This document shows, piece after piece, positions 1-64,000 of a stretch of DNA of 64,000 nucleotides. The DNA comes from Candidatus Cloacimonadota bacterium (lineage in GTDB: Bacteria; Cloacimonadota; Cloacimonadia; JGIOTU-2). Location of the stretch: positions 32,001-96,000 of the forward strand of contig JBNGBT010000002.1 in NCBI GenBank assembly GCA_049903315.1. The letters are read 5' to 3'. Both the position numbers and the translations under genes were made by a program. Each line of letters begins with the position of its first letter. Within the stretch, counting starts at the first letter, position 1. Below the pieces are notes generated by a model. It was not told the DNA's origin. It saw nothing but the letters and a program-made list of their open reading frames with translations, and did not search any database.

Positions 1-2
1 TG

Positions 3-734
3 AAAAATGGCAAATTGCTGGATGTTTCCATTTTGGGGAGACCAATCATCATCGACGGAAAACAGGTTGCTGTCTATGGAATCTATCGAGACATTACGGA
101 AAGAAAACAGTCAGAGAATGAGTTGAAAGAAAGTTATCAGAGACTGCAAAAACTTATACAGGATACGGTAAATGTTCTCGCAAACGTCGTTGAATTGCGA
201 GATCCCTACACAGCTGGACATCAGCATAATGTGGCTCAACTTGGTGTTGCCATTGCTGAAGAGATCGGTTGTACTGAAGATATGATCGAGGGAATTCGCA
301 TAGGCGGCACTATGCATGATATTGGTAAGATTAAGGTGCCGATCAGGATATTGAATAAATCGGAAATGCTCACGGATAATGAGTGGGAGCAGATCAAAAA
401 TCATCCAGTTGTAGGTTTTGAATTGTTAAAAGATCTGGATTTTCCATGGCAGGTAGCAAAAATGGTACAGCAGCATCATGAGCGATTTAATGGGACCGGG
501 TATCCAAACGGGCTGAAAAATGATGAAATCTTACAAGAAGCACGCATTCTTGCAGTAGCGGACGTCATTGAAGCAATGGCAAATGACAGACCCTATCGCC
601 AGAGTCTTGGATTGGAGATAGCTCTTGAGGAAATCGAGGACAATAAGGGCATTCTCTATGATCCTGAAGTTGTTGAAAGTGCGGTGAAAATTCTTAAGGA
701 GGGCTCGTTTGAATTTATCAAAAAACATACCTAA
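3..734 (+). CDS. HD-GYP phosphodiesterase with PAS/PAC end, 5'-truncated by the window edge
   Basis: RDPYTAGH, HDIGK, HHERxNGTGYP, ARILAVADV and RPYR motifs; DITERK PAC end; frame is open from position 3. Confidence 0.9.
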   Translation, partial: KNGKLLDVSILGRPIIIDGKQVAVYGIYRDITERKQSENELKESYQRLQKLIQDTVNVLANVVELRDPYTAGHQHNVAQLGVAIAEEIGCTEDMIEGIRIGGTMHDIGKIKVPIRILNKSEMLTDNEWEQIKNHPVVGFELLKDLDFPWQVAKMVQQHHERFNGTGYPNGLKNDEILQEARILAVADVIEAMANDRPYRQSLGLEIALEEIEDNKGILYDPEVVESAVKILKEGSFEFIKKHT

Positions 735-854
735 GAACGAGAAAAAATCTCCTGAAATTAATACTTAAATTACTCTCAGCAAATTTGACAAACATTTACA
801 TTCAAGAAAATTTGATTAATATATAATTCAAAAATACATACGCAGGGAGCCCGT

Positions 855-2510
855 ATGAAAAAAGTAATTTTCTTTTTCATTCTCATTATTGGGTTGTTCT
901 CCGTTCAAGCTTTACTTGCTCAAGATAGTGTAGCCAAAGGTGTTATTAAACCCTCAGAAATACCCCCCGGCGCTACAGGATTGATATCAGTAACCTTTAC
1001 TATTCCTGAAGGAATGCATCAGACATTACAGGAAGATTATTTTTATATCGTAACTGACGAAGTTGATAGCATTGAATTTTTGCCCGTTCACTATCCTGAA
1101 GGCACTGAACATGAGGGGCTTATAGATTATTATGATTCTGTGATCCTTACTATGGAATTCATCGTAGCTGATGGTGCAAAGATAGGGGAGCGGGATGTAA
1201 AAGTATATGCAGGATACCAGTTCTGTGATGATGCGGGAATGTGTCATTTTCCTGAGGAAGATGAGCTTGTACTCTCTTTTGTTATCAGTGGTGAGCAACC
1301 TGTCAGTCCTACACAAAAGATTACCTCAACTGATACTAAGACTGAAGTAGCAAAGACATCTGGAACCGATTTTGCAGAGATTAAAAGTAAACTTGATGCG
1401 TTTGTCATGACGGACATTGCTGCCGGTTATCTAAAAAGTAAGGATTTCATCGCATTTGCAGAAAATGCAAAAACAGCAGATGGCTCATCTGCAAATAGAT
1501 TTGCAGGAATGAGTATCTGGCTTATTCTCCTTCTTATAGTTGTCGGAGGTATTGCCCTTAACCTTACTCCCTGCGTACTTCCAATGATGCCAATAACCAT
1601 TGCTGTACTCGGCGCAGGCACTCAGGCGGAATCCAAAGGGAAAGGTTTTTTGATCGGAGGTTTGTACGGAATTGGTATGATGCTGGCATACGGCGCGCTT
1701 GGTTTGATCGTGGTGCTTACAGGGTCGAGGTTTGGTGCAATAAATTCCTCTCCTCTATTTAACATAATAATTGCTGTCATTTTCATTTTACTCGCTCTTG
1801 CAATGTTTGATGTGTTCCCAATTGACTTCACAAAATTTCAGTCGGGCACAATGGCAGGTAAGAAATCAGGTAGGAGCAAATATATTACAGTATTTGTGCT
1901 GGGTGTGATAGCAGCTGTGCTTGCAGGTGCTTGCGTTGCGCCAGTGCTCATTTCAGTCATTTTGTATTCAGTCACATTATATACTTCAGGGAATCCGGCA
2001 GGCTTGCTTCTCCCCTTCCTCCTTGGCTTAGGCATGGCATTGCCATGGCCTTTTGTCGGTGCAGGACTTTCGATCCTTCCAAAACCCGGGAAATGGATGA
2101 AGTGGGTCAAGATCATTTTTGGTGTGATCATTCTCGTGATTGCACTTTATTATGGTTATACCGCTTTGCATATTTTCTCATCACAAGCACAGAACACAGA
2201 TCATGTAGTGGAATATACAGCAGAAGAAAACGAATCTGGCTTGTATTGGACTACCTCGCTAATGGATGGTCTTGAAAGAGCAAAAGAAGAGCGCAAACCG
2301 GTTCTCATTGATTTCTGGGCTACGTGGTGTAAAAACTGCCTTGCAATGGAAGCAACAACTTTCCGAGACGATGAAGTCGAAGAGGTTTTAAAGGATTTTG
2401 TTCTTGTCCGTTATCAAGCTGAGGATTTAAAGAAATCCCCAACAAAAGAGATACTCGATTACTACGATGTGCTCGGACTTCCTTCCTATGTCGTGCTTAT
2501 ACCCAAATAA
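855..2510 (+). CDS. dsbD: DsbD-type thiol:disulfide interchange protein
   Basis: Signal peptide, N-domain CDDAGMC, transmembrane domain with LTPCVLP and GACVAP, C-terminal thioredoxin DFWATWCKNC. Confidence 0.88.
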   Translation: MKKVIFFFILIIGLFSVQALLAQDSVAKGVIKPSEIPPGATGLISVTFTIPEGMHQTLQEDYFYIVTDEVDSIEFLPVHYPEGTEHEGLIDYYDSVILTMEFIVADGAKIGERDVKVYAGYQFCDDAGMCHFPEEDELVLSFVISGEQPVSPTQKITSTDTKTEVAKTSGTDFAEIKSKLDAFVMTDIAAGYLKSKDFIAFAENAKTADGSSANRFAGMSIWLILLLIVVGGIALNLTPCVLPMMPITIAVLGAGTQAESKGKGFLIGGLYGIGMMLAYGALGLIVVLTGSRFGAINSSPLFNIIIAVIFILLALAMFDVFPIDFTKFQSGTMAGKKSGRSKYITVFVLGVIAAVLAGACVAPVLISVILYSVTLYTSGNPAGLLLPFLLGLGMALPWPFVGAGLSILPKPGKWMKWVKIIFGVIILVIALYYGYTALHIFSSQAQNTDHVVEYTAEENESGLYWTTSLMDGLERAKEERKPVLIDFWATWCKNCLAMEATTFRDDEVEEVLKDFVLVRYQAEDLKKSPTKEILDYYDVLGLPSYVVLIPK

Positions 2511-2529
2511 TATTCAAGAGGTTTAAAAT

Positions 2530-3609
2530 ATGAAAAAATTTGCAGTATACTTCCTTGGAATTGTACTCGTGCTAACGATATTTTCCTGTGATAGATTTAA
2601 TCATCATTTTGATCCGTTCTTTACTCCATTCGAGCATTATTTGGAACGATTTGCAACTCATGTGGAAGATGGCATCTTATTTGATGATGTGGCATCTATC
2701 ATGTCCTACTATTCGGATACCTATCTGAACAACGGCGTGGAAAAATCAGGTATGGAGAATCTTTATACTTCCCTCGCTGATGCATCACCGGACAGCGTTG
2801 CAATTGAGATAGATATTCTCACAGAAGCTGAATATAAGGTATCATACCGTATTGTGACTGCAGGAGTTGATACCACTATTATTGACTATGCGCAAGCGCT
2901 GCGTGACAGCTTTCTTTTTATAGGAGATCAGATCGCACCACCGGTTCCACAAAAAGTATTGGTGGAAGTCATCACAGGTACATGGTGCCCGAACTGTCAC
3001 TATGCCGAGGAAGCACTTCAGCAGCTAAAACTGGAATATGGCGATTCCCTTTATTATATGGATTATCACTGGAATGACGTTCTGGACATCGGAGCGATAG
3101 AACTTATACAGTATTATGGGATGAACTATTCAGCTCCTCAATCTATGTTCCAGGGACAGGTAAATGTTACCGGCGGGGGGACAGAAACTTATGATCAATA
3201 CCTTAACACATTCACAACCTTGGCAAGTGAGGATGCTCTCGCACAGATCTTTGATTTCTCTTATACTGTTTCTGATACTCTATCAGGACAAGTTACGATA
3301 GACAAGGATGACACACTTCCACTAGTTGATTTATATCTTAAATATACGCTTGTTGAGAAGGTTTCATCAGTCAATGGATATAATGGAAGACCCTGCGAAC
3401 AGGTCGTTATCGCAAAAGGAATGAAAGATATAAGCAATGAAGATCTCGAAAACCCGGTTTCATTTAAGCTCGAAATGCCCCAAACAGTTCCGGATGATAT
3501 TGTGCTTTACATATGGTTGCAAACTCTTGCAGATCCGTATAATGCGGATACATGTAAAATATATAATGTCATTGAAGAAGATATTGTAATTGTGAAAGGG
3601 AGCAATTAA
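2530..3609 (+). CDS. Lipoprotein with Omp28-like thioredoxin-fold domain
   Basis: Lipobox-like IFSC; KVLVEVITGTWCPNC CxxC motif followed by YMDYHW. Confidence 0.75.
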   Translation: MKKFAVYFLGIVLVLTIFSCDRFNHHFDPFFTPFEHYLERFATHVEDGILFDDVASIMSYYSDTYLNNGVEKSGMENLYTSLADASPDSVAIEIDILTEAEYKVSYRIVTAGVDTTIIDYAQALRDSFLFIGDQIAPPVPQKVLVEVITGTWCPNCHYAEEALQQLKLEYGDSLYYMDYHWNDVLDIGAIELIQYYGMNYSAPQSMFQGQVNVTGGGTETYDQYLNTFTTLASEDALAQIFDFSYTVSDTLSGQVTIDKDDTLPLVDLYLKYTLVEKVSSVNGYNGRPCEQVVIAKGMKDISNEDLENPVSFKLEMPQTVPDDIVLYIWLQTLADPYNADTCKIYNVIEEDIVIVKGSN

Positions 3610-4421
3610 TGAGAAAAATAAAAACTGTTCTGATAGTAAGTTTCATATTCTTCGCTTCCCTAACATTCGCATTGGACACGATGCCGGATTTCACACTTGA
3701 GGATATTAATGGTGACCAGGTAAATTTCGAAGAACTATTAAATAAAAAAGCTGTGATCATTGATTTCTGGGCGAAGTGGTGTACTCCATGCAAGAAAGCC
3801 CTCCCACATCTTAGTGATATTCAGTCAAAATATGATGATTTGGTAAATGTAGTATGTATTACCATTGATAAAGCGCGTGACAAAGGCAAGGTTAAATCTT
3901 TCGTGAAATCCAAGGACTATGAATTCATTACACTTTTTGACCCGAATCAAAGTGTATCAGATATGCTGAATATCATCTCGATCCCAAAGACTTTTATTGT
4001 TAATGAAGCCGGCGAGATCGTGTATACTCATGAAGGTTATACGCAGGGGGATGAAGTTGAACTGGAAGCTGAACTCAGGAAAATTATTTTTAAAAATATA
4101 ACTATGAAAGAGCTTAATAAAATATATCCCCAGGAAGAACTACCGGAGCCTACAACATATGTACTACCTGTGTATCCGGAAAAAGCTCATAATGACGGAA
4201 TCCAGACAGACATTATCCTTGATCTTGAAATTCTGGAGGATGGTACAGTGGGGGATGTGTGTGTTGTCAGTGCCTGTGAAGACCCAACTCATGGATTTGA
4301 GAATGCTGCGATAGAAGCAGCCGGGCAATGGGTATTCGAACCTATTACTATTGACAGCGTGTCCGTTAAAACCCGTGTCCTCTATCCAATTCGATTCAGA
4401 ATAGAAAAATATGAGAGGTGA
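3609..4421 (+). CDS. TlpA-family disulfide reductase fused to a TonB C-terminal-like domain
   Basis: PDFTLED...IIDFWAKWCTPC...SIPKTF; C-terminal PVYPEKA...EDGTV...FENAAIEAA.QWVFEP...PIRF. Confidence 0.85.
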   Translation: MRKIKTVLIVSFIFFASLTFALDTMPDFTLEDINGDQVNFEELLNKKAVIIDFWAKWCTPCKKALPHLSDIQSKYDDLVNVVCITIDKARDKGKVKSFVKSKDYEFITLFDPNQSVSDMLNIISIPKTFIVNEAGEIVYTHEGYTQGDEVELEAELRKIIFKNITMKELNKIYPQEELPEPTTYVLPVYPEKAHNDGIQTDIILDLEILEDGTVGDVCVVSACEDPTHGFENAAIEAAGQWVFEPITIDSVSVKTRVLYPIRFRIEKYER

Positions 4422-4423
4422 TC

Positions 4424-5854
4424 ATGAAAAAAATCATACTATTGCTCGTCATCATATCCTTTGCTTCGTCCCTTTTTGCAGTGAACGATTTTCGCATAAT
4501 CGGTTTAAATGAGGCAACGTACGTTTATAAAAATGCAGAAGATTCCCTGAAGAATTATTTCTCGGATGAATTCAGTTTCAGATTGTCTTACAAAAATTTT
4601 ACATTTGGAATGAAGTTCATTGCGGATCTTCCCAGGTATGATGAATACGCTGCAATGCAGGATCTTACTTCTCAATCGATTTCGTATACATGGGATGAGC
4701 GGTTCCTTGAATATAAAGTGGATGATTTCTCTATACGTGCGGGAAACTTTGAGCAGGTCTTTGGTTCAGGTATTGCTCTTAGAGTCTATCAGGATAGAGA
4801 TTTCGATATTGATACCCGTCTGAATGGATTTTCGACAGAAATATTTCCAAAATTCTTTCAAATGAAAGCCCTGTATGGAGCACTGCCTAATAAGGATAAT
4901 GATACAAAGAATGACCTTGTCGCAGGACTTGATATGCAAAAAGATATATTTGATCCGCTCAAGGTTGGTGCATCTTTTGTGAATGTGCGCAAGTGGCAGG
5001 CAGGTGATAACTATCTGGATAGGAAGATATTTGGCGTTCGAGCCGATCTGGATGTCAGCTTATTCGATTTAAGTGCTGAATATGGCTATCTCGATCAATC
5101 CGAAGGCATTTCGAAGGTAGGACATGCTTTTTACGGAAATCTTAATACATATTTTGATATAATTTCTTTCTCTGTCGCATATAATAATTATTTAAATTTT
5201 GATTCACGTTTAAATGATCTTCCAATTCTCAATCACAGCAACGAACCCTTATACGATTCACCTATCGGAAAAGATCAGCAAGGTGTCATGGGTGAAGTAA
5301 CGTTCATGCCCAATGACTTTAATGAGATTATTGTTAATTATGCAGAAGAATGGAACAATGCATGGACGATCCGGCAGAGTGATCTGTGGGTTGAAGCAAT
5401 TCATTATTTTGACACTTCGACACTGGTCACAAGCTTTTCTCATCTTGAAAGAAAGGATGAAGAGGTGAACCACTGGGAAAAAGAAGTTACTCCTACTCTT
5501 ATGTATGATTTTATGATCGGGGAGACTCCTTTTTCCATAAAAGCGGAGTATCAGTATTTTGATAAACATTACCAGCAGGAAAAATCACATCATTGGGAAC
5601 CGCTTGTGCAAATCGATACGAATATCTTTGATTTTGATTTTTCAATCATTGCGGAATATTCGTATGAAAATATAAAAGATATTGGGAAAAATCCGCCATG
5701 GCTTGGTGCAGAGATAAGCAAAGAGATATTTCAGAGCTCGACAATGCGTCTTTTTATCGGCAAGGAAAAAGGCGGAAAGGTTTGCCGCAACGGCATTTGC
5801 AAATATCGCAACCAGTTTGAAGGATTACGTTTAGAATTAGTTACCACTTTTTAG
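4424..5854 (+). CDS. Outer-membrane beta-barrel-like protein (DUF6029-like) with C-terminal CxxxxC
   Basis: Signal peptide, alternating beta-strand pattern, terminal Phe, GGKVCRNGICKY; alternative GTG start at 4418. Confidence 0.65.
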   Translation: MKKIILLLVIISFASSLFAVNDFRIIGLNEATYVYKNAEDSLKNYFSDEFSFRLSYKNFTFGMKFIADLPRYDEYAAMQDLTSQSISYTWDERFLEYKVDDFSIRAGNFEQVFGSGIALRVYQDRDFDIDTRLNGFSTEIFPKFFQMKALYGALPNKDNDTKNDLVAGLDMQKDIFDPLKVGASFVNVRKWQAGDNYLDRKIFGVRADLDVSLFDLSAEYGYLDQSEGISKVGHAFYGNLNTYFDIISFSVAYNNYLNFDSRLNDLPILNHSNEPLYDSPIGKDQQGVMGEVTFMPNDFNEIIVNYAEEWNNAWTIRQSDLWVEAIHYFDTSTLVTSFSHLERKDEEVNHWEKEVTPTLMYDFMIGETPFSIKAEYQYFDKHYQQEKSHHWEPLVQIDTNIFDFDFSIIAEYSYENIKDIGKNPPWLGAEISKEIFQSSTMRLFIGKEKGGKVCRNGICKYRNQFEGLRLELVTTF

Positions 5855-5869
5855 TGGGAAGGAGCATAT

Positions 5870-6601
5870 ATGAAAAAAAATGTACTAATATTTATGAGTT
5901 TAATTTTATTAGGTGTCATCGGCTTGCATGCTGATCTGACAGTAAACATTCCTTTTGATCCTGATGTTATGGGACCTGCGTATAATGATACAAATTATAC
6001 TTATGTGTCTGAATATTTCGATGTGATAAATGAAGGAGTTACAGATGACTTTACTGTTATTGTAGATTACTTGGAGATTCCATCAGGATGGTCACTGGGT
6101 TGGTGTCACGAATATCAAGGCAGCGGTGCATGTCATGTGGTGCCTTATCCATGGACTTTTGAGTTTGGAAGCGGAGATACATTAAAATTAGATTTTTCTA
6201 TCTTTGTCACTTCAGCCGGTGCGATGCCTTTCTTTTATTCCTTTACCGCACCAAGCTTAGCATTTCCAACCGTTGTTGATTTTTCTTATACAACAGGCGT
6301 TGCAGTTGACGATCCGCAATATAACGAAAAGGTACTTCTGAAGAATTCACCGAATCCCTTTAATGAATCAACTGAAATTTCTTTTAATATAAAAAATTCT
6401 GCACACAGAGATGCAAAGATCGCAATATATAACCTTCAGGGAAAACTCATCAAAAGCTATTCTGTCAGCCCTGAAATGAATTCAATCACTTGGAACGGCA
6501 CTGACGAAAAAGGTGCAGCGCTTCCCAGTGGAGTGTACTTATACACTGTCACTATGGATGATGAGATCATGAAAACAGAAAAATTATTATTACTCAAATA
6601 A
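5870..6601 (+). CDS. Secreted protein with FlgD-Ig/T9SS-like C-terminal sorting domain
   Basis: Signal peptide; NSPNPF...IYNLQG...WNGTDEKG..LPSGVYLY tail. Confidence 0.8.
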   Translation: MKKNVLIFMSLILLGVIGLHADLTVNIPFDPDVMGPAYNDTNYTYVSEYFDVINEGVTDDFTVIVDYLEIPSGWSLGWCHEYQGSGACHVVPYPWTFEFGSGDTLKLDFSIFVTSAGAMPFFYSFTAPSLAFPTVVDFSYTTGVAVDDPQYNEKVLLKNSPNPFNESTEISFNIKNSAHRDAKIAIYNLQGKLIKSYSVSPEMNSITWNGTDEKGAALPSGVYLYTVTMDDEIMKTEKLLLLK

Positions 6602-6610
6602 GGAGAACTA

Positions 6611-8695
6611 ATGCGTTTTAAACTCGGAATACTGATTTCAGTGTTGTTGATCACGACCGGATTGTCGGAATTGTATGGAAACCAGAATATTCTCACACCT
6701 CAACTTCAGCAAAAGCTGCAGGAGAGCACTCGAGATGAATTAATACCCGTCAATATAATTATGAAAGAACAGTATGATCCTCAATATCTGTTACAGCAGA
6801 GTATGTTTCTTCCTATTTCAGAAAGAAGAAATTACGTCATCCAAGAGCTGCAATCCTTTTCTGATATGCATCAGCAAGAGCTTCTTTATGATCTGCAGAA
6901 CCTGTCTTACAACAATGTCGTGCAGGATATTCAATCCTTGTGGGTTTCGAATGTTATTGCCTGCAAAGCTACATCAGAAGTTTTATATGATCTAATGGAG
7001 CGGGATGACATTGAATTTATTGATCATGATGAGATACGAAATATGCTCATGTTTGAAAAAGGAAATACATATAATCCAACCTCTCGTGAGATCACGTGGA
7101 ATGTGACCAAGGTCAATGCTGATGATGTGTGGAATCTTGGATATACAGGAAGCGGTGTCGTGGTCGCAGTTATCGATACAGGCGTGAATTATAATCATGT
7201 TGACCTTGCTGATCATTTGTGGACTGATCCCGCATATCCAAATCATGGCTGGGATTTCCGCTATAATGATAATAATCCTATGGACGATCATGGGCACGGC
7301 ACACACTGCTCCGGTACAGTTGCCGGAGATGGAACTGCCGGTTCTCAGACAGGAATGGCACCAGATGCTCAGATCATGTGCCTTAAAGTTCTTGATAGTG
7401 ATGGCGGTGGCTCGGAATCCAACGTATGGAATGCAATTCAATTCGCTATTACAAATGGTGCAGATGTTGTTAGTATGTCCCTTGGTTGGCTGCATGCATG
7501 GTCACCAAATAGGGTAACATGGCGCAATACTATGAACACTCTCCTGGCAGCAGGCATCCCAGCTTCAGTTGCTGCAGGTAATGAAGGAGATCAACAGTAT
7601 TCATATCCGATTCCTGATAATGTTCGAACTCCCGGCGATTGCCCTCCTCCCTGGCTTCATCCTGATCAGACACTCATAGGTGGAATAAGCTCGGTCATTT
7701 GTATTGGTGCGACCAATTCCGGAGATGGGATTGCAGGTTTTTCAGGTCGAGGACCTTGTACATGGGAATATATATCCGGTTTCAATGACTATCCTTATTC
7801 TCCTGAAATCGGCTTAATACGTCCCGATATTGTTGCTCCCGGAGTCAACATCAAATCACTTGCTCATTATAGCAATTACGGGTATGAAAACGGTTGGAAT
7901 GGAACCTCAATGGCAACACCTTGCGCTGCTGGTGTGATGGCTTTGATGCTTTCAAAAAATCCAAACATACTTCCAGCTCAAATCGATCAAATTTTAGAAG
8001 AAACTGCATATGTGCTCTCAACATCAAAGAGCAATACATTTGGTTCAGGAAGAGTCGATGCACTTGCAGCAATAAATCAGGTTCCTTCCCCGAGTCCGAT
8101 CATGAACTTCTACCCGGATAGTCTTGACTTTGGAGATGTTCAGATTGGAGACGAATTAACTCAACAATTTTATATTGAAAATGTTGGTGGAGATACACTC
8201 CGCGGCACGATTAATGCGCCGGACGGATTCACCGTAACATTACATGGTTCAGATGAACCCGGCAGAAATACTCTTGAATATGCTGTTTCTTGCGGTTCGT
8301 GCACTGCATACGATCTCATTTTCTGCCCGACGAGTGTACAAACTTATGATGATTATGTCAGAATCAACCAGATCCCATTTTATATGTTCTATCTTGATGT
8401 ATGTGGTGAAGGATGTCCTGAAGTAGGTGTTGATCAAAATCCTCATACGAAGCCCTTTATAGAGCATTTTCCAAATCCTGTCACATCAACGCTGAACATG
8501 CACTACTCACTAAATAATCAGCAGGATGGCCTGCCTATCACAATCTATAATATTAGAGGTGAATTTATCACTACGATCCAAGGGCATGACGGCATCGCGA
8601 GTATGGATGTGAGCTCTTTGAATTGTGGTGTATATTTTTATAAAATAAATCATCAGGGAATATCATATTCCAATAAATTCATAATACTAAAATAA
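6611..8695 (+). CDS. S8 (subtilisin-like) serine peptidase with C-terminal sorting domain
   Basis: Catalytic triad motifs VIDTG, HGTHCSG, GTSMATP; oxyanion AAGN; FPNP...YNIRG...GVYFY tail. Confidence 0.93.
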   Translation: MRFKLGILISVLLITTGLSELYGNQNILTPQLQQKLQESTRDELIPVNIIMKEQYDPQYLLQQSMFLPISERRNYVIQELQSFSDMHQQELLYDLQNLSYNNVVQDIQSLWVSNVIACKATSEVLYDLMERDDIEFIDHDEIRNMLMFEKGNTYNPTSREITWNVTKVNADDVWNLGYTGSGVVVAVIDTGVNYNHVDLADHLWTDPAYPNHGWDFRYNDNNPMDDHGHGTHCSGTVAGDGTAGSQTGMAPDAQIMCLKVLDSDGGGSESNVWNAIQFAITNGADVVSMSLGWLHAWSPNRVTWRNTMNTLLAAGIPASVAAGNEGDQQYSYPIPDNVRTPGDCPPPWLHPDQTLIGGISSVICIGATNSGDGIAGFSGRGPCTWEYISGFNDYPYSPEIGLIRPDIVAPGVNIKSLAHYSNYGYENGWNGTSMATPCAAGVMALMLSKNPNILPAQIDQILEETAYVLSTSKSNTFGSGRVDALAAINQVPSPSPIMNFYPDSLDFGDVQIGDELTQQFYIENVGGDTLRGTINAPDGFTVTLHGSDEPGRNTLEYAVSCGSCTAYDLIFCPTSVQTYDDYVRINQIPFYMFYLDVCGEGCPEVGVDQNPHTKPFIEHFPNPVTSTLNMHYSLNNQQDGLPITIYNIRGEFITTIQGHDGIASMDVSSLNCGVYFYKINHQGISYSNKFIILK

Positions 8696-8700
8696 TTATC

Positions 8701-11304
8701 ATGAAAATCAAAAAAAGTAAGATAGTCATTCCTATATTCTTATGCGCTGCAATTATTGCAGTTGTACTTATTTCCATCCCAAAACCAGCTAGTAAAGGCA
8801 AACCTGCAGAACGCTGGGTAGAAAAACCACACGGTCAAAAAGTTAAAAAAGAGCCCGATGTGCTGCCCAATGAATGGATGGCTTACCAGCGCGTTTATCC
8901 CTATGATAAGATCAAGCTCGAGAACTATCTTAAAAGCATGGAAGATGCCCAGAAACTTCACAAGGAGTCCGCTCATTATAAATATTCCTGGGAGTTAGTA
9001 GGACCTACCAATATTGGTGGGCGCATCACTGATCTTGCGGTAAATCCTAATGATCTGAATACTTACTACGTGGGAGCTGCATCCGGCGGAGTGTATAAAA
9101 CCATAAATGGCGGTGCGAGCTGGGAAAATATTTTTACCGATGTACCTGTTATTTCTGTGGGTGCTATTGCACTTGATCCAAACAATGTAACTACTCTTTA
9201 TGTCGGGACAGGTGAAGCGAATGCATCGAGTTACAGTTTTCTTGGGAACGGCATATATAAGTCCACAAATGGCGGTCTGTCATGGGACAATATTGGTTTA
9301 GAACAATCCGGCTATATTGGCAGGATCGTGGTAGATTATATGAATTCTCAGAGAGTGTTCGTGGCAGCGTGCGGAAATCTCTTCTCACCAAATTCCGAAA
9401 GAGGAGTATATCGCAGTGATGATGGTGGGGAGACCTGGCAGCGAAAACTCTTCATTAATGATTCCACTGCAGCAGTCGATATTGTTCAACATCCAACCAA
9501 TCCGAATATTCTCTATGCCGCAATGTGGGAGCGTATGCGCGGTTTGACGTACAGACGATCCTTTGGTCCGAGTTCCGGTATCTGGAAATCAGAAAATGGC
9601 GGAGATACCTGGACTGAGCTTACAAATGGTTTGCCAACGGGCAGTGATGTAGGACGAATCGGACTCGCAATTGCAAAATCTAATCCTGATAGGCTTTATG
9701 CATTTTATGATAGAACAAACCAGGTTGATGTCTACAAAACAAGCAATGGCGGAGCAAGCTGGACTGCAACCAATGATGGAGCACTGCAGGGAATAAACAG
9801 CAATTTCGGCTGGTATTTCGGCCAGATCCGGGTCGATCCAAATGACCAGGATCGAGTATATGTTATGGGAGTGTACCTGTACCGTACAACAAATGGAGGT
9901 TCAAGCTGGAGTGAAATCGCATATAGTGTGCATGTTGACCATCATGCAATGTATATTGATGAAGATACAGGATTTATTATCGAAGGAAATGACGGCGGTC
10001 TTTATACCAGCTCAAATTCGGGCTCTTCTTGGTCAAAAATAAATAACCTACCCATGACGCAATTCTATGCAATCGAGATCGATCAAACCTATCCTTACAG
10101 AATCTACGGCGGTACTCAGGATAATAATACGATCCGGACTATGACAGGTGCACTTAATGATTGGGAAGCAATTTTGGGCGGAGATGGATTCTACTGCTTG
10201 GTAGATTACACAAATCCTAATAGAATCTTTGCAGAATACCAATGGGGCAACCTATACCGGTCAACCAACGGAGGTTCATATTTCAGCTATATTGCAAATG
10301 CAATGAGTGGCGACCGAACAAACTGGTCTTCTCCCTATGTGATGCATCCAACAAATCCTGATATTCTCTACTTTGGCACGTATAGAGTATGGAAAACAAC
10401 GAATGGAGGATCAAACTGGTCAGCAGTAAGCGGAGATCTTACTCAGGGTGATGATATAAGTGGTTATCATACAATCTCAACAATGGCTATCTCCACACTT
10501 GACCCTGGTCTTATTCTTACAGGCAGTGATGACGGACGAGTTCATATTTCCGATAATAGTGGGACTTCATGGACAAATATTTCTGTAGGTCTGCCTGATC
10601 GCTGGATTACGAGAGTGGCATTTGATCCTCATAATGCAACTACCATCTATGCAACGATTTCCGGTTTTCGCTGGGATGAAGAAGCCCCCCATGTTTTTAA
10701 ATCTACTAATCTTGGATTGGACTGGGTAAATATTAGCGGAAATCTTCCTGAAATGCCCGTGAACTGCATTGCCCTTGATCCGAATATCCAGAATAAAATA
10801 TTTGTTGGAACGGACTCGGGTGTATTTTTCTCTGAAGATGGAGGCTTTAGCTGGCACAGTCTTTCCCAGGGAATCCCCAATGTTCCTGTTACTGATATGA
10901 AAATTTATAATCCTGATCGATTTATGGTCATCGGCACATACGGCTGTTCTGCATATAAGATCGATCTTGACGACATTATTGTGAGTACTGATCCTGAACC
11001 GGACGAGCACGTGCTTGTACAACTCTATCAGAACTATCCCAATCCTCTTTCATTATCTTCACATGCATCAACGCAGATCGATTTCTCTCTGAGTACTCCT
11101 GCTGATATAGAAATTACAATCTATAATATAAAAGGTCAGAAAGTAAAAAACATAATGAACAATCAATTGGCAGCTGGGGATCATAATGCACTATGGAATG
11201 GTACTGATGAATTCGGTAAATCCGTTTCCACAGGAGTGTATCTTTACAAGCTGTCTGTTAATGGAAATGTAAAGCAAATCAAACGATGTACAATAATACA
11301 ATAA
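8701..11304 (+). CDS. BNR/Asp-box beta-propeller (VPS10/glycosyl-hydrolase-like) protein with sorting tail
   Basis: Many (S/T)xNGGxSW repeats; NYPNP...YNIKG...WNGTD..G..VSTGVYLY tail. Confidence 0.85.
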   Translation: MKIKKSKIVIPIFLCAAIIAVVLISIPKPASKGKPAERWVEKPHGQKVKKEPDVLPNEWMAYQRVYPYDKIKLENYLKSMEDAQKLHKESAHYKYSWELVGPTNIGGRITDLAVNPNDLNTYYVGAASGGVYKTINGGASWENIFTDVPVISVGAIALDPNNVTTLYVGTGEANASSYSFLGNGIYKSTNGGLSWDNIGLEQSGYIGRIVVDYMNSQRVFVAACGNLFSPNSERGVYRSDDGGETWQRKLFINDSTAAVDIVQHPTNPNILYAAMWERMRGLTYRRSFGPSSGIWKSENGGDTWTELTNGLPTGSDVGRIGLAIAKSNPDRLYAFYDRTNQVDVYKTSNGGASWTATNDGALQGINSNFGWYFGQIRVDPNDQDRVYVMGVYLYRTTNGGSSWSEIAYSVHVDHHAMYIDEDTGFIIEGNDGGLYTSSNSGSSWSKINNLPMTQFYAIEIDQTYPYRIYGGTQDNNTIRTMTGALNDWEAILGGDGFYCLVDYTNPNRIFAEYQWGNLYRSTNGGSYFSYIANAMSGDRTNWSSPYVMHPTNPDILYFGTYRVWKTTNGGSNWSAVSGDLTQGDDISGYHTISTMAISTLDPGLILTGSDDGRVHISDNSGTSWTNISVGLPDRWITRVAFDPHNATTIYATISGFRWDEEAPHVFKSTNLGLDWVNISGNLPEMPVNCIALDPNIQNKIFVGTDSGVFFSEDGGFSWHSLSQGIPNVPVTDMKIYNPDRFMVIGTYGCSAYKIDLDDIIVSTDPEPDEHVLVQLYQNYPNPLSLSSHASTQIDFSLSTPADIEITIYNIKGQKVKNIMNNQLAAGDHNALWNGTDEFGKSVSTGVYLYKLSVNGNVKQIKRCTIIQ

Positions 11305-11321
11305 AACAAAAAGGATATCTC

Positions 11322-13499
11322 ATGAAAAAATTACTTATACTAATCGCGGCTTTAATTATGCTTCCCGCAATTCTTTCTGCAACACAAATGAACGTGGTCG
11401 GGGAAGTATTTACATCCACGTCTTGAGGATACTGTCCTTCAGCCCGGGCCGGGTTGAGAGATCTTCAAGCTAATTTTGATAACTTTATACCGCTTTTCTG
11501 GCAAAGCACCAGCGGCTACGTGGGGATGCCAAGTCCCAATTACAGCACCCGTGGGGGTATGTACGGTGTCAGCGGTATTCCACATGCTCGATTTGGAGGA
11601 TACATCTCTGAAGTTGGTGGAATTGCTGGCGGTAATATGTACAATTATTATCTTCCTCATTACAATACACTTAATGCCCTGGATAGTCCATGTGCTATTG
11701 ACATTACGATGGATGTTACCTCTAAATCTACCATTGATGTTCAAGCTGATGTTGAATTGACTGGAAATATTACTACTACTAACAACAAGATCATTCTTCT
11801 GCTTACATACAAATACACTGATGATTATACTTGTGCGGTCGTTGCATATCATGATGAGAACTTTAATCTTACCACAGTAGGTCAGACCGGAAGCTTTTCC
11901 TATTCATTCGCGTATGACCCAGACTGGGTATTACCCGATTTGAAGGCAGTTGCTATTGTTCAGCCCTTTTCAAGCAATTACAAAATACATCAGGCAGCCA
12001 CTTGTGGTGTGAGCGGCATTTTCTCAATCTTCAGCAGCAATATTCAATCCGGACCACCGCAATTGGGTGTACAATTCTATAATGAATCATATCCTGATAC
12101 AGGCATTGTATCATATGAATGGGACTTTGACGGAGATGGAACATGGGACAGTACAGAAGAAAATCCATATCATCTTTATGACACGATTGGTAGTTATAAT
12201 GTATCACTCCGCATCTCTGATGGAGTCGAAACAGCAACTACAACAGCAGATGATTATATCACTGTAACGAACAGCTCAGATATTTCCGGAGAATTATCCG
12301 GTATATGGACAGAAACATATAGTCCATATATTATCACCGACGATGTGCATCTTGCGGATGAAAATCACCTGGAGATCGGACCGAATGTGGTAATCCATAC
12401 GAACAACGGAAGCAAAATCACGATTGAAGGATACTTCCGCGCAGTAGGTGATGAACGAGGTAACATCATTTTTATGACTGATGATACCTGGAGCGGTTTA
12501 TACTTCTTCAATTCACCTTATGAAAATGCACTGAGTCACGCAAATATAACCGGTTCTAATAACTGCGCAATCGATATTTATAACTCCCGAGTAGTAATAG
12601 GTTATAATACTATTTTTGGAAACTCCACAAGCTCTCAGAAAGGACCTGCGATCAATGCAACGAATGCTGACGAAGTGCTTATTGAATGGAATCTGATATC
12701 CAATAATACAAGCTCGAGTTTGTGTGGTGCGATAAGTTTGGATAATTCCTCTCCGCTTATTGTTCGTAACATCATTGTGAATAATGAAGCGGTCTATTCC
12801 GGTGCATTTAGCATGAAGAATGCATCATGTCCGGAACTTCTCAATAATACTATAGCGAACAACCTTGCGAGTTATGTATTTTATTTGTTTTCAAGCTCTA
12901 ATCCTATAATCGAGAATTCTATTATCAGGAACACGAGTAATGTGTTCATTAACTTCTCCAGCACACCTTTAGTCACATATTCTGATGTTTCAGGTGGATT
13001 CACAGGGACAGGCAATATCGATGAAAATCCCCTGTTTGTTAATCCAACTGCCGGTGACGGACCTACTTATGACGGGCTTGCAGCTGATTGGGGCTTACAG
13101 CAATCCTCCCCATGTATCGATGCAGGAAATCCTACTTCACCACCCGATCCTGACGGCACTCGTGCTGATATGGGTGCTCTGTATTACCATCAATATGTGT
13201 CTGTAGATGACCCGGAGGTAATACCGGTTTCCGTACACAACTTCCCTAATCCTTTTGCCAATAAAACGACTATTTCTTTTAATTCAACTGCGAATCTACA
13301 GGGCTTGGATCATATTACCATCTACAATATAAAAGGTGAGATGGTTACAACCTTAGCTTTAGAAGCATCTGATTCAGGATTCAGCACTGTATGGGATGGT
13401 AGAGATGATGCAGGAAAGAGTGTTTCAAACGGAATATATTTCTACAAATTCAAAGCAGAAGATATTGAAAGAACACAGAAATTGATCTTAATGAGATAG
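11322..13499 (+). CDS. Predicted exported selenoprotein (Sec at codon 35, UGYC): Omp28-like thioredoxin domain, PKD, beta-helix and sorting tail, 725 aa
   Basis: AAGGA RBS then ATG at 11322; MKKLLILIAALIMLPAILSA signal peptide; GEVFTSTS-TGA(11424-11426)-GYCPSAR; in frame with the 11454 ORF; hairpin at 11439-11457. Confidence 0.88.
11439..11457 (+). promoter_or_regulatory. Candidate bacterial SECIS hairpin
   Basis: TCAGCCCG-GGC-CGGGTTGA: 8-bp stem (one G-U) starting 12 nt after the UGA, G-first loop. Confidence 0.8.
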
Positions 13500-13524
13500 C
13501 TGATACTCAATTTAGAAGATACAT

Positions 13525-13555
13525 AGAGCAGGATGTCGTAGTCCTGCTCTTTTTT
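13525..13555 (+). terminator. Intrinsic terminator
   Basis: AGAGCAGGA-N8-TCCTGCTCT followed by a T run. Confidence 0.85.
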
Positions 13556-13767
13556 GTATGGAAAAAACTTCCAATTATAATCCAGTTAGCGGATATCCGA
13601 ATATTTGTATGTGCAAGAAAAATAAATTTGACAACAAAGAAAAATAAATTTCGAATTTACTTAAGTAAAGTTGATGCTGGTTTTATATGCTTACTGGACG
13701 GAAAATATCATGAAAAAATGGAAAAAAGACTGTAAACAATTTATTTTAACTTCATAATGGAGGAATA

Positions 13768-15846
13768 ATGAAAAAGTGTATTATGTGTTTTATACTTTGT
13801 CTTTTTATGGTTGGTACTACATTAGCTCAGGATGGTAAAGACTATGGTGTCCCAGATTGGGAGTTCATTCAGGAACCCACAACACTCACGGGTTTTACAA
13901 ACTACTATGACTACATGCCCGGAAGTCTCTGTGGTCATCCTATTATGCGTCAACCTGATTGTTATGGCGGAGTATATTTTACCTTTCACGGACGTCCAAA
14001 TATTATAGATAATAGAAGAGTTTATTGGGCATATGTTCATCCAAATGGTGCAATAGAATATGCGACAATCACAACTTCAGACACATACGAGGGTTATCCA
14101 AGTTTGACAATACATCCTGCTTCCGGTGATCCTATTGTTTCATGGCATGATATTTTGGGACCATCCACTCCAGAAGATACAAATACTCGTGCGACGTTTG
14201 ATGACTATGGATTACTCTACATTCCCGGTTTCTGGAAAACTCCAGTAGCCTTTGATCAACCTGTTCCTTATGTTGAAGAGTATTTATGGCCTTACGTGTT
14301 TATTGGAAAAGCTCCGGATTATGTGACTACTGGTAATTATCGTCTATATCAGATAAGTGAACAAGGTCCTGACGGTGAGATTGAACATCCCATACTTCGT
14401 TGGATCGACGTTCCGGAAGATTCTTATGTGTACGGTGATCTTGATATAATGCTTGATAAGACCAATTGGCACCCTCCAGTTAACATTGCACGCGACTGGT
14501 CAGATCCCGATGCAGGTATTTCCTGCCGTCCATATCCTTCCTTTGCGGTAGATCCATTCACGCCCGGTCACGTTGCAATATTTGGTTATGCATGTTATGT
14601 AAACGGACTTACAGGAAATGAAATTGTTCCACAGGGATTCTATGTATGGGATTCCTATGATGGGGGAGAAACATGGTCATATGATAATTTTCATTCGTAT
14701 GAAACCGATGTAGGCATGCTGAATGAATATGTATTATATGCGGTTGAGAATATTCCTGGTTTTACTGATGATGAAGGCATTCCCTTTGATTCGCTTCATG
14801 TGTGGGTTGGTTTCCCCGGTAATTACTGTTCAACTAATCGAACTGCTGTTTTTGACAGGGAGGGTAATCTTCACTTACCGGAACTTTTCTGGATCAGCTA
14901 TGTTGATGAGGAGATCGGTTCTGTAACATATTGGCCCGAATACGCTTTCTTGTTCCAAGCAGAAGTTGTATATAAATCCGACGGCACATGGGACATTCGA
15001 CATGTTGCAAATATGTCAGGAACGGATGCATGGACAGGTCGCAGTGTTCCCTGGGAAATCGATCCTGTAAGTGGAGATACATTGATATACCCATGGTGTG
15101 ATATAGCAACTAATGATTATTCACCAAGCGGTTATGTAAATCTCCAATATCAGGCAGTATGCCTTGAACAAGATTGGATGGCACATGTGTGGGTAAGTGG
15201 TACGAAAATGCTCGAAGCTGAATTTGGCCCTGTCCCTTTGTTTTATTATCATCATCCAATCATTTATATCGCGATATCAAATTGTAATGGTGAATGGTGG
15301 TATGATCCAATAGAGCTATCAGATATTTTCAGTACTGCATATCCTGGCTTCGCAGATATGATAACGGTCTATCCGTATGTAAATCCAATTATAAAGGATC
15401 TCGGAGATGGTTGGGGACAGATCGATATGTACTTTCTTGATGATAATGATTATGGGAGTTCAATCAGCGGTTTAGGAAATAGTACGGGTGGTCAAATGGT
15501 TTATTGTTCTTTCAAATTTTATTATTATGTACCACTGTCAGTTGATCCTTCATATCCAGGAGCTGAATCTTCGCTTACTCTTTTCAATGTTCCCAATCCC
15601 TTCAAATCAAATACACTTATACAGCTTTCTGCTTCTTGTGGAATTGAGAATGCAAAAATAAATATTTATAATCTGCGAGGTCAGCTTGTAAAATCATTAG
15701 ATTCAATTACAGATACTCATAATGAAGGGCATGTAACATGGGATGGCACAAATCAAAATGGTAATACAGTTTCCAACGGAATTTACTTCTACAAATTCAA
15801 AGCAGGAGATCTGGAAAGAACACAAAAATTGATCTTGATGAGATAG
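13768..15846 (+). CDS. Secreted acidic protein of unknown function with sorting tail
   Basis: GGAGG RBS, signal peptide, one Asp-box (SYDGGETW), NVPNPF...WDG...VSNGIYFYK tail. Confidence 0.8.
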   Translation: MKKCIMCFILCLFMVGTTLAQDGKDYGVPDWEFIQEPTTLTGFTNYYDYMPGSLCGHPIMRQPDCYGGVYFTFHGRPNIIDNRRVYWAYVHPNGAIEYATITTSDTYEGYPSLTIHPASGDPIVSWHDILGPSTPEDTNTRATFDDYGLLYIPGFWKTPVAFDQPVPYVEEYLWPYVFIGKAPDYVTTGNYRLYQISEQGPDGEIEHPILRWIDVPEDSYVYGDLDIMLDKTNWHPPVNIARDWSDPDAGISCRPYPSFAVDPFTPGHVAIFGYACYVNGLTGNEIVPQGFYVWDSYDGGETWSYDNFHSYETDVGMLNEYVLYAVENIPGFTDDEGIPFDSLHVWVGFPGNYCSTNRTAVFDREGNLHLPELFWISYVDEEIGSVTYWPEYAFLFQAEVVYKSDGTWDIRHVANMSGTDAWTGRSVPWEIDPVSGDTLIYPWCDIATNDYSPSGYVNLQYQAVCLEQDWMAHVWVSGTKMLEAEFGPVPLFYYHHPIIYIAISNCNGEWWYDPIELSDIFSTAYPGFADMITVYPYVNPIIKDLGDGWGQIDMYFLDDNDYGSSISGLGNSTGGQMVYCSFKFYYYVPLSVDPSYPGAESSLTLFNVPNPFKSNTLIQLSASCGIENAKINIYNLRGQLVKSLDSITDTHNEGHVTWDGTNQNGNTVSNGIYFYKFKAGDLERTQKLILMR

Positions 15847-15871
15847 CTGATACTCAATTTAGAAAATATAT

Positions 15872-15902
15872 AGAGCAGGATGTCACAGTCCTGCTCTTTT
15901 TT
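15872..15902 (+). terminator. Intrinsic terminator (copy of 13525-13555)
   Basis: AGAGCAGGA-N8-TCCTGCTCT followed by a T run. Confidence 0.85.
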
Positions 15903-16071
15903 ATTATATGAATTAGTAATTTCATCTGGCAATTTTGCGGTTAAATAGAGAGCAATTATACATATTTATCCCATAAGAAAGGACGAAATTTAGAACTCAA
16001 TTAATTCCAGAAAAATTTGACAAAAAATTAGGGTATTTCCCAATGAAATAAATTAATTTCAGGAGGAGCAG

Positions 16072-17994
16072 ATGAAAAAATTAGCTGTTCTCATATTTCT
16101 TATGATCCTCTCATCAACAGTTTTTGCAGCGTATCAGGTCGGCGATGTAGTTTCAAATTTCAGCTGGACTGATAACACAAGCACAACGCATAATATTTAT
16201 GACCTCATCGACGCGGAAAAAGCGATCGTATTTTTCTGGGGAGGTACTGGTTGAGGTGGCTGTGTTTCGGCGGCGCCGCAATTAGAAACTATCTGGCAAA
16301 ATTACCAAGGAACCGGTCATTGTTACATTCTTTCCGAAACCGACTGGACTTCTTATGGAGCAACATATTTTAATTCTTATGATATCGATCCTTATTACTC
16401 TCAATATGGAAACGGGTTTATTCCATTTTTTGCTGTCATTGGTGGTGAATACAAATTGTATTACGGAGACAATAGTGTGGGTAGTGTACCAGCTGCGCTG
16501 GATGCTGCCATTGCATCCTTGGGTTTATATGCAAATTTTGATGCAAATATAACTCAGGGACCTCCAGAACTCACTGTGCAGTTTACCAGCACATCGTCAG
16601 GTGCTCCGGATGCATGGGACTGGGATTTCAACAATGACGGTACCATTGATAGTCACGAAGAAAATCCTGTGTGGACCTACACCGGAGTTGGTTCTTATGA
16701 TGTTTCTCTTACAGTTTATGAAGGAGCTGATAGCGATGAACTCATTCAAGAGGACTTTATTACTGTTCTCGATCCATCGAATGTATCCGGTGAATGTGCT
16801 GGAAATTGGTCACCCACTTATGGAACGTACACGATTACTGGGAATGTTACCGTTCCTGTCGGTACGGTTCTGTCGATCGAGCCAAGCACGAATATCGTTG
16901 TAAATAATGGCAGCAAGATTGAAGTGAAAGGCAGAATTGAAGCACAGGGTTCAGAACGTGGATTGATACACTTCTCAACCGGCACTACATGGAAAGGTGT
17001 AAAGATAATCGATAGTCAAGAAGACAATGTGATCGATTTATGCTATTTCACAGGTTGTACAGAAAGTGCAGTTGATATTGATAATTCTACAGTAGATGTT
17101 CTCAACAGCACGTTTTATGAAAATACCAATACGAATCAAAAAGGTCCTGCTATAAATGTATTAGATGCCAGTGATGTCCTTATAATGGGTAATTCAATTG
17201 CAAATAACTATAGTTCTGTCCTTTCAGGTGGTATTGTGCTCGATAATGCCTCGGTTGAGATTTCCCATAATATCATTGTGAATAACGAAGCTACTTTTGC
17301 CGGTGCAATTGGAATGAAAAATGGATCTGATGCATCACTTATCAATAATACGATTGCAAACAATGTCGGGAGCTATGCCTGTATTTATCTTATATCCTCT
17401 TATCCGAATGTACTCAATACGATCATCATTCATGATGGTTTGATATTCACGACATTCAGCAGTAATCCAATAGTAAACTATTCCTGTATCTCAGGCGGAT
17501 ATTCCGGAACAGGAAATATCAGCGATGATCCGGAATTTGTGACTCCCTCTGCAGGGGACGGCATTGCCTATGATGGTTTAGCTGCAAACTGGAATCTGCA
17601 AGAAACTTCTCCGTGTATTGATGCGGGAGATCCTTCCTCACCTCCTGACCCTGACGGCACGATTGCAGATATGGGTGCTTTGTACTATCATCAGGTAGTC
17701 TCGGTTGACGATCCACACAGCAACATGATCTATGTCAGACAGAATGCACCGAATCCTTTCAAAGGTTCTACTTCAATATCCTATTCATTGCCAAAGAATT
17801 CCGAAAATGCTGTCATCACGATCTATAATGTCAAAGGTGATGTTGTGAAGGAATTTACTCTTGAAAACACAGAAGGTGATATCATATGGAATGGTATGGA
17901 TCAGAATAATAATGCTGTTGCAAGCGGAGTTTATTTTTATAAACTGCAAGGAGATTCCATTTCTCAGACCAGGTCAATGGTCTTCATGAAGTAG
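16072..17994 (+). CDS. Predicted exported selenoprotein (Sec at codon 61, UGGC): AhpC/TSA-redoxin-like domain, PKD, beta-helix and sorting tail, 640 aa
   Basis: AGGAG RBS; signal peptide; VGDVVSNFSWTD...KAIVFFWGGTG-TGA(16252-16254)-GGCVSAAPQLETIWQ; no other stop before it joins the 16456 ORF in frame. Confidence 0.9.
16264..16289 (+). promoter_or_regulatory. Candidate bacterial SECIS hairpin
   Basis: Core CGGC-GGC-GCCG (16268-16278), extendable by GTTT/AAAC; loop starts 17 nt after the UGA. Confidence 0.65.
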
Positions 17995-18022
17995 CATTTT
18001 ACTCATATACATAGCTTTCGGT

Positions 18023-18117
18023 TGAGAGGAAGGAACTGGTGTTCCAGCTGGTCTTCAAAATCAGTAGTGAGCGGATAACACCGTTTATGGCAGGTTCGAT
18101 TCCTGCCCTCTCGGCCA
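18023..18117 (+). tRNA. selC: tRNA-Sec (anticodon UCA)
   Basis: D arm GGAAC-TGGT-GTTCC; 6-bp anticodon stem with CTTCAAA loop (TCA at 18055-18057); long variable arm; GCAGG-TTCGATT-CCTGC; G-CCA end; directly upstream of selA. Confidence 0.96.
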
Positions 18118-18145
18118 TTTTTTTATTTAAAAAATAGGAATTGAA

Positions 18146-19525
18146 ATGGATAAAAACGAACTCAGAAAAATTCCCGGAGTGGATACCTTGAAAAAGACCT
18201 CAAAGATTAAAGAACTCATTTCTGAATTTGGAGAAGAACTCACAGTTTTCTCAATCCGCCAGGTATTGGATAAGGTAAGAGAATCTGTTCTACAAGGGAA
18301 GAGAATTCCATCCGAAGATAAGATGCTTGCTATGATCGGGCAGAGAATAAATAATATTGGTTCCCAATCATTAAAACCAATGATCAATGCGACGGGTATC
18401 GTGCTGCATACAAATCTTGGGCGAGCCCCACTGGGTGAAGTACTCACAGAGGAAGTATCCAGAGTAATTCACGGATACTCCAATCTTGAGTTCGATTGTG
18501 AAAAAGGAAAGCGGGGTCACAGGGGAAACCATATCACTGATCTTATTACTTTTATTACAGGCGCAGAAGATGCAGTTGTCGTAAATAATAATGCAGCAGG
18601 TGTGTACCTGTCTCTCAGAACATTTTCAAAAGGTAAAGAAGCAATCATATCTCGCGGTGAACTGATAGAGATAGGTGGCTCATTCCGCATACCTGATATC
18701 ATGAAACAAAGCGGTGCGAAAATGATCGAAGTGGGTACAACAAATCGTACACGCCTATCAGATTATGAAGCAGCAATTACTGACAAAACTGCGGTACTGT
18801 TCAAGGCACACAAATCAAATTATTATATAGAAGGATTTTCCGAGGAAGTAGAGATAGAAGCTCTTGCGCAGCTCGCGCATGATAAGGAACTCATGTGTGT
18901 TTTTGATTTGGGATCGGGATTACTGAGAAAACCAACGGGGCTCTTATTAGAAACTGAACCGGATGTTCATAGTGCAATTGCGTCCGGTGCCGATCTCGTG
19001 ATGTTCAGTGGTGATAAACTTCTGGGTGGTCCTCAAGCAGGCATTATTGTCGGCAAAAAGAAGTATATTCAGAAATTGAAGAAATCACCACTTATGCGTG
19101 TACTTCGGGTAGGAAAAATGACGCTTGCAGCACTCTCTGCAGTGATCCGATGCTATCTCAAAGATGAAACACTCCTTGAAAATGTGCCAGTTTTCCACTT
19201 GCTGGATCAGAAAAAAGACGAACTGCAAGAGAAAGCACTACAGTTTTCAAAACTCCTTTTAAAAGAAAAAATTCCTAATATAATTATTGAAAATACGGCT
19301 CATTGCGGCGGAGGGACTCTTCCACAAGTTGAAATTCCCAGTTTTGCAGTGCGGCTTGATCTCTTAAAAACAAGGATTACTCCAGAACAGCTTTACCATC
19401 AATTGCTTCAATTAGAGAAACCTATTCTCGGTATTCTTCGCGAGGGTACGATACTCTTTGATGTGTTCACTTTAACTGAAGACCAGTTTGAATACATAGC
19501 AAAGCAAATAGTTGCTTTTAATTGA
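18146..19525 (+). CDS. selA: L-seryl-tRNA(Sec) selenium transferase
   Basis: INATGIVLHTNLGRA, VVNNNAA, SRGELIEIGGSFRIPD, EVGTTNRT, FSGDKLLGGPQAG. Confidence 0.98.
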   Translation: MDKNELRKIPGVDTLKKTSKIKELISEFGEELTVFSIRQVLDKVRESVLQGKRIPSEDKMLAMIGQRINNIGSQSLKPMINATGIVLHTNLGRAPLGEVLTEEVSRVIHGYSNLEFDCEKGKRGHRGNHITDLITFITGAEDAVVVNNNAAGVYLSLRTFSKGKEAIISRGELIEIGGSFRIPDIMKQSGAKMIEVGTTNRTRLSDYEAAITDKTAVLFKAHKSNYYIEGFSEEVEIEALAQLAHDKELMCVFDLGSGLLRKPTGLLLETEPDVHSAIASGADLVMFSGDKLLGGPQAGIIVGKKKYIQKLKKSPLMRVLRVGKMTLAALSAVIRCYLKDETLLENVPVFHLLDQKKDELQEKALQFSKLLLKEKIPNIIIENTAHCGGGTLPQVEIPSFAVRLDLLKTRITPEQLYHQLLQLEKPILGILREGTILFDVFTLTEDQFEYIAKQIVAFN

Positions 19526-19540
19526 GTGGTACATTGAAAA

Positions 19541-19711
19541 CAATATCCAATATCCAACAAGGAATTTCCAAGTACCTTACAGATGATAAATATAATAATG
19601 GGAAAGAATATTTTAAACACAATATGAATAATTTGAGAATTGCTTTTGAAGATTCGAGCGAGACTGAATTTCTATGGATATTGGTTATCCTGTATTGGAT
19701 ATTGGACATTC
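19541..19711. repeat. Imperfect inverted repeat built from AATATCC heptamers, between selA and selB
   Basis: CAATATCCAATATCCAACAAGG at 19541; TGGATATTGG...TATTGGATATTGGACATTC at 19675-19711. Confidence 0.6.
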
Positions 19712-19788
19712 AGTCTATTTGTTTTACTTTAACATCCCAATTAAAATTATATGCAAACGAATTATAAAGAGTATCAAACAAAAACGTC

Positions 19789-21723
19789 ATGAAGCATTTG
19801 ATAATGGGTACAGCAGGTCATGTTGACCACGGCAAAACTGCGCTCATCAAGGCACTGACAAATTTTGATTGCGACACGCACAAGGATGAGAAAAAACGAG
19901 GGATCACTATTCATCTTGGTTTCACACATCTCGATCTACCGAATGGGAACAGCATCGGTATAATTGATGTGCCCGGGCATAAAGATTTCATCAACACGAT
20001 GATATCTGGAGCCAGCACAATTGATTTTGTGCTTTTTACTGTCGCTGCAGACAGCAGTATCATGCCGCAAACGAGCGAGCATCTGCATATTATGGAGCTT
20101 CTGGGTATCAAAAACGGCATTATTGCACTAACAAAATGCGATACAGTTGATGAAGAAATATTGGAACTCGTTGAGCTTGAAATTGACGAGTTCGTTGCAG
20201 GTACATTTCTTGAGCACGCTCCGATCATTAGAACATCTACAAAAGATAATATGGGAATGAGTGAATTAATGAGTGAGATCAGTAAAATCACAGAGAAAAT
20301 TGAGCAGCGATCATCCGGATTATTTTTCAGAATGTACATCGACAGGATTTTCAGCGTTCAAGGTTTTGGTACGGTTATAAACGGGTCGGTTTTGCAAGGA
20401 AGCGCAACAAAGAATACAGTTTTGTATTTACTCCCCGGGAGTAAAGAATTGAGGATTCGCAAGATGGAACATCACGGGAAAGAGGTGAATGAAGTGGTAT
20501 CCGGTCAGCGAGCTTCTTTGAATGTGGTGGGACTGGATATACAGAATTTCCAGCGTGGAATGATGGTATCAGAAAGAATCATAAAACCTACAAAAATGAT
20601 CGATGCGGAACTCACTTTATTTGATCATGACAGAACTTTCGGAATATGGAATCATGCCCTTTTTCTCATGGGTACTTTTGAAGATCAAGTAAGGATACAT
20701 TTACTCGATAAAGATACTTTACAAGGTGGTGAAAAAGGATTGGTGCAGATACATCTTGAAAAAGAATGCTTTCCAATTTTTGGAGATTCATTCATTATCA
20801 GGAGCACGTCCGGAGATATTACACTTGGGGGAGGTAAGGTGCTGGATGCATATCCCCTTCATCATAAAAAGCGAACTCCGCAAATCATGGAACATATACA
20901 GACAATTGCGGATGGGGGTTTGCCGGCATTCATCGCAGCTGAGGTGAGAAAGCGACCTCATGCAGTTCCTCTACCATTTCTTGCAGAAATTTCTAACATT
21001 CCTGAACAAGAATTGAAAGAAATAGTATTAGCTTCCATTCCCGATGATATCGAGATAAGAGAAGTCAATCAAAAAATATTATTAGTAGCTCTCTCAAGAA
21101 TTGGACTGATTAAAGGAAAAATTACCAAAATACTCACGAAGCATCACACGGAGAATCCGCTTATACAAAGGGGAAAAACCTTCGAAGAATTATCCAGTCT
21201 ACTGAATCTGGGCACAGAATATGACGTTTCATTCTTGAGTATGCTGTTGGAAGAAATGAGTAATAATAAAGTTCTGCGTAAGATTGAAGGAACGTATGCT
21301 CTTAAAGAAAAGGATAATTCGCCTTCCGATCAAGAAATAAAAAAGATAAAGAAAATCGGACAATTCATATTGAGTTTTGGTATGAAAGTTCCTTTAATGA
21401 ACGAGATAAAGGAATTTGGCCAGACACAGGGAATGTCTCAGAAAGAACTGCATGATATTATCAATTTTCTTATTGAAAATAAAGAAATCGTTACGATCGA
21501 AGGTTCGTTTATTCACGCAGCGATCATTGAAAAAGCGAAGAATGTGTTAATCGCACATTTCGAAAAGAATGAGACGCTCATGCTTGCTGATTTTCGTGAT
21601 AACTTGCAGGCAAATAGGAAGATATGCCTGTTGTTACTCTCTTATTTCGATGATAAGGGATGGACTGTTCGCAAAGGTGATTATCGGATATTGTCCGAAA
21701 AAGGTAAGGAGTTATTACACTGA
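19789..21723 (+). CDS. selB: Selenocysteine-specific elongation factor
   Basis: [43 protein letters not shown]-terminal winged helix FRD...RK...L.YFD..G...R.GD.R. Confidence 0.98.
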   Translation: MKHLIMGTAGHVDHGKTALIKALTNFDCDTHKDEKKRGITIHLGFTHLDLPNGNSIGIIDVPGHKDFINTMISGASTIDFVLFTVAADSSIMPQTSEHLHIMELLGIKNGIIALTKCDTVDEEILELVELEIDEFVAGTFLEHAPIIRTSTKDNMGMSELMSEISKITEKIEQRSSGLFFRMYIDRIFSVQGFGTVINGSVLQGSATKNTVLYLLPGSKELRIRKMEHHGKEVNEVVSGQRASLNVVGLDIQNFQRGMMVSERIIKPTKMIDAELTLFDHDRTFGIWNHALFLMGTFEDQVRIHLLDKDTLQGGEKGLVQIHLEKECFPIFGDSFIIRSTSGDITLGGGKVLDAYPLHHKKRTPQIMEHIQTIADGGLPAFIAAEVRKRPHAVPLPFLAEISNIPEQELKEIVLASIPDDIEIREVNQKILLVALSRIGLIKGKITKILTKHHTENPLIQRGKTFEELSSLLNLGTEYDVSFLSMLLEEMSNNKVLRKIEGTYALKEKDNSPSDQEIKKIKKIGQFILSFGMKVPLMNEIKEFGQTQGMSQKELHDIINFLIENKEIVTIEGSFIHAAIIEKAKNVLIAHFEKNETLMLADFRDNLQANRKICLLLLSYFDDKGWTVRKGDYRILSEKGKELLH

Positions 21724-21759
21724 CGGAAATTGTTATGCTGACGATCAAAAGGATGTAGT

Positions 21760-22221
21760 ATGCAAAGAGATATAGAAGTGCGGTTTGCAAATCAGAAAGA
21801 TGTTAATTCACTTCATGAACTGCTTATCCAATTATCTGAGAGTGTTCTCATTAAACATGGACTTGATAATAGTGTGATAAAGAAGAATCTTAAGGATGCA
21901 CTCGAAAATGATGAGAATTCGATCATGGTAGCAGTTAAAAATAAGCGGATAGTGGGCATACTCTATGCTACCACTCATCAATCATTACTACATACACATC
22001 GTTCTGCCCTAATCGAGGAACTCATCATACATCAAGATTTTCGAGGAACAGGAATTGGAGGTGCGCTCTTGCGTAAGTATTTTGAATATGCCGAGGATAA
22101 AGGGTATTGCGAGATTGAAGTAAGTACTGAAATCACAAACAAAAAAGCGATTCATTATTATAAAAAGTGCGGTTTCGAAGAAGTTGGTATTCATATGGAG
22201 AAGGAAATCGGTGAGCAATGA
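21760..22221 (+). CDS. GNAT family N-acetyltransferase
   Basis: IEELIIHQDFRGTGIG motif A; N..AIHYYKKCGF. Confidence 0.88.
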   Translation: MQRDIEVRFANQKDVNSLHELLIQLSESVLIKHGLDNSVIKKNLKDALENDENSIMVAVKNKRIVGILYATTHQSLLHTHRSALIEELIIHQDFRGTGIGGALLRKYFEYAEDKGYCEIEVSTEITNKKAIHYYKKCGFEEVGIHMEKEIGEQ

Positions 22222-22892
22222 GTGCGAACCACATATTTTCCATACTGAAAGATAAGATTGATACAAAACATTGTACTTCTCCTCAGAAGATTGCAATTGA
22301 TGGGATCGATGCTTCAGGTAAAACAATATTTGCTGATCGCTTTGCAGACTACCTTAAGAAACAATCAATCCGGCAAGTAATTCGTGCATCGATCGACGGA
22401 TTTCATAATCCAAGGGAAGTTCGTTTACAGAAGGGAGAATACTCCCCAGAAGGATATTATTATGATTCATTTAATTACAAAGCTCTCAAACAATTCCTAC
22501 TCGAACCTATGATGCCAGACGGTAATAGAAGAATTCACACCCATATTTTCGACTTTAAATCCAATAGTAAAATTGTGAAAGATCGGTTTCTTGCTGAAGA
22601 TGATGCAATACTTATTTTTGATGGCATCTTTCTTATGCGTAGCGAACTCGTTAACTATTGGGATTTCAAGATATTTTTAAAAATTTCATTTAAAACAGCG
22701 CTTAGGAGAGCATTGATAAGAGATAAAGAATACTTCGATGACGAGAATAGTTTAAGGGAGAAATATGAAAAAAGATATTTCCCGGGGCAAGAGTTATATG
22801 TAACGGGTTCACATCCTGAACAAATAACCGATGTTGTGATAGATAATGAAGATTTTGATAGTCCAACAATTATAAAACCTTTGAATATTTAA
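22218..22892 (+). CDS. Uridine-kinase-like P-loop protein
   Basis: IAIDGIDASGKT, ASIDGFH, ILIFDGIFL. Confidence 0.8.
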   Translation: MSANHIFSILKDKIDTKHCTSPQKIAIDGIDASGKTIFADRFADYLKKQSIRQVIRASIDGFHNPREVRLQKGEYSPEGYYYDSFNYKALKQFLLEPMMPDGNRRIHTHIFDFKSNSKIVKDRFLAEDDAILIFDGIFLMRSELVNYWDFKIFLKISFKTALRRALIRDKEYFDDENSLREKYEKRYFPGQELYVTGSHPEQITDVVIDNEDFDSPTIIKPLNI

Positions 22893-22905
22893 TTCAAGAA
22901 TTAAC

Positions 22906-23991
22906 ATGAAAGCAGAACAGCAGATTCGTAAGATCATCCATATTGATATGGATGCTTTCTTTGCAGCGGTAGAAGTGCGTGATAATCCGCAATACAGAGG
23001 TAAACCACTTATCGTTGGCGGCGATCCGAACAGCAGGGGAGTTGTCGCCACATGCTCTTACGAAGCGCGGAAATATGGCATACATTCCGCAATGGCAAGT
23101 GCTGTTGCCTACAGACTCTGTCCCCATGCAATATTTGTGCACGGCAGGTATGAAGTGTATAGCCAGATATCAAAACAGATTAGAAGCATTTTTGATGAAT
23201 ATTCTCATCTTGTCGAACCTGTCTCCATTGATGAAGCATATCTCGATGTGACATATAATAAAAAGGGAATGAAATCAGCCACACTCATTGCAAAAGATAT
23301 TAAACAAAGAATATTCAAGAAAACCGGACTAACTGCCTCAGCGGGAGTGTCGTACAACATGTTCCTCGCAAAAATAGCATCGGATATGGATAAACCGGAT
23401 GGGCTTGTTGTTATTCCTCCTGATAAGGCAAAGCAAGTTCTGGAGGAGCTTCCTATAGGTAAATTCTATGGGATCGGCAAAGTGACAGAAAAGAAAATGC
23501 AGATGCTTGGCATCCTCACCGGTAAGGACTTAAAGGAGCAAACGCTCGAAGAACTCATTCGTCATTTTGGGAAAGCTGGAAGATATTATTACTACATAGT
23601 AAGGGGGATTGATAAAAGGGAGGTCACAACTGAGCGTGATATAAAGTCGATTGGCAACGAGAATACCTTTGCAACAGATATTGATGACATGCAAGAAATG
23701 AAGGAATATCTCTCAAAATGTGCGGCAAAAATAGAAGAAAGATTAAAAAAACATAATGTCGCCGGACGTACGATCACACTTAAGATTAAGTATCCCGATT
23801 TTTATCAGGCGACAAGAAGCAAAACTTTACAAAATTCAACACAAGAAAAAGAAGTTATCATTACTACAGTTTACTCGCTTTTAGAGGAAACTCTTGTCAA
23901 AAAGTGTAGTGTAAGGTTGCTTGGTATCAGCATTTCTAATCTTGAAAACGACAAGATAAATCTCCCTCATCAGCTCACATTAAAATTATAA
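22906..23991 (+). CDS. dinB: DNA polymerase IV
   Basis: IIHIDMDAFFAAVE, SYEARKYG, SIDEAYLD, AKIASDMDKPDG. Confidence 0.97.
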   Translation: MKAEQQIRKIIHIDMDAFFAAVEVRDNPQYRGKPLIVGGDPNSRGVVATCSYEARKYGIHSAMASAVAYRLCPHAIFVHGRYEVYSQISKQIRSIFDEYSHLVEPVSIDEAYLDVTYNKKGMKSATLIAKDIKQRIFKKTGLTASAGVSYNMFLAKIASDMDKPDGLVVIPPDKAKQVLEELPIGKFYGIGKVTEKKMQMLGILTGKDLKEQTLEELIRHFGKAGRYYYYIVRGIDKREVTTERDIKSIGNENTFATDIDDMQEMKEYLSKCAAKIEERLKKHNVAGRTITLKIKYPDFYQATRSKTLQNSTQEKEVIITTVYSLLEETLVKKCSVRLLGISISNLENDKINLPHQLTLKL

Positions 23992-24064
23992 ATAAAAAAT
24001 AAATTACAGACCTTGACATTAAAAGAGTTTAAAAAATTCTTTTTTTTATTTATACGGAGGTTCC

Positions 24065-25570
24065 ATGGAAATAAAGAAAATATCGACATTGCATTTACCA
24101 GTTGATCTTGCATATCTTTCTGCTGCACAGGCGTTTATAAATGAACTTGCGCGGCTTGCAAAATTTTCACAAAAGGATATTACATTTTTTAATATTGCTG
24201 TTGAGGAAGCAATCACAAATGTGGTGAAACATGCATTCCTTCCGGACGAAGATGCGACATTCGATGTGATCTGCGAACTCACTCCAGTTGAGTTCAAGGT
24301 TATTATAAAAGATAGAGGATTACCTTTTGATCCAAGCCAGGTTGCTGATTTCTCTGCAGAAAGATCCCTGGACGGAGATGAGCAGGTCGGACTCGGATTT
24401 CGTCTCATGAAGGGCAGCGTGGACCAGTTGTCATTTCATAATATGGGTTATGGTGGCAAGGAAGTTCATCTTGTTAAGTTCGTTGATCAGAAGCATGTTG
24501 AAAAATATTTCCATAAATCAGAGATGCAAGCCTTCGAACAGCCAACATATAAATCGAAGCAGGAGAGAGTTGCCATACCTTTGCATGTGGAAGTTCTCCA
24601 GCAGAAACAAGCGATAGAAATATCCCAGTGTGCGTATCGAACCTACGGATACACCTACATTATGGAGAATATCTATTATCCAGAACGTCTCATAGAAATG
24701 ACCAGATCAGGTGAGCTCATTTCAGCCGTTGCAGTGTGTGAAGAAAATGGTGAAGTGATGGGGCACTGTGCTCTCGAACGCTTCGGTAAAAAATGGGATG
24801 TGCCTGAAATGGGAATGGCGTTCACTAAACCAAAGTTCCGTGGACAAGGCTGTATGACACGCCTTACTGCATTTTTATCCGAAGAAGCAATTAAAAAGGG
24901 AATAAAAGGTATGTATGCAAAAGGTGTGACCACTCATCCATATTCGCAAAAAGCATTGCTGAGTGGTGGTTTTAAAGATTGTGCGATCCTTATCGGTTTG
25001 TCACCCCCGAAAACATTTGAAGGAATGAAGGAGCAGGGGGCACAGCGAGAAACCCTTGTTTTGACTTATATGAAGCTGATCGACCAGAAACTGAACGTGT
25101 TCTCGACAGAGAAACACAAATGCATGATCGAAAAAATATATAAGAACGTACAAATAGATGCAACTGTAAAAATACATGATAAAAAAGAGTTGAAATCTAA
25201 AAAGATGGTGCAATCCGATGTGGAAGTGGAAATGAAAGATTCATTGCAGTTTGCAAATATCTACATCAATGACTGCGACGAAAATATTAAACTGGAAATC
25301 AGGCAGCGTGTGAGAGAACTCTGCCAAAAGAAGATCGAAACGATAGATCTCTATATCGATATGTGTGACGGGAATTCAATTAACTATATTGAGGATTTAG
25401 AATCGCTGGGATTCTTCTTTGCAGGTGTATTTCCAAATGATAAAAAGCAGTACATTGTTCTGCAGTATTTGAATAATGTACCAATTGATTATAAGAAAAT
25501 TGTTTTTGTCTCTGATTTTGCACAAGAACTTGGTGCGTATGTAAAAGAGTGCGATCCGAACCAAAAATAG
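24065..25570 (+). CDS. RsbW-like HATPase (anti-sigma/Ser kinase) plus GNAT-like domain protein, paralog 1
   Basis: AVEEAITNVVKHA, DRGLPFDP, GLGFRLM; FRGQG acetyl-CoA-binding-like motif. Confidence 0.8.
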   Translation: MEIKKISTLHLPVDLAYLSAAQAFINELARLAKFSQKDITFFNIAVEEAITNVVKHAFLPDEDATFDVICELTPVEFKVIIKDRGLPFDPSQVADFSAERSLDGDEQVGLGFRLMKGSVDQLSFHNMGYGGKEVHLVKFVDQKHVEKYFHKSEMQAFEQPTYKSKQERVAIPLHVEVLQQKQAIEISQCAYRTYGYTYIMENIYYPERLIEMTRSGELISAVAVCEENGEVMGHCALERFGKKWDVPEMGMAFTKPKFRGQGCMTRLTAFLSEEAIKKGIKGMYAKGVTTHPYSQKALLSGGFKDCAILIGLSPPKTFEGMKEQGAQRETLVLTYMKLIDQKLNVFSTEKHKCMIEKIYKNVQIDATVKIHDKKELKSKKMVQSDVEVEMKDSLQFANIYINDCDENIKLEIRQRVRELCQKKIETIDLYIDMCDGNSINYIEDLESLGFFFAGVFPNDKKQYIVLQYLNNVPIDYKKIVFVSDFAQELGAYVKECDPNQK

Positions 25571-25648
25571 TAAAAAATTTTTCGAGTGCACATCTACATC
25601 CTTGACATTTAATTTTGACATTGTTGCTTTTTTTCATTTGGAGGTTCA

Positions 25649-27154
25649 ATGGAAGTAAGAAAATTATCGATCTTACATGTGCCTGCTGACCTGGTATATC
25701 TTGCAGCAATACAGGCATTTATAAACGAGCTTGCGCGTCTAGCCGAGTTTTCTCAAAAGGATATTACTTTCTTCAGCGTAGCAGTCGAGGAAGCAGTCAC
25801 AAATGTTGTCAAACACGCATTTCTGCCAGACCAGGAAGAGCATTTTGATGTTATATGTGAGTTGACTCCTATAGAGTTTAAGGTTATTATTCGGGATAAA
25901 GGATTACCCTTTGATCCAAATCGAGTAGAGGATTTTTCAGCCGAGCAATCTCTTGATGGCAATGATCAGGCAGGGCTTGGATTCAGGTTAATGAAAGGAA
26001 GTGTTGATAAACTTTCATTCCATAATTTGGGTTTTGGAGGTAAAGAAGTCCAACTTATAAAATTTATTGATCAGAAGCATATCGATGAATATCTTAAAGC
26101 ATCTCAAATGGAAGCTTTCGATCAACCTGAATTTGTCGAGAAAAAAGAACTGGTAAAGATACCATTCCACCCTATGCTCCTGCAACCCAACCAGGCAGTC
26201 GAGATATCACAATGTGCATATAGGGCATATGGCTACACATATTTAATGGAGAATATCTATTATCCTGAACGTCTTATTGAAATGAACAAAACCGGTGAAC
26301 TCATATCTGCTGTTGCAGCATCCGATGAAAATAATGAGGTGTTGGGGCATGTCGCACTCGAGTTTTTTGGTAGAAAGAAAAAGATTCCTGAGTTGGGTAT
26401 GGCATTCACAAAACCAAAATTTCGCAGACAGGGCTGCATGACACACCTGAGTGAATTTCTTGACCAGCAAGCTCTTGAGAAAGGTGTAAAAGGTATCTAT
26501 GCTGATGCAGTGACAGTTCATCCCTACTCTCAAAAAGCACTTCTCAGTTGTGGTTACAAGTCTGCTGGTATACGTATAGGATTAGATCCGCCGAGAAACT
26601 TTAAAAGTATGGAGAATCAATGTACACAGCGCGAGACATTGGTGCTTATGTATAAAATGTTAATTACTCAGGACGTCGAAGTATTAGTGCCAGTGCATCA
26701 TAAGGGCATTATTGAGAAAATATACAAAAATATCGGGATCAAGGCAGAAGTGCATACGCTCAGAAATGTTGATGAAGACACGAACAAAATGGCTCAATCC
26801 GATGTGGAAGTGGATGTTGTAGAGTCAGCGAGGATTGCCAGCTTCATTGTTAATTCTGTTGGGGAAAATTTTCAGGAAGAGATAAAGTACCGGCTTCGTG
26901 ACCTATGCCTGAAAAAGATCGAGGTAATCGACCTGCGTTTGGATATGTGCAATAATAATCTCGTGAAATGCGTTCCTCAGCTGGAAATGCTCGGATTCTT
27001 CTTCTCAGGTGTTTTACCAGATGATGATAAACAATATCTCTTGCTGCAATATCTCAATAATGTGCCAATTGATTATTCAAAAATAGTGTTAGTTTCAGAT
27101 TTTGCTCAGGAACTTGGAAAGTATGTAAAAGAGTGCGACCCGAACCAGAAGTAG
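25649..27154 (+). CDS. RsbW-like HATPase plus GNAT-like domain protein, paralog 2
   Basis: Same motifs and same length (501 aa) as 24065-25570; identical ECDPNQK end. Confidence 0.8.
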   Translation: MEVRKLSILHVPADLVYLAAIQAFINELARLAEFSQKDITFFSVAVEEAVTNVVKHAFLPDQEEHFDVICELTPIEFKVIIRDKGLPFDPNRVEDFSAEQSLDGNDQAGLGFRLMKGSVDKLSFHNLGFGGKEVQLIKFIDQKHIDEYLKASQMEAFDQPEFVEKKELVKIPFHPMLLQPNQAVEISQCAYRAYGYTYLMENIYYPERLIEMNKTGELISAVAASDENNEVLGHVALEFFGRKKKIPELGMAFTKPKFRRQGCMTHLSEFLDQQALEKGVKGIYADAVTVHPYSQKALLSCGYKSAGIRIGLDPPRNFKSMENQCTQRETLVLMYKMLITQDVEVLVPVHHKGIIEKIYKNIGIKAEVHTLRNVDEDTNKMAQSDVEVDVVESARIASFIVNSVGENFQEEIKYRLRDLCLKKIEVIDLRLDMCNNNLVKCVPQLEMLGFFFSGVLPDDDKQYLLLQYLNNVPIDYSKIVLVSDFAQELGKYVKECDPNQK

Positions 27155-27242
27155 ATTTTAACAGAATTTTCTTTTGTAGTTTACAATAAACCAAGAGTAA
27201 GACTAAACCAGAAATACGAGGAGTATTATATAATCCTCAATG

Positions 27243-27926
27243 TTACATTCTTCCTTGATTCTTCAACCATTTGAGTGCTTCTCTATTACTTAAAGGAGAA
27301 AGCTCATTATTTTCTACAAAGTCCATAACTGTTTGGGCATCTGTTTTGGAATATTCGCGCAAGATCCACCCAATCGCTTTGTTTATGAAAAATTCATCAC
27401 TTCCATTTAATGCAATAATGATACTTTTCATTAGCATTGCATCTGTTTTTTCTTTATAGCCCAATTGAAATAAAAGACATGTTCGCTGCAGCCACATATT
27501 CCCGCTTTTCATCCACCTATTAATATATTTATCACGAATATCAGGAAATCTAATAAAATGCTCTCCTACCATCCAGCTGGCTAATCCATCCACACTGTCC
27601 CACCACGATTTTGTGATAATAAGCTGTTCGAAAAGATCAATGAAATCTTCACCCCATTTTTTTGTGAATTTTCTGAGCAAACCAATTGCAACGTATTGAA
27701 ATTCCCGTTCAGGAAGGTCCCACAGATCCAATGTGATCTGCTTCAATCTCGACATCTCCGGCAAACCGTATTCTTTAAAGAAATCTATAAGCAATTCTTT
27801 TCGCGTTGGTGTTTTTATTCCCAAATAGGGGAAAAGGTTCTTCATATATTTTGCCATTGGTTCGGCGTTGGCAGGGTTAGCATTTTCTTTAAATGATTTT
27901 ACTAATGGCTTTAAGTAGGGATTCAT
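27243..27926 (-). CDS. DNA alkylation repair protein (AlkD-like)
   Basis: REFQY, KSWWDSVD, WLQRT, EFFINKAIGWILREYSKT. Confidence 0.9.
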   Translation of the reverse strand: MNPYLKPLVKSFKENANPANAEPMAKYMKNLFPYLGIKTPTRKELLIDFFKEYGLPEMSRLKQITLDLWDLPEREFQYVAIGLLRKFTKKWGEDFIDLFEQLIITKSWWDSVDGLASWMVGEHFIRFPDIRDKYINRWMKSGNMWLQRTCLLFQLGYKEKTDAMLMKSIIIALNGSDEFFINKAIGWILREYSKTDAQTVMDFVENNELSPLSNREALKWLKNQGRM

Positions 27927-27999
27927 AAATTACTTCTTTCTATAAATGCAACACCGGGTATTGATGTTTCATCATGCTCATCTCATTTTGAGAAAGAAA

Positions 28000-28656
28000 C
28001 TAAATCTTCAGATACTCCTCGAGCATTGCTTTTAATTCTATATTTTGATCGTAAATAATTTGTTGCCTTTGCAAATTGCTGCTTAAAAATGAATAATAAG
28101 AAAGTATTATGTTATTGAGATAATACAGCTTCACATCAGGATTTTCGATAGTGTTATTTTTTGTGAAATCCATATTTTCAATCGCAAATTTTGCCACATA
28201 ATCATAAATAAAATCTGTAGATATCTGCCGCTGTTCCGCATAACCTTCAAAAGATTCATAGTAATTAACTATTTTCTGCCGTAATTCGAAATTTCTGATC
28301 AAATTTAATGTGCCGTTATATTTCATAGACTCATACGTGCTGGAATTAATACTGTAAGCATTAATGCTGAGTATGGCACTCATGAGAACTGCTGCGGAAT
28401 CTATGGTCGCGGAACCGGATTTAATGTGCATGATGTAATTTCTGATCTTTTCGAGCTTCCATTCCTTATCCTCGATCCCGGCTTCGAGATTTGCGGAATC
28501 CTGGGTTACTTCGCTGGAAAGAGTATTCAGGTACTTCATTTCCAGTTGAATATCTTTCACATTCTCGCGCCAGTTGTTGAGGAGGAATGCGCCGGTAATG
28601 CCGATAAATACGACAATTAACTCAACGATATATCCTGTCCAGTTGGTTTTTTTCAT
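28000..28656 (-). CDS. Hypothetical membrane-anchored helical protein (DUF6090-like)
   Basis: ELIVVFIGITGAFLLNNW N-terminal anchor, YESMK..G.L.LIR motif, AGGTG RBS. Confidence 0.65.
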   Translation of the reverse strand: MKKTNWTGYIVELIVVFIGITGAFLLNNWRENVKDIQLEMKYLNTLSSEVTQDSANLEAGIEDKEWKLEKIRNYIMHIKSGSATIDSAAVLMSAILSINAYSINSSTYESMKYNGTLNLIRNFELRQKIVNYYESFEGYAEQRQISTDFIYDYVAKFAIENMDFTKNNTIENPDVKLYYLNNIILSYYSFLSSNLQRQQIIYDQNIELKAMLEEYLKI

Positions 28657-28962
28657 AGCTCACCTAAATGTTATAATGATTTTAATGTGAGGAGAAATGG
28701 GGGAGGATTTTTGTCAAATTATTCGGGATTGGGAATTCATTGCAAAAAATGAACAACCATCCACCTACGCTAAACTTCGGCGCGGCAAGCAGAGAACACA
28801 GAGAGAAAAGAGAACACAGAGGATAATGAAAAAATTTTTATTGAAAATTTTGGTTTGCAACATTATTATAATGAGCCGCCATTAACCACTACGCGACGGA
28901 TTGGATTGATTCTCTCGTTCCCAAACACTAGTTTGTGTATGCGGATTTTTGATTTTTTATAT

Positions 28963-29334
28963 TTAGAGTTTATTTTCACGAATATACAGGAATATTAATA
29001 AAATAGCGAGAGCAGGTCCAACAATAATAGTAGGAAGTGCTTCAATTCTCAGTCCTCCGGTCAGGACACCCCACGCCATCGTAGCTGTATAAAGAACCAT
29101 CCAGGCGATCAACATAGACACAACGAATTTGACTTTATCCCAGTCACTTTCTCTATACGCTAACCATGCTCCGAGTGCAAACGCGAGCATCGCCCCTCCC
29201 ATGACCCGTTCGACAGCTTGACCCTCTGCAGCCGATGTTTGTGGGTTGATGATGTGGAATAATCCTGAAAGCACTGAAACAATGGCATAGATCAGGAGGG
29301 TAATCCTGAGCCCTTTAGAAATGTGCTCTTTCAT
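28963..29334 (-). CDS. Small integral membrane protein, about four TM helices
   Basis: 123-aa ORF with four hydrophobic segments. Confidence 0.7.
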   Translation of the reverse strand: MKEHISKGLRITLLIYAIVSVLSGLFHIINPQTSAAEGQAVERVMGGAMLAFALGAWLAYRESDWDKVKFVVSMLIAWMVLYTATMAWGVLTGGLRIEALPTIIVGPALAILLIFLYIRENKL

Positions 29335-29445
29335 AATTAAGAATTCATCATATAATCTAACGCTACTATTTGCTTTAATTGATTCTATTATTTTTATTAA
29401 TTCATCTTTTATATTCTCACCACTTTTATTAATTCTTACTTTATC

Positions 29446-29504
29446 ATCTAACGCTTAGGTCACCGGCGCCGCTTGTCGGCGTCCGGTGCACCGTTTGGTT
29501 GGCC
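29446..29504 (-). mobile_element. attC: Integron attC site (59-base element)
   Basis: Minus strand GGCCAAC-N5-GGTGCACCGGACGCCG-ACAAG-CGGCGCCGGTGACC-N5-GTTAGAT: R''/R' boxes plus L''/L' stem with two extrahelical bases. Confidence 0.9.
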
Positions 29505-30005
29505 TTTGCTTTCGAAACGGTAGTACTGCATTGGCCAAATTCCAGAATGAGGGCATACATATTCCTCAGCGGAGAGTATGGCTGTGCAATTCGTATATTT
29601 ATTGATGACTTTGTCCCAAAAGAGACGGGCTCCAGTGTTGGAATCAAGAACGCGCACTATCCACTTGCCGGGGAATTTATCAAATAGACGAAATGAGCAT
29701 ATTTTTCCAGCACCACGCCCTTTGAATTTTCTTGCAATGAAGAACTCCCCAATCTCGTGTCTATCAGTTTCTTCAGGATAAATGCGAACCATAGCGAATC
29801 CAGCAATGCTGTTATCGATCCTTACCACGAATGGGTGATGATCAGATTTATCCCAATATTCAGTAAGATCATCACAGCCGTCCCATTGCCCTTGATTATT
29901 GCAGTCCCACCCCATGTATTCAGACATGTCATAGATGTAATAACGAACCAGGTTCTTAACGACCGACAGATCTTTTGCTGTAGCTGATAATAATTCGAGA
30001 TTCAT
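29460..30005 (-). CDS. GNAT acetyltransferase carried as an integron gene cassette
   Basis: YIYDMSEY, IAGFAMV, EIGEFFIARKFKGRGAG, FPGKW; bounded by GTTGGCC (30021-30015) and attC; alternative start at 30023. Confidence 0.85.
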   Translation of the reverse strand: MNLELLSATAKDLSVVKNLVRYYIYDMSEYMGWDCNNQGQWDGCDDLTEYWDKSDHHPFVVRIDNSIAGFAMVRIYPEETDRHEIGEFFIARKFKGRGAGKICSFRLFDKFPGKWIVRVLDSNTGARLFWDKVINKYTNCTAILSAEEYVCPHSGIWPMQYYRFESKGQPNGAPDADKRRR

Positions 30006-30027
30006 ATTTCTGGAGGCCAACATATAT

Positions 30028-30070
30028 TATACTGCTTAAAATTTCATATACCGCGGATTTAAGCAGTATA
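30028..30070. repeat. Perfect 13-bp inverted repeat next to the cassette crossover site (possible attI-like site)
   Basis: TATACTGCTTAAA-N17-TTTAAGCAGTATA. Confidence 0.7.
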
Positions 30071-30276
30071 TGAGATATACTTTAACAAGATCATAAGTAC
30101 ATCTTCCTCTCTTATTCATTATCATCTTTCTAAATTCTCATTTTGTAATTAGCTTATGTTGGTATAAATTAAGTTCAATCTTTTTTGTCAAATTATTATA
30201 AAAACCATTTTTGGATACTCCTAAAAAATTTTCAGAATGAAATCAAAAAGGAACAAGATCCCAGTCCCTAAGAGGG

Positions 30277-31077
30277 TCAGTATTTTTTTTGAAAAAAGTT
30301 CGTAACAATTTCTGCAAATACTTTGGGTTGTTCCATGTGGATGGAATGAGCTGCATTGTCAATTGTCAGGAATTTAGTATTTAGAATTTTATTCAGGGAG
30401 CGTTGGGAGAATTCAGGTGAGAACAAAAGGTCTTCTCTGCCGTTGATTATTATAGTGTATGCTGAAATCTTTATAAGCTTATTGGAACAATCGAAATCAA
30501 TTATAGCTTCTACCTGGTTCTTGAAAGCAGTAGCAGTTTGAGGGAATGGATAATTTAAAGCATACAAAACGGCTTCTTTTACCTGCTGTTCGTTTTCAAA
30601 AAATGCATCTGTGAATAACCATGTAAACAAGTTCTTGAACCAAATATTCATATCTATGCCTGAAGAAAGGCTTTCAGCCAAGTTGAAAAGCAGGAATTCA
30701 TTGCGTTTTGATATTTTGGCTGCAGTTCCAGCTAATACTAATTTATCGACGGCTTTGGGATAACGGATTGCCAAATCCAGTGATATCAATCCACCCATCG
30801 AGTGCCCCAAAACATTGAATGAAGTAATGCCAAGATGATCGGCAAGCTGTTTACAGTCATCAGCAATTTGCTTAATGCAGAGTTTGACGTTCATTGGTTT
30901 AGTTCTGCCACAACCTCTGTTATCGGGAGTAATAACGCAAAAATGACGGGCAAGTTCCGGTAGGATTGGCAGCCAACTTTGACTATCACTTCCCAAACCA
31001 GCTATAAGCATCAAAGGCTCTCCTTGACCTTGCATTTCAAAATATAGTTCTATATCATCAAGTATTACAGTTGGCAT
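30277..31077 (-). CDS. Alpha/beta hydrolase
   Basis: PDNRGCG, GHSMGG nucleophile elbow, GRED, AAH. Confidence 0.92.
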   Translation of the reverse strand: MPTVILDDIELYFEMQGQGEPLMLIAGLGSDSQSWLPILPELARHFCVITPDNRGCGRTKPMNVKLCIKQIADDCKQLADHLGITSFNVLGHSMGGLISLDLAIRYPKAVDKLVLAGTAAKISKRNEFLLFNLAESLSSGIDMNIWFKNLFTWLFTDAFFENEQQVKEAVLYALNYPFPQTATAFKNQVEAIIDFDCSNKLIKISAYTIIINGREDLLFSPEFSQRSLNKILNTKFLTIDNAAHSIHMEQPKVFAEIVTNFFQKKY

Positions 31078-31282
31078 TTTTGTTTATTTGCTGAAAATTT
31101 TGATATCATATTAAATAGCAAAAACATTACGTTCTTCATGATTTCCCAATTGATTATTTACCTCTTTTCGACATTATCATCCTTTAAATCCTCATTATAT
31201 TTTTAGCTATTGTTGGTATAAATTTTATTCAATCTTTTTTGTCAAAAAATACGAAACCTGTACATACATATACGTAATACAT

Positions 31283-31894
31283 TTACTTAACTACCCAAAA
31301 ACCTTCTACTAATAATTTACTTTTTTCAAATATTTTTCCGTTAAATTTATCACCGGAATGAATATGTCCAACTCCTTTTGGCGTTCCGGTCATTATTACA
31401 TCACCATCATCAAATGAAAGAAAACTGAGAGCTTCATGTAATATTTCGTCCGGCTTATTCAGCATTAAATTAGAGCCGCCCTTCTGTACCAAATAGTCAT
31501 TTATATAGAGTTCCATTCTCAGATCACTCATAGCACCTCCATAAGTGACAAACTCACTAAATACCGCAGATTTATCAAAAGACTTAGCACGTTCCCACGG
31601 CAGACCCTTTGATTTCAAATGAGATTGAACCTCTCTCTTTGTAAGGTCCAATCCAAACCCCACACCTTTCAGTTTATGAGAATGTATGAGAAAGGAAATT
31701 TCACCCTCATAATGGATAAGATCATCTTTGCTGGAACAGATATCATGTGATATAGATGAATTTGGCTTAATAAATATGACCGGTTGCTCTGGTACTTCAT
31801 TATGAAGTTCTTCAATATGCTCTACATAATTTCTCCCTATGCATACGATCTTAGAAGGATACATTGCTTTGCCGTCAAATATGATTGAATTCAT
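31283..31894 (-). CDS. Fumarylacetoacetate hydrolase family protein
   Basis: KIVCIGRNYVEH, HYEGE, LDLTKR, GDVIMTGTPKGVG. Confidence 0.93.
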   Translation of the reverse strand: MNSIIFDGKAMYPSKIVCIGRNYVEHIEELHNEVPEQPVIFIKPNSSISHDICSSKDDLIHYEGEISFLIHSHKLKGVGFGLDLTKREVQSHLKSKGLPWERAKSFDKSAVFSEFVTYGGAMSDLRMELYINDYLVQKGGSNLMLNKPDEILHEALSFLSFDDGDVIMTGTPKGVGHIHSGDKFNGKIFEKSKLLVEGFWVVK

Positions 31895-31971
31895 TTTATT
31901 TACCTTGAGTTTTTATGCTTAGAAAATGAACTATATTCATACAATTTTAGAGATTCTTTTGTCAAATAATT

Positions 31972-32016
31972 ATGAAACCCATATATCTCGATTATAATGC
32001 AACCACACAGACCTAA
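31972..32016 (+). pseudogene. Remnant copy of the first 12 codons of nifS-selD (MKPIYLDYNATT)
   Basis: ATGAAACCCATATATCTCGATTATAATGCAAC nearly identical to 33261 onward; stop codon after 14 codons. Confidence 0.85.
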
Positions 32017-32035
32017 AAAATCTAAATTTCTCATC

Positions 32036-33067
32036 TTAGTTTATTAGTTCAAAATACTCAAATGGATTAATAAATGTTACATCATTTTGAATTAAAAAAT
32101 CAATAATATTCTTAAATTCTGAAAACCTATTTCCATCCCATGAATTTGGATGTATCTGTAAAGCAAGATAGAACTCTTGTGAATTATAATTATTTCGAAA
32201 TTGTAGGTAATCAGGATTATGCGTGGGAAACTCGATTTCTGCAAGCCGCGGTAAATTTAATCTTGAGAAATCTTCAGATCCAAAATACCATACTTTAATA
32301 TCATCTACATATTCAATTGCTATGAGTGTCGTATCTTCAAAGGCATTTCCTGGTGCACCAAAAGTATGCAAAGTAATACCTAATTTCTCTTGTGCTAAAT
32401 TCTGGGTCATGAGGAGATGTTCCTTTTGGTATTCAAGGGACGTGTTCCAAAATTCATTATAAGTCTCACCATCTTCATTTACACCATTTAGTATGTGATT
32501 ATAACCATGATTCCAGATTTCAAAATTGTCATTCTCAGCAAGATCCTTTAAATAAGAATAATATGCATTATTTCCTTTTTCAAGAGAATCTCCAATTAAA
32601 CCAAGACTCGCTTTAATATTTTTTGATTTAATATAATTAATAAATGATTGCCATTGTTCTGAGATAATATTTATCGAATTAAAACGAACATCATCAGCCT
32701 TTAAAAATATTAATTGTTTAAATATTAAAATTTCTGTGGAATTAGTATGAATATTATTATTTGAATCTTTTATTTCTACCTTAACTACTGCTGTACCTGT
32801 GAAGTCTGGTGCATAATATACTATTTTAGAACCTTTCATTTTTATATATCCGATATTTGTTGTCCATTTAGCAGCGCGACATGAATCAGTTCCTATTGGC
32901 ACACTAATTTCAATTGTTGTTGAATCTTGAATTCTAAGCAATTTATCATGTATATTAAATGAAATATCTGATTCATAAGCGGGAGAGTTAATTTGTTCTG
33001 TGCACTGATAAAATAAAAAAGTAATAACTAATAATATTAAAAGTCGGCTAATTTTTTTCATAATCAC
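32036..33067 (-). CDS. Probable lipoprotein with polysaccharide-deacetylase-like (CE4/DUF2334) domain
   Basis: FYQC lipobox-like end of signal; LKADD, EIWNHGYNH, FGAPGN; visibly very AT-rich. Confidence 0.7.
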   Translation of the reverse strand: MIMKKISRLLILLVITFLFYQCTEQINSPAYESDISFNIHDKLLRIQDSTTIEISVPIGTDSCRAAKWTTNIGYIKMKGSKIVYYAPDFTGTAVVKVEIKDSNNNIHTNSTEILIFKQLIFLKADDVRFNSINIISEQWQSFINYIKSKNIKASLGLIGDSLEKGNNAYYSYLKDLAENDNFEIWNHGYNHILNGVNEDGETYNEFWNTSLEYQKEHLLMTQNLAQEKLGITLHTFGAPGNAFEDTTLIAIEYVDDIKVWYFGSEDFSRLNLPRLAEIEFPTHNPDYLQFRNNYNSQEFYLALQIHPNSWDGNRFSEFKNIIDFLIQNDVTFINPFEYFELIN

Positions 33068-33260
33068 TTATTTGCTCAATCCTCTTCGCATGCATTAAAA
33101 AATTAAAATTTTATACAATATGAAGTTAAGATGTTTTTCTACATTTCTCATAGTATTATCCAGTAAAGTATCCTTTGGATAACATTATTATTCTTTAAAA
33201 TTCTCACTGTAAAATTTGCATTTATTGACACAATTTTCAAGAATCTTTTTGTCAAATATT

Positions 33261-35456
33261 ATGAAACCCATATATCTCGACTATAATGCAACTACGCCAC
33301 TTGCACCTGAGGTGGCGGAAGCAATGAATCCCTTTTTGGAGGAGTATTTCGGCAATCCGTCAAGCTCGCACTGGTATGGTGTGCAGACGCGTAAAGCAGT
33401 GGAAAAAGCACGCGCACAGGTTGCAGCACTCATTCATGCCAATTCGGATGAGATCATCTTTACAAGTGGTGGTTCGGAGTCAAATAACTTTGCGATCAAG
33501 GGTATCGCATATGCAAAGAAGTCTGTTGGCAATCATATTATTACTTCATCGATAGAGCATCCGGCAGTTGTTGAAGTGTGTGAGTATCTCAAATCACAGG
33601 GCTTTGAAATAACTTATATTCCTGTTGATGAGTACGGCGTGGTGAATCCCGATGATGTGGAAAGAGCAATAACTCCGCAGACAATTCTTATTTCCATCAT
33701 GCACGCCAACAACGAAGTAGGTACGATCCAACCGATACAAGAAATTGCTGAGATCGCGCATAAACATGAGATTATTATGCACACGGATGCAGCGCAGTCA
33801 ACTGGGAAAATTCCGGTTGATATGGATGAACTTGGCATAGATCTGCTTTCCATTGCAGGGCATAAACTTTACGGACCAAAAGGAATTGGAGCACTGTACA
33901 TACGGCGTGGTGTTAAACTCGAAAAGATCATCCACGGCGCAGATCATGAGCAGAATCTACGAGCTGGTACGGAGAATATTCTTTGCGATGTCGGACTGGG
34001 AAAAGCGTGCGAAATAGCTGGTCAAAACTTGCAGAAAAATATGCAACATATGAAAGAGATGAGGGACTTACTACATCAGAAAATAGAGGACTCCGGACTT
34101 GATTTTATTTTGAACGGACATCCAGAAAAACGGTTGCCGAATACACTCAGTCTCTCCTTCCGAAATGTTGAAGCAAATACGGTCCTTTCAGAACTTACAA
34201 ACGTTGCAGCTTCTGCAGGTGCAGCGTGCCATTCCGACCAGATCGATGTATCTGCGGTGCTGGAAGCAATGGATATACCGCTCGAATATGCAATGGGAAC
34301 AATACGCTTTTCAACCGGAAGGTTCACCACCAAGGATGATATCGAGAAGGCAGCGGAAGAAGTCATAAAAGTGATAATGAATTTCCAGGGAAAAGGTGAA
34401 GAAACAGTCTCCAAAGCAGGAGCTGAAATCAAACTTACTCACTACACACATGGCATGGGATGTGCCTGTAAGATCGAGCCGGCTTTGCTGGAAGATATAT
34501 TGAAGAACCTGCCGATTCCTGACGATCCAAAAATTTTAGTAGGCACACAAACTGCAGATGATGCTGCGGTGTATAAAATAAATGAGGAAACCGCACTTGT
34601 AGTCACACTCGATTTCTTCACACCCATTGCAGACGATCCATATGATTTCGGCGCAATCGCCGCATCTAATGCGTTGAGTGACATTTATGCGATGGGAGCA
34701 ACTCCTTTGTTTGGCTTGAATATCGTTGGATTTCCCTCGAACAGACTGCCGATGTCAGTGCTGGAAAAAATTCTACAGGGAGCGCAGAGTAAAGCACAGG
34801 AAGCAGGTATTTTTGTGATAGGCGGTCACACGATAGAGGATACTGAACCGAAATACGGCATGGTCGTCATCGGTAGTGTGCATCCCGAAAAAATATGGAA
34901 AAATATCGGTATGCAAAAGGATGATGTACTGATCTTTACTAAACCAATCGGCACGGGCATTCTTTCGACTGCATTAAAAAGAGGTTTGCTCGATGATGCA
35001 CAGAAGGATATGCTGATCTCGACAATGGCTGAGTTGAATAAAAAAGCTGCGGAGATTCTCCACAATTATGCTGTTCATGCCTGTACAGATGTAACTGGTT
35101 TCGGTCTACTCGGGCATCTCATGGAAATGGTACAGGGGAGCAATGTGGCAGTTGAGCTTAATGCAGAGAATGTGCCGGTTCTTGATGGCGTATTCGAACT
35201 GACAGCAGGAAATGTCATACCGGGTGGGACGCTCTCGAATATGAAGTATGTCGAACCAAGTGTTGAGTGGAGCTCGAAATTATCAAAGGTACAGAAAATT
35301 GTTCTTTGTGATGCGCAGACTTCTGGCGGATTACTCGCAGCAGTGGGGGAAAAAGTTGCACATGAAATTGTGCGAGAACTGCATGATGCAGGCATCACCC
35401 ATGCGCAGATTATAGGAAAGGTAATTGAGGGAAAGCCGATTATTAAAGTGGTGTAA
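33261..35456 (+). CDS. selD: Cysteine desulfurase/selenocysteine lyase (NifS-like) fused to selenophosphate synthetase
   Basis: N part IYLDYNATTP, FTSGGSES, HTDAAQ, AGHKLYGPKG, SAGAACHS; C part LTHYTHGMGCACK, DDAAVY, DFFTP, GGHT, TDVTGFGLLGH, DAQTSGGLL; one continuous frame. Confidence 0.95.
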   Translation: MKPIYLDYNATTPLAPEVAEAMNPFLEEYFGNPSSSHWYGVQTRKAVEKARAQVAALIHANSDEIIFTSGGSESNNFAIKGIAYAKKSVGNHIITSSIEHPAVVEVCEYLKSQGFEITYIPVDEYGVVNPDDVERAITPQTILISIMHANNEVGTIQPIQEIAEIAHKHEIIMHTDAAQSTGKIPVDMDELGIDLLSIAGHKLYGPKGIGALYIRRGVKLEKIIHGADHEQNLRAGTENILCDVGLGKACEIAGQNLQKNMQHMKEMRDLLHQKIEDSGLDFILNGHPEKRLPNTLSLSFRNVEANTVLSELTNVAASAGAACHSDQIDVSAVLEAMDIPLEYAMGTIRFSTGRFTTKDDIEKAAEEVIKVIMNFQGKGEETVSKAGAEIKLTHYTHGMGCACKIEPALLEDILKNLPIPDDPKILVGTQTADDAAVYKINEETALVVTLDFFTPIADDPYDFGAIAASNALSDIYAMGATPLFGLNIVGFPSNRLPMSVLEKILQGAQSKAQEAGIFVIGGHTIEDTEPKYGMVVIGSVHPEKIWKNIGMQKDDVLIFTKPIGTGILSTALKRGLLDDAQKDMLISTMAELNKKAAEILHNYAVHACTDVTGFGLLGHLMEMVQGSNVAVELNAENVPVLDGVFELTAGNVIPGGTLSNMKYVEPSVEWSSKLSKVQKIVLCDAQTSGGLLAAVGEKVAHEIVRELHDAGITHAQIIGKVIEGKPIIKVV

Positions 35457-35755
35457 TTTAACCACTGATTAACACGAATTGAAATCAATAAAGGAAATTC
35501 CCAAATGTATGATGAATCTCGCGATCGATTTCAAAATATTCAAGGATTCTGCCATGTAGCGCAAGATTCCGATTTATCAAGGCGTATTCCGGTTTACAGG
35601 AAGGAGACATATCTTGCGTATTCGACATCCATTTTCATTTCATTACACCGAGACAGGTCGGAATGTTAAGTTACTTCCCGCTGTAACGAGAAAACTAAGT
35701 GATTGCTTGACAACCTCACCTAAAAACCTAATCTATTTTCATATTCGGAGGTACA

Positions 35756-36793
35756 ATGAATAGTAAAAAATATATAAAGAGAGTTGTTGCATTGGCAGCA
35801 ACGCTAATCGCAGTATCTGCTGTATCACTTTCTGCGGATATTTTACTCTGGGATAATGATAACTACTCCACAATTGAAGATCCGGAAGGTGCTGGATATG
35901 TCGGATGTGAATATGCACTTGAAAAAGCATTCAATAACATGACTTTATCCTACACGACCTTAAGTTATCTGCCCACAAATCTGAGTGATTATGACATGTT
36001 GTTCATTACACTCGGTCACTGGTGCTTTGGTTGAGGAAGCACTCCTCCGGGCCAGGTTGGCTCAATCGAACAGCAGATGATCATCGATTTTATTGAATCC
36101 GGTAAATCGGTATATATAGAAGGCACAGATGTTGCTTCGGGTTTGCAGGGAACGTCACTTTTTGACTACTTTGGAAACTCATTTGACGGAGAGGGTGGCA
36201 ATATGAATGTGCAAGATCTTGCGGGTGTTCCGGGCTCGTTTGCTGATCCTATTATGGTTGATTATCAGTACTTTTCAGAATCAGATTATGGTGTGGATGA
36301 GCTTGGCGCAGCATCTGCAGGAATATGTGTCCAATCCCAGGATATGATTGGCAGAGTTACTTATTGGGACGGTCCTGATGGCACTTATAGAGCAATGATG
36401 AGCTCGATCCTGTTCGGTTCAATAATCGATGGAACAGGTAACAACAATAAAGCTGCACTCCTGAGCCGTTATTATTCCTTCATGAAAATTCCCCCTGTAA
36501 GTGTCGATCCGCCAAATTCACCATCAAATGACATTATTCTGCAAAATTATCCCAATCCATTCTCAGCTTCTACCTTGATTTCTTACTCAATCCCTCCCCA
36601 TCAAAATAATATTTCTCTCGAAATATTTGATATCAAAGGGAGAAAAATTAAAGAATTTTCTTCATTGCAACAGGACGGCACTATTGTCTGGGATGGTTCA
36701 GATCATTTCGGAAATAAAGTGTCTAATGGTATATATTTGTACAAATTCCGGGGAGTGGATAGTGACGTGCATAAAATGATGTATATAAAGTAA
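35756..36793 (+). CDS. Predicted exported selenoprotein (Sec at codon 93, CFGU) with sorting tail, 345 aa
   Basis: GGAGG RBS, signal peptide, ITLGHWCFG-TGA(36032-36034)-GSTPPGQ in frame with the 36077 ORF; NYPNPF...WDG...VSNGIYLYK tail; follows selD. Confidence 0.82.
36038..36062 (+). promoter_or_regulatory. Candidate SECIS hairpin (weak)
   Basis: AGC...CCT-CCGGGCC-AGG...GCT; shares CCGGGCC with the 11439 hairpin. Confidence 0.5.
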
Positions 36794-36815
36794 CTGAATT
36801 AGCTTTTTATTATAT

Positions 36816-36847
36816 GCCCTCAAATTATTATTTTTGAGGGCTTTTTT
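36816..36847 (+). terminator. Intrinsic terminator
   Basis: GCCCTCAAA-N8-TTTGAGGGC followed by TTTTTT. Confidence 0.85.
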
Positions 36848-36950
36848 ATTCTTATTAATTATAATAACTTATTTATATTATGTAATTTGTATAATATTTG
36901 ACAAGAAAACACGGTACTACGACTTTTTAACAAATTTCATGCAGTTCTTC

Positions 36951-36976
36951 GCTGGTTCTCCCAACCAGCATTTTTT
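36951..36976 (+). promoter_or_regulatory. rimP-leader-like hairpin with U tract
   Basis: GCTGGTT-CTCCC-AACCAGC-ATTTTTT between TTGACA (36898) and the rimP start. Confidence 0.6.
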
Positions 36977-36994
36977 GTATTTAGAAATGAGAGT

Positions 36995-37480
36995 ATGATA
37001 GATAAAAATGCACTAAAGAAAAGTATCGATCGCATCTGCGACGAAACAGGTTTTCAGCTTTATGACTGGAAACTGAAACGGAGAGGGAGCGCTCATAATC
37101 TGGTTATATATATTACAAAGCCAGTGGGCGTAACCCTTGATGATTGCGAGGTTTATAGCAGAATGCTTGGTGATGACCTGGACATGAACGATGTCATCGA
37201 AACCAGATATTATCTTGAAGTTTCTTCTCCGGGTTTGTCGCGTCCGCTTTTTACAATTGAACATTTTCAAAGTGCAGTTGGTGAGTTTGTGAAAATTACT
37301 TTTCTCAATGCTGAACGCAATCATGAAACGATACACGGAAATATCTCTGGTGTAGATGAGCAGATGATCACTCTCGCAAGCGAAAATGGAGAAGTGAGAT
37401 TGATCAATATATCCGATGTCCAAAAGGCAAAAACTATATTTGTGTGGCCCCGTACATCATCAAAAACTAAAAAGGAATAG
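36995..37480 (+). CDS. rimP: Ribosome maturation factor RimP
   Basis: GVTLDDC, YYLEVSSPGLSRPL; precedes nusA. Confidence 0.95.
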   Translation: MIDKNALKKSIDRICDETGFQLYDWKLKRRGSAHNLVIYITKPVGVTLDDCEVYSRMLGDDLDMNDVIETRYYLEVSSPGLSRPLFTIEHFQSAVGEFVKITFLNAERNHETIHGNISGVDEQMITLASENGEVRLINISDVQKAKTIFVWPRTSSKTKKE

Positions 37481-37488
37481 AGGTTATT

Positions 37489-38724
37489 ATGGCATTTAAT
37501 TTGATTTCTATTATTGAAGAATTTTCCCGACTGAAGCAGATCGATAGAGAAAAGATTGCTGAAATCATTAAAGAAAGTCTGGAATCCACTCTTCAAAAAA
37601 AGTTGTCTGAAGAGACTGAACTTGCCGTTGAAATTAATTTTGATGAAAGCGAAGTTGTCGCAAAATTCGATGCTGTCGTTGTTGAAGAACCTACAGGTTT
37701 CCTCGATGAAATAGTCCTTGAAGAAGCTCGTAAGATCAATCCCGAAGCAGAGCTCGGAGATATCATACCTCTTGAAATGCCGGTGTCTGATTTCGGGCGC
37801 AAGACAATACAGTCTGCACGGCAGGCAATTATAAATAGGTTTAGAGAATCCGAGACAGAAAAGGTCAAAGTCGACTATGAAAAGCAAAAGGGTGAGATCA
37901 TTTCCGGTGCGGTGAAGAAAGTAGAATATAACGGCTACATCATTGATATTGGATTTACCGATGCGCTTCTGCCAACAGAAGAACAGGTGGAAACCGAATT
38001 TTATAAAGCCAATGATTTTCTGAAAGCATATGTTGCAAGTATTCGTCAGTCAAAAAGCGGAGTGCGCGTAATCCTTTCCAGAAAGCGTCCCGAATTTATC
38101 ATAAAACTGTTCGAAAATGAAATACCGGAAATTGCTGACGGCATTGTCGTGATCAAAAAAATCGTCCGTGAACCGGGATTTAGAACCAAAGTTGCTGTTG
38201 CAAGCAATAACGAGAATGTCGATCCTTACGGCAGCTGCATCGGTTCTAAAGGAATCAGGATTGGGGAGATCCGTAAAGAGCTTAATGGTGAACAAGTCGA
38301 TATTGCTCTCTGGAGCGATAACCCTGAAGATTTTATACGAAATGCAGTTGGTCCCGAATTGGTAAAGCGAGTCTACCTGGCTGATAAGGGACGATTTGCT
38401 CAGATAATTGTGGATGAAGATAATAAAAATATTGCGATAGGCAAAGGCGGCAAGAATATCAAGCTTGCTGCAAAACTGACCAACTATAAATTGGATGTTC
38501 TTCTTGAAGAAGAGTATGAAGAGATCGCTGCAAATGAACGCCGTATTACGAGTCAAATCTTCGATCTCGACGGTGTCCATGAAAAAGTGGGTAAGATCCT
38601 TCATGAAGCAGGTTATACTTCTGTACAGGATATTCATCTTGCCACTGTGGAAGAGTTGACTCAGATTGAAGGCGTAGGCGTAAAAACTGCTGAAAAGATC
38701 AAAGAATCTGCGAAATATTTTTAA
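37489..38724 (+). CDS. nusA: Transcription factor NusA
   Basis: FGR..IQSARQ, LFENEIPEI, REPGFRTKVAV, AIGKGGKNIKLA. Confidence 0.97.
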   Translation: MAFNLISIIEEFSRLKQIDREKIAEIIKESLESTLQKKLSEETELAVEINFDESEVVAKFDAVVVEEPTGFLDEIVLEEARKINPEAELGDIIPLEMPVSDFGRKTIQSARQAIINRFRESETEKVKVDYEKQKGEIISGAVKKVEYNGYIIDIGFTDALLPTEEQVETEFYKANDFLKAYVASIRQSKSGVRVILSRKRPEFIIKLFENEIPEIADGIVVIKKIVREPGFRTKVAVASNNENVDPYGSCIGSKGIRIGEIRKELNGEQVDIALWSDNPEDFIRNAVGPELVKRVYLADKGRFAQIIVDEDNKNIAIGKGGKNIKLAAKLTNYKLDVLLEEEYEEIAANERRITSQIFDLDGVHEKVGKILHEAGYTSVQDIHLATVEELTQIEGVGVKTAEKIKESAKYF

Positions 38725-38945
38725 TGCCCAATAAAGCTTCGAATAACGGTCATATACCTGTTCGAACATGTGTGATATGCAAAGAAAAAGGTTCGAAGCG
38801 CTCGATGCATAGATTTGTGATACAGAAAGGCGCTATCCTCTTTGATGAGAAAAAAAATCTCGAAGGTAGAGGATATTATTTCTGTGATAAGGAAAAGTGT
38901 AGAATTTCGTTAGACTCATGGTTGAAGAAAGTAAAGAAAAAGTAG
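38724..38945 (+). CDS. ylxR: YlxR (DUF448) family protein
   Basis: PVRTCVIC...GRGYYFC; lies between nusA and infB. Confidence 0.88.
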   Translation: MPNKASNNGHIPVRTCVICKEKGSKRSMHRFVIQKGAILFDEKKNLEGRGYYFCDKEKCRISLDSWLKKVKKK

Positions 38946-39229
38946 CAAATATGCTACGGATTGCAAGAAAAGCAAAAGCTGTTTCTATCGGCAGACTCGC
39001 TGTTGAGAGAAGCATCAAGAAAAATGAAACTAAGCTTATTTTTGCAGGTAAGAAAGAGAATAATTTCATGAGAAAACGAGCACAGGATTGTGCATCTAAA
39101 GGGATAAAGATATCTCATCTCTTTGATGATAGTGAATTAAGCACTATATTCGGACGGCAAAAACTGACCCTTGTAGCAGTAGTTGACAAGAACTTCACAA
39201 AGGGCATAAATGAGATTTTAGAAAATTAA
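38918..39229 (+). CDS. L7Ae-like ribosomal protein family (YlxQ-like)
   Basis: L.IARKA...G, ELS.IFG, VAVVD..F; conserved position. Confidence 0.8.
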   Translation: MVEESKEKVANMLRIARKAKAVSIGRLAVERSIKKNETKLIFAGKKENNFMRKRAQDCASKGIKISHLFDDSELSTIFGRQKLTLVAVVDKNFTKGINEILEN

Positions 39230-39238
39230 AGGATATAT

Positions 39239-41620
39239 ATGGATCAAATTAGAGTGTATGAACTGGCTCGCGAACTGAAGATCTCACCTCAAGCGCTTAT
39301 CTCAATTCTGAAGAGTCTCAAGGTGAAAGTGAAAAGCCACATGAGCTACCTGGAAGATGATACTGTTACTCAGGTGAAACAGATGTTCCAAGACCAGTTA
39401 GATGCCGCGAAAGCACGACAGAAGCAGAGAAAGAATTACCAGCAAGAGCAGCGGCAGAAACGCCTTGAAAAAGTCAAAAAAGAAGAAAAGAAACAAACTC
39501 AAATAAAAGAAGAGCCAAAGGAAAGAAAGAAAGAAGAAAAGGAAGAACCAAAGAAGAAATCTGAAAAACGGTACGAAAAACCAAAATATCCTTCCAAAAA
39601 ATCAGTCTCAACAGAAAAAGAAAAAGAGAAGCCAAAAGAAAAAGAAAAAACAACGGTTGAAACACCCAAAATTCTTTCTGCAAAAGAAAAAGAGAAGCAA
39701 AGAGAAAAAGCATATAAAGATAAGAAACAGAAAATTCTTGAGGAAAAACAGAAGAAGTTCTTTGATCAGCAAAAGATCAAGGGCAATATAAAAGCAACGC
39801 TCACAAAAGACCCCAAACGCAAAAAATATAAAAAAGAAAAAACAGAAGTTGAAGAAGAAGTGACCAAGATCATTATCAGTGAATTTACCTCAGTTTCCGA
39901 ACTCGCAAAGATCATGGATAAAAATCCCACTGCGATAGTTGCGAAGTTCATGGAAATAGGGAAAATGGTTACTATCAACCAACGACTGGATAATGAATCT
40001 CTTATTATGATTTGTGATGAATTCAATTTTGATGTTGAGTTCGAAGATCAATACGGGAAAGAAATTCTTGAAATTGATGAAGAAGATAGTGAGAAATATG
40101 AAGATGTAGAACGACCTCCAATAGTCGTTGTCATGGGTCATGTTGACCATGGTAAGACCTCAATTTTAGACTATATCCGTGAAGAGAATGTTATTGCTGG
40201 AGAAGCAGGAGGCATAACACAGCATATTGGTGCATATCAGGTTGAACATAATGGCAAAAAAATAACGTTTATTGATACGCCGGGTCATGAAGCTTTTACA
40301 GCCATGCGTGCACGAGGTGCTGACATCACAGACGTTGCAGTTATCGTTGTTGCTGCTGATGATGGAGTCATGCCACAGACTATGGAAGCCATTGATCATG
40401 CAAAAGCTGCAGGAATTCCCCTTATATTTGCCATTAACAAAATTGATAAACCTGCTGCTGATATCGAAAAGGTGAAAGTACAGCTCTCACAGAAAAATAT
40501 CCTTCTCCAAGGATGGGGTGGTGATATAGAATCTGTTGCATGTTCTGCGAAGACCGGTGAAGGTCTCGGAGAACTGCTGGATACAATATTGCTGGTATCC
40601 GAAGTCGAAGAACTTACTGCAAAATATGATCAGAAAGCTGAAGGTACAGTTATTGAAACCAAGCTTGATAAGGGCAAAGGTCCGCTTGCAACTGTACTCA
40701 TATTAAATGGAGTCCTTAAACCTGGTGATATTATCATATGCGGAGCTCAATACGGTCGTGTCCGACTTATGCTCGATGAACGGCAGAATGAACTTGCGGA
40801 ATGTCGTCCTTCAGGCGTTGCACAAGTTCTTGGTTTGAATGGTGTACCTCAGGCAGGTGATACCCTCAATGTTGTTGATGATGAGCGCAAAGCAAAAGAT
40901 ATCTGTTCAAAAAGGCAACAAGTGATACGACAAAGGCAGATCGCTACTGGAAAGGGAGTTACGCTCGATAATATCTTTGATAAAATCCAGGAAAGCGAGA
41001 TCACTTCTCTCAATCTTATCGTGAAGGGTGACACTGATGGCTCGGTCGAAGCATTGTGTGATGCACTCCAGAAAATTCGCAATGAAGAAGTAGGCGTGAA
41101 TGTGGTTCATCGAGGTGTGGGCGGCATTGTCGAAGCTGATATTGACCTCGCAACTGCATCAAAAGCTATTATTATTGGATTCCATGTAAGACCCAATGCT
41201 GAAGCTCGCGCAGCAGCAGAAGTGAACCATGTGGATATACGTTTGTATGATATTATTTATGAAGCTATCGACGAAGTGAAGAAATCTCTGGAAGGATTGC
41301 TTGCACCAACGATCAGAGAAGAACATCTTGGTACAGCAGAAGTAAGAGAAATCTTTAAAATTTCTAAAATAGGCACTATTGCCGGATGTATGGTCACAAA
41401 AGGAAAGATCACGAGTAATGCACTTATGAGACTTTTCCACGATGATATTAAAGTCTATGAAGGAACTGTTGAAAGTCTGAAACGTTTCAAAAACGAAGTT
41501 AAAGAAGCAACCGAGGGTCAGGAATGTGGAATTTCGATTGTTGGTTTCAATGATATCAAGGTCGGCGATGTTATTGATGCATATATTAAGATCGAGGAAA
41601 AGAAAAAATTAGAATTATAA
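39239..41620 (+). CDS. infB: Translation initiation factor IF-2
   Basis: [38 protein letters not shown]. Confidence 0.99.
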
Positions 41621-41623
41621 TCA

Positions 41624-41905
41624 ATGCCTGTAAAAAGTGTGCTTGTAAATTTGTATCTTCCTACATCTCGTTCACTTAAGAATAAAAGAAGTATCATACA
41701 GAGTATTATAAAAAAACTAAAAAACCGCTATAATGCATCTGTTGCAGAGCTCAGCGGATTGGATAAATGGCAGCATGCAGGCATCGGCATCTCTGTTATC
41801 TCAAACGACCCAATTATTATTGATAAGACCCATTCGGACATTATAAGTTTTATCGAAACTAATTATACAGATATTCAGGTAATGAGTGTTCAGGATTACG
41901 AATAA
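41624..41905 (+). CDS. DUF503 (YlxP) family protein
   Basis: SLKNKRSI...YNASVAE..D.WQ; lies between infB and rbfA. Confidence 0.88.
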   Translation: MPVKSVLVNLYLPTSRSLKNKRSIIQSIIKKLKNRYNASVAELSGLDKWQHAGIGISVISNDPIIIDKTHSDIISFIETNYTDIQVMSVQDYE

Positions 41906-42258
41906 TGCAGCAGCATAGAATCGAACGATTGAATAAACTTCTACACCAAACCCTCTCAAGTATTATTGGTTTTGAACTTCTTGATAGTCGCTTGGAAGGA
42001 GTTAATGTAGAGTACGTAATTGTCTCTTCTGATATGCGGGACGCGACAGTTTTTGTTACTGTTTTGGATGAAGAAAAAAAAATCGTCGCACTCGAGGGTT
42101 TGAACAATGCAAGCAAAGTGATAAGGAAGAAGCTGGCTGATTCATTAAATCTCCGTTACACACCGAAATTACACTTCAAATTTGATACACAGGAACCTAA
42201 GGCGCAGCGTATCGAGGAAATAATTGAGAAAGAAAGAGAACGAAATGAATCTGAATGA
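41905..42258 (+). CDS. rbfA: Ribosome-binding factor A
   Basis: RIERL, VSSDMR.A.V, LRYTPKLHF.FD. Confidence 0.93.
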   Translation: MQQHRIERLNKLLHQTLSSIIGFELLDSRLEGVNVEYVIVSSDMRDATVFVTVLDEEKKIVALEGLNNASKVIRKKLADSLNLRYTPKLHFKFDTQEPKAQRIEEIIEKERERNESE

Positions 42259-43219
42259 GTTCAAAGAAACGCTATCCAAGCTGATCGGAAGCCACGATAC
42301 TTTCATACTTACTACTCATGAAAATTCTGATGCTGATGGAGTTGGTGCGGAATATGCTGTTTATCTCTATCTTGAAATGTTCGGAAAGAACGTGCGAATG
42401 ATAAATAACGATAAACCTTCACCTGAATGCGAGTTTCTGCACATTGGAAATAAAGTTCACACCCAGATTGAGACTCTCGACAAAAACGCAATTGTCTTTA
42501 TGCTTGACTTCAATGAGATAGATAGGGTTGGAAAAAAGTTAATTCCCTCACTTACATCGGGCAACCAGATTGTAAGGATAGATCATCATAAAAAACCTGA
42601 AACAATATTGAATTGCATTTCTTATATTGATGATACCGCTTCTTCCACATGCGAAATTGTGTTCACTCTTATCAAAGATGAACTTCCTCAATTTCCTCAA
42701 GAAGTGCAACATAAGATAGCTCTTTCTCTTTACAGCGGAATTATCTTCGATACAAACAATTTTGCAAATAAAAATGTATCTCCACAAACATTTGAAGTAT
42801 GTGCTCAACTCAAAGCTTATGGCGCTGATAATCATCTCGCTTACAAGAAGCTTTTTGAAAACAGACAAACAAGGGAATTACAGCTTCTCGGACTTACGCT
42901 TAGCAGCATTGAGGAATTCTATGATGGGAAAGTCGTCATGTATTTCACTACTCTGCAAATGCTTGCCGAGTGTGGGCTTCCGATAGAGTCTACAGAGGGT
43001 TTCTCTAAAGATGTCAAGCCGACAAATGGAAGAGAAGTTGTAATTTATATACGCGAAACTGCCAAAGATACTTATCGTGTTTCCCTTCGCTCTGATCATA
43101 AAGATGTCCAAAAGATTGCTGAACATTTTGATGGTGGGGGACATATTCTGGCTTCGGGATTTCGGGCAAAAATGAAATTGACTGACTTGAAGTTAAAATT
43201 ATTAACTCTGTTAAAATAA
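42245..43219 (+). CDS. nrnA: DHH family oligoribonuclease/pAp phosphatase
   Basis: THENSDADG, IDHH, ASSTCE, GIIFDT, SLRS, GGGH..ASG. Confidence 0.9.
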   Translation: MNLNEFKETLSKLIGSHDTFILTTHENSDADGVGAEYAVYLYLEMFGKNVRMINNDKPSPECEFLHIGNKVHTQIETLDKNAIVFMLDFNEIDRVGKKLIPSLTSGNQIVRIDHHKKPETILNCISYIDDTASSTCEIVFTLIKDELPQFPQEVQHKIALSLYSGIIFDTNNFANKNVSPQTFEVCAQLKAYGADNHLAYKKLFENRQTRELQLLGLTLSSIEEFYDGKVVMYFTTLQMLAECGLPIESTEGFSKDVKPTNGREVVIYIRETAKDTYRVSLRSDHKDVQKIAEHFDGGGHILASGFRAKMKLTDLKLKLLTLLK

Positions 43220-43228
43220 GAAATTCAC

Positions 43229-43948
43229 ATGCATGGTGTAATTTTTGTAGATAAACAAGCAGGAATGACATCCTTTGATGTGATCGCGAGTCTGCGGAGA
43301 ATAACTCAAATTCGCAAAATAGGGCACGCAGGCACATTAGATCCTTTTGCAACAGGCTTGTTAATTATCTGTATAAGCAGGCAGGCAACCAAATTTATTG
43401 ATGAATTTGCCCGATTGGACAAGACATATACAGCAACTCTAAAACTTGGTGAAAAGACAGATACTGCTGATATTGAAGGTAATGTAACAGAAGTGAGGCA
43501 AGTGCCGGATAATATTGAAAAGAATGTTGAAGGTGTATTCACTTCCTTTTTAGGAGAGATAGATCAGGTGCCCCCTCAATTTTCAGCAATTAAAAAAAAT
43601 GGAGTCCGCTTATATAAAACAGCACGAAAGGGCATTCAGGTCGAAGTTGAGCCAAGAAAAGTGTATATCAATTCATTATCATTTATGAATTATCAAAAAC
43701 CGTATCTTGAATTCCGGGCAACTGTTTCAAAAGGAACATATATTCGATCTTTAGGTGAGGATATTGCTGCAAAACTCGGTACTGTTGGTCATCTTACAAA
43801 ATTGCGAAGGGATTCTATTGGTCCATTCTCAGTTATCAATGCTTTAAAATTAGAAAATATTAATAAAGAAATTATTGAAAATTCGCTTCTACGAGTTGAG
43901 GAAGCTATAGCAACAGTTCAGAAATACTGCAATGAAAAATCTGCATAA
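43229..43948 (+). CDS. truB: tRNA pseudouridine55 synthase
   Basis: KIGHAGTLDPFATG, QVPPQFSA.K, SKGTYIRSL. Confidence 0.97.
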   Translation: MHGVIFVDKQAGMTSFDVIASLRRITQIRKIGHAGTLDPFATGLLIICISRQATKFIDEFARLDKTYTATLKLGEKTDTADIEGNVTEVRQVPDNIEKNVEGVFTSFLGEIDQVPPQFSAIKKNGVRLYKTARKGIQVEVEPRKVYINSLSFMNYQKPYLEFRATVSKGTYIRSLGEDIAAKLGTVGHLTKLRRDSIGPFSVINALKLENINKEIIENSLLRVEEAIATVQKYCNEKSA

Positions 43949-44858
43949 AATTAAAAAACATCTGATAAATCCTGTTGTCACCATTGGTACTTTTGACGGA
44001 GTGCACATTGGTCATAAAGCACTTCTTGAAAGAGTCATGGAACGAGCAAAAGCACTGCATGGGGTTTCTGTTGTTATCACATATCATCCTCATCCCATTG
44101 AGATTTTGAAGAAAAAAGTATATCCGTTCCTTCTTACGGAAAAAGTGAAGAAGGAGCAGTTTCTGAAAGAGGTTGGGGTCAATTATGTGCTGTGGCTTGA
44201 TTTTGATATGAATCTTGCGCACCTGAGTCCTGCTGAATTTATCCGCGATCATCTTTGCAAAGGGATTGGAGCCAAAGAGATCATCGTGGGATATGACTGG
44301 CATTTTGGAAAAGATCGTGAGGGAGATTATCATTGGCTTAAGAAGCTTGAACCAAAGTCTTGCTATCATGTGGAAATGGTTGATGAGGTGCTTATCGATA
44401 ATGAGATCGTTTCAAGCTCAGCTATCAGGAAATATCTGAGTATGGGAAATATCCAAAAGGCATACAGAATGCTCGGACGTGAATACTCAATTATTGGAAC
44501 TGTGGAAAAAGGGGATCATATCGGTACTGGCTTCGGTTACCCGACTATTAATCTCAAACCTGCCGAGACAAGAAAGCTGTTTCCTGCAATCGGTGTGTAT
44601 CTTACCAAAATAAAATATGCTCAAAAAATGTTCTGGGGTCTTACAAATGTCGGCACAAGACCGACCGTTGATAAAAATAATCGACAGAAAAATGTGGAAA
44701 CACACATTTTAGATTTTAATGAGCGTATCTACGAACAGAAATTTGAGCTGTTTTTTATTCAGAAACTCCGCGATGAGATTGAATTTGAATCCATGAATGC
44801 TCTTGTTGAGCAAATCAGGAAAGATGAAATTAATGCGCGAAGTATTATTGAGAGATGA
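43932..44858 (+). CDS. ribF: Riboflavin kinase/FAD synthetase
   Basis: IGTFDGVHIGH, VSSSAIR, GYPTIN, NVGTRPT, ETHILDF. Confidence 0.97.
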   Translation: MKNLHKIKKHLINPVVTIGTFDGVHIGHKALLERVMERAKALHGVSVVITYHPHPIEILKKKVYPFLLTEKVKKEQFLKEVGVNYVLWLDFDMNLAHLSPAEFIRDHLCKGIGAKEIIVGYDWHFGKDREGDYHWLKKLEPKSCYHVEMVDEVLIDNEIVSSSAIRKYLSMGNIQKAYRMLGREYSIIGTVEKGDHIGTGFGYPTINLKPAETRKLFPAIGVYLTKIKYAQKMFWGLTNVGTRPTVDKNNRQKNVETHILDFNERIYEQKFELFFIQKLRDEIEFESMNALVEQIRKDEINARSIIER

Positions 44859-44862
44859 AAAA

Positions 44863-45549
44863 ATGAGTAATTGCGCTATTATCACTGCAGCAGGCAGCGG
44901 ACGCCGTATGAACTCCGCAATGAAGAAACAGTTTATCGAGATCGGGGACAAACCGATCCTTATACATACTCTTGATACGTTTGTTGAAGCCCAGGTTTTT
45001 CAGAAAATTATCATTACATGTCCCGCATCAGATATTGATTTTTTGAATGAGTTACTCTTTCAGTTTTATGATTATGATCCCAATCTCATTATAATTATTG
45101 AAGGTGGGAGCAGACGGCAGGATTCGGTTTACAATGCCCTAAAAACTCTTAATAATAAGACGGAAATCGTAGCGATCCATGATAGTGTGCGTCCATTTGT
45201 GAAAGTATCTGAAATTCTTCAGAGTATAGAAATGGCGAAACAATATGGTGCTGTTACACTTGCGCATCCTGTAAAAAATACGATAAAAAAAGTGAAGGAT
45301 GGGCAAGTAATTGAAACATTCGATAGGGAACAATTGTGGGAGGTTTATACTCCTCAGACCTTTATCTTTGATCAAATATTGGAAGCTCACAGAAAAGCGG
45401 AAAAAGAGAACATTCCTGTGAGAGACGATGCTGAACTTATTGAGTTGATCGGGCTTCCCGTTCATGTGCTGAAGGGTACATCCCTGAACATTAAGATCAC
45501 AGATCCGTTTGATCTGATTCTAGCAAAGTTGCTGATTAAGGAGATATGA
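44863..45549 (+). CDS. ispD: 2-C-methyl-D-erythritol 4-phosphate cytidylyltransferase
   Basis: AAGSGRRM, KQF, GGSRRQDSV, IHDSVRP, TPQ, NIKIT. Confidence 0.95.
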   Translation: MSNCAIITAAGSGRRMNSAMKKQFIEIGDKPILIHTLDTFVEAQVFQKIIITCPASDIDFLNELLFQFYDYDPNLIIIIEGGSRRQDSVYNALKTLNNKTEIVAIHDSVRPFVKVSEILQSIEMAKQYGAVTLAHPVKNTIKKVKDGQVIETFDREQLWEVYTPQTFIFDQILEAHRKAEKENIPVRDDAELIELIGLPVHVLKGTSLNIKITDPFDLILAKLLIKEI

Positions 45550-46028
45550 TGAAAATCGGCTTTGGTTATGATGTACATAAATTAATTGAGGGCAGATCTC
45601 TAATACTTGGAGGTGTGCACATTCCATTTAAAAAAGGATTACTCGGTCATTCTGATGCAGATGCACTTATTCATGCTATCATTGATAGTCTTCTTGGTGC
45701 TGCGAATCTTGGAGATATAGGCACACATTTTCCAGATACTGATAAGGAATACGAAGATATATCCAGTGTACTACTTCTCGAGAAAACAAAAGCACTTTTG
45801 GATGAAGCAGAATATGTTGTTGTGAATATTGATGCAACAGTTGTTTTGGAAAAACCAAAGCTTTCTGTCTATATTGCTGATATGAAGGAAACTATTGCTG
45901 ACAAACTTGACATAGAAAGCAACCAAATCTCGATAAAAGCTACTCGAGAAGAGGGGATGGGATTTGTCGGAAATGGCGAAGGCATAAAGGTTTTCGCTGT
46001 ATGTTTAGTTGAAGAATCTAATATATGA
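45546..46028 (+). CDS. ispF: 2-C-methyl-D-erythritol 2,4-cyclodiphosphate synthase
   Basis: GFGYDVH, GHSDAD, GDIGTHFPD. Confidence 0.97.
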   Translation: MMKIGFGYDVHKLIEGRSLILGGVHIPFKKGLLGHSDADALIHAIIDSLLGAANLGDIGTHFPDTDKEYEDISSVLLLEKTKALLDEAEYVVVNIDATVVLEKPKLSVYIADMKETIADKLDIESNQISIKATREEGMGFVGNGEGIKVFAVCLVEESNI

Positions 46029-47281
46029 TAAAGAATAAGCACGTAGATACAATAATAAAAAATGCAAGTCAGCTTGTGACAGCAGCTTCAGATATTCCAA
46101 AGATTGGAAAAGACTTACAGGCTCTGGGAATAATTGAAGATGGTGCACTTGGCATTACTGATGGAATGATATCATATGTGGGGAATACAGAAGAAATTCT
46201 TAAAACTTTCACTGCTGATACAATTATAGATGCTTCAAAGAAAGTTGTGATGCCCGGTTTTGTCGATCCACATACTCATCCAATCTTTGTAAAAACGCGT
46301 GAGTGTGAATTTGAGAAGAGGTTGCAAGGGAAATCTTATAAAGAAATCTCACAAACAGGTGGGGGAATCCGTGCCAGCATTCAAGATGTGAGGAATGCAT
46401 CTTTAGAAGAACTTTTTGAGCTGGGACTCAAACGTATTAACAAAATGTTTGAAATGGGCACAACCACAATTGAAGCAAAAAGCGGGTACGGGCTTACTAC
46501 AGAATCCGAGATCAAAATGCTCAAAGCAATACAAATGATCAATGAAATTTCGGACATGGAGATCATTCCTACTTTTCTGGGAGCTCATGAGTATCCTGAA
46601 GAATATAAAAGTGATCATGAAAAATATATTGATATCTTGATAAATGAGATGATGCCAGCAGTTAAAGAGCAAAATCTTGCTGAATATTGTGATATTTTCT
46701 GTGAAGAACATGTTTTTACTGTAAGTGAATCACGAAGGATACTAAATGCTGCAAAGGAACTTGGTTTTAGAATCAGATTTCATGCAGATGAACTTGAACC
46801 TATCGGTGGGGCTGAATTAGCTGCTGAAGTAAATGCTGTATCCGCGGATCATCTCGTTGCAATATCGGATAAGGGAATCATTAGATTAAAAGAAGCAGGA
46901 GTGATACCAATTCTTCTCCCGGCAACTACATTCAGTCTAGGGCTTGAGCACTATGCCCCAGCAAGAAAAATGATCGAAGCAGGTTTACCTGTAGCGCTTT
47001 CAACAGATTTCAATCCCGGTTCGTGTAATTGTGATTCCCAGCAGTTCGTTACCAGTTTAGCATGTTTGCAAATGAAAATGCTTCCCGCAGAAGCTATTAA
47101 TGCAGTAACTATCAATGCAGCACACTCTATAGAACGCGGAAAATTTATCGGTTCGCTAGAGGTTGGCAAACAGGCAGATATCATAATACTGGACATGCCG
47201 ACATATCAATATTTACCTTATCATCTTGGAAGTAATACAGTACAAAAGGTCATCAAAAAAGGTAAAATAATAAAAAATTAA
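46025..47281 (+). CDS. hutI: Imidazolonepropionase
   Basis: PGFVDPHTH, GTTTIEAKSGYGL, TFLGAH, HADEL, SADHL, TDFNPGS. Confidence 0.96.
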   Translation: MIKNKHVDTIIKNASQLVTAASDIPKIGKDLQALGIIEDGALGITDGMISYVGNTEEILKTFTADTIIDASKKVVMPGFVDPHTHPIFVKTRECEFEKRLQGKSYKEISQTGGGIRASIQDVRNASLEELFELGLKRINKMFEMGTTTIEAKSGYGLTTESEIKMLKAIQMINEISDMEIIPTFLGAHEYPEEYKSDHEKYIDILINEMMPAVKEQNLAEYCDIFCEEHVFTVSESRRILNAAKELGFRIRFHADELEPIGGAELAAEVNAVSADHLVAISDKGIIRLKEAGVIPILLPATTFSLGLEHYAPARKMIEAGLPVALSTDFNPGSCNCDSQQFVTSLACLQMKMLPAEAINAVTINAAHSIERGKFIGSLEVGKQADIIILDMPTYQYLPYHLGSNTVQKVIKKGKIIKN

Positions 47282-47295
47282 ATGGATTATCAACT

Positions 47296-48627
47296 ATGAA
47301 AAAACATATTTTTATCATAATCTTAATCACTATTCTCCCATTTGGTCTTCTGGGTCAATCTAAAATGGATTTATCCCAATCGTCTTATCAAATGATACAA
47401 TACAATATTTCGGTTGTGGGAAATGTACGTTATCCGGGCACTTATATGTTACAAGCAGATCAGCGTGTATTCGATGCAATAAAACGTGCCAACACTTATA
47501 TTGACGAAAATGGAAATCCACGTTTTAGTCCACCTGAAAATTCTTCTACTCGAAATATCACCTTAAAAAATAAAAATGGAATTTCCATTATAGACATTGA
47601 AAGATTTCTTCGCTTGGGTGATGAAAAACATAATCCATATATTCAGGATGGGGACATTATCATAGTGCCATCAATAGAAGAAAATGTTGTTATAACTGGC
47701 GCTATAAATAATCCTGGCGAGTTAGAGCTTATAAAAAATGACCACATTTTGGATATAGTCATGCTTTCAATGGGATTTTCTGATAACGCATATTTAGACT
47801 CGATTGAAGTTGTTCGTTTTGTAAATAATTCATCCAATACCGAAATGATATTTGTTAATTTTAATGATATTTTAGATAATCCAAATAGTGAACAAAACAT
47901 TGTTTTAAAAAATGATGATAGGATATATGTAAGATCCATTCCAGAATATCATAGAAAAGAAGGTGTCCTGATTTCTGGTGAGGTGGAATTTCCTGGTGGT
48001 TACGCAATTGAGGATGGAAAAACTACGTTATACGATATTTTAATTGAGAGTGGTGGACCAACCCAAAAAGCAGATCTTCAAAATGCTTATCTTAAAAGAC
48101 AAAGTAGAGAAGATGTAGTGGATACAGAATTTGAGCGGCTTAAAATTATGTTAGTTGAAGATATGACTCCACTTGAATATGAATATTTTAAGACTAAATC
48201 AAGGGAAATGCGAGGGAAATTCGCCACTAATTTTCAGAAACTCTGGTTTGAGAATGATCCGGAGTATAATTTTTTACTTAAAACGGGTGATTTCATTTAT
48301 ATTCCAGACAAAACCGTGACAGTAACAGTTTCCGGACAAGTAAAAAATCCAGGTCTTGTAACATTTGTAGAAGGCAAAAATTATCTCTACTACATTGAAA
48401 AAGCCGGCGGTTTCGCCTGGCGTGCCCGTAAAGGCAAGATGCGTCTTATAAAAGCAAATACAGGAGAGTGGCTCAAGCCCAAAGAGGATACTCCTATAGA
48501 TGTGGGTGATATGATTTTTATTCCTGAAAAACCTGATATAGATTATTGGGTATTAACAAAAGATATAATGAGCATTGCCGCCCAGCTCGCGACAGTGATC
48601 ATAGTGATACAGAATGTATCGAAATAA
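47296..48627 (+). CDS. SLBB-domain polysaccharide export protein
   Basis: Repeated (V/I)xGxVxxPG...GDxIx(V/I)P modules. Confidence 0.85.
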   Translation: MKKHIFIIILITILPFGLLGQSKMDLSQSSYQMIQYNISVVGNVRYPGTYMLQADQRVFDAIKRANTYIDENGNPRFSPPENSSTRNITLKNKNGISIIDIERFLRLGDEKHNPYIQDGDIIIVPSIEENVVITGAINNPGELELIKNDHILDIVMLSMGFSDNAYLDSIEVVRFVNNSSNTEMIFVNFNDILDNPNSEQNIVLKNDDRIYVRSIPEYHRKEGVLISGEVEFPGGYAIEDGKTTLYDILIESGGPTQKADLQNAYLKRQSREDVVDTEFERLKIMLVEDMTPLEYEYFKTKSREMRGKFATNFQKLWFENDPEYNFLLKTGDFIYIPDKTVTVTVSGQVKNPGLVTFVEGKNYLYYIEKAGGFAWRARKGKMRLIKANTGEWLKPKEDTPIDVGDMIFIPEKPDIDYWVLTKDIMSIAAQLATVIIVIQNVSK

Positions 48628-48641
48628 AAAGGAATTCAATA

Positions 48642-49748
48642 ATGAACGATAAAGAGCTTCAAATCATTGATTATATAAAAATTATATTAACTCAGAAGAA
48701 ATTTATTATTTTAGCTATGGTTATTGTTATAATTTTAGCAGCACTTATATCCTTTATATTGCCAAAATGGTATAAGGCCACTGTTGTTTTATTACCTCCA
48801 ACATCTGAAGGTCCTTCCTTCTCTGGACTAAGTGCAAGCTTAGGAGCATTCGGACTAGGAAGTATTTTTGGTGGAAACGAAGATCAATTCAGACTTGTTG
48901 CAATCCTTCGTAGTAGATCATTACTTGAAGCTATGAATGATAAATACAATTTTCAGGAAAGATATAAATTAAAAATTCTGGATGATACCTTCAAAAAACT
49001 TCGGAGTAACATTGCAATACATATCGGTGATGAAGAGCAAATAATTTTTTCTTTTAGTAGTAAAGATCAGGATGAGGTTGCCAATATGACTAATTATGCA
49101 ATTTATTGCCTTGATAGTATCAATATTAGTTTAGCTACAAATCAAGCTATGAATAGTAGAGAATTCGTTGAGAAAAGAATCTTATTAGTTCAAGATAGTC
49201 TTTTAATTCTTGAAAAGAATATTGAAAAATTCATGAAAACTCATGGAATAATCAGTATATCAGACCAGATGACAGCTTCAGTAGAGAATGCAGCAGACCT
49301 TAAAGCTAAAATCATGAGTAAAGAGATAGAGCTAGAGCTTAAAAAAACTTATCTCGATGTTGAAAAGCCTGAAATTTTATTGCTTCTTCAAGAAATTACT
49401 TTATTGAGGAATAACTATTCAAATTTCTTTATAGATAGTGCAAATGATCAATTATTTATAAATTTTAATGAGATTCCAAAGATTGAAAGAGAATTATTAC
49501 GCTTGAAAAGGCAAGCAGAATATTATATAAAACTTCTTGAGTATTTAGGACCCCAATATGAACAAGCCCGAATTGAGGAAGCGAAAGATGTACCGACTAT
49601 TCAAGTCCTCGATAAAGCAGCCAGACCTGATAAAAGAGATAAACCAAGAAGGGCTTTATTTGTCATAAAGATTTCTATAGTTGCATTTATTATTAGTCTA
49701 TATATCGCTTATTTTAGAGGAAAGAAAAATTATCCACGATCTCAGTAA
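48642..49748 (+). CDS. Wzz/GumC chain-length regulator
   Basis: N- and C-terminal TM segments, PKWYKA, coiled coil, IQVLDKA..P....KP.R. Confidence 0.85.
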   Translation: MNDKELQIIDYIKIILTQKKFIILAMVIVIILAALISFILPKWYKATVVLLPPTSEGPSFSGLSASLGAFGLGSIFGGNEDQFRLVAILRSRSLLEAMNDKYNFQERYKLKILDDTFKKLRSNIAIHIGDEEQIIFSFSSKDQDEVANMTNYAIYCLDSINISLATNQAMNSREFVEKRILLVQDSLLILEKNIEKFMKTHGIISISDQMTASVENAADLKAKIMSKEIELELKKTYLDVEKPEILLLLQEITLLRNNYSNFFIDSANDQLFINFNEIPKIERELLRLKRQAEYYIKLLEYLGPQYEQARIEEAKDVPTIQVLDKAARPDKRDKPRRALFVIKISIVAFIISLYIAYFRGKKNYPRSQ

Positions 49749-49774
49749 TTCTTCGTTTTCTGACGGTTTGTAGT

Positions 49775-51295
49775 ATGGTGCACGCAAGAAGTTTTTTAAA
49801 AGATCTTTCAGTTACGTTCATTATTCAGATTACTGTAACAATCACTGGAATAGTATTATTAAAGCTACTCTCTTCAATTCTTCCTGAAGAGGGATTAGGA
49901 ACATACTTAGTTATAAGGCGATTTGTTGCTCTCACATTTCCACTCATAACTCTAAATCTAAGTATGAGTCTTGCACGATTTATAAGTTTTAATCAAACAA
50001 AAGCGGGGATTTATTTTTTTACTTCGGTAGTATTATGTTTAAGTTTTTTTATATTATGGATTATTCTATTACCTTTTTATAAGGATCTTTTTTCACGTTT
50101 AATCTTTGGAGACATCAGATTTGATTCTCTAGTCTTGCCAACTATCATTTTCCTTTTTGCTAGTTCTTTTCAGTTTTTATGTGTTGGTCTTTTTAGAGGA
50201 TTACATGATTTTTTTGCCATGAATATAGTTAATATTCTTTTTTGGATTGAAGCTGTTATTGTCTTGATAATAATTCAATTTTTTCAAATTGATTTTATAC
50301 ATAAACTCATTTATTTTTTTATGTTCTACTCATGTATTTCTATACTTGTAAATTGCCTAATCATCTTGGCTCGAAAAAAAAATATTGAATTCAAAATACA
50401 CTTTTTACAAATGTCAAAAATACATTTAAAGAAGTTTCTGAGATCCAGTTTTCTTCATTATGGCGTAAAGAGATTACCATCGGGATTCCTCATTGCCGGA
50501 ATATTTTTTGTGCCGGTTTTTGCTGCGTCAAGCTCTATTTCATTAAAAGTGGCTGCCTATATGGGTATTATTATTTCAATAGTAAGAATGATTCAATTAC
50601 TTGGACTTCCCTTTAATTTATTGTTTTTACCTAAATTCTCTTTATTCCAATCTAAAGGGGATAGTGTCGCGATCAAAAAATATTCACAACTGGTAATAAA
50701 TTATATATTTACTTTACCATTGATTCTGGGATTGTTAGTATCATTCTTATCTAGAGAGATGATTTTGCTATGGGTAGGATCTAAATATCAAGTTGTAATT
50801 TTGTATATGCAAATCACCGGACCATTTTTAGTATTTTTCCTTAGCTATGTCATAATTAGGGGGATTTTGGACGGTATATCTAACTATCCATACGTAAATA
50901 TTATAACTCTAATTAGTTTCTTATGTATTGTTATTATCTCGGTACTGACAATTCTCTTTTCGTATGATATGATGGGGCTTACAGGTGCTTTTTGCTTTGG
51001 TTTAAGTGCACTTGGTATTTTTTCAATAGGTTTTCTAAAAAAAATACAAAATTTAACAATTGCTTCTACTAAGAATTTCATTGCTTCTTTATGGTTTCTT
51101 TTCTCTGCATTAATTCTCTTTCTGATTAATAAGTATTTAATATTTGATTCATTGATACTTTTATTCTCAATAAAATTATTTATTTCGCTAGTTATGATCA
51201 TAACATCAATCATTATATACAAATTTCTCAAATATGAATGGTTGACTGAAATTAAATCAAGACTCAGAATATTAAACCAAAACGGTGTAGTTTAA
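49775..51295 (+). CDS. Wzx-like oligosaccharide flippase
   Basis: Many TM helices; position in the polysaccharide cluster. Confidence 0.75.
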   Translation: MVHARSFLKDLSVTFIIQITVTITGIVLLKLLSSILPEEGLGTYLVIRRFVALTFPLITLNLSMSLARFISFNQTKAGIYFFTSVVLCLSFFILWIILLPFYKDLFSRLIFGDIRFDSLVLPTIIFLFASSFQFLCVGLFRGLHDFFAMNIVNILFWIEAVIVLIIIQFFQIDFIHKLIYFFMFYSCISILVNCLIILARKKNIEFKIHFLQMSKIHLKKFLRSSFLHYGVKRLPSGFLIAGIFFVPVFAASSSISLKVAAYMGIIISIVRMIQLLGLPFNLLFLPKFSLFQSKGDSVAIKKYSQLVINYIFTLPLILGLLVSFLSREMILLWVGSKYQVVILYMQITGPFLVFFLSYVIIRGILDGISNYPYVNIITLISFLCIVIISVLTILFSYDMMGLTGAFCFGLSALGIFSIGFLKKIQNLTIASTKNFIASLWFLFSALILFLINKYLIFDSLILLFSIKLFISLVMIITSIIIYKFLKYEWLTEIKSRLRILNQNGVV

Positions 51296-51296
51296 T

Positions 51297-52742
51297 ATGC
51301 AAAAAAGTGTAGACGCTGATAAGGTTCTCCTGCATATTTTAGCGATAAGCGCTATTGTATTTCTATTACTACCAACTACACAAATTACCCAGTTTGCCCT
51401 TAGTTTAATAGTAATGCTGATAGTTTATGAAATCATTATTTTTCGAAAAAGAGAAATATATGGATTTACTGGTTTAAGGTTCATTTCACTACCTTCTTTG
51501 ATTCTTTTATCATTTACACTTTTCATCGCAATTCCCGGGGTGTATATTGCAAGTATTAAAACGTCACCTATACGCTATTCATATTTCGCATCAATATTGC
51601 TTTTCTATATTCTTTATCCTGCAGGATTACTTTTCGGTGATTCATATAAGAAGATCGAAATTAGTAAAGTTTCAAAACTCAAAAACGAAGGTTTTATTAC
51701 TAGTGAATTTGATGAAAAATTTTACCAACTCCTAATATTCTTATTCATTTTTTGTTTACTAATATTTGCCTTGTATATTTCAAGAACCAAAGTTTTTCCT
51801 CTTTTTGAGTTAATTAGAAATCCTGGAGAATATTTGAAACTGAAATTTATGAGGGAAGAAGCTTTTAAATTACTAGATATAAGTTTCGTCGAACGATATC
51901 TTTTTCATTGGTTACGATCATTATTTTTTCCTTTTGGAATTGTAGGAAGTCTATATCTCGCAGCAAGTTACAGGAAATATAAATACTATATATTATTTAT
52001 GCTGTTTTTTTTCTCTGGATTAGTGATGAACAGTCTAACATTGGAAAAATCACTTACAGCCGGTATTTTTCTCTCGATTATGTCTTTACTATATTTAAAG
52101 AAAAAACAGTTCAGCGTAAGATTCATTATTGTGGCGTTTCTTTCTACTATGGCTTTTCCGGCGATCGTTGTTTATTATTTAAATTTTGGAAGGGAAGACA
52201 TGCTTACCGTTGTTCTTGGTTCATTTTTAAATCGAATTTTTCTTGTTCCAACAGAAACACTGTATCAGTATTTCAGAATATTTCCCGATGTTCATGAATT
52301 TATACTTGGCAAAGGCACACAACTATTTTCATGGCTCTATAATGAAGGACAATTTCCTTTAGCTAATTATGTGGGAAGAGTATGGTGGAAAAAACCCCAT
52401 ACAACAGGATTTGCAAATGTAAATTTTATTGGTAATTTTTGGGCAGATTTTGGATGGATAGGTGTGATAATATCTATTTTTTTAGTTGGATTCTTAGTAC
52501 ATCTGTTTTATAGGCAAATTTTAGTAACTTCAAATTATCATAAAAATTTCATTTACGTTGTTTTCATATCAAGTATAACGACTATCTTTACAATAAACTT
52601 TTTAAGTTCAAATTTTACTACGTTATTTATTTCTAGAGGATTGATTCTTATGATCTTTTTGTTAGTGTACATATCTTCAATGAAAAGAAAATCAGCATCT
52701 TTATGGATAAAAAATTATAGTGGATTATTGGAGAATAATTGA
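51297..52742 (+). CDS. Wzy-like O-antigen polymerase
   Basis: Multi-TM protein with WADFGWIG motif after a periplasmic loop. Confidence 0.7.
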   Translation: MQKSVDADKVLLHILAISAIVFLLLPTTQITQFALSLIVMLIVYEIIIFRKREIYGFTGLRFISLPSLILLSFTLFIAIPGVYIASIKTSPIRYSYFASILLFYILYPAGLLFGDSYKKIEISKVSKLKNEGFITSEFDEKFYQLLIFLFIFCLLIFALYISRTKVFPLFELIRNPGEYLKLKFMREEAFKLLDISFVERYLFHWLRSLFFPFGIVGSLYLAASYRKYKYYILFMLFFFSGLVMNSLTLEKSLTAGIFLSIMSLLYLKKKQFSVRFIIVAFLSTMAFPAIVVYYLNFGREDMLTVVLGSFLNRIFLVPTETLYQYFRIFPDVHEFILGKGTQLFSWLYNEGQFPLANYVGRVWWKKPHTTGFANVNFIGNFWADFGWIGVIISIFLVGFLVHLFYRQILVTSNYHKNFIYVVFISSITTIFTINFLSSNFTTLFISRGLILMIFLLVYISSMKRKSASLWIKNYSGLLENN

Positions 52743-53830
52743 AAGAAATTTTTATAGCATCATCCGCGCATCCATGGAATGATCCCCGAGTATTTCTAAA
52801 AGAGGTAAGATCTTTAGCAAAAAAATATTCTGTCGAACTTCATGCTCCAGCAGAATTTAAATACAAAAAGATAGATAATCTTAAAATATATGGTTTACCC
52901 GAATGGAAAATTATCAAAGACAGAAAATTAAATAGAAAAATAATATTAAAAAGGGCTCTAAAAAAACGCAATTTTGTATTTCATTTCCATGATCCTGAAT
53001 TGATTCCAATAGCAATTGTTTTAAAACTATTACGCAAGGCGAAAATAGTATATGATGTCCATGAAGATGTACCAAGACAGATTTTAACAAAACCTTATAT
53101 AAATAAGAAAATTATTAAATTCGTTTCAAAAATCTTCGAAATCTTTGAATTCCTTACTTCTTATATTATGGATGCTCTTATTGTAACTACGATAGAAATA
53201 TATAATAGGTTTCGTATACAGAATATTGAAATTATCAGAAATTATCCACTTTTAAATGAGTTAAGTTTTCATAATAACTGGGAAGAGAAAAAGAACGAAA
53301 TTGTATATATTGGTTTGGTAATAAAATTTAGGGGTGCCCTAGAAATACTTCAGGCAGTCTCTGATCTCAATATAACTTTCAATCTAGCCGGGAAAATATT
53401 CCCCGATAGTTTCAAAAAAGAACTTGAGCAGTCACAAGGTTGGAAGAAAACAAAATATTGGGGATTTATTAATAGAGAACAGATTAATATGTTGTTGTCA
53501 AGATCGAAGATTGGAATGGTTATTTTAAGACCAGATAAATGTTATATGGAAATTCTTCCAGTTAAGATGTTCGAATACATGATTGCCGGTTTGCCAATTG
53601 TCGCGTCAAAATTTCCCAAAATTGAATCTATTATTAATAAACATAATTGTGGAATATGTGTCGATCCTATGGATATTGGATCTATTCGAGGTGCAATAAC
53701 TTACTTATTGGAAAATCCCGAGGTTTGTATGAAGATGGGTCAAAACGGACGACGGGCTGTTCTCGAAGAATATAATTGGAAGAATGAAGAGAAGAAGTTA
53801 TTTAAACTTTACAAACTTTTAATGTCATGA
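52739..53830 (+). CDS. Glycosyltransferase family 4
   Basis: HPWNDPRVF, FHDPEL, YDVHED, PVKMFEYMIAGLPIV; TTG start. Confidence 0.9.
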   Translation: MKEIFIASSAHPWNDPRVFLKEVRSLAKKYSVELHAPAEFKYKKIDNLKIYGLPEWKIIKDRKLNRKIILKRALKKRNFVFHFHDPELIPIAIVLKLLRKAKIVYDVHEDVPRQILTKPYINKKIIKFVSKIFEIFEFLTSYIMDALIVTTIEIYNRFRIQNIEIIRNYPLLNELSFHNNWEEKKNEIVYIGLVIKFRGALEILQAVSDLNITFNLAGKIFPDSFKKELEQSQGWKKTKYWGFINREQINMLLSRSKIGMVILRPDKCYMEILPVKMFEYMIAGLPIVASKFPKIESIINKHNCGICVDPMDIGSIRGAITYLLENPEVCMKMGQNGRRAVLEEYNWKNEEKKLFKLYKLLMS

Positions 53831-53878
53831 AAATCTTATATAATAATTTAGAAAAGAAAATCTTATCTTGGAGGTTTC

Positions 53879-54958
53879 TTGAAGAAAATTAAATTTGCCT
53901 TAGTTGGTTGCGGAAGAATTTCCAGAAAACACATCGAGTCAATTAACGAATTGAAAAACGCTGAGCTAATCGCAGTTTGTGATATTGATTACAAAAAAGC
54001 TGAATTGGTTTCGAAACAATTTCCATTAGTAAACTCCTATGATAATTATAATAGTATGTTAGAAAATGAGACTATCGATGTTGTGAGTATTCTCACTCCA
54101 AGTGGTCTCCATCCCAAACATACAATTGATATAGTTAAAAAATACAAAAAGCACATTGTCTGTGAAAAACCGATGGCATTAAAACTTGAAGATGCGGATG
54201 AAATGATTCGTGTATGTGATGAAAACAGAGTGAGATTGTTTGTTGTGAAGCAGAATCGATTTAATATACCAGTTATTAAACTAAGAGAAGCAATAGATTC
54301 CGGAAAGTTTGGTAAAATTGTCATGGGTACAGTGAGAGTGAGGTGGTCTCGTAACCAACAATACTATGATCGAGATCCTTGGAGAGGTACATGGGAATTC
54401 GACGGAGGAGTTATATCGAATCAGGCATCTCATCATGTTGATTTACTTGAATGGATGTTAGGAGAACCGGTTTCTGTGTTTGCCAAAACCGATACTTTCC
54501 TTTCAGACATAGAGGTTGATGATACTGCTCTTGCGATTTTAAAATTTAAAAATGGTGCATTAGGTATAATTGAAGCAACTACTGCAACCCGACCAACAGA
54601 TCTAGAAGGTTCGATTTCAGTACTAGGAGAAAATGGAACTGTTGTAATTTCAGGTTTTGCAGTCAATGAAATGCAGACATGGAATTTTTCAAATGAAACT
54701 CCAGATGAACAACAAAAAATTCTAGCTAATTATAGAGAAAATCCACCAGATGTATACGGATTTGGGCATATAAGATATCTTGAAAATGTTATTGATTGTA
54801 TTATTAACGATAAAAGTGCGTTGGTAGATGGTCTCGAGGGCAGGAAATCTCTTGAATTGATTAATGCAATTTATGAGTCAGCTGAAACAGGGAAAGAAAT
54901 TTTTATGAAATTTACACCCCGGAAGTCAAAATTGGGTTTTAAAAATGGATCAAAATAG
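53879..54958 (+). CDS. Gfo/Idh/MocA oxidoreductase (WbpB/WlbA-like)
   Basis: VGCGRI, TPSGLH, CEKPMA, VVKQNR, NQASHHVD. Confidence 0.9.
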   Translation: MKKIKFALVGCGRISRKHIESINELKNAELIAVCDIDYKKAELVSKQFPLVNSYDNYNSMLENETIDVVSILTPSGLHPKHTIDIVKKYKKHIVCEKPMALKLEDADEMIRVCDENRVRLFVVKQNRFNIPVIKLREAIDSGKFGKIVMGTVRVRWSRNQQYYDRDPWRGTWEFDGGVISNQASHHVDLLEWMLGEPVSVFAKTDTFLSDIEVDDTALAILKFKNGALGIIEATTATRPTDLEGSISVLGENGTVVISGFAVNEMQTWNFSNETPDEQQKILANYRENPPDVYGFGHIRYLENVIDCIINDKSALVDGLEGRKSLELINAIYESAETGKEIFMKFTPRKSKLGFKNGSK

Positions 54959-55583
54959 AATAAAAATTTATCCAAATGTAACTCTGGGTAAGAATGTGGA
55001 AATTGAAAGCTTTTGTATCATTGGAAAACCCTCCGTTAAAAATAAACAAGAGAATTCATTTTCCAATACTATAATCGGGGACAATGCAGTTATTAGAAGT
55101 CATACTGTCATATATGCGGGAAATAAAATAGGGAAGAACTTTAATACTGGGCATCATGTAGTTATTAGAGAAGATAATGAAATAGGTGATAATGTGAGCA
55201 TTGGCACGTTATCTTGTGTGGAGCATCATGTGATAATAGAGGATAATGTTCGAATTCATTCTCAGGCTTTCATTCCAGAATATACAGCGTTAAAGAAAGA
55301 TTGTTGGATCGGTCCCAATGTTGTAATAACTAATGCTAAATACCCTCGCAGCATTGATGTGAAGAACAACCTTCGTGGAGCTATCATCCAAGAGGGTGCC
55401 AAAATTGGAGCTAATGTCACAATACTTCCTGATATTGTTATAGGGAGTAACGCTTTAGTAGGTGCTGGAAGCATTGTTACCAAGAATGTTCCCGGAAAAA
55501 AAGTTGTGGTTGGAAATCCGGCGAAGATTATTTCTAATATTGAGCACATAAAAGAATATGATTTACCAAAGGAGAGAGAATGA
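54945..55583 (+). CDS. Hexapeptide-repeat sugar N-acyltransferase
   Basis: Left-handed beta-helix repeats, IGANVTILP, GAGSIVTK, VVGNPAK. Confidence 0.88.
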   Translation: MDQNRIKIYPNVTLGKNVEIESFCIIGKPSVKNKQENSFSNTIIGDNAVIRSHTVIYAGNKIGKNFNTGHHVVIREDNEIGDNVSIGTLSCVEHHVIIEDNVRIHSQAFIPEYTALKKDCWIGPNVVITNAKYPRSIDVKNNLRGAIIQEGAKIGANVTILPDIVIGSNALVGAGSIVTKNVPGKKVVVGNPAKIISNIEHIKEYDLPKERE

Positions 55584-56680
55584 ATATCCCTTTTATGAAT
55601 TTAAATGATAGCCTCAATGAAATTAAAGAAGAAATTGTTAAAAAATTAGAGTACTTAATTGATAATACAAAATTTATTGGTGGCGAAGAAGTAGAGAATT
55701 TTGAAAAAGAATTTGCCGAGTTTTGTCAAACAAAGTATTCTGTGGGTTGTTCAAATGGCACCGATGCCTTGATATTAGCACTAAAAGCTTTAAATGTGAA
55801 GCCAAGCGAGACGGTTCTTGTTCCCGTTAATACTTTTATAGCAACTTCAGAAGCGGTTACTGCTGTAGGAGCAAATGTTGAATTCGTCGATGTTGAGGAG
55901 GAATATTATACTATCGATCCACTAAAGATAGAAGAAAAATTAAAGAGTTCGGGAAAAAAAATTTCTGCGATTATTGCGGTTCATCTCTATGGTCAAATGT
56001 CAAATATGCCCTTGATTAGCGAAATCGCTAAAAAGTATGGGGTGAAAGTTATTGAAGATTCTTCTCAAGCTCATGGCTCAAAGCTGAGAAATAATATGCC
56101 TGGCAAATGGGGAGATATAGCAACTTATTCTTTTTATCCCGGGAAAAATTTAGGTGCTTTTGGTGACGCAGGAGCTATTACGACGAACAATGAAGAATAT
56201 TATAAATACATTAAAATGATTGTAAATCACGGCAGGTGGAAAGAAAAATATACTCATTCAGTTGAGGGCTTCAATAAAAGGATTGATACTATTCAGGCTG
56301 CAATATTACGAATCAAACTTACGAAGCTTAATTCTTGGAATGAACTAAGGAGAGAGAAAGCTAGTATTTACCTCAAGAAGTTGGTAGATAAACAGTTGAT
56401 CCTTCCAAGGATAAGAGATGGAGCTTCACCTGTGTGGCATATATTTGCAGTTCGAAGTAATCACAGAGACGAATTAAAGGATTTTCTTAAAATGAAAGGG
56501 ATTTCTACTGGAATTCATTATCCGATACCATTGCACCTTCAACCTGCTTATAAATATAAAGGATATACAAAGGGTGACTTTCCTGTTTCCGAAAAGTGTG
56601 CTTTGGAGCAATTAAGTTTACCTTTCTGGCCCGAAATTTCTGAAGAACAGATAGAATTTATTGCTGATCTTCTTGAGTAA
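55580..56680 (+). CDS. DegT/DnrJ/EryC1/StrS aminotransferase
   Basis: SNGTDAL, VHLYGQ, IEDSSQAHG, SFYPGKNLGAFGDAG. Confidence 0.95.
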   Translation: MNIPFMNLNDSLNEIKEEIVKKLEYLIDNTKFIGGEEVENFEKEFAEFCQTKYSVGCSNGTDALILALKALNVKPSETVLVPVNTFIATSEAVTAVGANVEFVDVEEEYYTIDPLKIEEKLKSSGKKISAIIAVHLYGQMSNMPLISEIAKKYGVKVIEDSSQAHGSKLRNNMPGKWGDIATYSFYPGKNLGAFGDAGAITTNNEEYYKYIKMIVNHGRWKEKYTHSVEGFNKRIDTIQAAILRIKLTKLNSWNELRREKASIYLKKLVDKQLILPRIRDGASPVWHIFAVRSNHRDELKDFLKMKGISTGIHYPIPLHLQPAYKYKGYTKGDFPVSEKCALEQLSLPFWPEISEEQIEFIADLLE

Positions 56681-56817
56681 GCGGAATAAAGAGTTTTGCT
56701 TCTCAAAATACAATGGTGTAAATAGTATCTCAAATTATCCACCATTTATGAATTTTCAGTATGTTTTCAGTATATACTCAATCTTGGAACTTAAAAAATA
56801 GACTTGAGGATTAAACA

Positions 56818-58380
56818 GTGATAATTTCGAAATGTAAATTGTATCTCAATACCTTTAAATATATGAAACCAATCCAGATCTACTACAAGGTTTGGCTAAA
56901 ACTAAGTAGAAAATATTTAAATCACTTTGCGTTGAAATATAGATCAGTTAAGAATTTTAAGATTCCAGTATTGTATAAGCACACCAGCATTTTAGAAAAT
57001 ATCCAAAATTATTCAATATTCAATGAAAAAATCGATCTATCTCAAATTGACTGGAAAATGCGTTGTGAAGACGCACTCTTTCAATATCATCTTCATTATC
57101 ATGATTTTCTATCAAACCTTGAAGAAAAAAGCGGATTAAGAGTAATTCTTGATTGGATTGAGAAAAATCCTCCATCGAATTCCATCGCATGGGATCCATA
57201 TACAATCTCTTTAAGAGTGGTGAATTGGATAAAATTTATATCTCGTTATCATTTGATAAATCAAGTAGTTATCGATTCTTTGCTACTGCAAGGTATCTGG
57301 TTGTATTACCAAAGAGAATATCATCTCCTCTCAAACCATTTTTTCAAAAATATTGTAGCTCTTTTATATCTTGGTTATATTTTTGAGAATAAAAAATGGT
57401 ACCAATGGGCTTTCAGAAATTTTGAGAAACAGCTTGAAGAGCAATTGACAAATGAGGGATATCATTTTGAATTTTCGCCGACCTATCATGCTATTTTTGT
57501 AAAAGATCTTCTAGATATTTATAATCTAATTGTGAATAATGATACTCCATTTAAGAAACGAATGGTATCCAAATTAGAACTGGCAATTAGTAAATCTCTA
57601 TTTTGGCTACAATATTTTAGTTATAGTGGATCATATTTACCAATTAATGATGTGAATTATCAGGATGTTTCACGACCTAATGAGTTGATCAGAATAGCTG
57701 AAGAATTGGAAATACAACCAGTACAGAAATTAGTTTCATCTTGTTATCCTGTTTTGGAGAATAAAAACCTAAAGCTCATGGTGTTTTGCGCTCCATTCAA
57801 TCCATCGTACAATCCTTCACATTCTCATGCAGATATATTATCTATATTACTTTGGTTCAGAGGAAAGCCAATAGTTATTGATACGGGTAATTTCACATAT
57901 AAGGAATCGGCTGAGAGATCTTATTCAAGGTCTACAAGGGCTCATAATACTATTGAGATCAATTCAAAAGACCAGGCAGAAATGTGGAAGGCATTTCGGG
58001 TAGGAGATCGCAGTATAATTTCAGAAAAGGAAATTGCAGATATAAGTATTAGCTGTGAGTATCATTTTCATGACATAAGCCATCAACGCAAAGTTAAAAA
58101 ACAAGATGATGAATTTTTAATTTGTGATACCATTATAGGGAAGGGGACACATTCATTTAAAATGTACTATCATTTCTCCCCTGAATGTTCTGTTCACAGG
58201 ACAGAGAGGAAAATAATAATCGATGATCAAATAGTGATTCTTGTGCCGGATGAAAGAATTACAGTAGAGAAAACTTTGTTTTTTCCTGAAATGTATCAAA
58301 GGAAAGAGAAAAATACGATAGTAATTTCAGGTACTTTTGTAGACACAAAGATGTTAGAAACCAGAATTTACCTCCAATGA
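56818..58380 (+). CDS. Heparinase II/III-like protein
   Basis: WDPYTISLRVVNW, EYHLLSNH, HFEFSPTYH, HSHAD, RSTRAHNT. Confidence 0.85.
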   Translation: MIISKCKLYLNTFKYMKPIQIYYKVWLKLSRKYLNHFALKYRSVKNFKIPVLYKHTSILENIQNYSIFNEKIDLSQIDWKMRCEDALFQYHLHYHDFLSNLEEKSGLRVILDWIEKNPPSNSIAWDPYTISLRVVNWIKFISRYHLINQVVIDSLLLQGIWLYYQREYHLLSNHFFKNIVALLYLGYIFENKKWYQWAFRNFEKQLEEQLTNEGYHFEFSPTYHAIFVKDLLDIYNLIVNNDTPFKKRMVSKLELAISKSLFWLQYFSYSGSYLPINDVNYQDVSRPNELIRIAEELEIQPVQKLVSSCYPVLENKNLKLMVFCAPFNPSYNPSHSHADILSILLWFRGKPIVIDTGNFTYKESAERSYSRSTRAHNTIEINSKDQAEMWKAFRVGDRSIISEKEIADISISCEYHFHDISHQRKVKKQDDEFLICDTIIGKGTHSFKMYYHFSPECSVHRTERKIIIDDQIVILVPDERITVEKTLFFPEMYQRKEKNTIVISGTFVDTKMLETRIYLQ

Positions 58381-59621
58381 GAATCCTATACGTAACCCAG
58401 TATTTCCTGCCGGAAACCTGCGCGCCATCAAACAGAGCGTATTCGACTGTGAAACATCTCTCCGATGCAGGCCATCAAGTAGCCATACTCACAGAAATGC
58501 CAAATCATCCTAGAGGAATAATCTTTGATTCATATAAAAACAAAGTATTTGTTCATGAAAAAATGGATGGATTTGATGTTTTAAGAACCTGGGTTTATAC
58601 ATCACCTAAGAAGAATTTTGTTACAAGAATACTGTTTTATTCAACATTTATGATCAGCGGTATACTCACAGCATTACTGACATGGCGTAATTATGATATA
58701 ATATTTATCTCATCGCCGCCACTTTTTGTTGGTGGCATTGGACTAGTACTCAAAAGACTATTTCCAAGGATAAAATTTATATTCGAAGTGAGAGATCTCT
58801 GGCCTGATGTTGCGATCGAGATGGGTGAGCTTAGCAATCCTAAGTTCATTAAACTCAGCACAAAACTCGCAAATTCATGCTATGAGTTATCAAATAAAAT
58901 CATCTCTGTTACAAATTATTTCAAAGATGAAATAATAAAAAATGGTATTAAGGGTGAAAAAATACGGGTAGTGAGAAATGGAACTGATATACTGAACTGG
59001 AGTAGAGTAGAAGGTGTAGAGAATATCAGCAACAAATACAATCCTCATCATAAATTCGTTGTGATTTATGCAGGGAATCTGGGTCTTGCACAAGGAGTGG
59101 AAACGATATTACATGCAGCAGATAAGCTTAGGGATATTAATGATATTTTGTTTCTGATTATCGGGGATGGACCGGAGCGAGATAAACTGTATAAAATACA
59201 TAAAGAGAAGAAACTAGCAAATACTTCCTTCATTAAAGAACAATCAAGAGAAGATATTGCGAAGTATATATCAATAGCAGATTGTGGTGTGGTACCACTT
59301 ATCAAATCCAGTGTTTTTAAGGGGACGATTCCATCAAAACTTTTTGATTATTTGGCATGTGAGCTTCCAGTTTTACTCGGGGTTGATGGCGAGGCAAGAA
59401 CAATATTAGATGAAAGTCAAGCAGGATTATTCTTTGAACCTGAAGATTCCCATGATTTAGCTGAGAAAATTTTAACACTCAAAGAGAATCTTGAACTCAG
59501 AGCGATGGGGAGAATGGGAAGGAAATTTGTCGAACGTTTTTATAATAGGAAAATACTTGCACAGGAAATTGAAAAAATAATTTTGTACACTAATTTTGAA
59601 AAAAATGGAGAAGAGGTTTAA
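58377..59621 (+). CDS. Glycosyltransferase family 4 (WbuB-like)
   Basis: TQYFLPE, SSPPLF, EVRDLWPD, YAGNLGLAQG, PSKLFDY. Confidence 0.92.
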   Translation: MRILYVTQYFLPETCAPSNRAYSTVKHLSDAGHQVAILTEMPNHPRGIIFDSYKNKVFVHEKMDGFDVLRTWVYTSPKKNFVTRILFYSTFMISGILTALLTWRNYDIIFISSPPLFVGGIGLVLKRLFPRIKFIFEVRDLWPDVAIEMGELSNPKFIKLSTKLANSCYELSNKIISVTNYFKDEIIKNGIKGEKIRVVRNGTDILNWSRVEGVENISNKYNPHHKFVVIYAGNLGLAQGVETILHAADKLRDINDILFLIIGDGPERDKLYKIHKEKKLANTSFIKEQSREDIAKYISIADCGVVPLIKSSVFKGTIPSKLFDYLACELPVLLGVDGEARTILDESQAGLFFEPEDSHDLAEKILTLKENLELRAMGRMGRKFVERFYNRKILAQEIEKIILYTNFEKNGEEV

Positions 59622-60598
59622 TGAACATTTTTATTACTGGTTCCAATGGATTTGTGGGTTCGAGGTTAATGTGGCATCTTGAAAACCTTGGACATAAAGT
59701 CTGTGGAATAGATAAGCGCGATGAATGCTTGGTGGAGAAACATCATCAAACAAAGAAAGGTGATATTCGTAATATTCATGATTTGCGCATCTTTGATCGG
59801 AATGATATTGACCTCATAATTCATTGTGCTGCGGATAAGCATGATTGGGGAATTTCTAAAGAAAGCTATTTTAGTAACAACGAGTATGGAACGGAAATTT
59901 TGATGCAATATGCGAGTGAAAGAAAAATCAACAAAGTTATTTATTATAGCACTGTTTCTGTGTATGGTCATGCATCGGTTCCATGTGATGAAAGTGGAGA
60001 AATTCATCCGGATAATGAATATGGGGAGAGTAAACTGGCTGGCGAAAAAGTTATTGAGAAATGGTTGAGTGAGGATGAAACAAGAGAAGGTATTTTTTTG
60101 CGTCCTACAATCATTTATGGTCCGTTCAATTATGCAAACATGTACAATCTGATCGATATGCAACACAAGAAGCCACTCTTTATGGTAGGGAATGGAAGTC
60201 ACATCAAATCAATAGTATCATTAGCAAATCTGGTTGATATGACAGTTTTTATAATTCCACAATTGAGGGATGGACTTCAGATATTTAATTGTATTGATAA
60301 ACCATATATTTCTCTTCATCGTTTGATGGAGATCATTGCAGATAACAAGGGATTTAGTATGCCTTTGATCGCAATCCCTCTCAAGCTTGCAGTAATTATA
60401 GGAAAATTCTTTGATATTATTGGAAAAATTGTGAAAAAAGATTTACCTATAAACAGTGATAGGCTGATGAAGCTTGCAACATCTACAGAATATCATTCGG
60501 AAAAAATCAGGGAACTTGGTTATATCCAAAAAAACACAATTGAATCCGAAATTAAAAGAACTACAGATTGGTATCTTAAAGAAGTAACAAGCCTATAG
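59621..60598 (+). CDS. NAD-dependent epimerase/dehydratase
   Basis: TGSNGFVG, STVSVYG, YGESK. Confidence 0.9.
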   Translation: MNIFITGSNGFVGSRLMWHLENLGHKVCGIDKRDECLVEKHHQTKKGDIRNIHDLRIFDRNDIDLIIHCAADKHDWGISKESYFSNNEYGTEILMQYASERKINKVIYYSTVSVYGHASVPCDESGEIHPDNEYGESKLAGEKVIEKWLSEDETREGIFLRPTIIYGPFNYANMYNLIDMQHKKPLFMVGNGSHIKSIVSLANLVDMTVFIIPQLRDGLQIFNCIDKPYISLHRLMEIIADNKGFSMPLIAIPLKLAVIIGKFFDIIGKIVKKDLPINSDRLMKLATSTEYHSEKIRELGYIQKNTIESEIKRTTDWYLKEVTSL

Positions 60599-60740
60599 TA
60601 AATTAGTAATCCTCTTATAATAATCATATCATTATATCGCGTAAGTATAAATTTAGCACATATTGCTTACTAAACAAGAAAAAAACTTGCCTAAAAAACC
60701 GCATACAGGTCTTTGAAGTACTATTCATAAGGAGAATTGT

Positions 60741-61685
60741 ATGAAATATTTAGTAACTGGTGGAGCTGGATTTATTGGCTCAAATATTGTTCAGGAACTT
60801 CTTAATAGAGGAGAGTATGTTCGCGTTCTCGATAATTTTGCTACAGGGAAACGAGAGAATATATTTTGCTTTAAAGATAATGAAAATTTTGAACTCCTTG
60901 AGGGCGACTTACGGAGTTTTCATACAGTGCGCAACGCAGTTCGGGGCATGGATTATATTCTCCATCAAGGCGCTCTGCCATCAGTTCCCAGATCAATACA
61001 AGATCCCATTACTACGAATGATGTGAATATATTAGGAACATTAAATATTTTGGAAGCTGCTCGTGAATTCGATGTGAAAAGAATCATATATGCTTCTTCA
61101 TCCTCTATATACGGAGATAGTAAAGAGTTGCCCAAAAAAGAAGATATGTTTATTCAACCCCTTTCTCCCTATGCCCTTTCTAAATATACTGCAGAAAGAT
61201 ATTGCCAGATTCATACACTCATATATGGTCTTGAAACAGTTTGTCTTCGCTACTTTAATGTCTTCGGACCAAATCAGGATCCATTTTCTCAATATAGTGC
61301 TGTTATCCCAAAGTTTATTAAATTAATTTCGGCTGAGATACCACCTACAATATTTGGTGATGGCTCTCAATCCAGAGATTTTACATTCGTTCAAAATGTT
61401 GTGGAAGCTAATCTATTAGCTTGTACCGCTCCCGATACCGCAGGACAGGTAATAAATATAGCTTGTCAAGAGAGCACCACACTTATTGAACTTGTTAAAA
61501 TGATCAATGAAAAACTGCATAAAAATATTGAACCTTTATTTTCTGATAAGAGAAGTGGTGATGTAAAACATTCGTTAGCGTCCATAAAAAAAGCTGAAGA
61601 ATTATTACAATACAAAGTTGAAGTCCCATTTAGGGATGGATTATATAAGACAATAAATTTTTTACTTAATAACAAGGAGAATTGA
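60741..61685 (+). CDS. UDP-sugar 4-epimerase (WbpP/TviC-like SDR)
   Basis: TGGAGFIGS, ALPSVPRS, SPYALSK, LRYFNVFGP. Confidence 0.9.
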   Translation: MKYLVTGGAGFIGSNIVQELLNRGEYVRVLDNFATGKRENIFCFKDNENFELLEGDLRSFHTVRNAVRGMDYILHQGALPSVPRSIQDPITTNDVNILGTLNILEAAREFDVKRIIYASSSSIYGDSKELPKKEDMFIQPLSPYALSKYTAERYCQIHTLIYGLETVCLRYFNVFGPNQDPFSQYSAVIPKFIKLISAEIPPTIFGDGSQSRDFTFVQNVVEANLLACTAPDTAGQVINIACQESTTLIELVKMINEKLHKNIEPLFSDKRSGDVKHSLASIKKAEELLQYKVEVPFRDGLYKTINFLLNNKEN

Positions 61686-62644
61686 TGAATATTTTAATTA
61701 CTGGAGGTTCGGGATTTATAGGATCATATCTTGCTGAGCACCTTCTAAAGAATGGCGATTCTGTCGTAATTTTGGATAACCTTTCCACTGGACGATTGGC
61801 AAATATCAAAAATATTTATCGTCACAAGAATCTCGAAGTCCATATTGATACGATTTTCAACCGTGAACTCGTCGATGAATTAGTGAAAAATTGTGATCAG
61901 GTATATCATCTCGCAGCAGCTGTCGGGGTTCGATTTATAGTAGATAATCCTGTCCAAACTATCGAAACAAATGTAGGTGGCTCGGAAATACTTCTAAAAG
62001 CAGCAAATAAATATAAGAAAAAAATATTCATCGCTTCAACTTCCGAGGTATATGGTAAATCCGACGAGCTTCCTTTTAAGGAAGATGCGATGAGAATCTA
62101 TGGTCCCACAACTATCCGCAGATGGTCATATGCCGAGTCAAAAGCTATTGATGAATTCCTTGCATTAGCATACCTTCATGAAAAAAAATTACCGGTTGTC
62201 ATTGCTCGATTATTCAACACAGTTGGTCCACGGCAGACTGGGCAGTATGGTATGGTCGTTCCACGCTTTGTCCAGCAAGCGTTGCTTGATCACCCACTTA
62301 CTGTTTACGGAGATGGGAAACAAACACGCTGTTTTGGTTATGTGGGGGACATTGTCGAAGCTATTGTAAAACTCATGGATAACGATAAGTGCATCGGTCA
62401 AATATACAATATCGGGACAAACGAAGAAATTTCTATTTACAATCTAGCTGAAAAAGTAAAAGAACTCACTAAAAGTTCATCACAGATAAAACTTGTTCCT
62501 TATGATGAAGCATACGAAGAAGGTTTCGAGGATATGAAAAGAAGAATTCCTGACATCTCAAAAGCAGGCAGGGATATCAATTATAAAGCGAAAGTATCTC
62601 TTACAAGAATCTTGCAGGAAATCATTGAATACTATAAAAAATAA
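61682..62644 (+). CDS. NAD-dependent nucleotide-sugar epimerase/dehydratase
   Basis: TGGSGFIG, HLAAAVGV, ASTSEVYG, RWSYAESK, RLFNTVGPRQ. Confidence 0.9.
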   Translation: MMNILITGGSGFIGSYLAEHLLKNGDSVVILDNLSTGRLANIKNIYRHKNLEVHIDTIFNRELVDELVKNCDQVYHLAAAVGVRFIVDNPVQTIETNVGGSEILLKAANKYKKKIFIASTSEVYGKSDELPFKEDAMRIYGPTTIRRWSYAESKAIDEFLALAYLHEKKLPVVIARLFNTVGPRQTGQYGMVVPRFVQQALLDHPLTVYGDGKQTRCFGYVGDIVEAIVKLMDNDKCIGQIYNIGTNEEISIYNLAEKVKELTKSSSQIKLVPYDEAYEEGFEDMKRRIPDISKAGRDINYKAKVSLTRILQEIIEYYKK

Positions 62645-62646
62645 GC

Positions 62647-63084
62647 ATGGAGTACAAAAATAAGAAGGCTGCAAAGGATTATTATATTGAGAAAACCTTT
62701 GAAACGGGCATTGTGCTTACTGGTAACGAAATCAAATCCATACGTGAAGGAAGAGTGAACTTTACTGACAGTTATGCCCGTGTGAAAGAAGGTGAGCTCT
62801 GGCTCGAAAACCTTCATATAAGTCCTTATGATAAAGGTTTTAACTATGATTATAATCCTAAGCGAGCCCGAAAACTGCTCATGCATAAATACGAAATTAA
62901 CAGGTTAGATACTAAAATTGCTGAAAAAGGTTACACTCTTATCCCGCTTTCTCTGTTTATAAATGATAATGGATTAGCAAAAATAATTATCGGTCTCGCC
63001 AAGGGGAAACACACATATGAAAAGCGCGATAAGATAAAAGCAAGAGATGCTGAACGCGAGATGGATCGAACAAGGCAAAGATAA
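62647..63084 (+). CDS. smpB: SsrA-binding protein
   Basis: NKKA..DY, GIVLTG.EIKSIR, RKLLMH, GKH.YEKR. Confidence 0.96.
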   Translation: MEYKNKKAAKDYYIEKTFETGIVLTGNEIKSIREGRVNFTDSYARVKEGELWLENLHISPYDKGFNYDYNPKRARKLLMHKYEINRLDTKIAEKGYTLIPLSLFINDNGLAKIIIGLAKGKHTYEKRDKIKARDAEREMDRTRQR

Positions 63085-63089
63085 AAACT

Positions 63090-63923
63090 ATGAATTGGAT
63101 CTGGAATCCTGCAACCCATATACAGCTCTGCAAATTGGCATTATTAAAAATGTCTCCCTTTTTTAATGAACTGATCAACATTTATCCTCAATACTTCGAA
63201 CTTGGTATCATTGCTCCGGATAAATTATTTTGTGATACAACAAATCACTACTATAACTGTACTCCAAGTCCGTCAGGTTATCATTATGGCAGTGTAGTGA
63301 AAAAGATCATAAAAGAAGTAAATTTGATCAAAGAAATGATACATAATTATAACACGCTGATATATCATCACAATTGTGATGATTATATTGCGCATATCCT
63401 TGATAATCCGATAAAAACTCTCGTGTTTGAGCTTGGTGTTATCTCTCATTATGTTGCAGATTTGCACCAACCCTTCCACACTGATGGGAAATACAGATTT
63501 GAATATGAAGAAGTTCCACATCGGATATATGAGGCAGATGTGCGTAAACATTTTGGTGAATTAAGGATCGATGTTGGTAACAGACGCTACAGAATTCCTA
63601 ATCTTGAAGAATATCTTTATGCTGCAATTTATAGGATCAATAAATCTTATGATAAATTAATTAATTATTATTTTCTCACCCCAAGCAAAGTTAAGGTAGA
63701 CAGGTGGGAAAAAGCAATATCTAGAACTGAAAAATTTCTCTCAGAAGCCGCAAAATGCATTGCAAACATATGGTTTATATTCGAATCAGAGCTAAAAGTA
63801 TATAAAAAACAGTTGAAAAATATTTACTTAATGCAACAATTTGATAGTATAATTGATTTGAATGGCATCTATCACTTGAAAATATATGATTCAGGAACAA
63901 TGAGCATACGAAGGAGAAAATGA
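63090..63923 (+). CDS. Zinc-dependent phospholipase C / S1-P1 nuclease-like protein
   Basis: W...TH at the N-terminus, APD, HYVADLHQPFH, H..YE. Confidence 0.75.
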   Translation: MNWIWNPATHIQLCKLALLKMSPFFNELINIYPQYFELGIIAPDKLFCDTTNHYYNCTPSPSGYHYGSVVKKIIKEVNLIKEMIHNYNTLIYHHNCDDYIAHILDNPIKTLVFELGVISHYVADLHQPFHTDGKYRFEYEEVPHRIYEADVRKHFGELRIDVGNRRYRIPNLEEYLYAAIYRINKSYDKLINYYFLTPSKVKVDRWEKAISRTEKFLSEAAKCIANIWFIFESELKVYKKQLKNIYLMQQFDSIIDLNGIYHLKIYDSGTMSIRRRK

Positions 63924-64000
63924 ATAATAACGCCGTTATACAGATTGAAAATATTACAAAGATATATCAGATGGGAAAGGTAAAAGTTCCTGCACTTGCC
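63920..64000 (+). CDS. ABC transporter ATP-binding protein (LolD/MacB-like), 3'-truncated
   Basis: AAGGAG RBS; MNNNAVIQIENITKIYQMGKVKVPAL. Confidence 0.7.
   Translation, partial: MNNNAVIQIENITKIYQMGKVKVPALA

Follow-up and report, generated by a model that had tools for sequence, protein, structure and literature searches.

Does the in-frame TGA at 11424 on this Candidatus Cloacimonadota contig end a gene, or is it read as selenocysteine (Sec), and what would the resulting protein do? The window, by which we mean the whole 64,000-nucleotide stretch of DNA analyzed here, very likely holds a gene in which UGA 11424 is read as Sec in an exported surface thioredoxin of a known family, as judged from sequence comparison. 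Our overall reading is a Sec-bearing surface disulfide reductase or isomerase recharged by proteins of its own operon, to which we assign a probability of roughly 0.72.

Gene frame and start codon

An ATG at 11322 opens a frame of 725 codons that closes at TAG 13499 and contains a single internal TGA, with residue 35 in the context VVGEVFTSTS-U-GYCP. The main features of the reading frame are as follows.

11322..13499, + strand: predicted selenoprotein gene, 725 aa including U35 (frame read and homologues)
11311..11315, + strand: Shine-Dalgarno-like AAGGA, 6 nt before the ATG (sequence)
11322..11381, + strand: signal peptide with MKK, hydrophobic run and A-x-A-like end (judged by eye; homologue N-termini similar)
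11424..11426, + strand: in-frame TGA, predicted Sec35 at the first position of UxxC, with Cys38 at 11433-11435 (sequence, homologues)
11438..11458, + strand: SECIS-like hairpin with an 8-bp stem and a G at 11447 (+21) in its loop (folding, shuffles, covariation)
13525..13550, + strand: intrinsic-terminator-like hairpin closing the 855-13499 gene run (sequence)

The plain ORF track begins at TTG 11454, within the hairpin and with no purine-rich site ahead of it, whereas ATG 11322 lies 17 nt past the TAA of the preceding ORF (8701-11304) and 6 nt behind the AAGGA. An earlier note had placed the true start at this ATG and held that the ORF track had missed it, and we agree. Homologues carry the signal peptide upstream of the site and the motif across it, and database entries that begin after the TGA show the same annotation truncation. 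The corrected annotation restores a signal peptide and an active site that are lost from the current gene call. No alternative letter or indel at the TGA was present in four of four public-run contigs, which are possibly the source of the same DNA and not independent of it. A promoter scan was uninformative (68 sites against 62 expected).

Selenocysteine machinery

The complete set of selA, selB, selC(UCA) and selD is present, all within the window.

18023..18117, + strand: tRNA-Sec, anticodon UCA, discriminator G73 (tRNA search, sequence)
18146..19525, + strand: selA (TIGR00474, 550 bits, cut-off 268)
19789..21723, + strand: selB with winged helix (TIGR00475, 319 bits, cut-off 242)
33261..35456, + strand: NifS-like desulfurase fused to SelD, Cys form (TIGR00476, 397 bits, cut-off 125)

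Elsewhere in the genome, a Sec-type SelD (AGUAGK; L239:141-1187, G000:C55) occurs besides the Cys-type fusion of the window, along with a TxxU Sec peroxiredoxin (L240, G000:C11). These two rule out the idea that all selenoproteins of this genome are secreted. No formate dehydrogenase alpha subunit scored over the cut-off of TIGR01591. A genome motif scan for read-through frames returned mostly chance frames, and a coding-score census missed genes 11322 and 16072 because of their signal peptides; it is therefore not a full selenoproteome.

The hairpin behind the TGA

The hairpin forms 8 pairs enclosing a 5-nt loop, or 9 pairs enclosing GGC. Its apical loop lies at +20 to +24, inside the range of 16-37 nt behind the UGA described for bacterial SECIS elements (PMC10778597). 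Against dinucleotide shuffles, a procedure too blunt for this hairpin, the result was borderline (z -1.66, 10/200), and against synonymous-codon shuffles of the same peptide it reached p = 0.005. The earlier note had called this the cleanest of three hairpins in the window, with an 8-bp stem, and by energy it is indeed the strongest, at -12.3 kcal/mol compared with -4.9 and -8.0 kcal/mol behind the TGAs at 16252 and 36032.

In a stem alignment of 32 rows (12 TGA and 20 TGC/TGT), 87.9% of cells are paired and 31 cells have double changes, figures inflated by kinship and by the hand-picking of rows. Pairing as high was seen in none of 500 shuffles of this alignment, and slid registers were 34-42% paired. 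The strict fixed register is met by 14 of 31 TGA homologues from UCA genomes, the remainder having a shorter stem or a hairpin 1-5 nt out of register.

Conservation of the TGA

We surveyed 202 genomes of the phylum, each at least 80% complete, with a 10-row profile at E<=1e-30, yielding 149 matches in 84 genomes. Four matches that did not reach the motif were dropped. A single TGA is present in 95 of the 145 motif-covering matches, across 8 families, and in the subset of these loci where the site was read it takes the place of the first or second motif Cys. U35 itself falls on the first Cys column of the homologues, as expected from the earlier assignment of Sec to the first position of UxxC, and the motif Cys columns are near-invariant in the alignment. 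The 97 genomes of families f2, f3, f4, f6 and f9 gave no match at E<=1e-30, and neither a UCA nor a GCA tRNA-Sec pattern was found in them. Cloacimonadota account for 34 of the 38 named homologue loci. TGA homologues outside the phylum include one KSB1 and two Neomarinimicrobiota records (L123, L126, L154), all with selB over the cut-off.

Two readings would do without Sec here. In one, the gene is broken, or is expressed as a 681-aa protein from TTG 11454 that lacks the motif. Gene callers give exactly this form, 17 of 34 database matches span just 72-89% of residues 21-233, and 10 of the 11 database sequences that were read begin past the motif. Yet the recurrence of the same TGA across 8 families refutes such a truncation by conservation, the sequence upstream encodes the signal peptide and the first strand of the fold, and TTG 11454 has no ribosome-binding site, so we give this reading hardly any weight. 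In the other, UGA 11424 is read as Cys or Trp, either under an altered code or by a tRNA-Cys of the selC* type. A selC* tRNA-Cys with a UCA anticodon, marked by U73, does exist in anaerobes (PMC7609411). Here, however, the window's tRNA has G73, selA and selD are intact, TGA is a normal stop that terminates 14 of the 47 listed + strand genes, and the gene uses TGG 9 times, making this reading about as improbable as a broken gene. Sec insertion at UGA 11424, for which the machinery, hairpin and homologues speak together, is very likely.

Architecture and family

The protein appears to consist of a redox head, a stalk and a sorting tail.

11382..11681, + strand: thioredoxin-fold domain, residues about 21-120 (AlphaFold2 pLDDT 94.1, fold matches)
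11682..12020, + strand: Ig domain of Omp28 type, residues about 121-233 (2R2C matches model residues 102-213 with Z 11.8)
12051..12266, + strand: PKD domain (Pfam PF00801, PF18911, over cut-off)
12528..12962, + strand: right-handed beta-helix that forms part of the stalk (PF13229 over cut-off, E 3e-7)
13242..13496, + strand: T9SS type A / FlgD-Ig C-terminal sorting domain (PF18962, PF13860, TIGR04183, over cut-off)

The head was modeled with AlphaFold2 as residues 21-233 from a 33-row alignment, and matches HBP35 with Z 22.1, rmsd 2.6 and 206 of 213 residues aligned (Foldseek E 1e-10). A full-length single-sequence model was discarded (pLDDT 33.7), leaving the stalk without a reliable model. 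The earlier note had proposed a thioredoxin fold over residues 21-150 of an Omp28-like protein. The fold is present in the model and in the fold matches, its extent is shorter than proposed, stopping near residue 120 where the Ig domain begins, and the likeness to Omp28 holds.

By its features, a signal peptide judged by eye and a sorting domain (TIGR04183, 37.4 bits, cut-off 23), the protein is a predicted T9SS type A cargo. A profile search for the outer-membrane parts SprA, PorU and PorV of the machinery found SprA and PorU over the cut-off in this genome and PorV under it (152 of 250 bits). T9SS in Cloacimonadota is allowed by a review (PMC11285876).

NCBIfam NF045500 matches residues 18-229 (E 2e-24) at 82-86.5 bits against a cut-off of 200; the window's protein is the best-scoring of 33 homologues and still lies below that cut-off. 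NF045500, the Omp28-related selenoprotein, is GOS_C with UxxC (PMC13188914, Table 1), which Zhang and Gladyshev were the first to predict, in 2008, assigning it a Trx-like fold (PMC2398784). The two share UxxC within a Trx-like fold, plus a bacterial SECIS behind the UGA. They differ in that our protein covers only profile positions 34-267 of 377, and in that a PKD and beta-helix stalk of roughly 400 residues separates its head from its tail. Because NF045500 is curated as a selenoprotein family, the kind of protein is already known; the stalked form is no member by score. With this gene, a selenoprotein family known from prediction alone would gain a surface form of T9SS type that bears a stalk. 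In their accessible parts, the selenoprotein reviews PMC13188914 and PMC9312934 mention neither Omp nor Cloacimonadota, and a search outside the subscription literature found no paper pairing Omp28 with a selenoprotein.

Other family models score lower, with Pfam Omp28 (PF11551) at 17.6 of 34.9 bits and the lipoprotein model NF033782 at 18.3 of 150 bits, both under their cut-offs; there is no Cys after the signal peptide, hence no lipoprotein signal. The nearest known structure, HBP35 of Porphyromonas gingivalis (PDB 5Y1A, PMC2907840), has the same thioredoxin and Omp28 Ig head, the CxxC in the same N-terminal position, and a sorting domain. Unlike our protein it has Cys in place of Sec, is 344 aa long and lacks a stalk, and identity is 14-15%. 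HBP35 reduces insulin via its CxxC (PMC2907840).

The earlier note had also aligned the motif by eye with the CPNC of the protein at 2530-3609 and taken the two as a Sec/Cys pair within the window. Homology by profile is clear, with hhalign giving 97.9% (E 5e-13) and placing U35 on the first Cys of CPNC, while BLASTP is weak (24% identity, E 0.004) and puts the Cys out of register. With 22% identity in the aligned part, the 2530-3609 protein is a distant lipoprotein paralogue and not a Cys version of this gene.

Operon and proposed function

The gene is the last in a run of eight that starts at 855 and has no gap longer than 19 nt.

855..2510, + strand: DsbD-like disulfide reductase (PF02683, PF11412, PF13899; NF001419 under cut-off)
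2530..3609, + strand: Omp28-like lipoprotein, CPNC (family profiles, hhalign)
3609..4421, + strand: TlpA/ResA-like thioredoxin, CTPC, with TonB_C tail (family profiles)
4418..5854, + strand: DUF6029 outer-membrane barrel-like protein, invariant CxxxxC (Cys456, Cys461) (profile, alignment)
5870..11304, + strand: three T9SS-tail proteins: unknown, S8 subtilase, Vps10/BNR (ORFs, profiles)

Genes for DUF6029, TlpA and the lipoprotein adjoin the homologue in 9 of 20 long loci, and dsbD does so in 8 or 9; the link is absent in 11 of the 20, some of which were picked for sel genes or bear paralogues. DsbD and TlpA form a reducing chain, and both genes head this operon, as in the DsbD-TlpA/ResA envelope reducing pathway. 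To our knowledge, pathways of that type stop in the periplasm, whereas here a CxxxxC barrel and surface cargo come after. The DUF6029 protein has two cysteines only, in a CxxxxC directly ahead of the last strand, kept in 25 of 25 matches (some genomes counted twice) and in 19 of 19 alignment rows. In the usual barrel topology the loop holding this motif faces outward. Complex prediction of DUF6029 with the head, run on the orthologue pair from genome G035, scored 0.07 against a mark of 0.32 and is uninformative either way.

We propose the following sequence of events. SelB bound to the hairpin (+15 to +35) would bring Sec-tRNA(UCA) to UGA 11424, giving the 725-aa protein. The signal peptide would send this protein into the periplasm. 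From there its C-terminal domain would guide it, via a T9SS-like machine, onto the cell surface, a route that its features make likely. There an HBP35-like thioredoxin-Ig head would be held on a PKD and beta-helix stalk, with the Sec35 selenolate as nucleophile and Cys38 as resolving residue. The head would probably reduce or reshuffle disulfide bonds in extracellular proteins, for example cargo secreted alongside it or proteins used as food. The conserved dsbD, Omp28 lipoprotein, TlpA and DUF6029 operon points to a disulfide reductase at the cell surface whose recharging would reach across the envelope; recharging by this co-encoded chain, including the CxxxxC of the barrel, is a tentative proposal, and would give a route for keeping a surface thioredoxin reduced. 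That the CxxxxC itself relays electrons across the outer membrane is rather doubtful, and its cysteines could be a structural disulfide.

Other roles for the selenoprotein must be weighed against this one. It might act as a periplasmic or surface oxidase or isomerase, or as a peroxide scavenger, rather than as a DsbD-fed reductase. In work cited by PMC2907840, hbp35 on a plasmid complemented a dsbA mutant of E. coli, which would fit the former, and the common use of Sec in peroxide defence, with a Sec peroxiredoxin in the same genome, would fit the latter. We consider both together improbable, since the conserved neighbours DsbD and TlpA form a reducing chain and the UxxC motif is that of thioredoxins and differs from the TxxU of peroxiredoxins. 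PKD and beta-helix domains, both found in this protein, are typical of adhesins and would suit a main role in stalk adhesion with redox chemistry as an accessory. The same could be said of haem or metal capture, as HBP35 is a haemin binder that helps growth when haem is lacking (PMC2907840). The low identity to HBP35 and the near-invariance of the motif cysteines speak against such roles, as does gene 16072, whose product joins this stalk to another redox head; the stalk therefore looks like a display scaffold, and we see little chance that haem capture or adhesion is the main function. A Sec-bearing surface disulfide reductase or isomerase is thus the reading we retain.

Probable selenocysteine at cysteine codons in relatives

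Many close orthologues have TGC or TGT at the Sec site and keep the hairpin. Their genomes have a tRNA-Sec with anticodon GCA, which ARAGORN calls tRNA-Cys. By exact patterns, the GCA form occurs in 23 of the 202 genomes (16 genera, 7 families; G024, G030, G035, G041, G044, G052, G055, G058 and 15 more), the UCA form in 75, and both in four (G054, G142, G143, G148), each of which has two selB genes. All nine GCA tRNAs that were read carry G73 and are therefore not selC* tRNA-Cys.

The codon follows the anticodon genome by genome. In GCA-only genomes TGA is absent from 32 of 32 matches (18 genomes), and in UCA-only genomes it is present in 86 of 90, the exceptions being in G008, G136, G157 and G158. 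Genomes with both anticodons have nine matches without TGA and one with it; those in which neither pattern was found have eight with and five without. In a register equal to that of the window's own hairpin, fixed post hoc with the data already seen, 27 of 35 sites from genomes with GCA alone have a stem of at least 5 pairs and G at +21, where synonymous shuffles predict 0.1, and an in-register hairpin occurs at 3 of 9 sites in both-anticodon genomes. The same register was empty in all controls: 0/9 Omp28 lipoproteins, 0/9 TlpA, 0/9 DsbD, and 0/10 distant homologues from genomes without selB over the cut-off.

In a CxxCGGDYS subfamily the hairpin is displaced to suit the second Cys. CxxU, predicted beforehand for relatives of this subfamily in UCA genomes, was seen in 4 of 20 loci and in 2 named loci; the same 20 loci include 10 more with a C-U variant and 6 with the UxxC form. 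Sec-type SelD shows TGA at 7 loci. At 9 loci from GCA or both-type genomes it shows TGC or TGT, followed by a hairpin of 7-8 bp; 5 GCA genomes have an EYGGC form that lacks the hairpin, and among NifS-fused SelD the picture is mixed. For peroxiredoxin, 6 cases carry TGA and 2 carry TGC with a weaker hairpin.

One TGC-coded homologue stands apart: L017 (G008:C63) has a 7-bp in-register hairpin in a genome with 6% contamination where only a UCA tRNA-Sec was found. This hairpin may be a fossil SECIS, or the contig may be foreign; a hairpin may therefore occur without a matching anticodon.

The close TGC/TGT orthologues are probably selenoproteins with Sec at Cys codons. Plain Cys forms are disfavoured as an explanation, with the G008 case as an exception and with kin that are not independent of one another. 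In a quick SelB tree of 54 rows, 17 of 17 GCA rows fall within one 24-row branch (SH-aLRT 98), whose remaining rows are 5 UCA and 2 unknown; the SelB of the window is placed outside it, on weaker branches. The simplest reading is then that UGA is the ancestral state here, GCA having been gained once and followed by returns, or gained twice.

The principle of Sec at Cys codons is already published. Sec insertion at UGU/UGC via tRNA-Sec(GCA) was described by Mukai et al. 2016 (as given in PMC8124441, PMC11415595, PMC10778597 and PMC5330540), reviews name Aeromonas salmonicida as a user of it, and a 'Cloacimonetes type' 7+5 tRNA-Sec was described in the same work (per PMC5330540). Like that system, relatives of our gene combine TGC/TGT, an in-register hairpin, tRNA-Sec(GCA, G73), selA and selB; unlike it, the window's gene itself uses ordinary UGA. 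It is highly probable that in an old, large branch spanning seven families the entire Sec code shifted from UGA to UGC/UGU, with reversions to UGA afterwards. If so, this family, the CxxU family, SelD and peroxiredoxin are all annotated there as Cys proteins, and the match between codon and anticodon would point to hidden selenoproteins at Cys codons missed by UGA-based surveys. The Omp28-related family would serve as a clean marker of Sec codon choice, and the GCA genomes would offer natural SelB, tRNA and SECIS sets that recode a sense codon. That this code switch holds jointly with a surface selenoproteome recharged via the DUF6029 CxxxxC is unlikely.

Other selenoprotein candidates and neighbouring features

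Two further candidates lie in the window.

16072..17994, + strand: predicted second selenoprotein, redoxin-like UGGC head, TGA 16252 (profiles, homologues)
35756..36793, + strand: third selenoprotein candidate, CFGU, TGA 36032, T9SS tail (motif scan, homologues)

The stalk of the 16072 product is 47% identical over 495 aa to that of the 11322 protein. TGA is present in 13 of 13 matches to this gene, which the query used detected only in family f1 (12 of 35 genomes). The gene lies directly before selC. Of 24 matches in the CxxU family of 35756, 19 carry TGA, and the three from G052 and G054 carry TGC followed by a hairpin. The Sec-bearing domain of this candidate and of L113:664-2670, another CxxU protein with a T9SS tail, matched nothing in Pfam or NCBIfam and could represent a family not yet described.

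On another contig of the genome (L241:99-2243, G000:C69), a T9SS-tail beta-helix protein has an in-frame TGA in CEYG-U and a 7-bp hairpin. Within the window, a direct repeat (13422-13555 and 15769-15902; 122 of 134 bases identical) covers the 3' tail domain and terminator of two neighbouring genes. The frame at 13768-15846, between two of the selenoprotein genes, encodes a 692-aa T9SS-tail protein with no family match beyond the tail. Further downstream, 24065-27154 holds a tandem pair of genes, each encoding a 501-aa fusion of an anti-sigma-kinase-like ATPase with GNAT.

Follow-up and report, generated by a model that had tools for sequence, protein, structure and literature searches.

A widespread, apparently uncatalogued selenoprotein family with a Cys-x-x-Sec loop on a GATase1-like domain, predicted to be T9SS cargo in Cloacimonadota

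The window, i.e. the whole stretch of 64,000 nucleotides analysed here, belongs to contig JBNGBT010000002.1 of the Candidatus Cloacimonadota bacterium assembly GCA_049903315.1, and the parts of the selenoprotein gene and the selenocysteine genes given below all lie on its forward (+) strand. In the list of open reading frames, those at 35756-36034 (92 aa) and 36077-36793 (238 aa) share one frame, and together they span 345 codons plus TAA (35756..36793). When this 345-residue frame is read with TGA as U, its sole TGA, at 36032-36034, is codon 93; the residues around it are H-W-C-F-G-U-G-S-T-P-P-G, and the C-F-G-U codons (36023..36034) comprise Cys90 (36023-36025) and Sec93. By eye, a GGAGG ribosome-binding site (35747..35751) was found 4 nt 5' of the ATG at 35756, none was seen 5' of the internal ATG at 36077, and a terminator-like GC hairpin with a T run behind it is present at 36817..36848. 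The strings ILLWDND, DYDMLFITLG and IDFIESGKSVYIEG.D, on which the initial annotation had based its fold call, are all present in the translation.

Concerning the homologues, the genome sets behind the following counts overlap, and the counts are not independent. A species-level scan, with one genome per GTDB species, yielded 52 loci, of which 50 span the motif and provide 51 domain copies, the remaining two stopping short of the Sec column. The first Cys of the C-x-x-[U/C] motif is kept in all 51 copies from these species-representative genomes; as for the Sec column, the comparison of CxxU and CxxC forms that had been proposed with the initial annotation gives TGA in 43 copies and TGC (Cys) in eight. 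A six-frame search of 61 related genomes found 19 matches to the N-domain with exactly one in-frame TGA and three that are stop-free, full-length matches with one TGA also being present in related genomes, while the tblastn alignments place a stop at query column 93 in 16 of the 18 relatives' loci and a Cys in the other two. A second TGA-containing paralogue is carried by the same genome outside the window (G000:C22:308227-308847). The possibility had been raised that homologues really end at CFG; in every homologue examined, the frame is conserved past the TGA, and the TGA-spanning frame is more than chance.

As for the public records, the best 17 of the 24 matches in the protein database search are 193-249 aa long and cover 56-69% of the query, in its downstream part only, and two matches are titled 'T9SS type A sorting domain-containing protein [Candidatus Cloacimonetes bacterium]'. 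By hand count, 69 of the 150 listed 50%-identity representatives of a HMMER scan begin (with their own residue 1-4) at query positions 96-137, and a PPG or PAG motif, 2-4 residues past the Sec column, is the start of seven of the nine fetched fragments; one 92-residue representative (P0143) ends just short of the Sec column. The downstream start is not conserved, because the called fragments begin at varying codons. Gene prediction in the public databases breaks the frame at the TGA, and the family is systematically mis-annotated. The alternative that the TGA is a true stop, in which case the locus would be a pair of genes or a disrupted one and the 92-residue peptide the sole product of the first frame, would agree with the public annotation of the locus, where only the downstream 238-residue frame is called, and with the unremarkable energy of the hairpin in single-sequence folding. 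It is nevertheless very improbable, since 43 copies, drawn from at least three named phyla, keep the frame on both sides of the TGA, eight others have Cys there, one predicted fold runs across the TGA (strand 3 before, helix 2 after; pLDDT 95.8), and the downstream starts vary, with no ribosome-binding site before 36077.

The genome possesses tRNA-Sec, SelA, SelB and SelD, all four being encoded within the window. The tRNA-Sec, with anticodon TCA (18023..18117; ARAGORN, and Rfam RF01852 at 57 bits), is the only Rfam match in the whole window, and selA (18146..19525; TIGR00474, 550.5 bits) and selB (19789..21723; TIGR00475, 319 bits) come next, while a nifS-selD fusion (33216..35456) lies directly upstream of the selenoprotein gene. 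Residues 19-389 of the fusion match TIGR03402 with 484.5 bits, which is below the cut-off of 530.75 bits and leaves this part as NifS-like only, and residues 406-713 match TIGR00476 with 396.8 bits. Since TGA closes 15 of the 48 long ORFs of the window as an ordinary stop, a reassigned TGA is excluded. That the UGA might be read as Trp, Gly or Cys, through a changed code or near-cognate decoding, is suggested by a single database homologue, P0029, which has W at the Sec column; against the ordinary TGA stops, the selenocysteine genes just listed, the Cys found at the column in 8 of the 51 copies and a covarying hairpin at SECIS distance, this reading has a negligible probability.

The minimum free energy fold places two hairpins at and behind the UGA. 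The first, of 5 bp (36033..36047), takes in the GA of the UGA, and the second, with a 6-bp stem (36049..36063), starts about 14-15 nt past it and is the candidate SECIS, its apical loop, GGU (36055-36057), containing the G expected of such a hairpin. Covariation was assessed in 44 distinct sequences with the TGA, aligned without gaps. The first hairpin has 80.9% of its cells paired and shows little covariation; the second helix, which falls on the codons of G-x-V-G-x, has 81.4% of its cells paired and both sides change in four of its six pairs. Taken together, the two helices reach a covariation of 0.305, vs. 0.119 in shuffled alignments (none of 500 being as high, a statistic inflated by the kinship of the 44 sequences) and 0.06-0.115 with slid partners. 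In particular, the wobble base of the first Gly codon is paired with position 1 of the codon after next (AU 17, UA 15, CG 6, GU 2 and unpaired 4), and this pairing cannot be explained by selection at the protein level, because the wobble site is synonymous. Amino acid changes that preserve the stem were found in two lineages, namely G-E-V-L-S (L054) and G-V-V-Y-S (L060), and the hairpin over the G-x-V-G-x codons offers a clean example of an RNA structure constraining a protein sequence. In the window gene and its closest relatives, the hairpin is shifted by 1 nt, or one column, to the 5' side of where most sequences have it, which adds unpaired cells to the alignment, and in a few clades it lies 9 nt farther 3'.

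When the window sequence is folded singly, the hairpin is unexceptional (z of -0.26 over 81 nt and -1.12 over 60 nt), and no Rfam family was found in 35400-36200 at E<=1. It had been ranked as the weakest SECIS of three in the window, a ranking that does not hold, the value of -1.12 falling between those of the other in-frame TGAs (-2.18 and +0.74) and the comparative support being strong. Among six distinct Cys (TGC) sequences, the helix is 83.3% paired and shows one G-C to A-U double change, and as the hairpin is kept equally well in Cys forms, it may not be solely a SECIS and may have a further role. The tree of 49 domain sequences bears on this point: at least three Sec/Cys changes are required, Sec is found across all main branches and the Cys forms are nested within a mostly-Sec clade, so that the hairpins of the Cys forms can be read as fossil SECIS elements. 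In this tree, whose basal support is weak, Sec would be the ancestral state. As a whole, the TGA/Cys pairing, the covarying 3' hairpin and the complete selenocysteine machinery in the window bear out the call of a CxxU selenoprotein; the two adjacent ORFs are very likely a single gene in which the UGA stands for selenocysteine.

Residues 28-243 of the protein (35837..36484) form a GATase1-like domain according to the fold model, and no Pfam or NCBIfam family was found over them. When 49 family members were scanned singly against Pfam, no domain family was obtained either, except for one weak match to DUF4159 (E 0.037), and a search of PDB sequences with a profile of the family alignment returned only 6xl7_A (E 0.035), with no link to GATase. 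The AlphaFold model based on 49 sequences has a pLDDT of 95.8 and a pTM of 0.93; it replaced a poor first model based on 14 sequences (pLDDT 63.6), for which Foldseek gave no match at E<=0.001. With the final model, Foldseek retrieved 199 PDB matches at E<=0.001, all GATase1-like among the matches listed. The best VIA match is STM3548 (2gk3_A; Z 17.1, rmsd 2.8, 183 residues aligned), followed by a GATase1-like protein of Planctomyces (3rht_A, 16.6), GH42-type middle domains (about 16), ThuA-like proteins (14.7 and 13.6, with 4jqs at 14.7), the N-terminal domain of IFT52 (5fms_A, 14.4), OST48 (12.3) and the C-terminal domain of S1P (8uw8_A, 12.1). The ESM Atlas search with a natural Cys homologue (P0026, residues 24-243) was uninformative, the hits being Bacteroidota clusters, a 'xanthan lyase fragment' cluster and DUF4960. 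Model confidence, Foldseek and VIA thus agree with the flavodoxin/class I GATase-like, non-thioredoxin fold that had been proposed from the sequence, and the protein falls outside the thioredoxin-fold CxxU/UxxC oxidoreductases.

The motif had also been placed on the loop after the third strand, and this is where DSSP puts it: in domain numbering, strand 3 (54-58) precedes C63 and U66, and the next helix covers residues 76-87. Nine residues separate U66 from this helix; the CxxU is not at a helix N-terminus, where thioredoxin-fold enzymes have theirs, which is a point against the redox reading given below. Conserved Cys/Sec residues are found only after strand 3, and the position of the His before the motif varies (H/I/V/L). 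Strand 4 (91-95) ends in Y-I-E-G and has no Cys; a nucleophile Cys after strand 4 is missing, and the domain, for all its GATase fold, is not a glutamine amidotransferase. The structural comparison recovered the GATase1 fold of the class I glutamine amidotransferases, and their Cys-His-Glu triad, judged by strand assignment and family alignment, is absent. The C-terminal edge of the parallel sheet is the ligand side in flavodoxin-like and GATase1 folds. The loop after strand 1 carries a W-D-N-D-N-x-S motif specific to the CxxU/CxxC subfamily, and the wider family hardly varies at the D-x-D after strand 1, at the E after strand 4 and at D154.

The N-terminus reads as a signal peptide (residues 1-27, 35756..35836, ending in S-L-S-A), and the homologues have equivalent hydrophobic N-termini. 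At the other end, residues 265-339 (36548..36772) match the T9SS type A C-terminal sorting domain, with 29.6 bits for TIGR04183 (cut-off 23) and 27.1 bits for PF18962, whose cut-off of 27 is barely reached. The T9SS machinery is present in the genome, where PorU reaches 534.6 bits against a cut-off of 420, and SprA a summed 559.6 bits against one of 200. With a sorting domain above cut-off, a predicted signal peptide and the machinery all in place, the protein is probably T9SS cargo, for which display at the cell surface is predicted.

The CxxU/CxxC subfamily forms one cluster on the tree (SH-aLRT 92), from which two long branches are excepted; in relatives farther away, the Cys pair is missing and the loop is shorter. 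These Cys-free relatives occur in two forms, either as accessory domains of secreted Peptidase_S8 (two copies), Peptidase_C25, M6, M4 or PAD_porph proteins, most of which bear a T9SS or FlgD-Ig tail, or as short stand-alone proteins. In the longer members of the subfamily, the CxxU domain is joined only to beta-sandwich modules (CARDB, CarboxypepD_reg, HYDIN-like Ig/DUF1573, MAM and NIDO) and a T9SS tail, which leaves it as the only candidate for a functional head. Judged by record titles, the family is found mostly in Cloacimonadota, with further members in Zixibacteria, a single Ignavibacteria MAG and two MAGs that carry the label Armatimonadota. The RNA evidence from metatranscriptomes is weak: three runs contain only small shares of matching sequence, and in run X20, a 260-nt contig (13 differences) spans 35846-36105, including the TGA. 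As this contig comes from a relative, and contigs of RNA libraries can be DNA, it was not counted as evidence.

Taken together, these observations are best accounted for, with good though not high confidence, by a single gene read through its UGA as Sec, whose product would be displayed by the T9SS and would carry a redox-active Cys-x-x-Sec selenenylsulfide centre on a GATase-like scaffold. According to this explanation, the hairpin would recruit SelB and tRNA-Sec, leading to the insertion of Sec at codon 93, the signal peptide would bring about passage of the inner membrane, and the sorting domain would then target the protein to the T9SS for export to the cell surface. In the model, Cys90 and Sec93 would lie along the sheet's C-terminal edge, next to the W-D-N-D-N-x-S loop and the Glu after strand 4, and the pair would cycle between the selenol/thiol and the selenenylsulfide forms, reducing or exchanging with an extracellular substrate, for which disulfides, peroxide and sulfur or selenium species are candidates.

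The Cys-x-x-Sec loop is thus predicted to be a redox or a metal-binding site at the cell surface, and the redox role in itself, taken apart from the rest, comes somewhat short of an even chance. The retention of Sec in 43 of the 51 copies was counted in its favour, and CxxU and UxxC motifs are given as a mark of redox selenoproteins in the review PMC13188914. The same source, in its Table 1, includes paired Cys/Sec families that bind or transport metals (mercuric transport protein, CopZ-like and MbdU), which is one of the grounds for seeing in Cys-x-x-Sec a soft-metal or metalloid site (for Hg, Cu, Zn, Ni, As or Se species), serving surface capture or detoxification, and not a catalytic oxidoreductase. 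The nearly invariant acidic residues flanking the site (the D-x-D, the E after strand 4 and D154) point in the same direction, as does the fact that short-form orthologues adjoin nifS-selD in five genomes (L001-L003, L005 and L006). However, these five genomes belong to one bacterial family and plain synteny can account for the arrangement; with such a limited spread, adjacency to nifS-selD says little about function, and it was rejected as a functional clue. Moreover, neighbour annotation within the window shows no metal-transport or resistance genes beside the selenoprotein gene, and the use of Sec in place of Cys is mostly tied to catalysis and not to binding, all of which makes a metal site possible but rather unlikely.

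A structural role was considered as well, in which the selenenylsulfide would be a mere staple that gives its shape to the ligand-binding loop of a surface module resembling an adhesin, and the hairpin would serve some other purpose, for example translational pausing. In favour of this, the structural matches nearest to the domain are GATase1-like modules without catalytic function (in glycosidases, IFT52, OST48 and S1P), the Cys-free members of the family are accessory domains of secreted peptidases, and the hairpin persists in the Cys forms. On the other hand, a costly Sec has been retained in 43 of the 51 copies though Cys would do for a staple, the CxxC/CxxU spacing is typical of redox-active and not of structural pairs, and recent Sec-to-Cys changes (at least three on the tree) explain the hairpin of the Cys forms equally well, so that a staple appears quite improbable. 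As for the redox reading, its main difficulty is the source of electrons, there being no known donor for a site beyond the outer membrane.

With few exceptions, the bacterial selenoproteins known so far are redox enzymes of the cytoplasm or periplasm, mostly with thioredoxin-like folds. The CxxU family differs from them in that its Sec is carried by a GATase-like module, its predicted route leads through the T9SS to the surface, and its members are common in uncultured anaerobes (Cloacimonadota, Zixibacteria and Ignavibacteria). More speculatively, and with a rather low likelihood, Cloacimonadota and neighbouring uncultured phyla might possess an extracellular selenium redox system, in which a normally inert GATase-like scaffold has been made a catalyst by the Cys-x-x-Sec loop, is delivered by the T9SS and acts in concert with the secreted thioredoxin-like selenoproteins of the same sel neighbourhood. 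If true, such an extracellular selenium redox relay at the surface would be unprecedented among bacterial selenoproteins. At any rate, the CxxU family provides a concrete, testable case for selenium chemistry outside the cell. Since the databases contain only the post-UGA fragment, the selenoproteomes of these phyla are underestimated and the family is without a Pfam or NCBIfam model.

The proposal that this might be an unrecognised family was examined against the existing catalogues. Table 1 of the 2026 review PMC13188914 comprises 119 prokaryotic selenoprotein families and, in the portion of the review available, none is listed with this domain, this motif context, T9SS or a description as secreted. 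T9SS, sorting domains, Cloacimonadota and secretion are likewise unmentioned in the available texts of PMC13188914, deep-Sep (PMC12013277) and BSepDB (PMC13326102), although the deep-Sep supplements or the BSepDB database could list the family under a generic name. Among the models of NCBIfam release 20.0, only those of the T9SS tail match the selenoprotein at E<=1. Secreted selenoprotein candidates were described in the accessible part of the GOS 2008 study (PMC2398784); in those of its sequence files that were obtained, the WDND motif is absent, and the 'MucD-like' (C-E-P-U) and GOS_A families are unrelated. The literature retrieved on selenoproteins with Cloacimonetes or Cloacimonas, or on selenocysteine with T9SS, offered nothing relevant beyond a tRNA-Sec survey. 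With no Pfam or NCBIfam model over the domain, and no counterpart among the 119 families as far as that table was available, the proposal stands: the CxxU protein, predicted to be secreted, is a member of an apparently uncatalogued and widespread selenoprotein family, which brings the CxxU motif to a new fold and a predicted new cellular location.

Among known systems, the non-catalytic GATase1-like modules (2gk3, 3rht, 4jqs/1t0b, the middle domain of GH42 beta-galactosidases, IFT52/GIFT and S1P) have the same fold over the whole domain, and the Cys-His-Glu triad is absent from them as it is from the domain described here. The likeness to S1P goes further, since Cys-free relatives also follow a subtilisin domain (P0086). 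The differences are that there is no link at the sequence level, whether by PDB profile or by Pfam, and that the selenoprotein is predicted to be secreted with a T9SS tail. To our knowledge, none of these modules carries CxxC or CxxU on the loop that follows strand 3.

The CxxU redox selenoproteins (SelW-like PF10262, AhpD-like TIGR01926, GrdA PF04723, Prx-SUH and further entries of Table 1 in PMC13188914) are comparable in another respect, as they have Sec at the second position of the motif, Cys homologues and a bacterial-type hairpin directly past the UGA. They are, however, cytoplasmic proteins with thioredoxin-like or AhpD-like folds, whereas a GATase1-like fold and an extracellular location as T9SS cargo are predicted here, and the SelW-like, AhpD-like, GrdA and similar models do not match the selenoprotein at E<=1.

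As for selenoproteins with a GATase-type domain, the CTP-synthase-related GATase selenoprotein (NF004836) is the only such family in the catalogue entries that were available. Its model does not match the selenoprotein at E<=1, and it has a GxUxG motif in a cytoplasmic protein, in contrast to CxxU in a predicted secreted one. Its Sec presumably replaces the nucleophile after strand 4, whereas the Sec described here comes after strand 3. Finally, the same window contains another in-frame TGA, around 11424, which belongs to the 'hypothetical protein GOS_C' / Omp28-related selenoprotein (NF045500). This is likewise a secreted surface-protein selenoprotein of Cloacimonadota, but it is already catalogued and carries UxxC on a thioredoxin fold, whereas the uncatalogued protein at 35756..36793 carries CxxU on a GATase1-like one.

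The SECIS-like hairpin, a 6-bp stem behind the UGA of the predicted CxxU selenoprotein gene (window 36049–36063), is retained in homologues that carry a Cys codon (TGC) in place of the TGA: in columns 22–36 of alignment A5, 83.3% of the cells are paired over six Cys homologues from the genome scan (loci L036, L038, L039, L043, L063 and L071). In one Cys clade, the outer G-C pair has become A-U through a Gly-to-Ser change combined with a synonymous one. In these TGC forms the hairpin resembles the remnant of a former SECIS; alternatively, it has a second role. As for the database proteins, the full-length homologue P0029 (344 aa) has a Trp at the Sec column, in the context C-S-G-W-G; the underlying codon may be a genuine TGG, or a TGA that the source translated with a TGA=Trp table.

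The search for in-frame TGAs in the window also gave positions 11424 and 16252. The former, in the context S-U-G-Y-C, lies in a gene at about 11322–13499, where 46 residues precede it and 690 follow, and single-sequence folding placed behind it the strongest hairpin among the three in-frame TGAs of the window (z −2.18). The TGA at 16252 (context G-T-G-U-G-G-C) is preceded by 60 residues and followed by 579, its frame continuing into the ORF at 16456–17994, just 5' of the tRNA-Sec gene (18023–18117, + strand). This frame may be a third gene for a selenoprotein in the window; the 60 nt 3' of this TGA did not fold better than shuffles by single-sequence folding (z +0.74).

Upstream of the CxxU gene, a single frame of 746 residues (33216–35456) encodes a NifS-like cysteine desulfurase fused to SelD, the latter with a Cys, and not a Sec, in its N-terminal loop as read from the sequence. 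Between this fusion and the CxxU gene lies a dispersed repeat of about 65–75 nt (35600–35675), with three more copies in the genome at 83–91% identity. No Rfam family matched this repeat, which is present in contigs of two RNA libraries (X18 and X20).

In some loci copies of the CxxU domain stand in tandem or as neighbours, each of them with TGA: two in locus L070 (1501–2142 and 2773–3429), and L050 and L056 on one Zixibacteria contig. The window's own genome holds a second, longer paralogue of the CxxU gene (G000:C22:308227–308847). Finally, six short Cys-free relatives (P0058, P0062, P0117, P0125, P0130 and P0138) share a C-terminal tail, G-x-[IV]-[KR]-x-[LA]-[FM]-x(0,1)-[RKE], in place of the T9SS domain, and this tail may be a different sorting signal.
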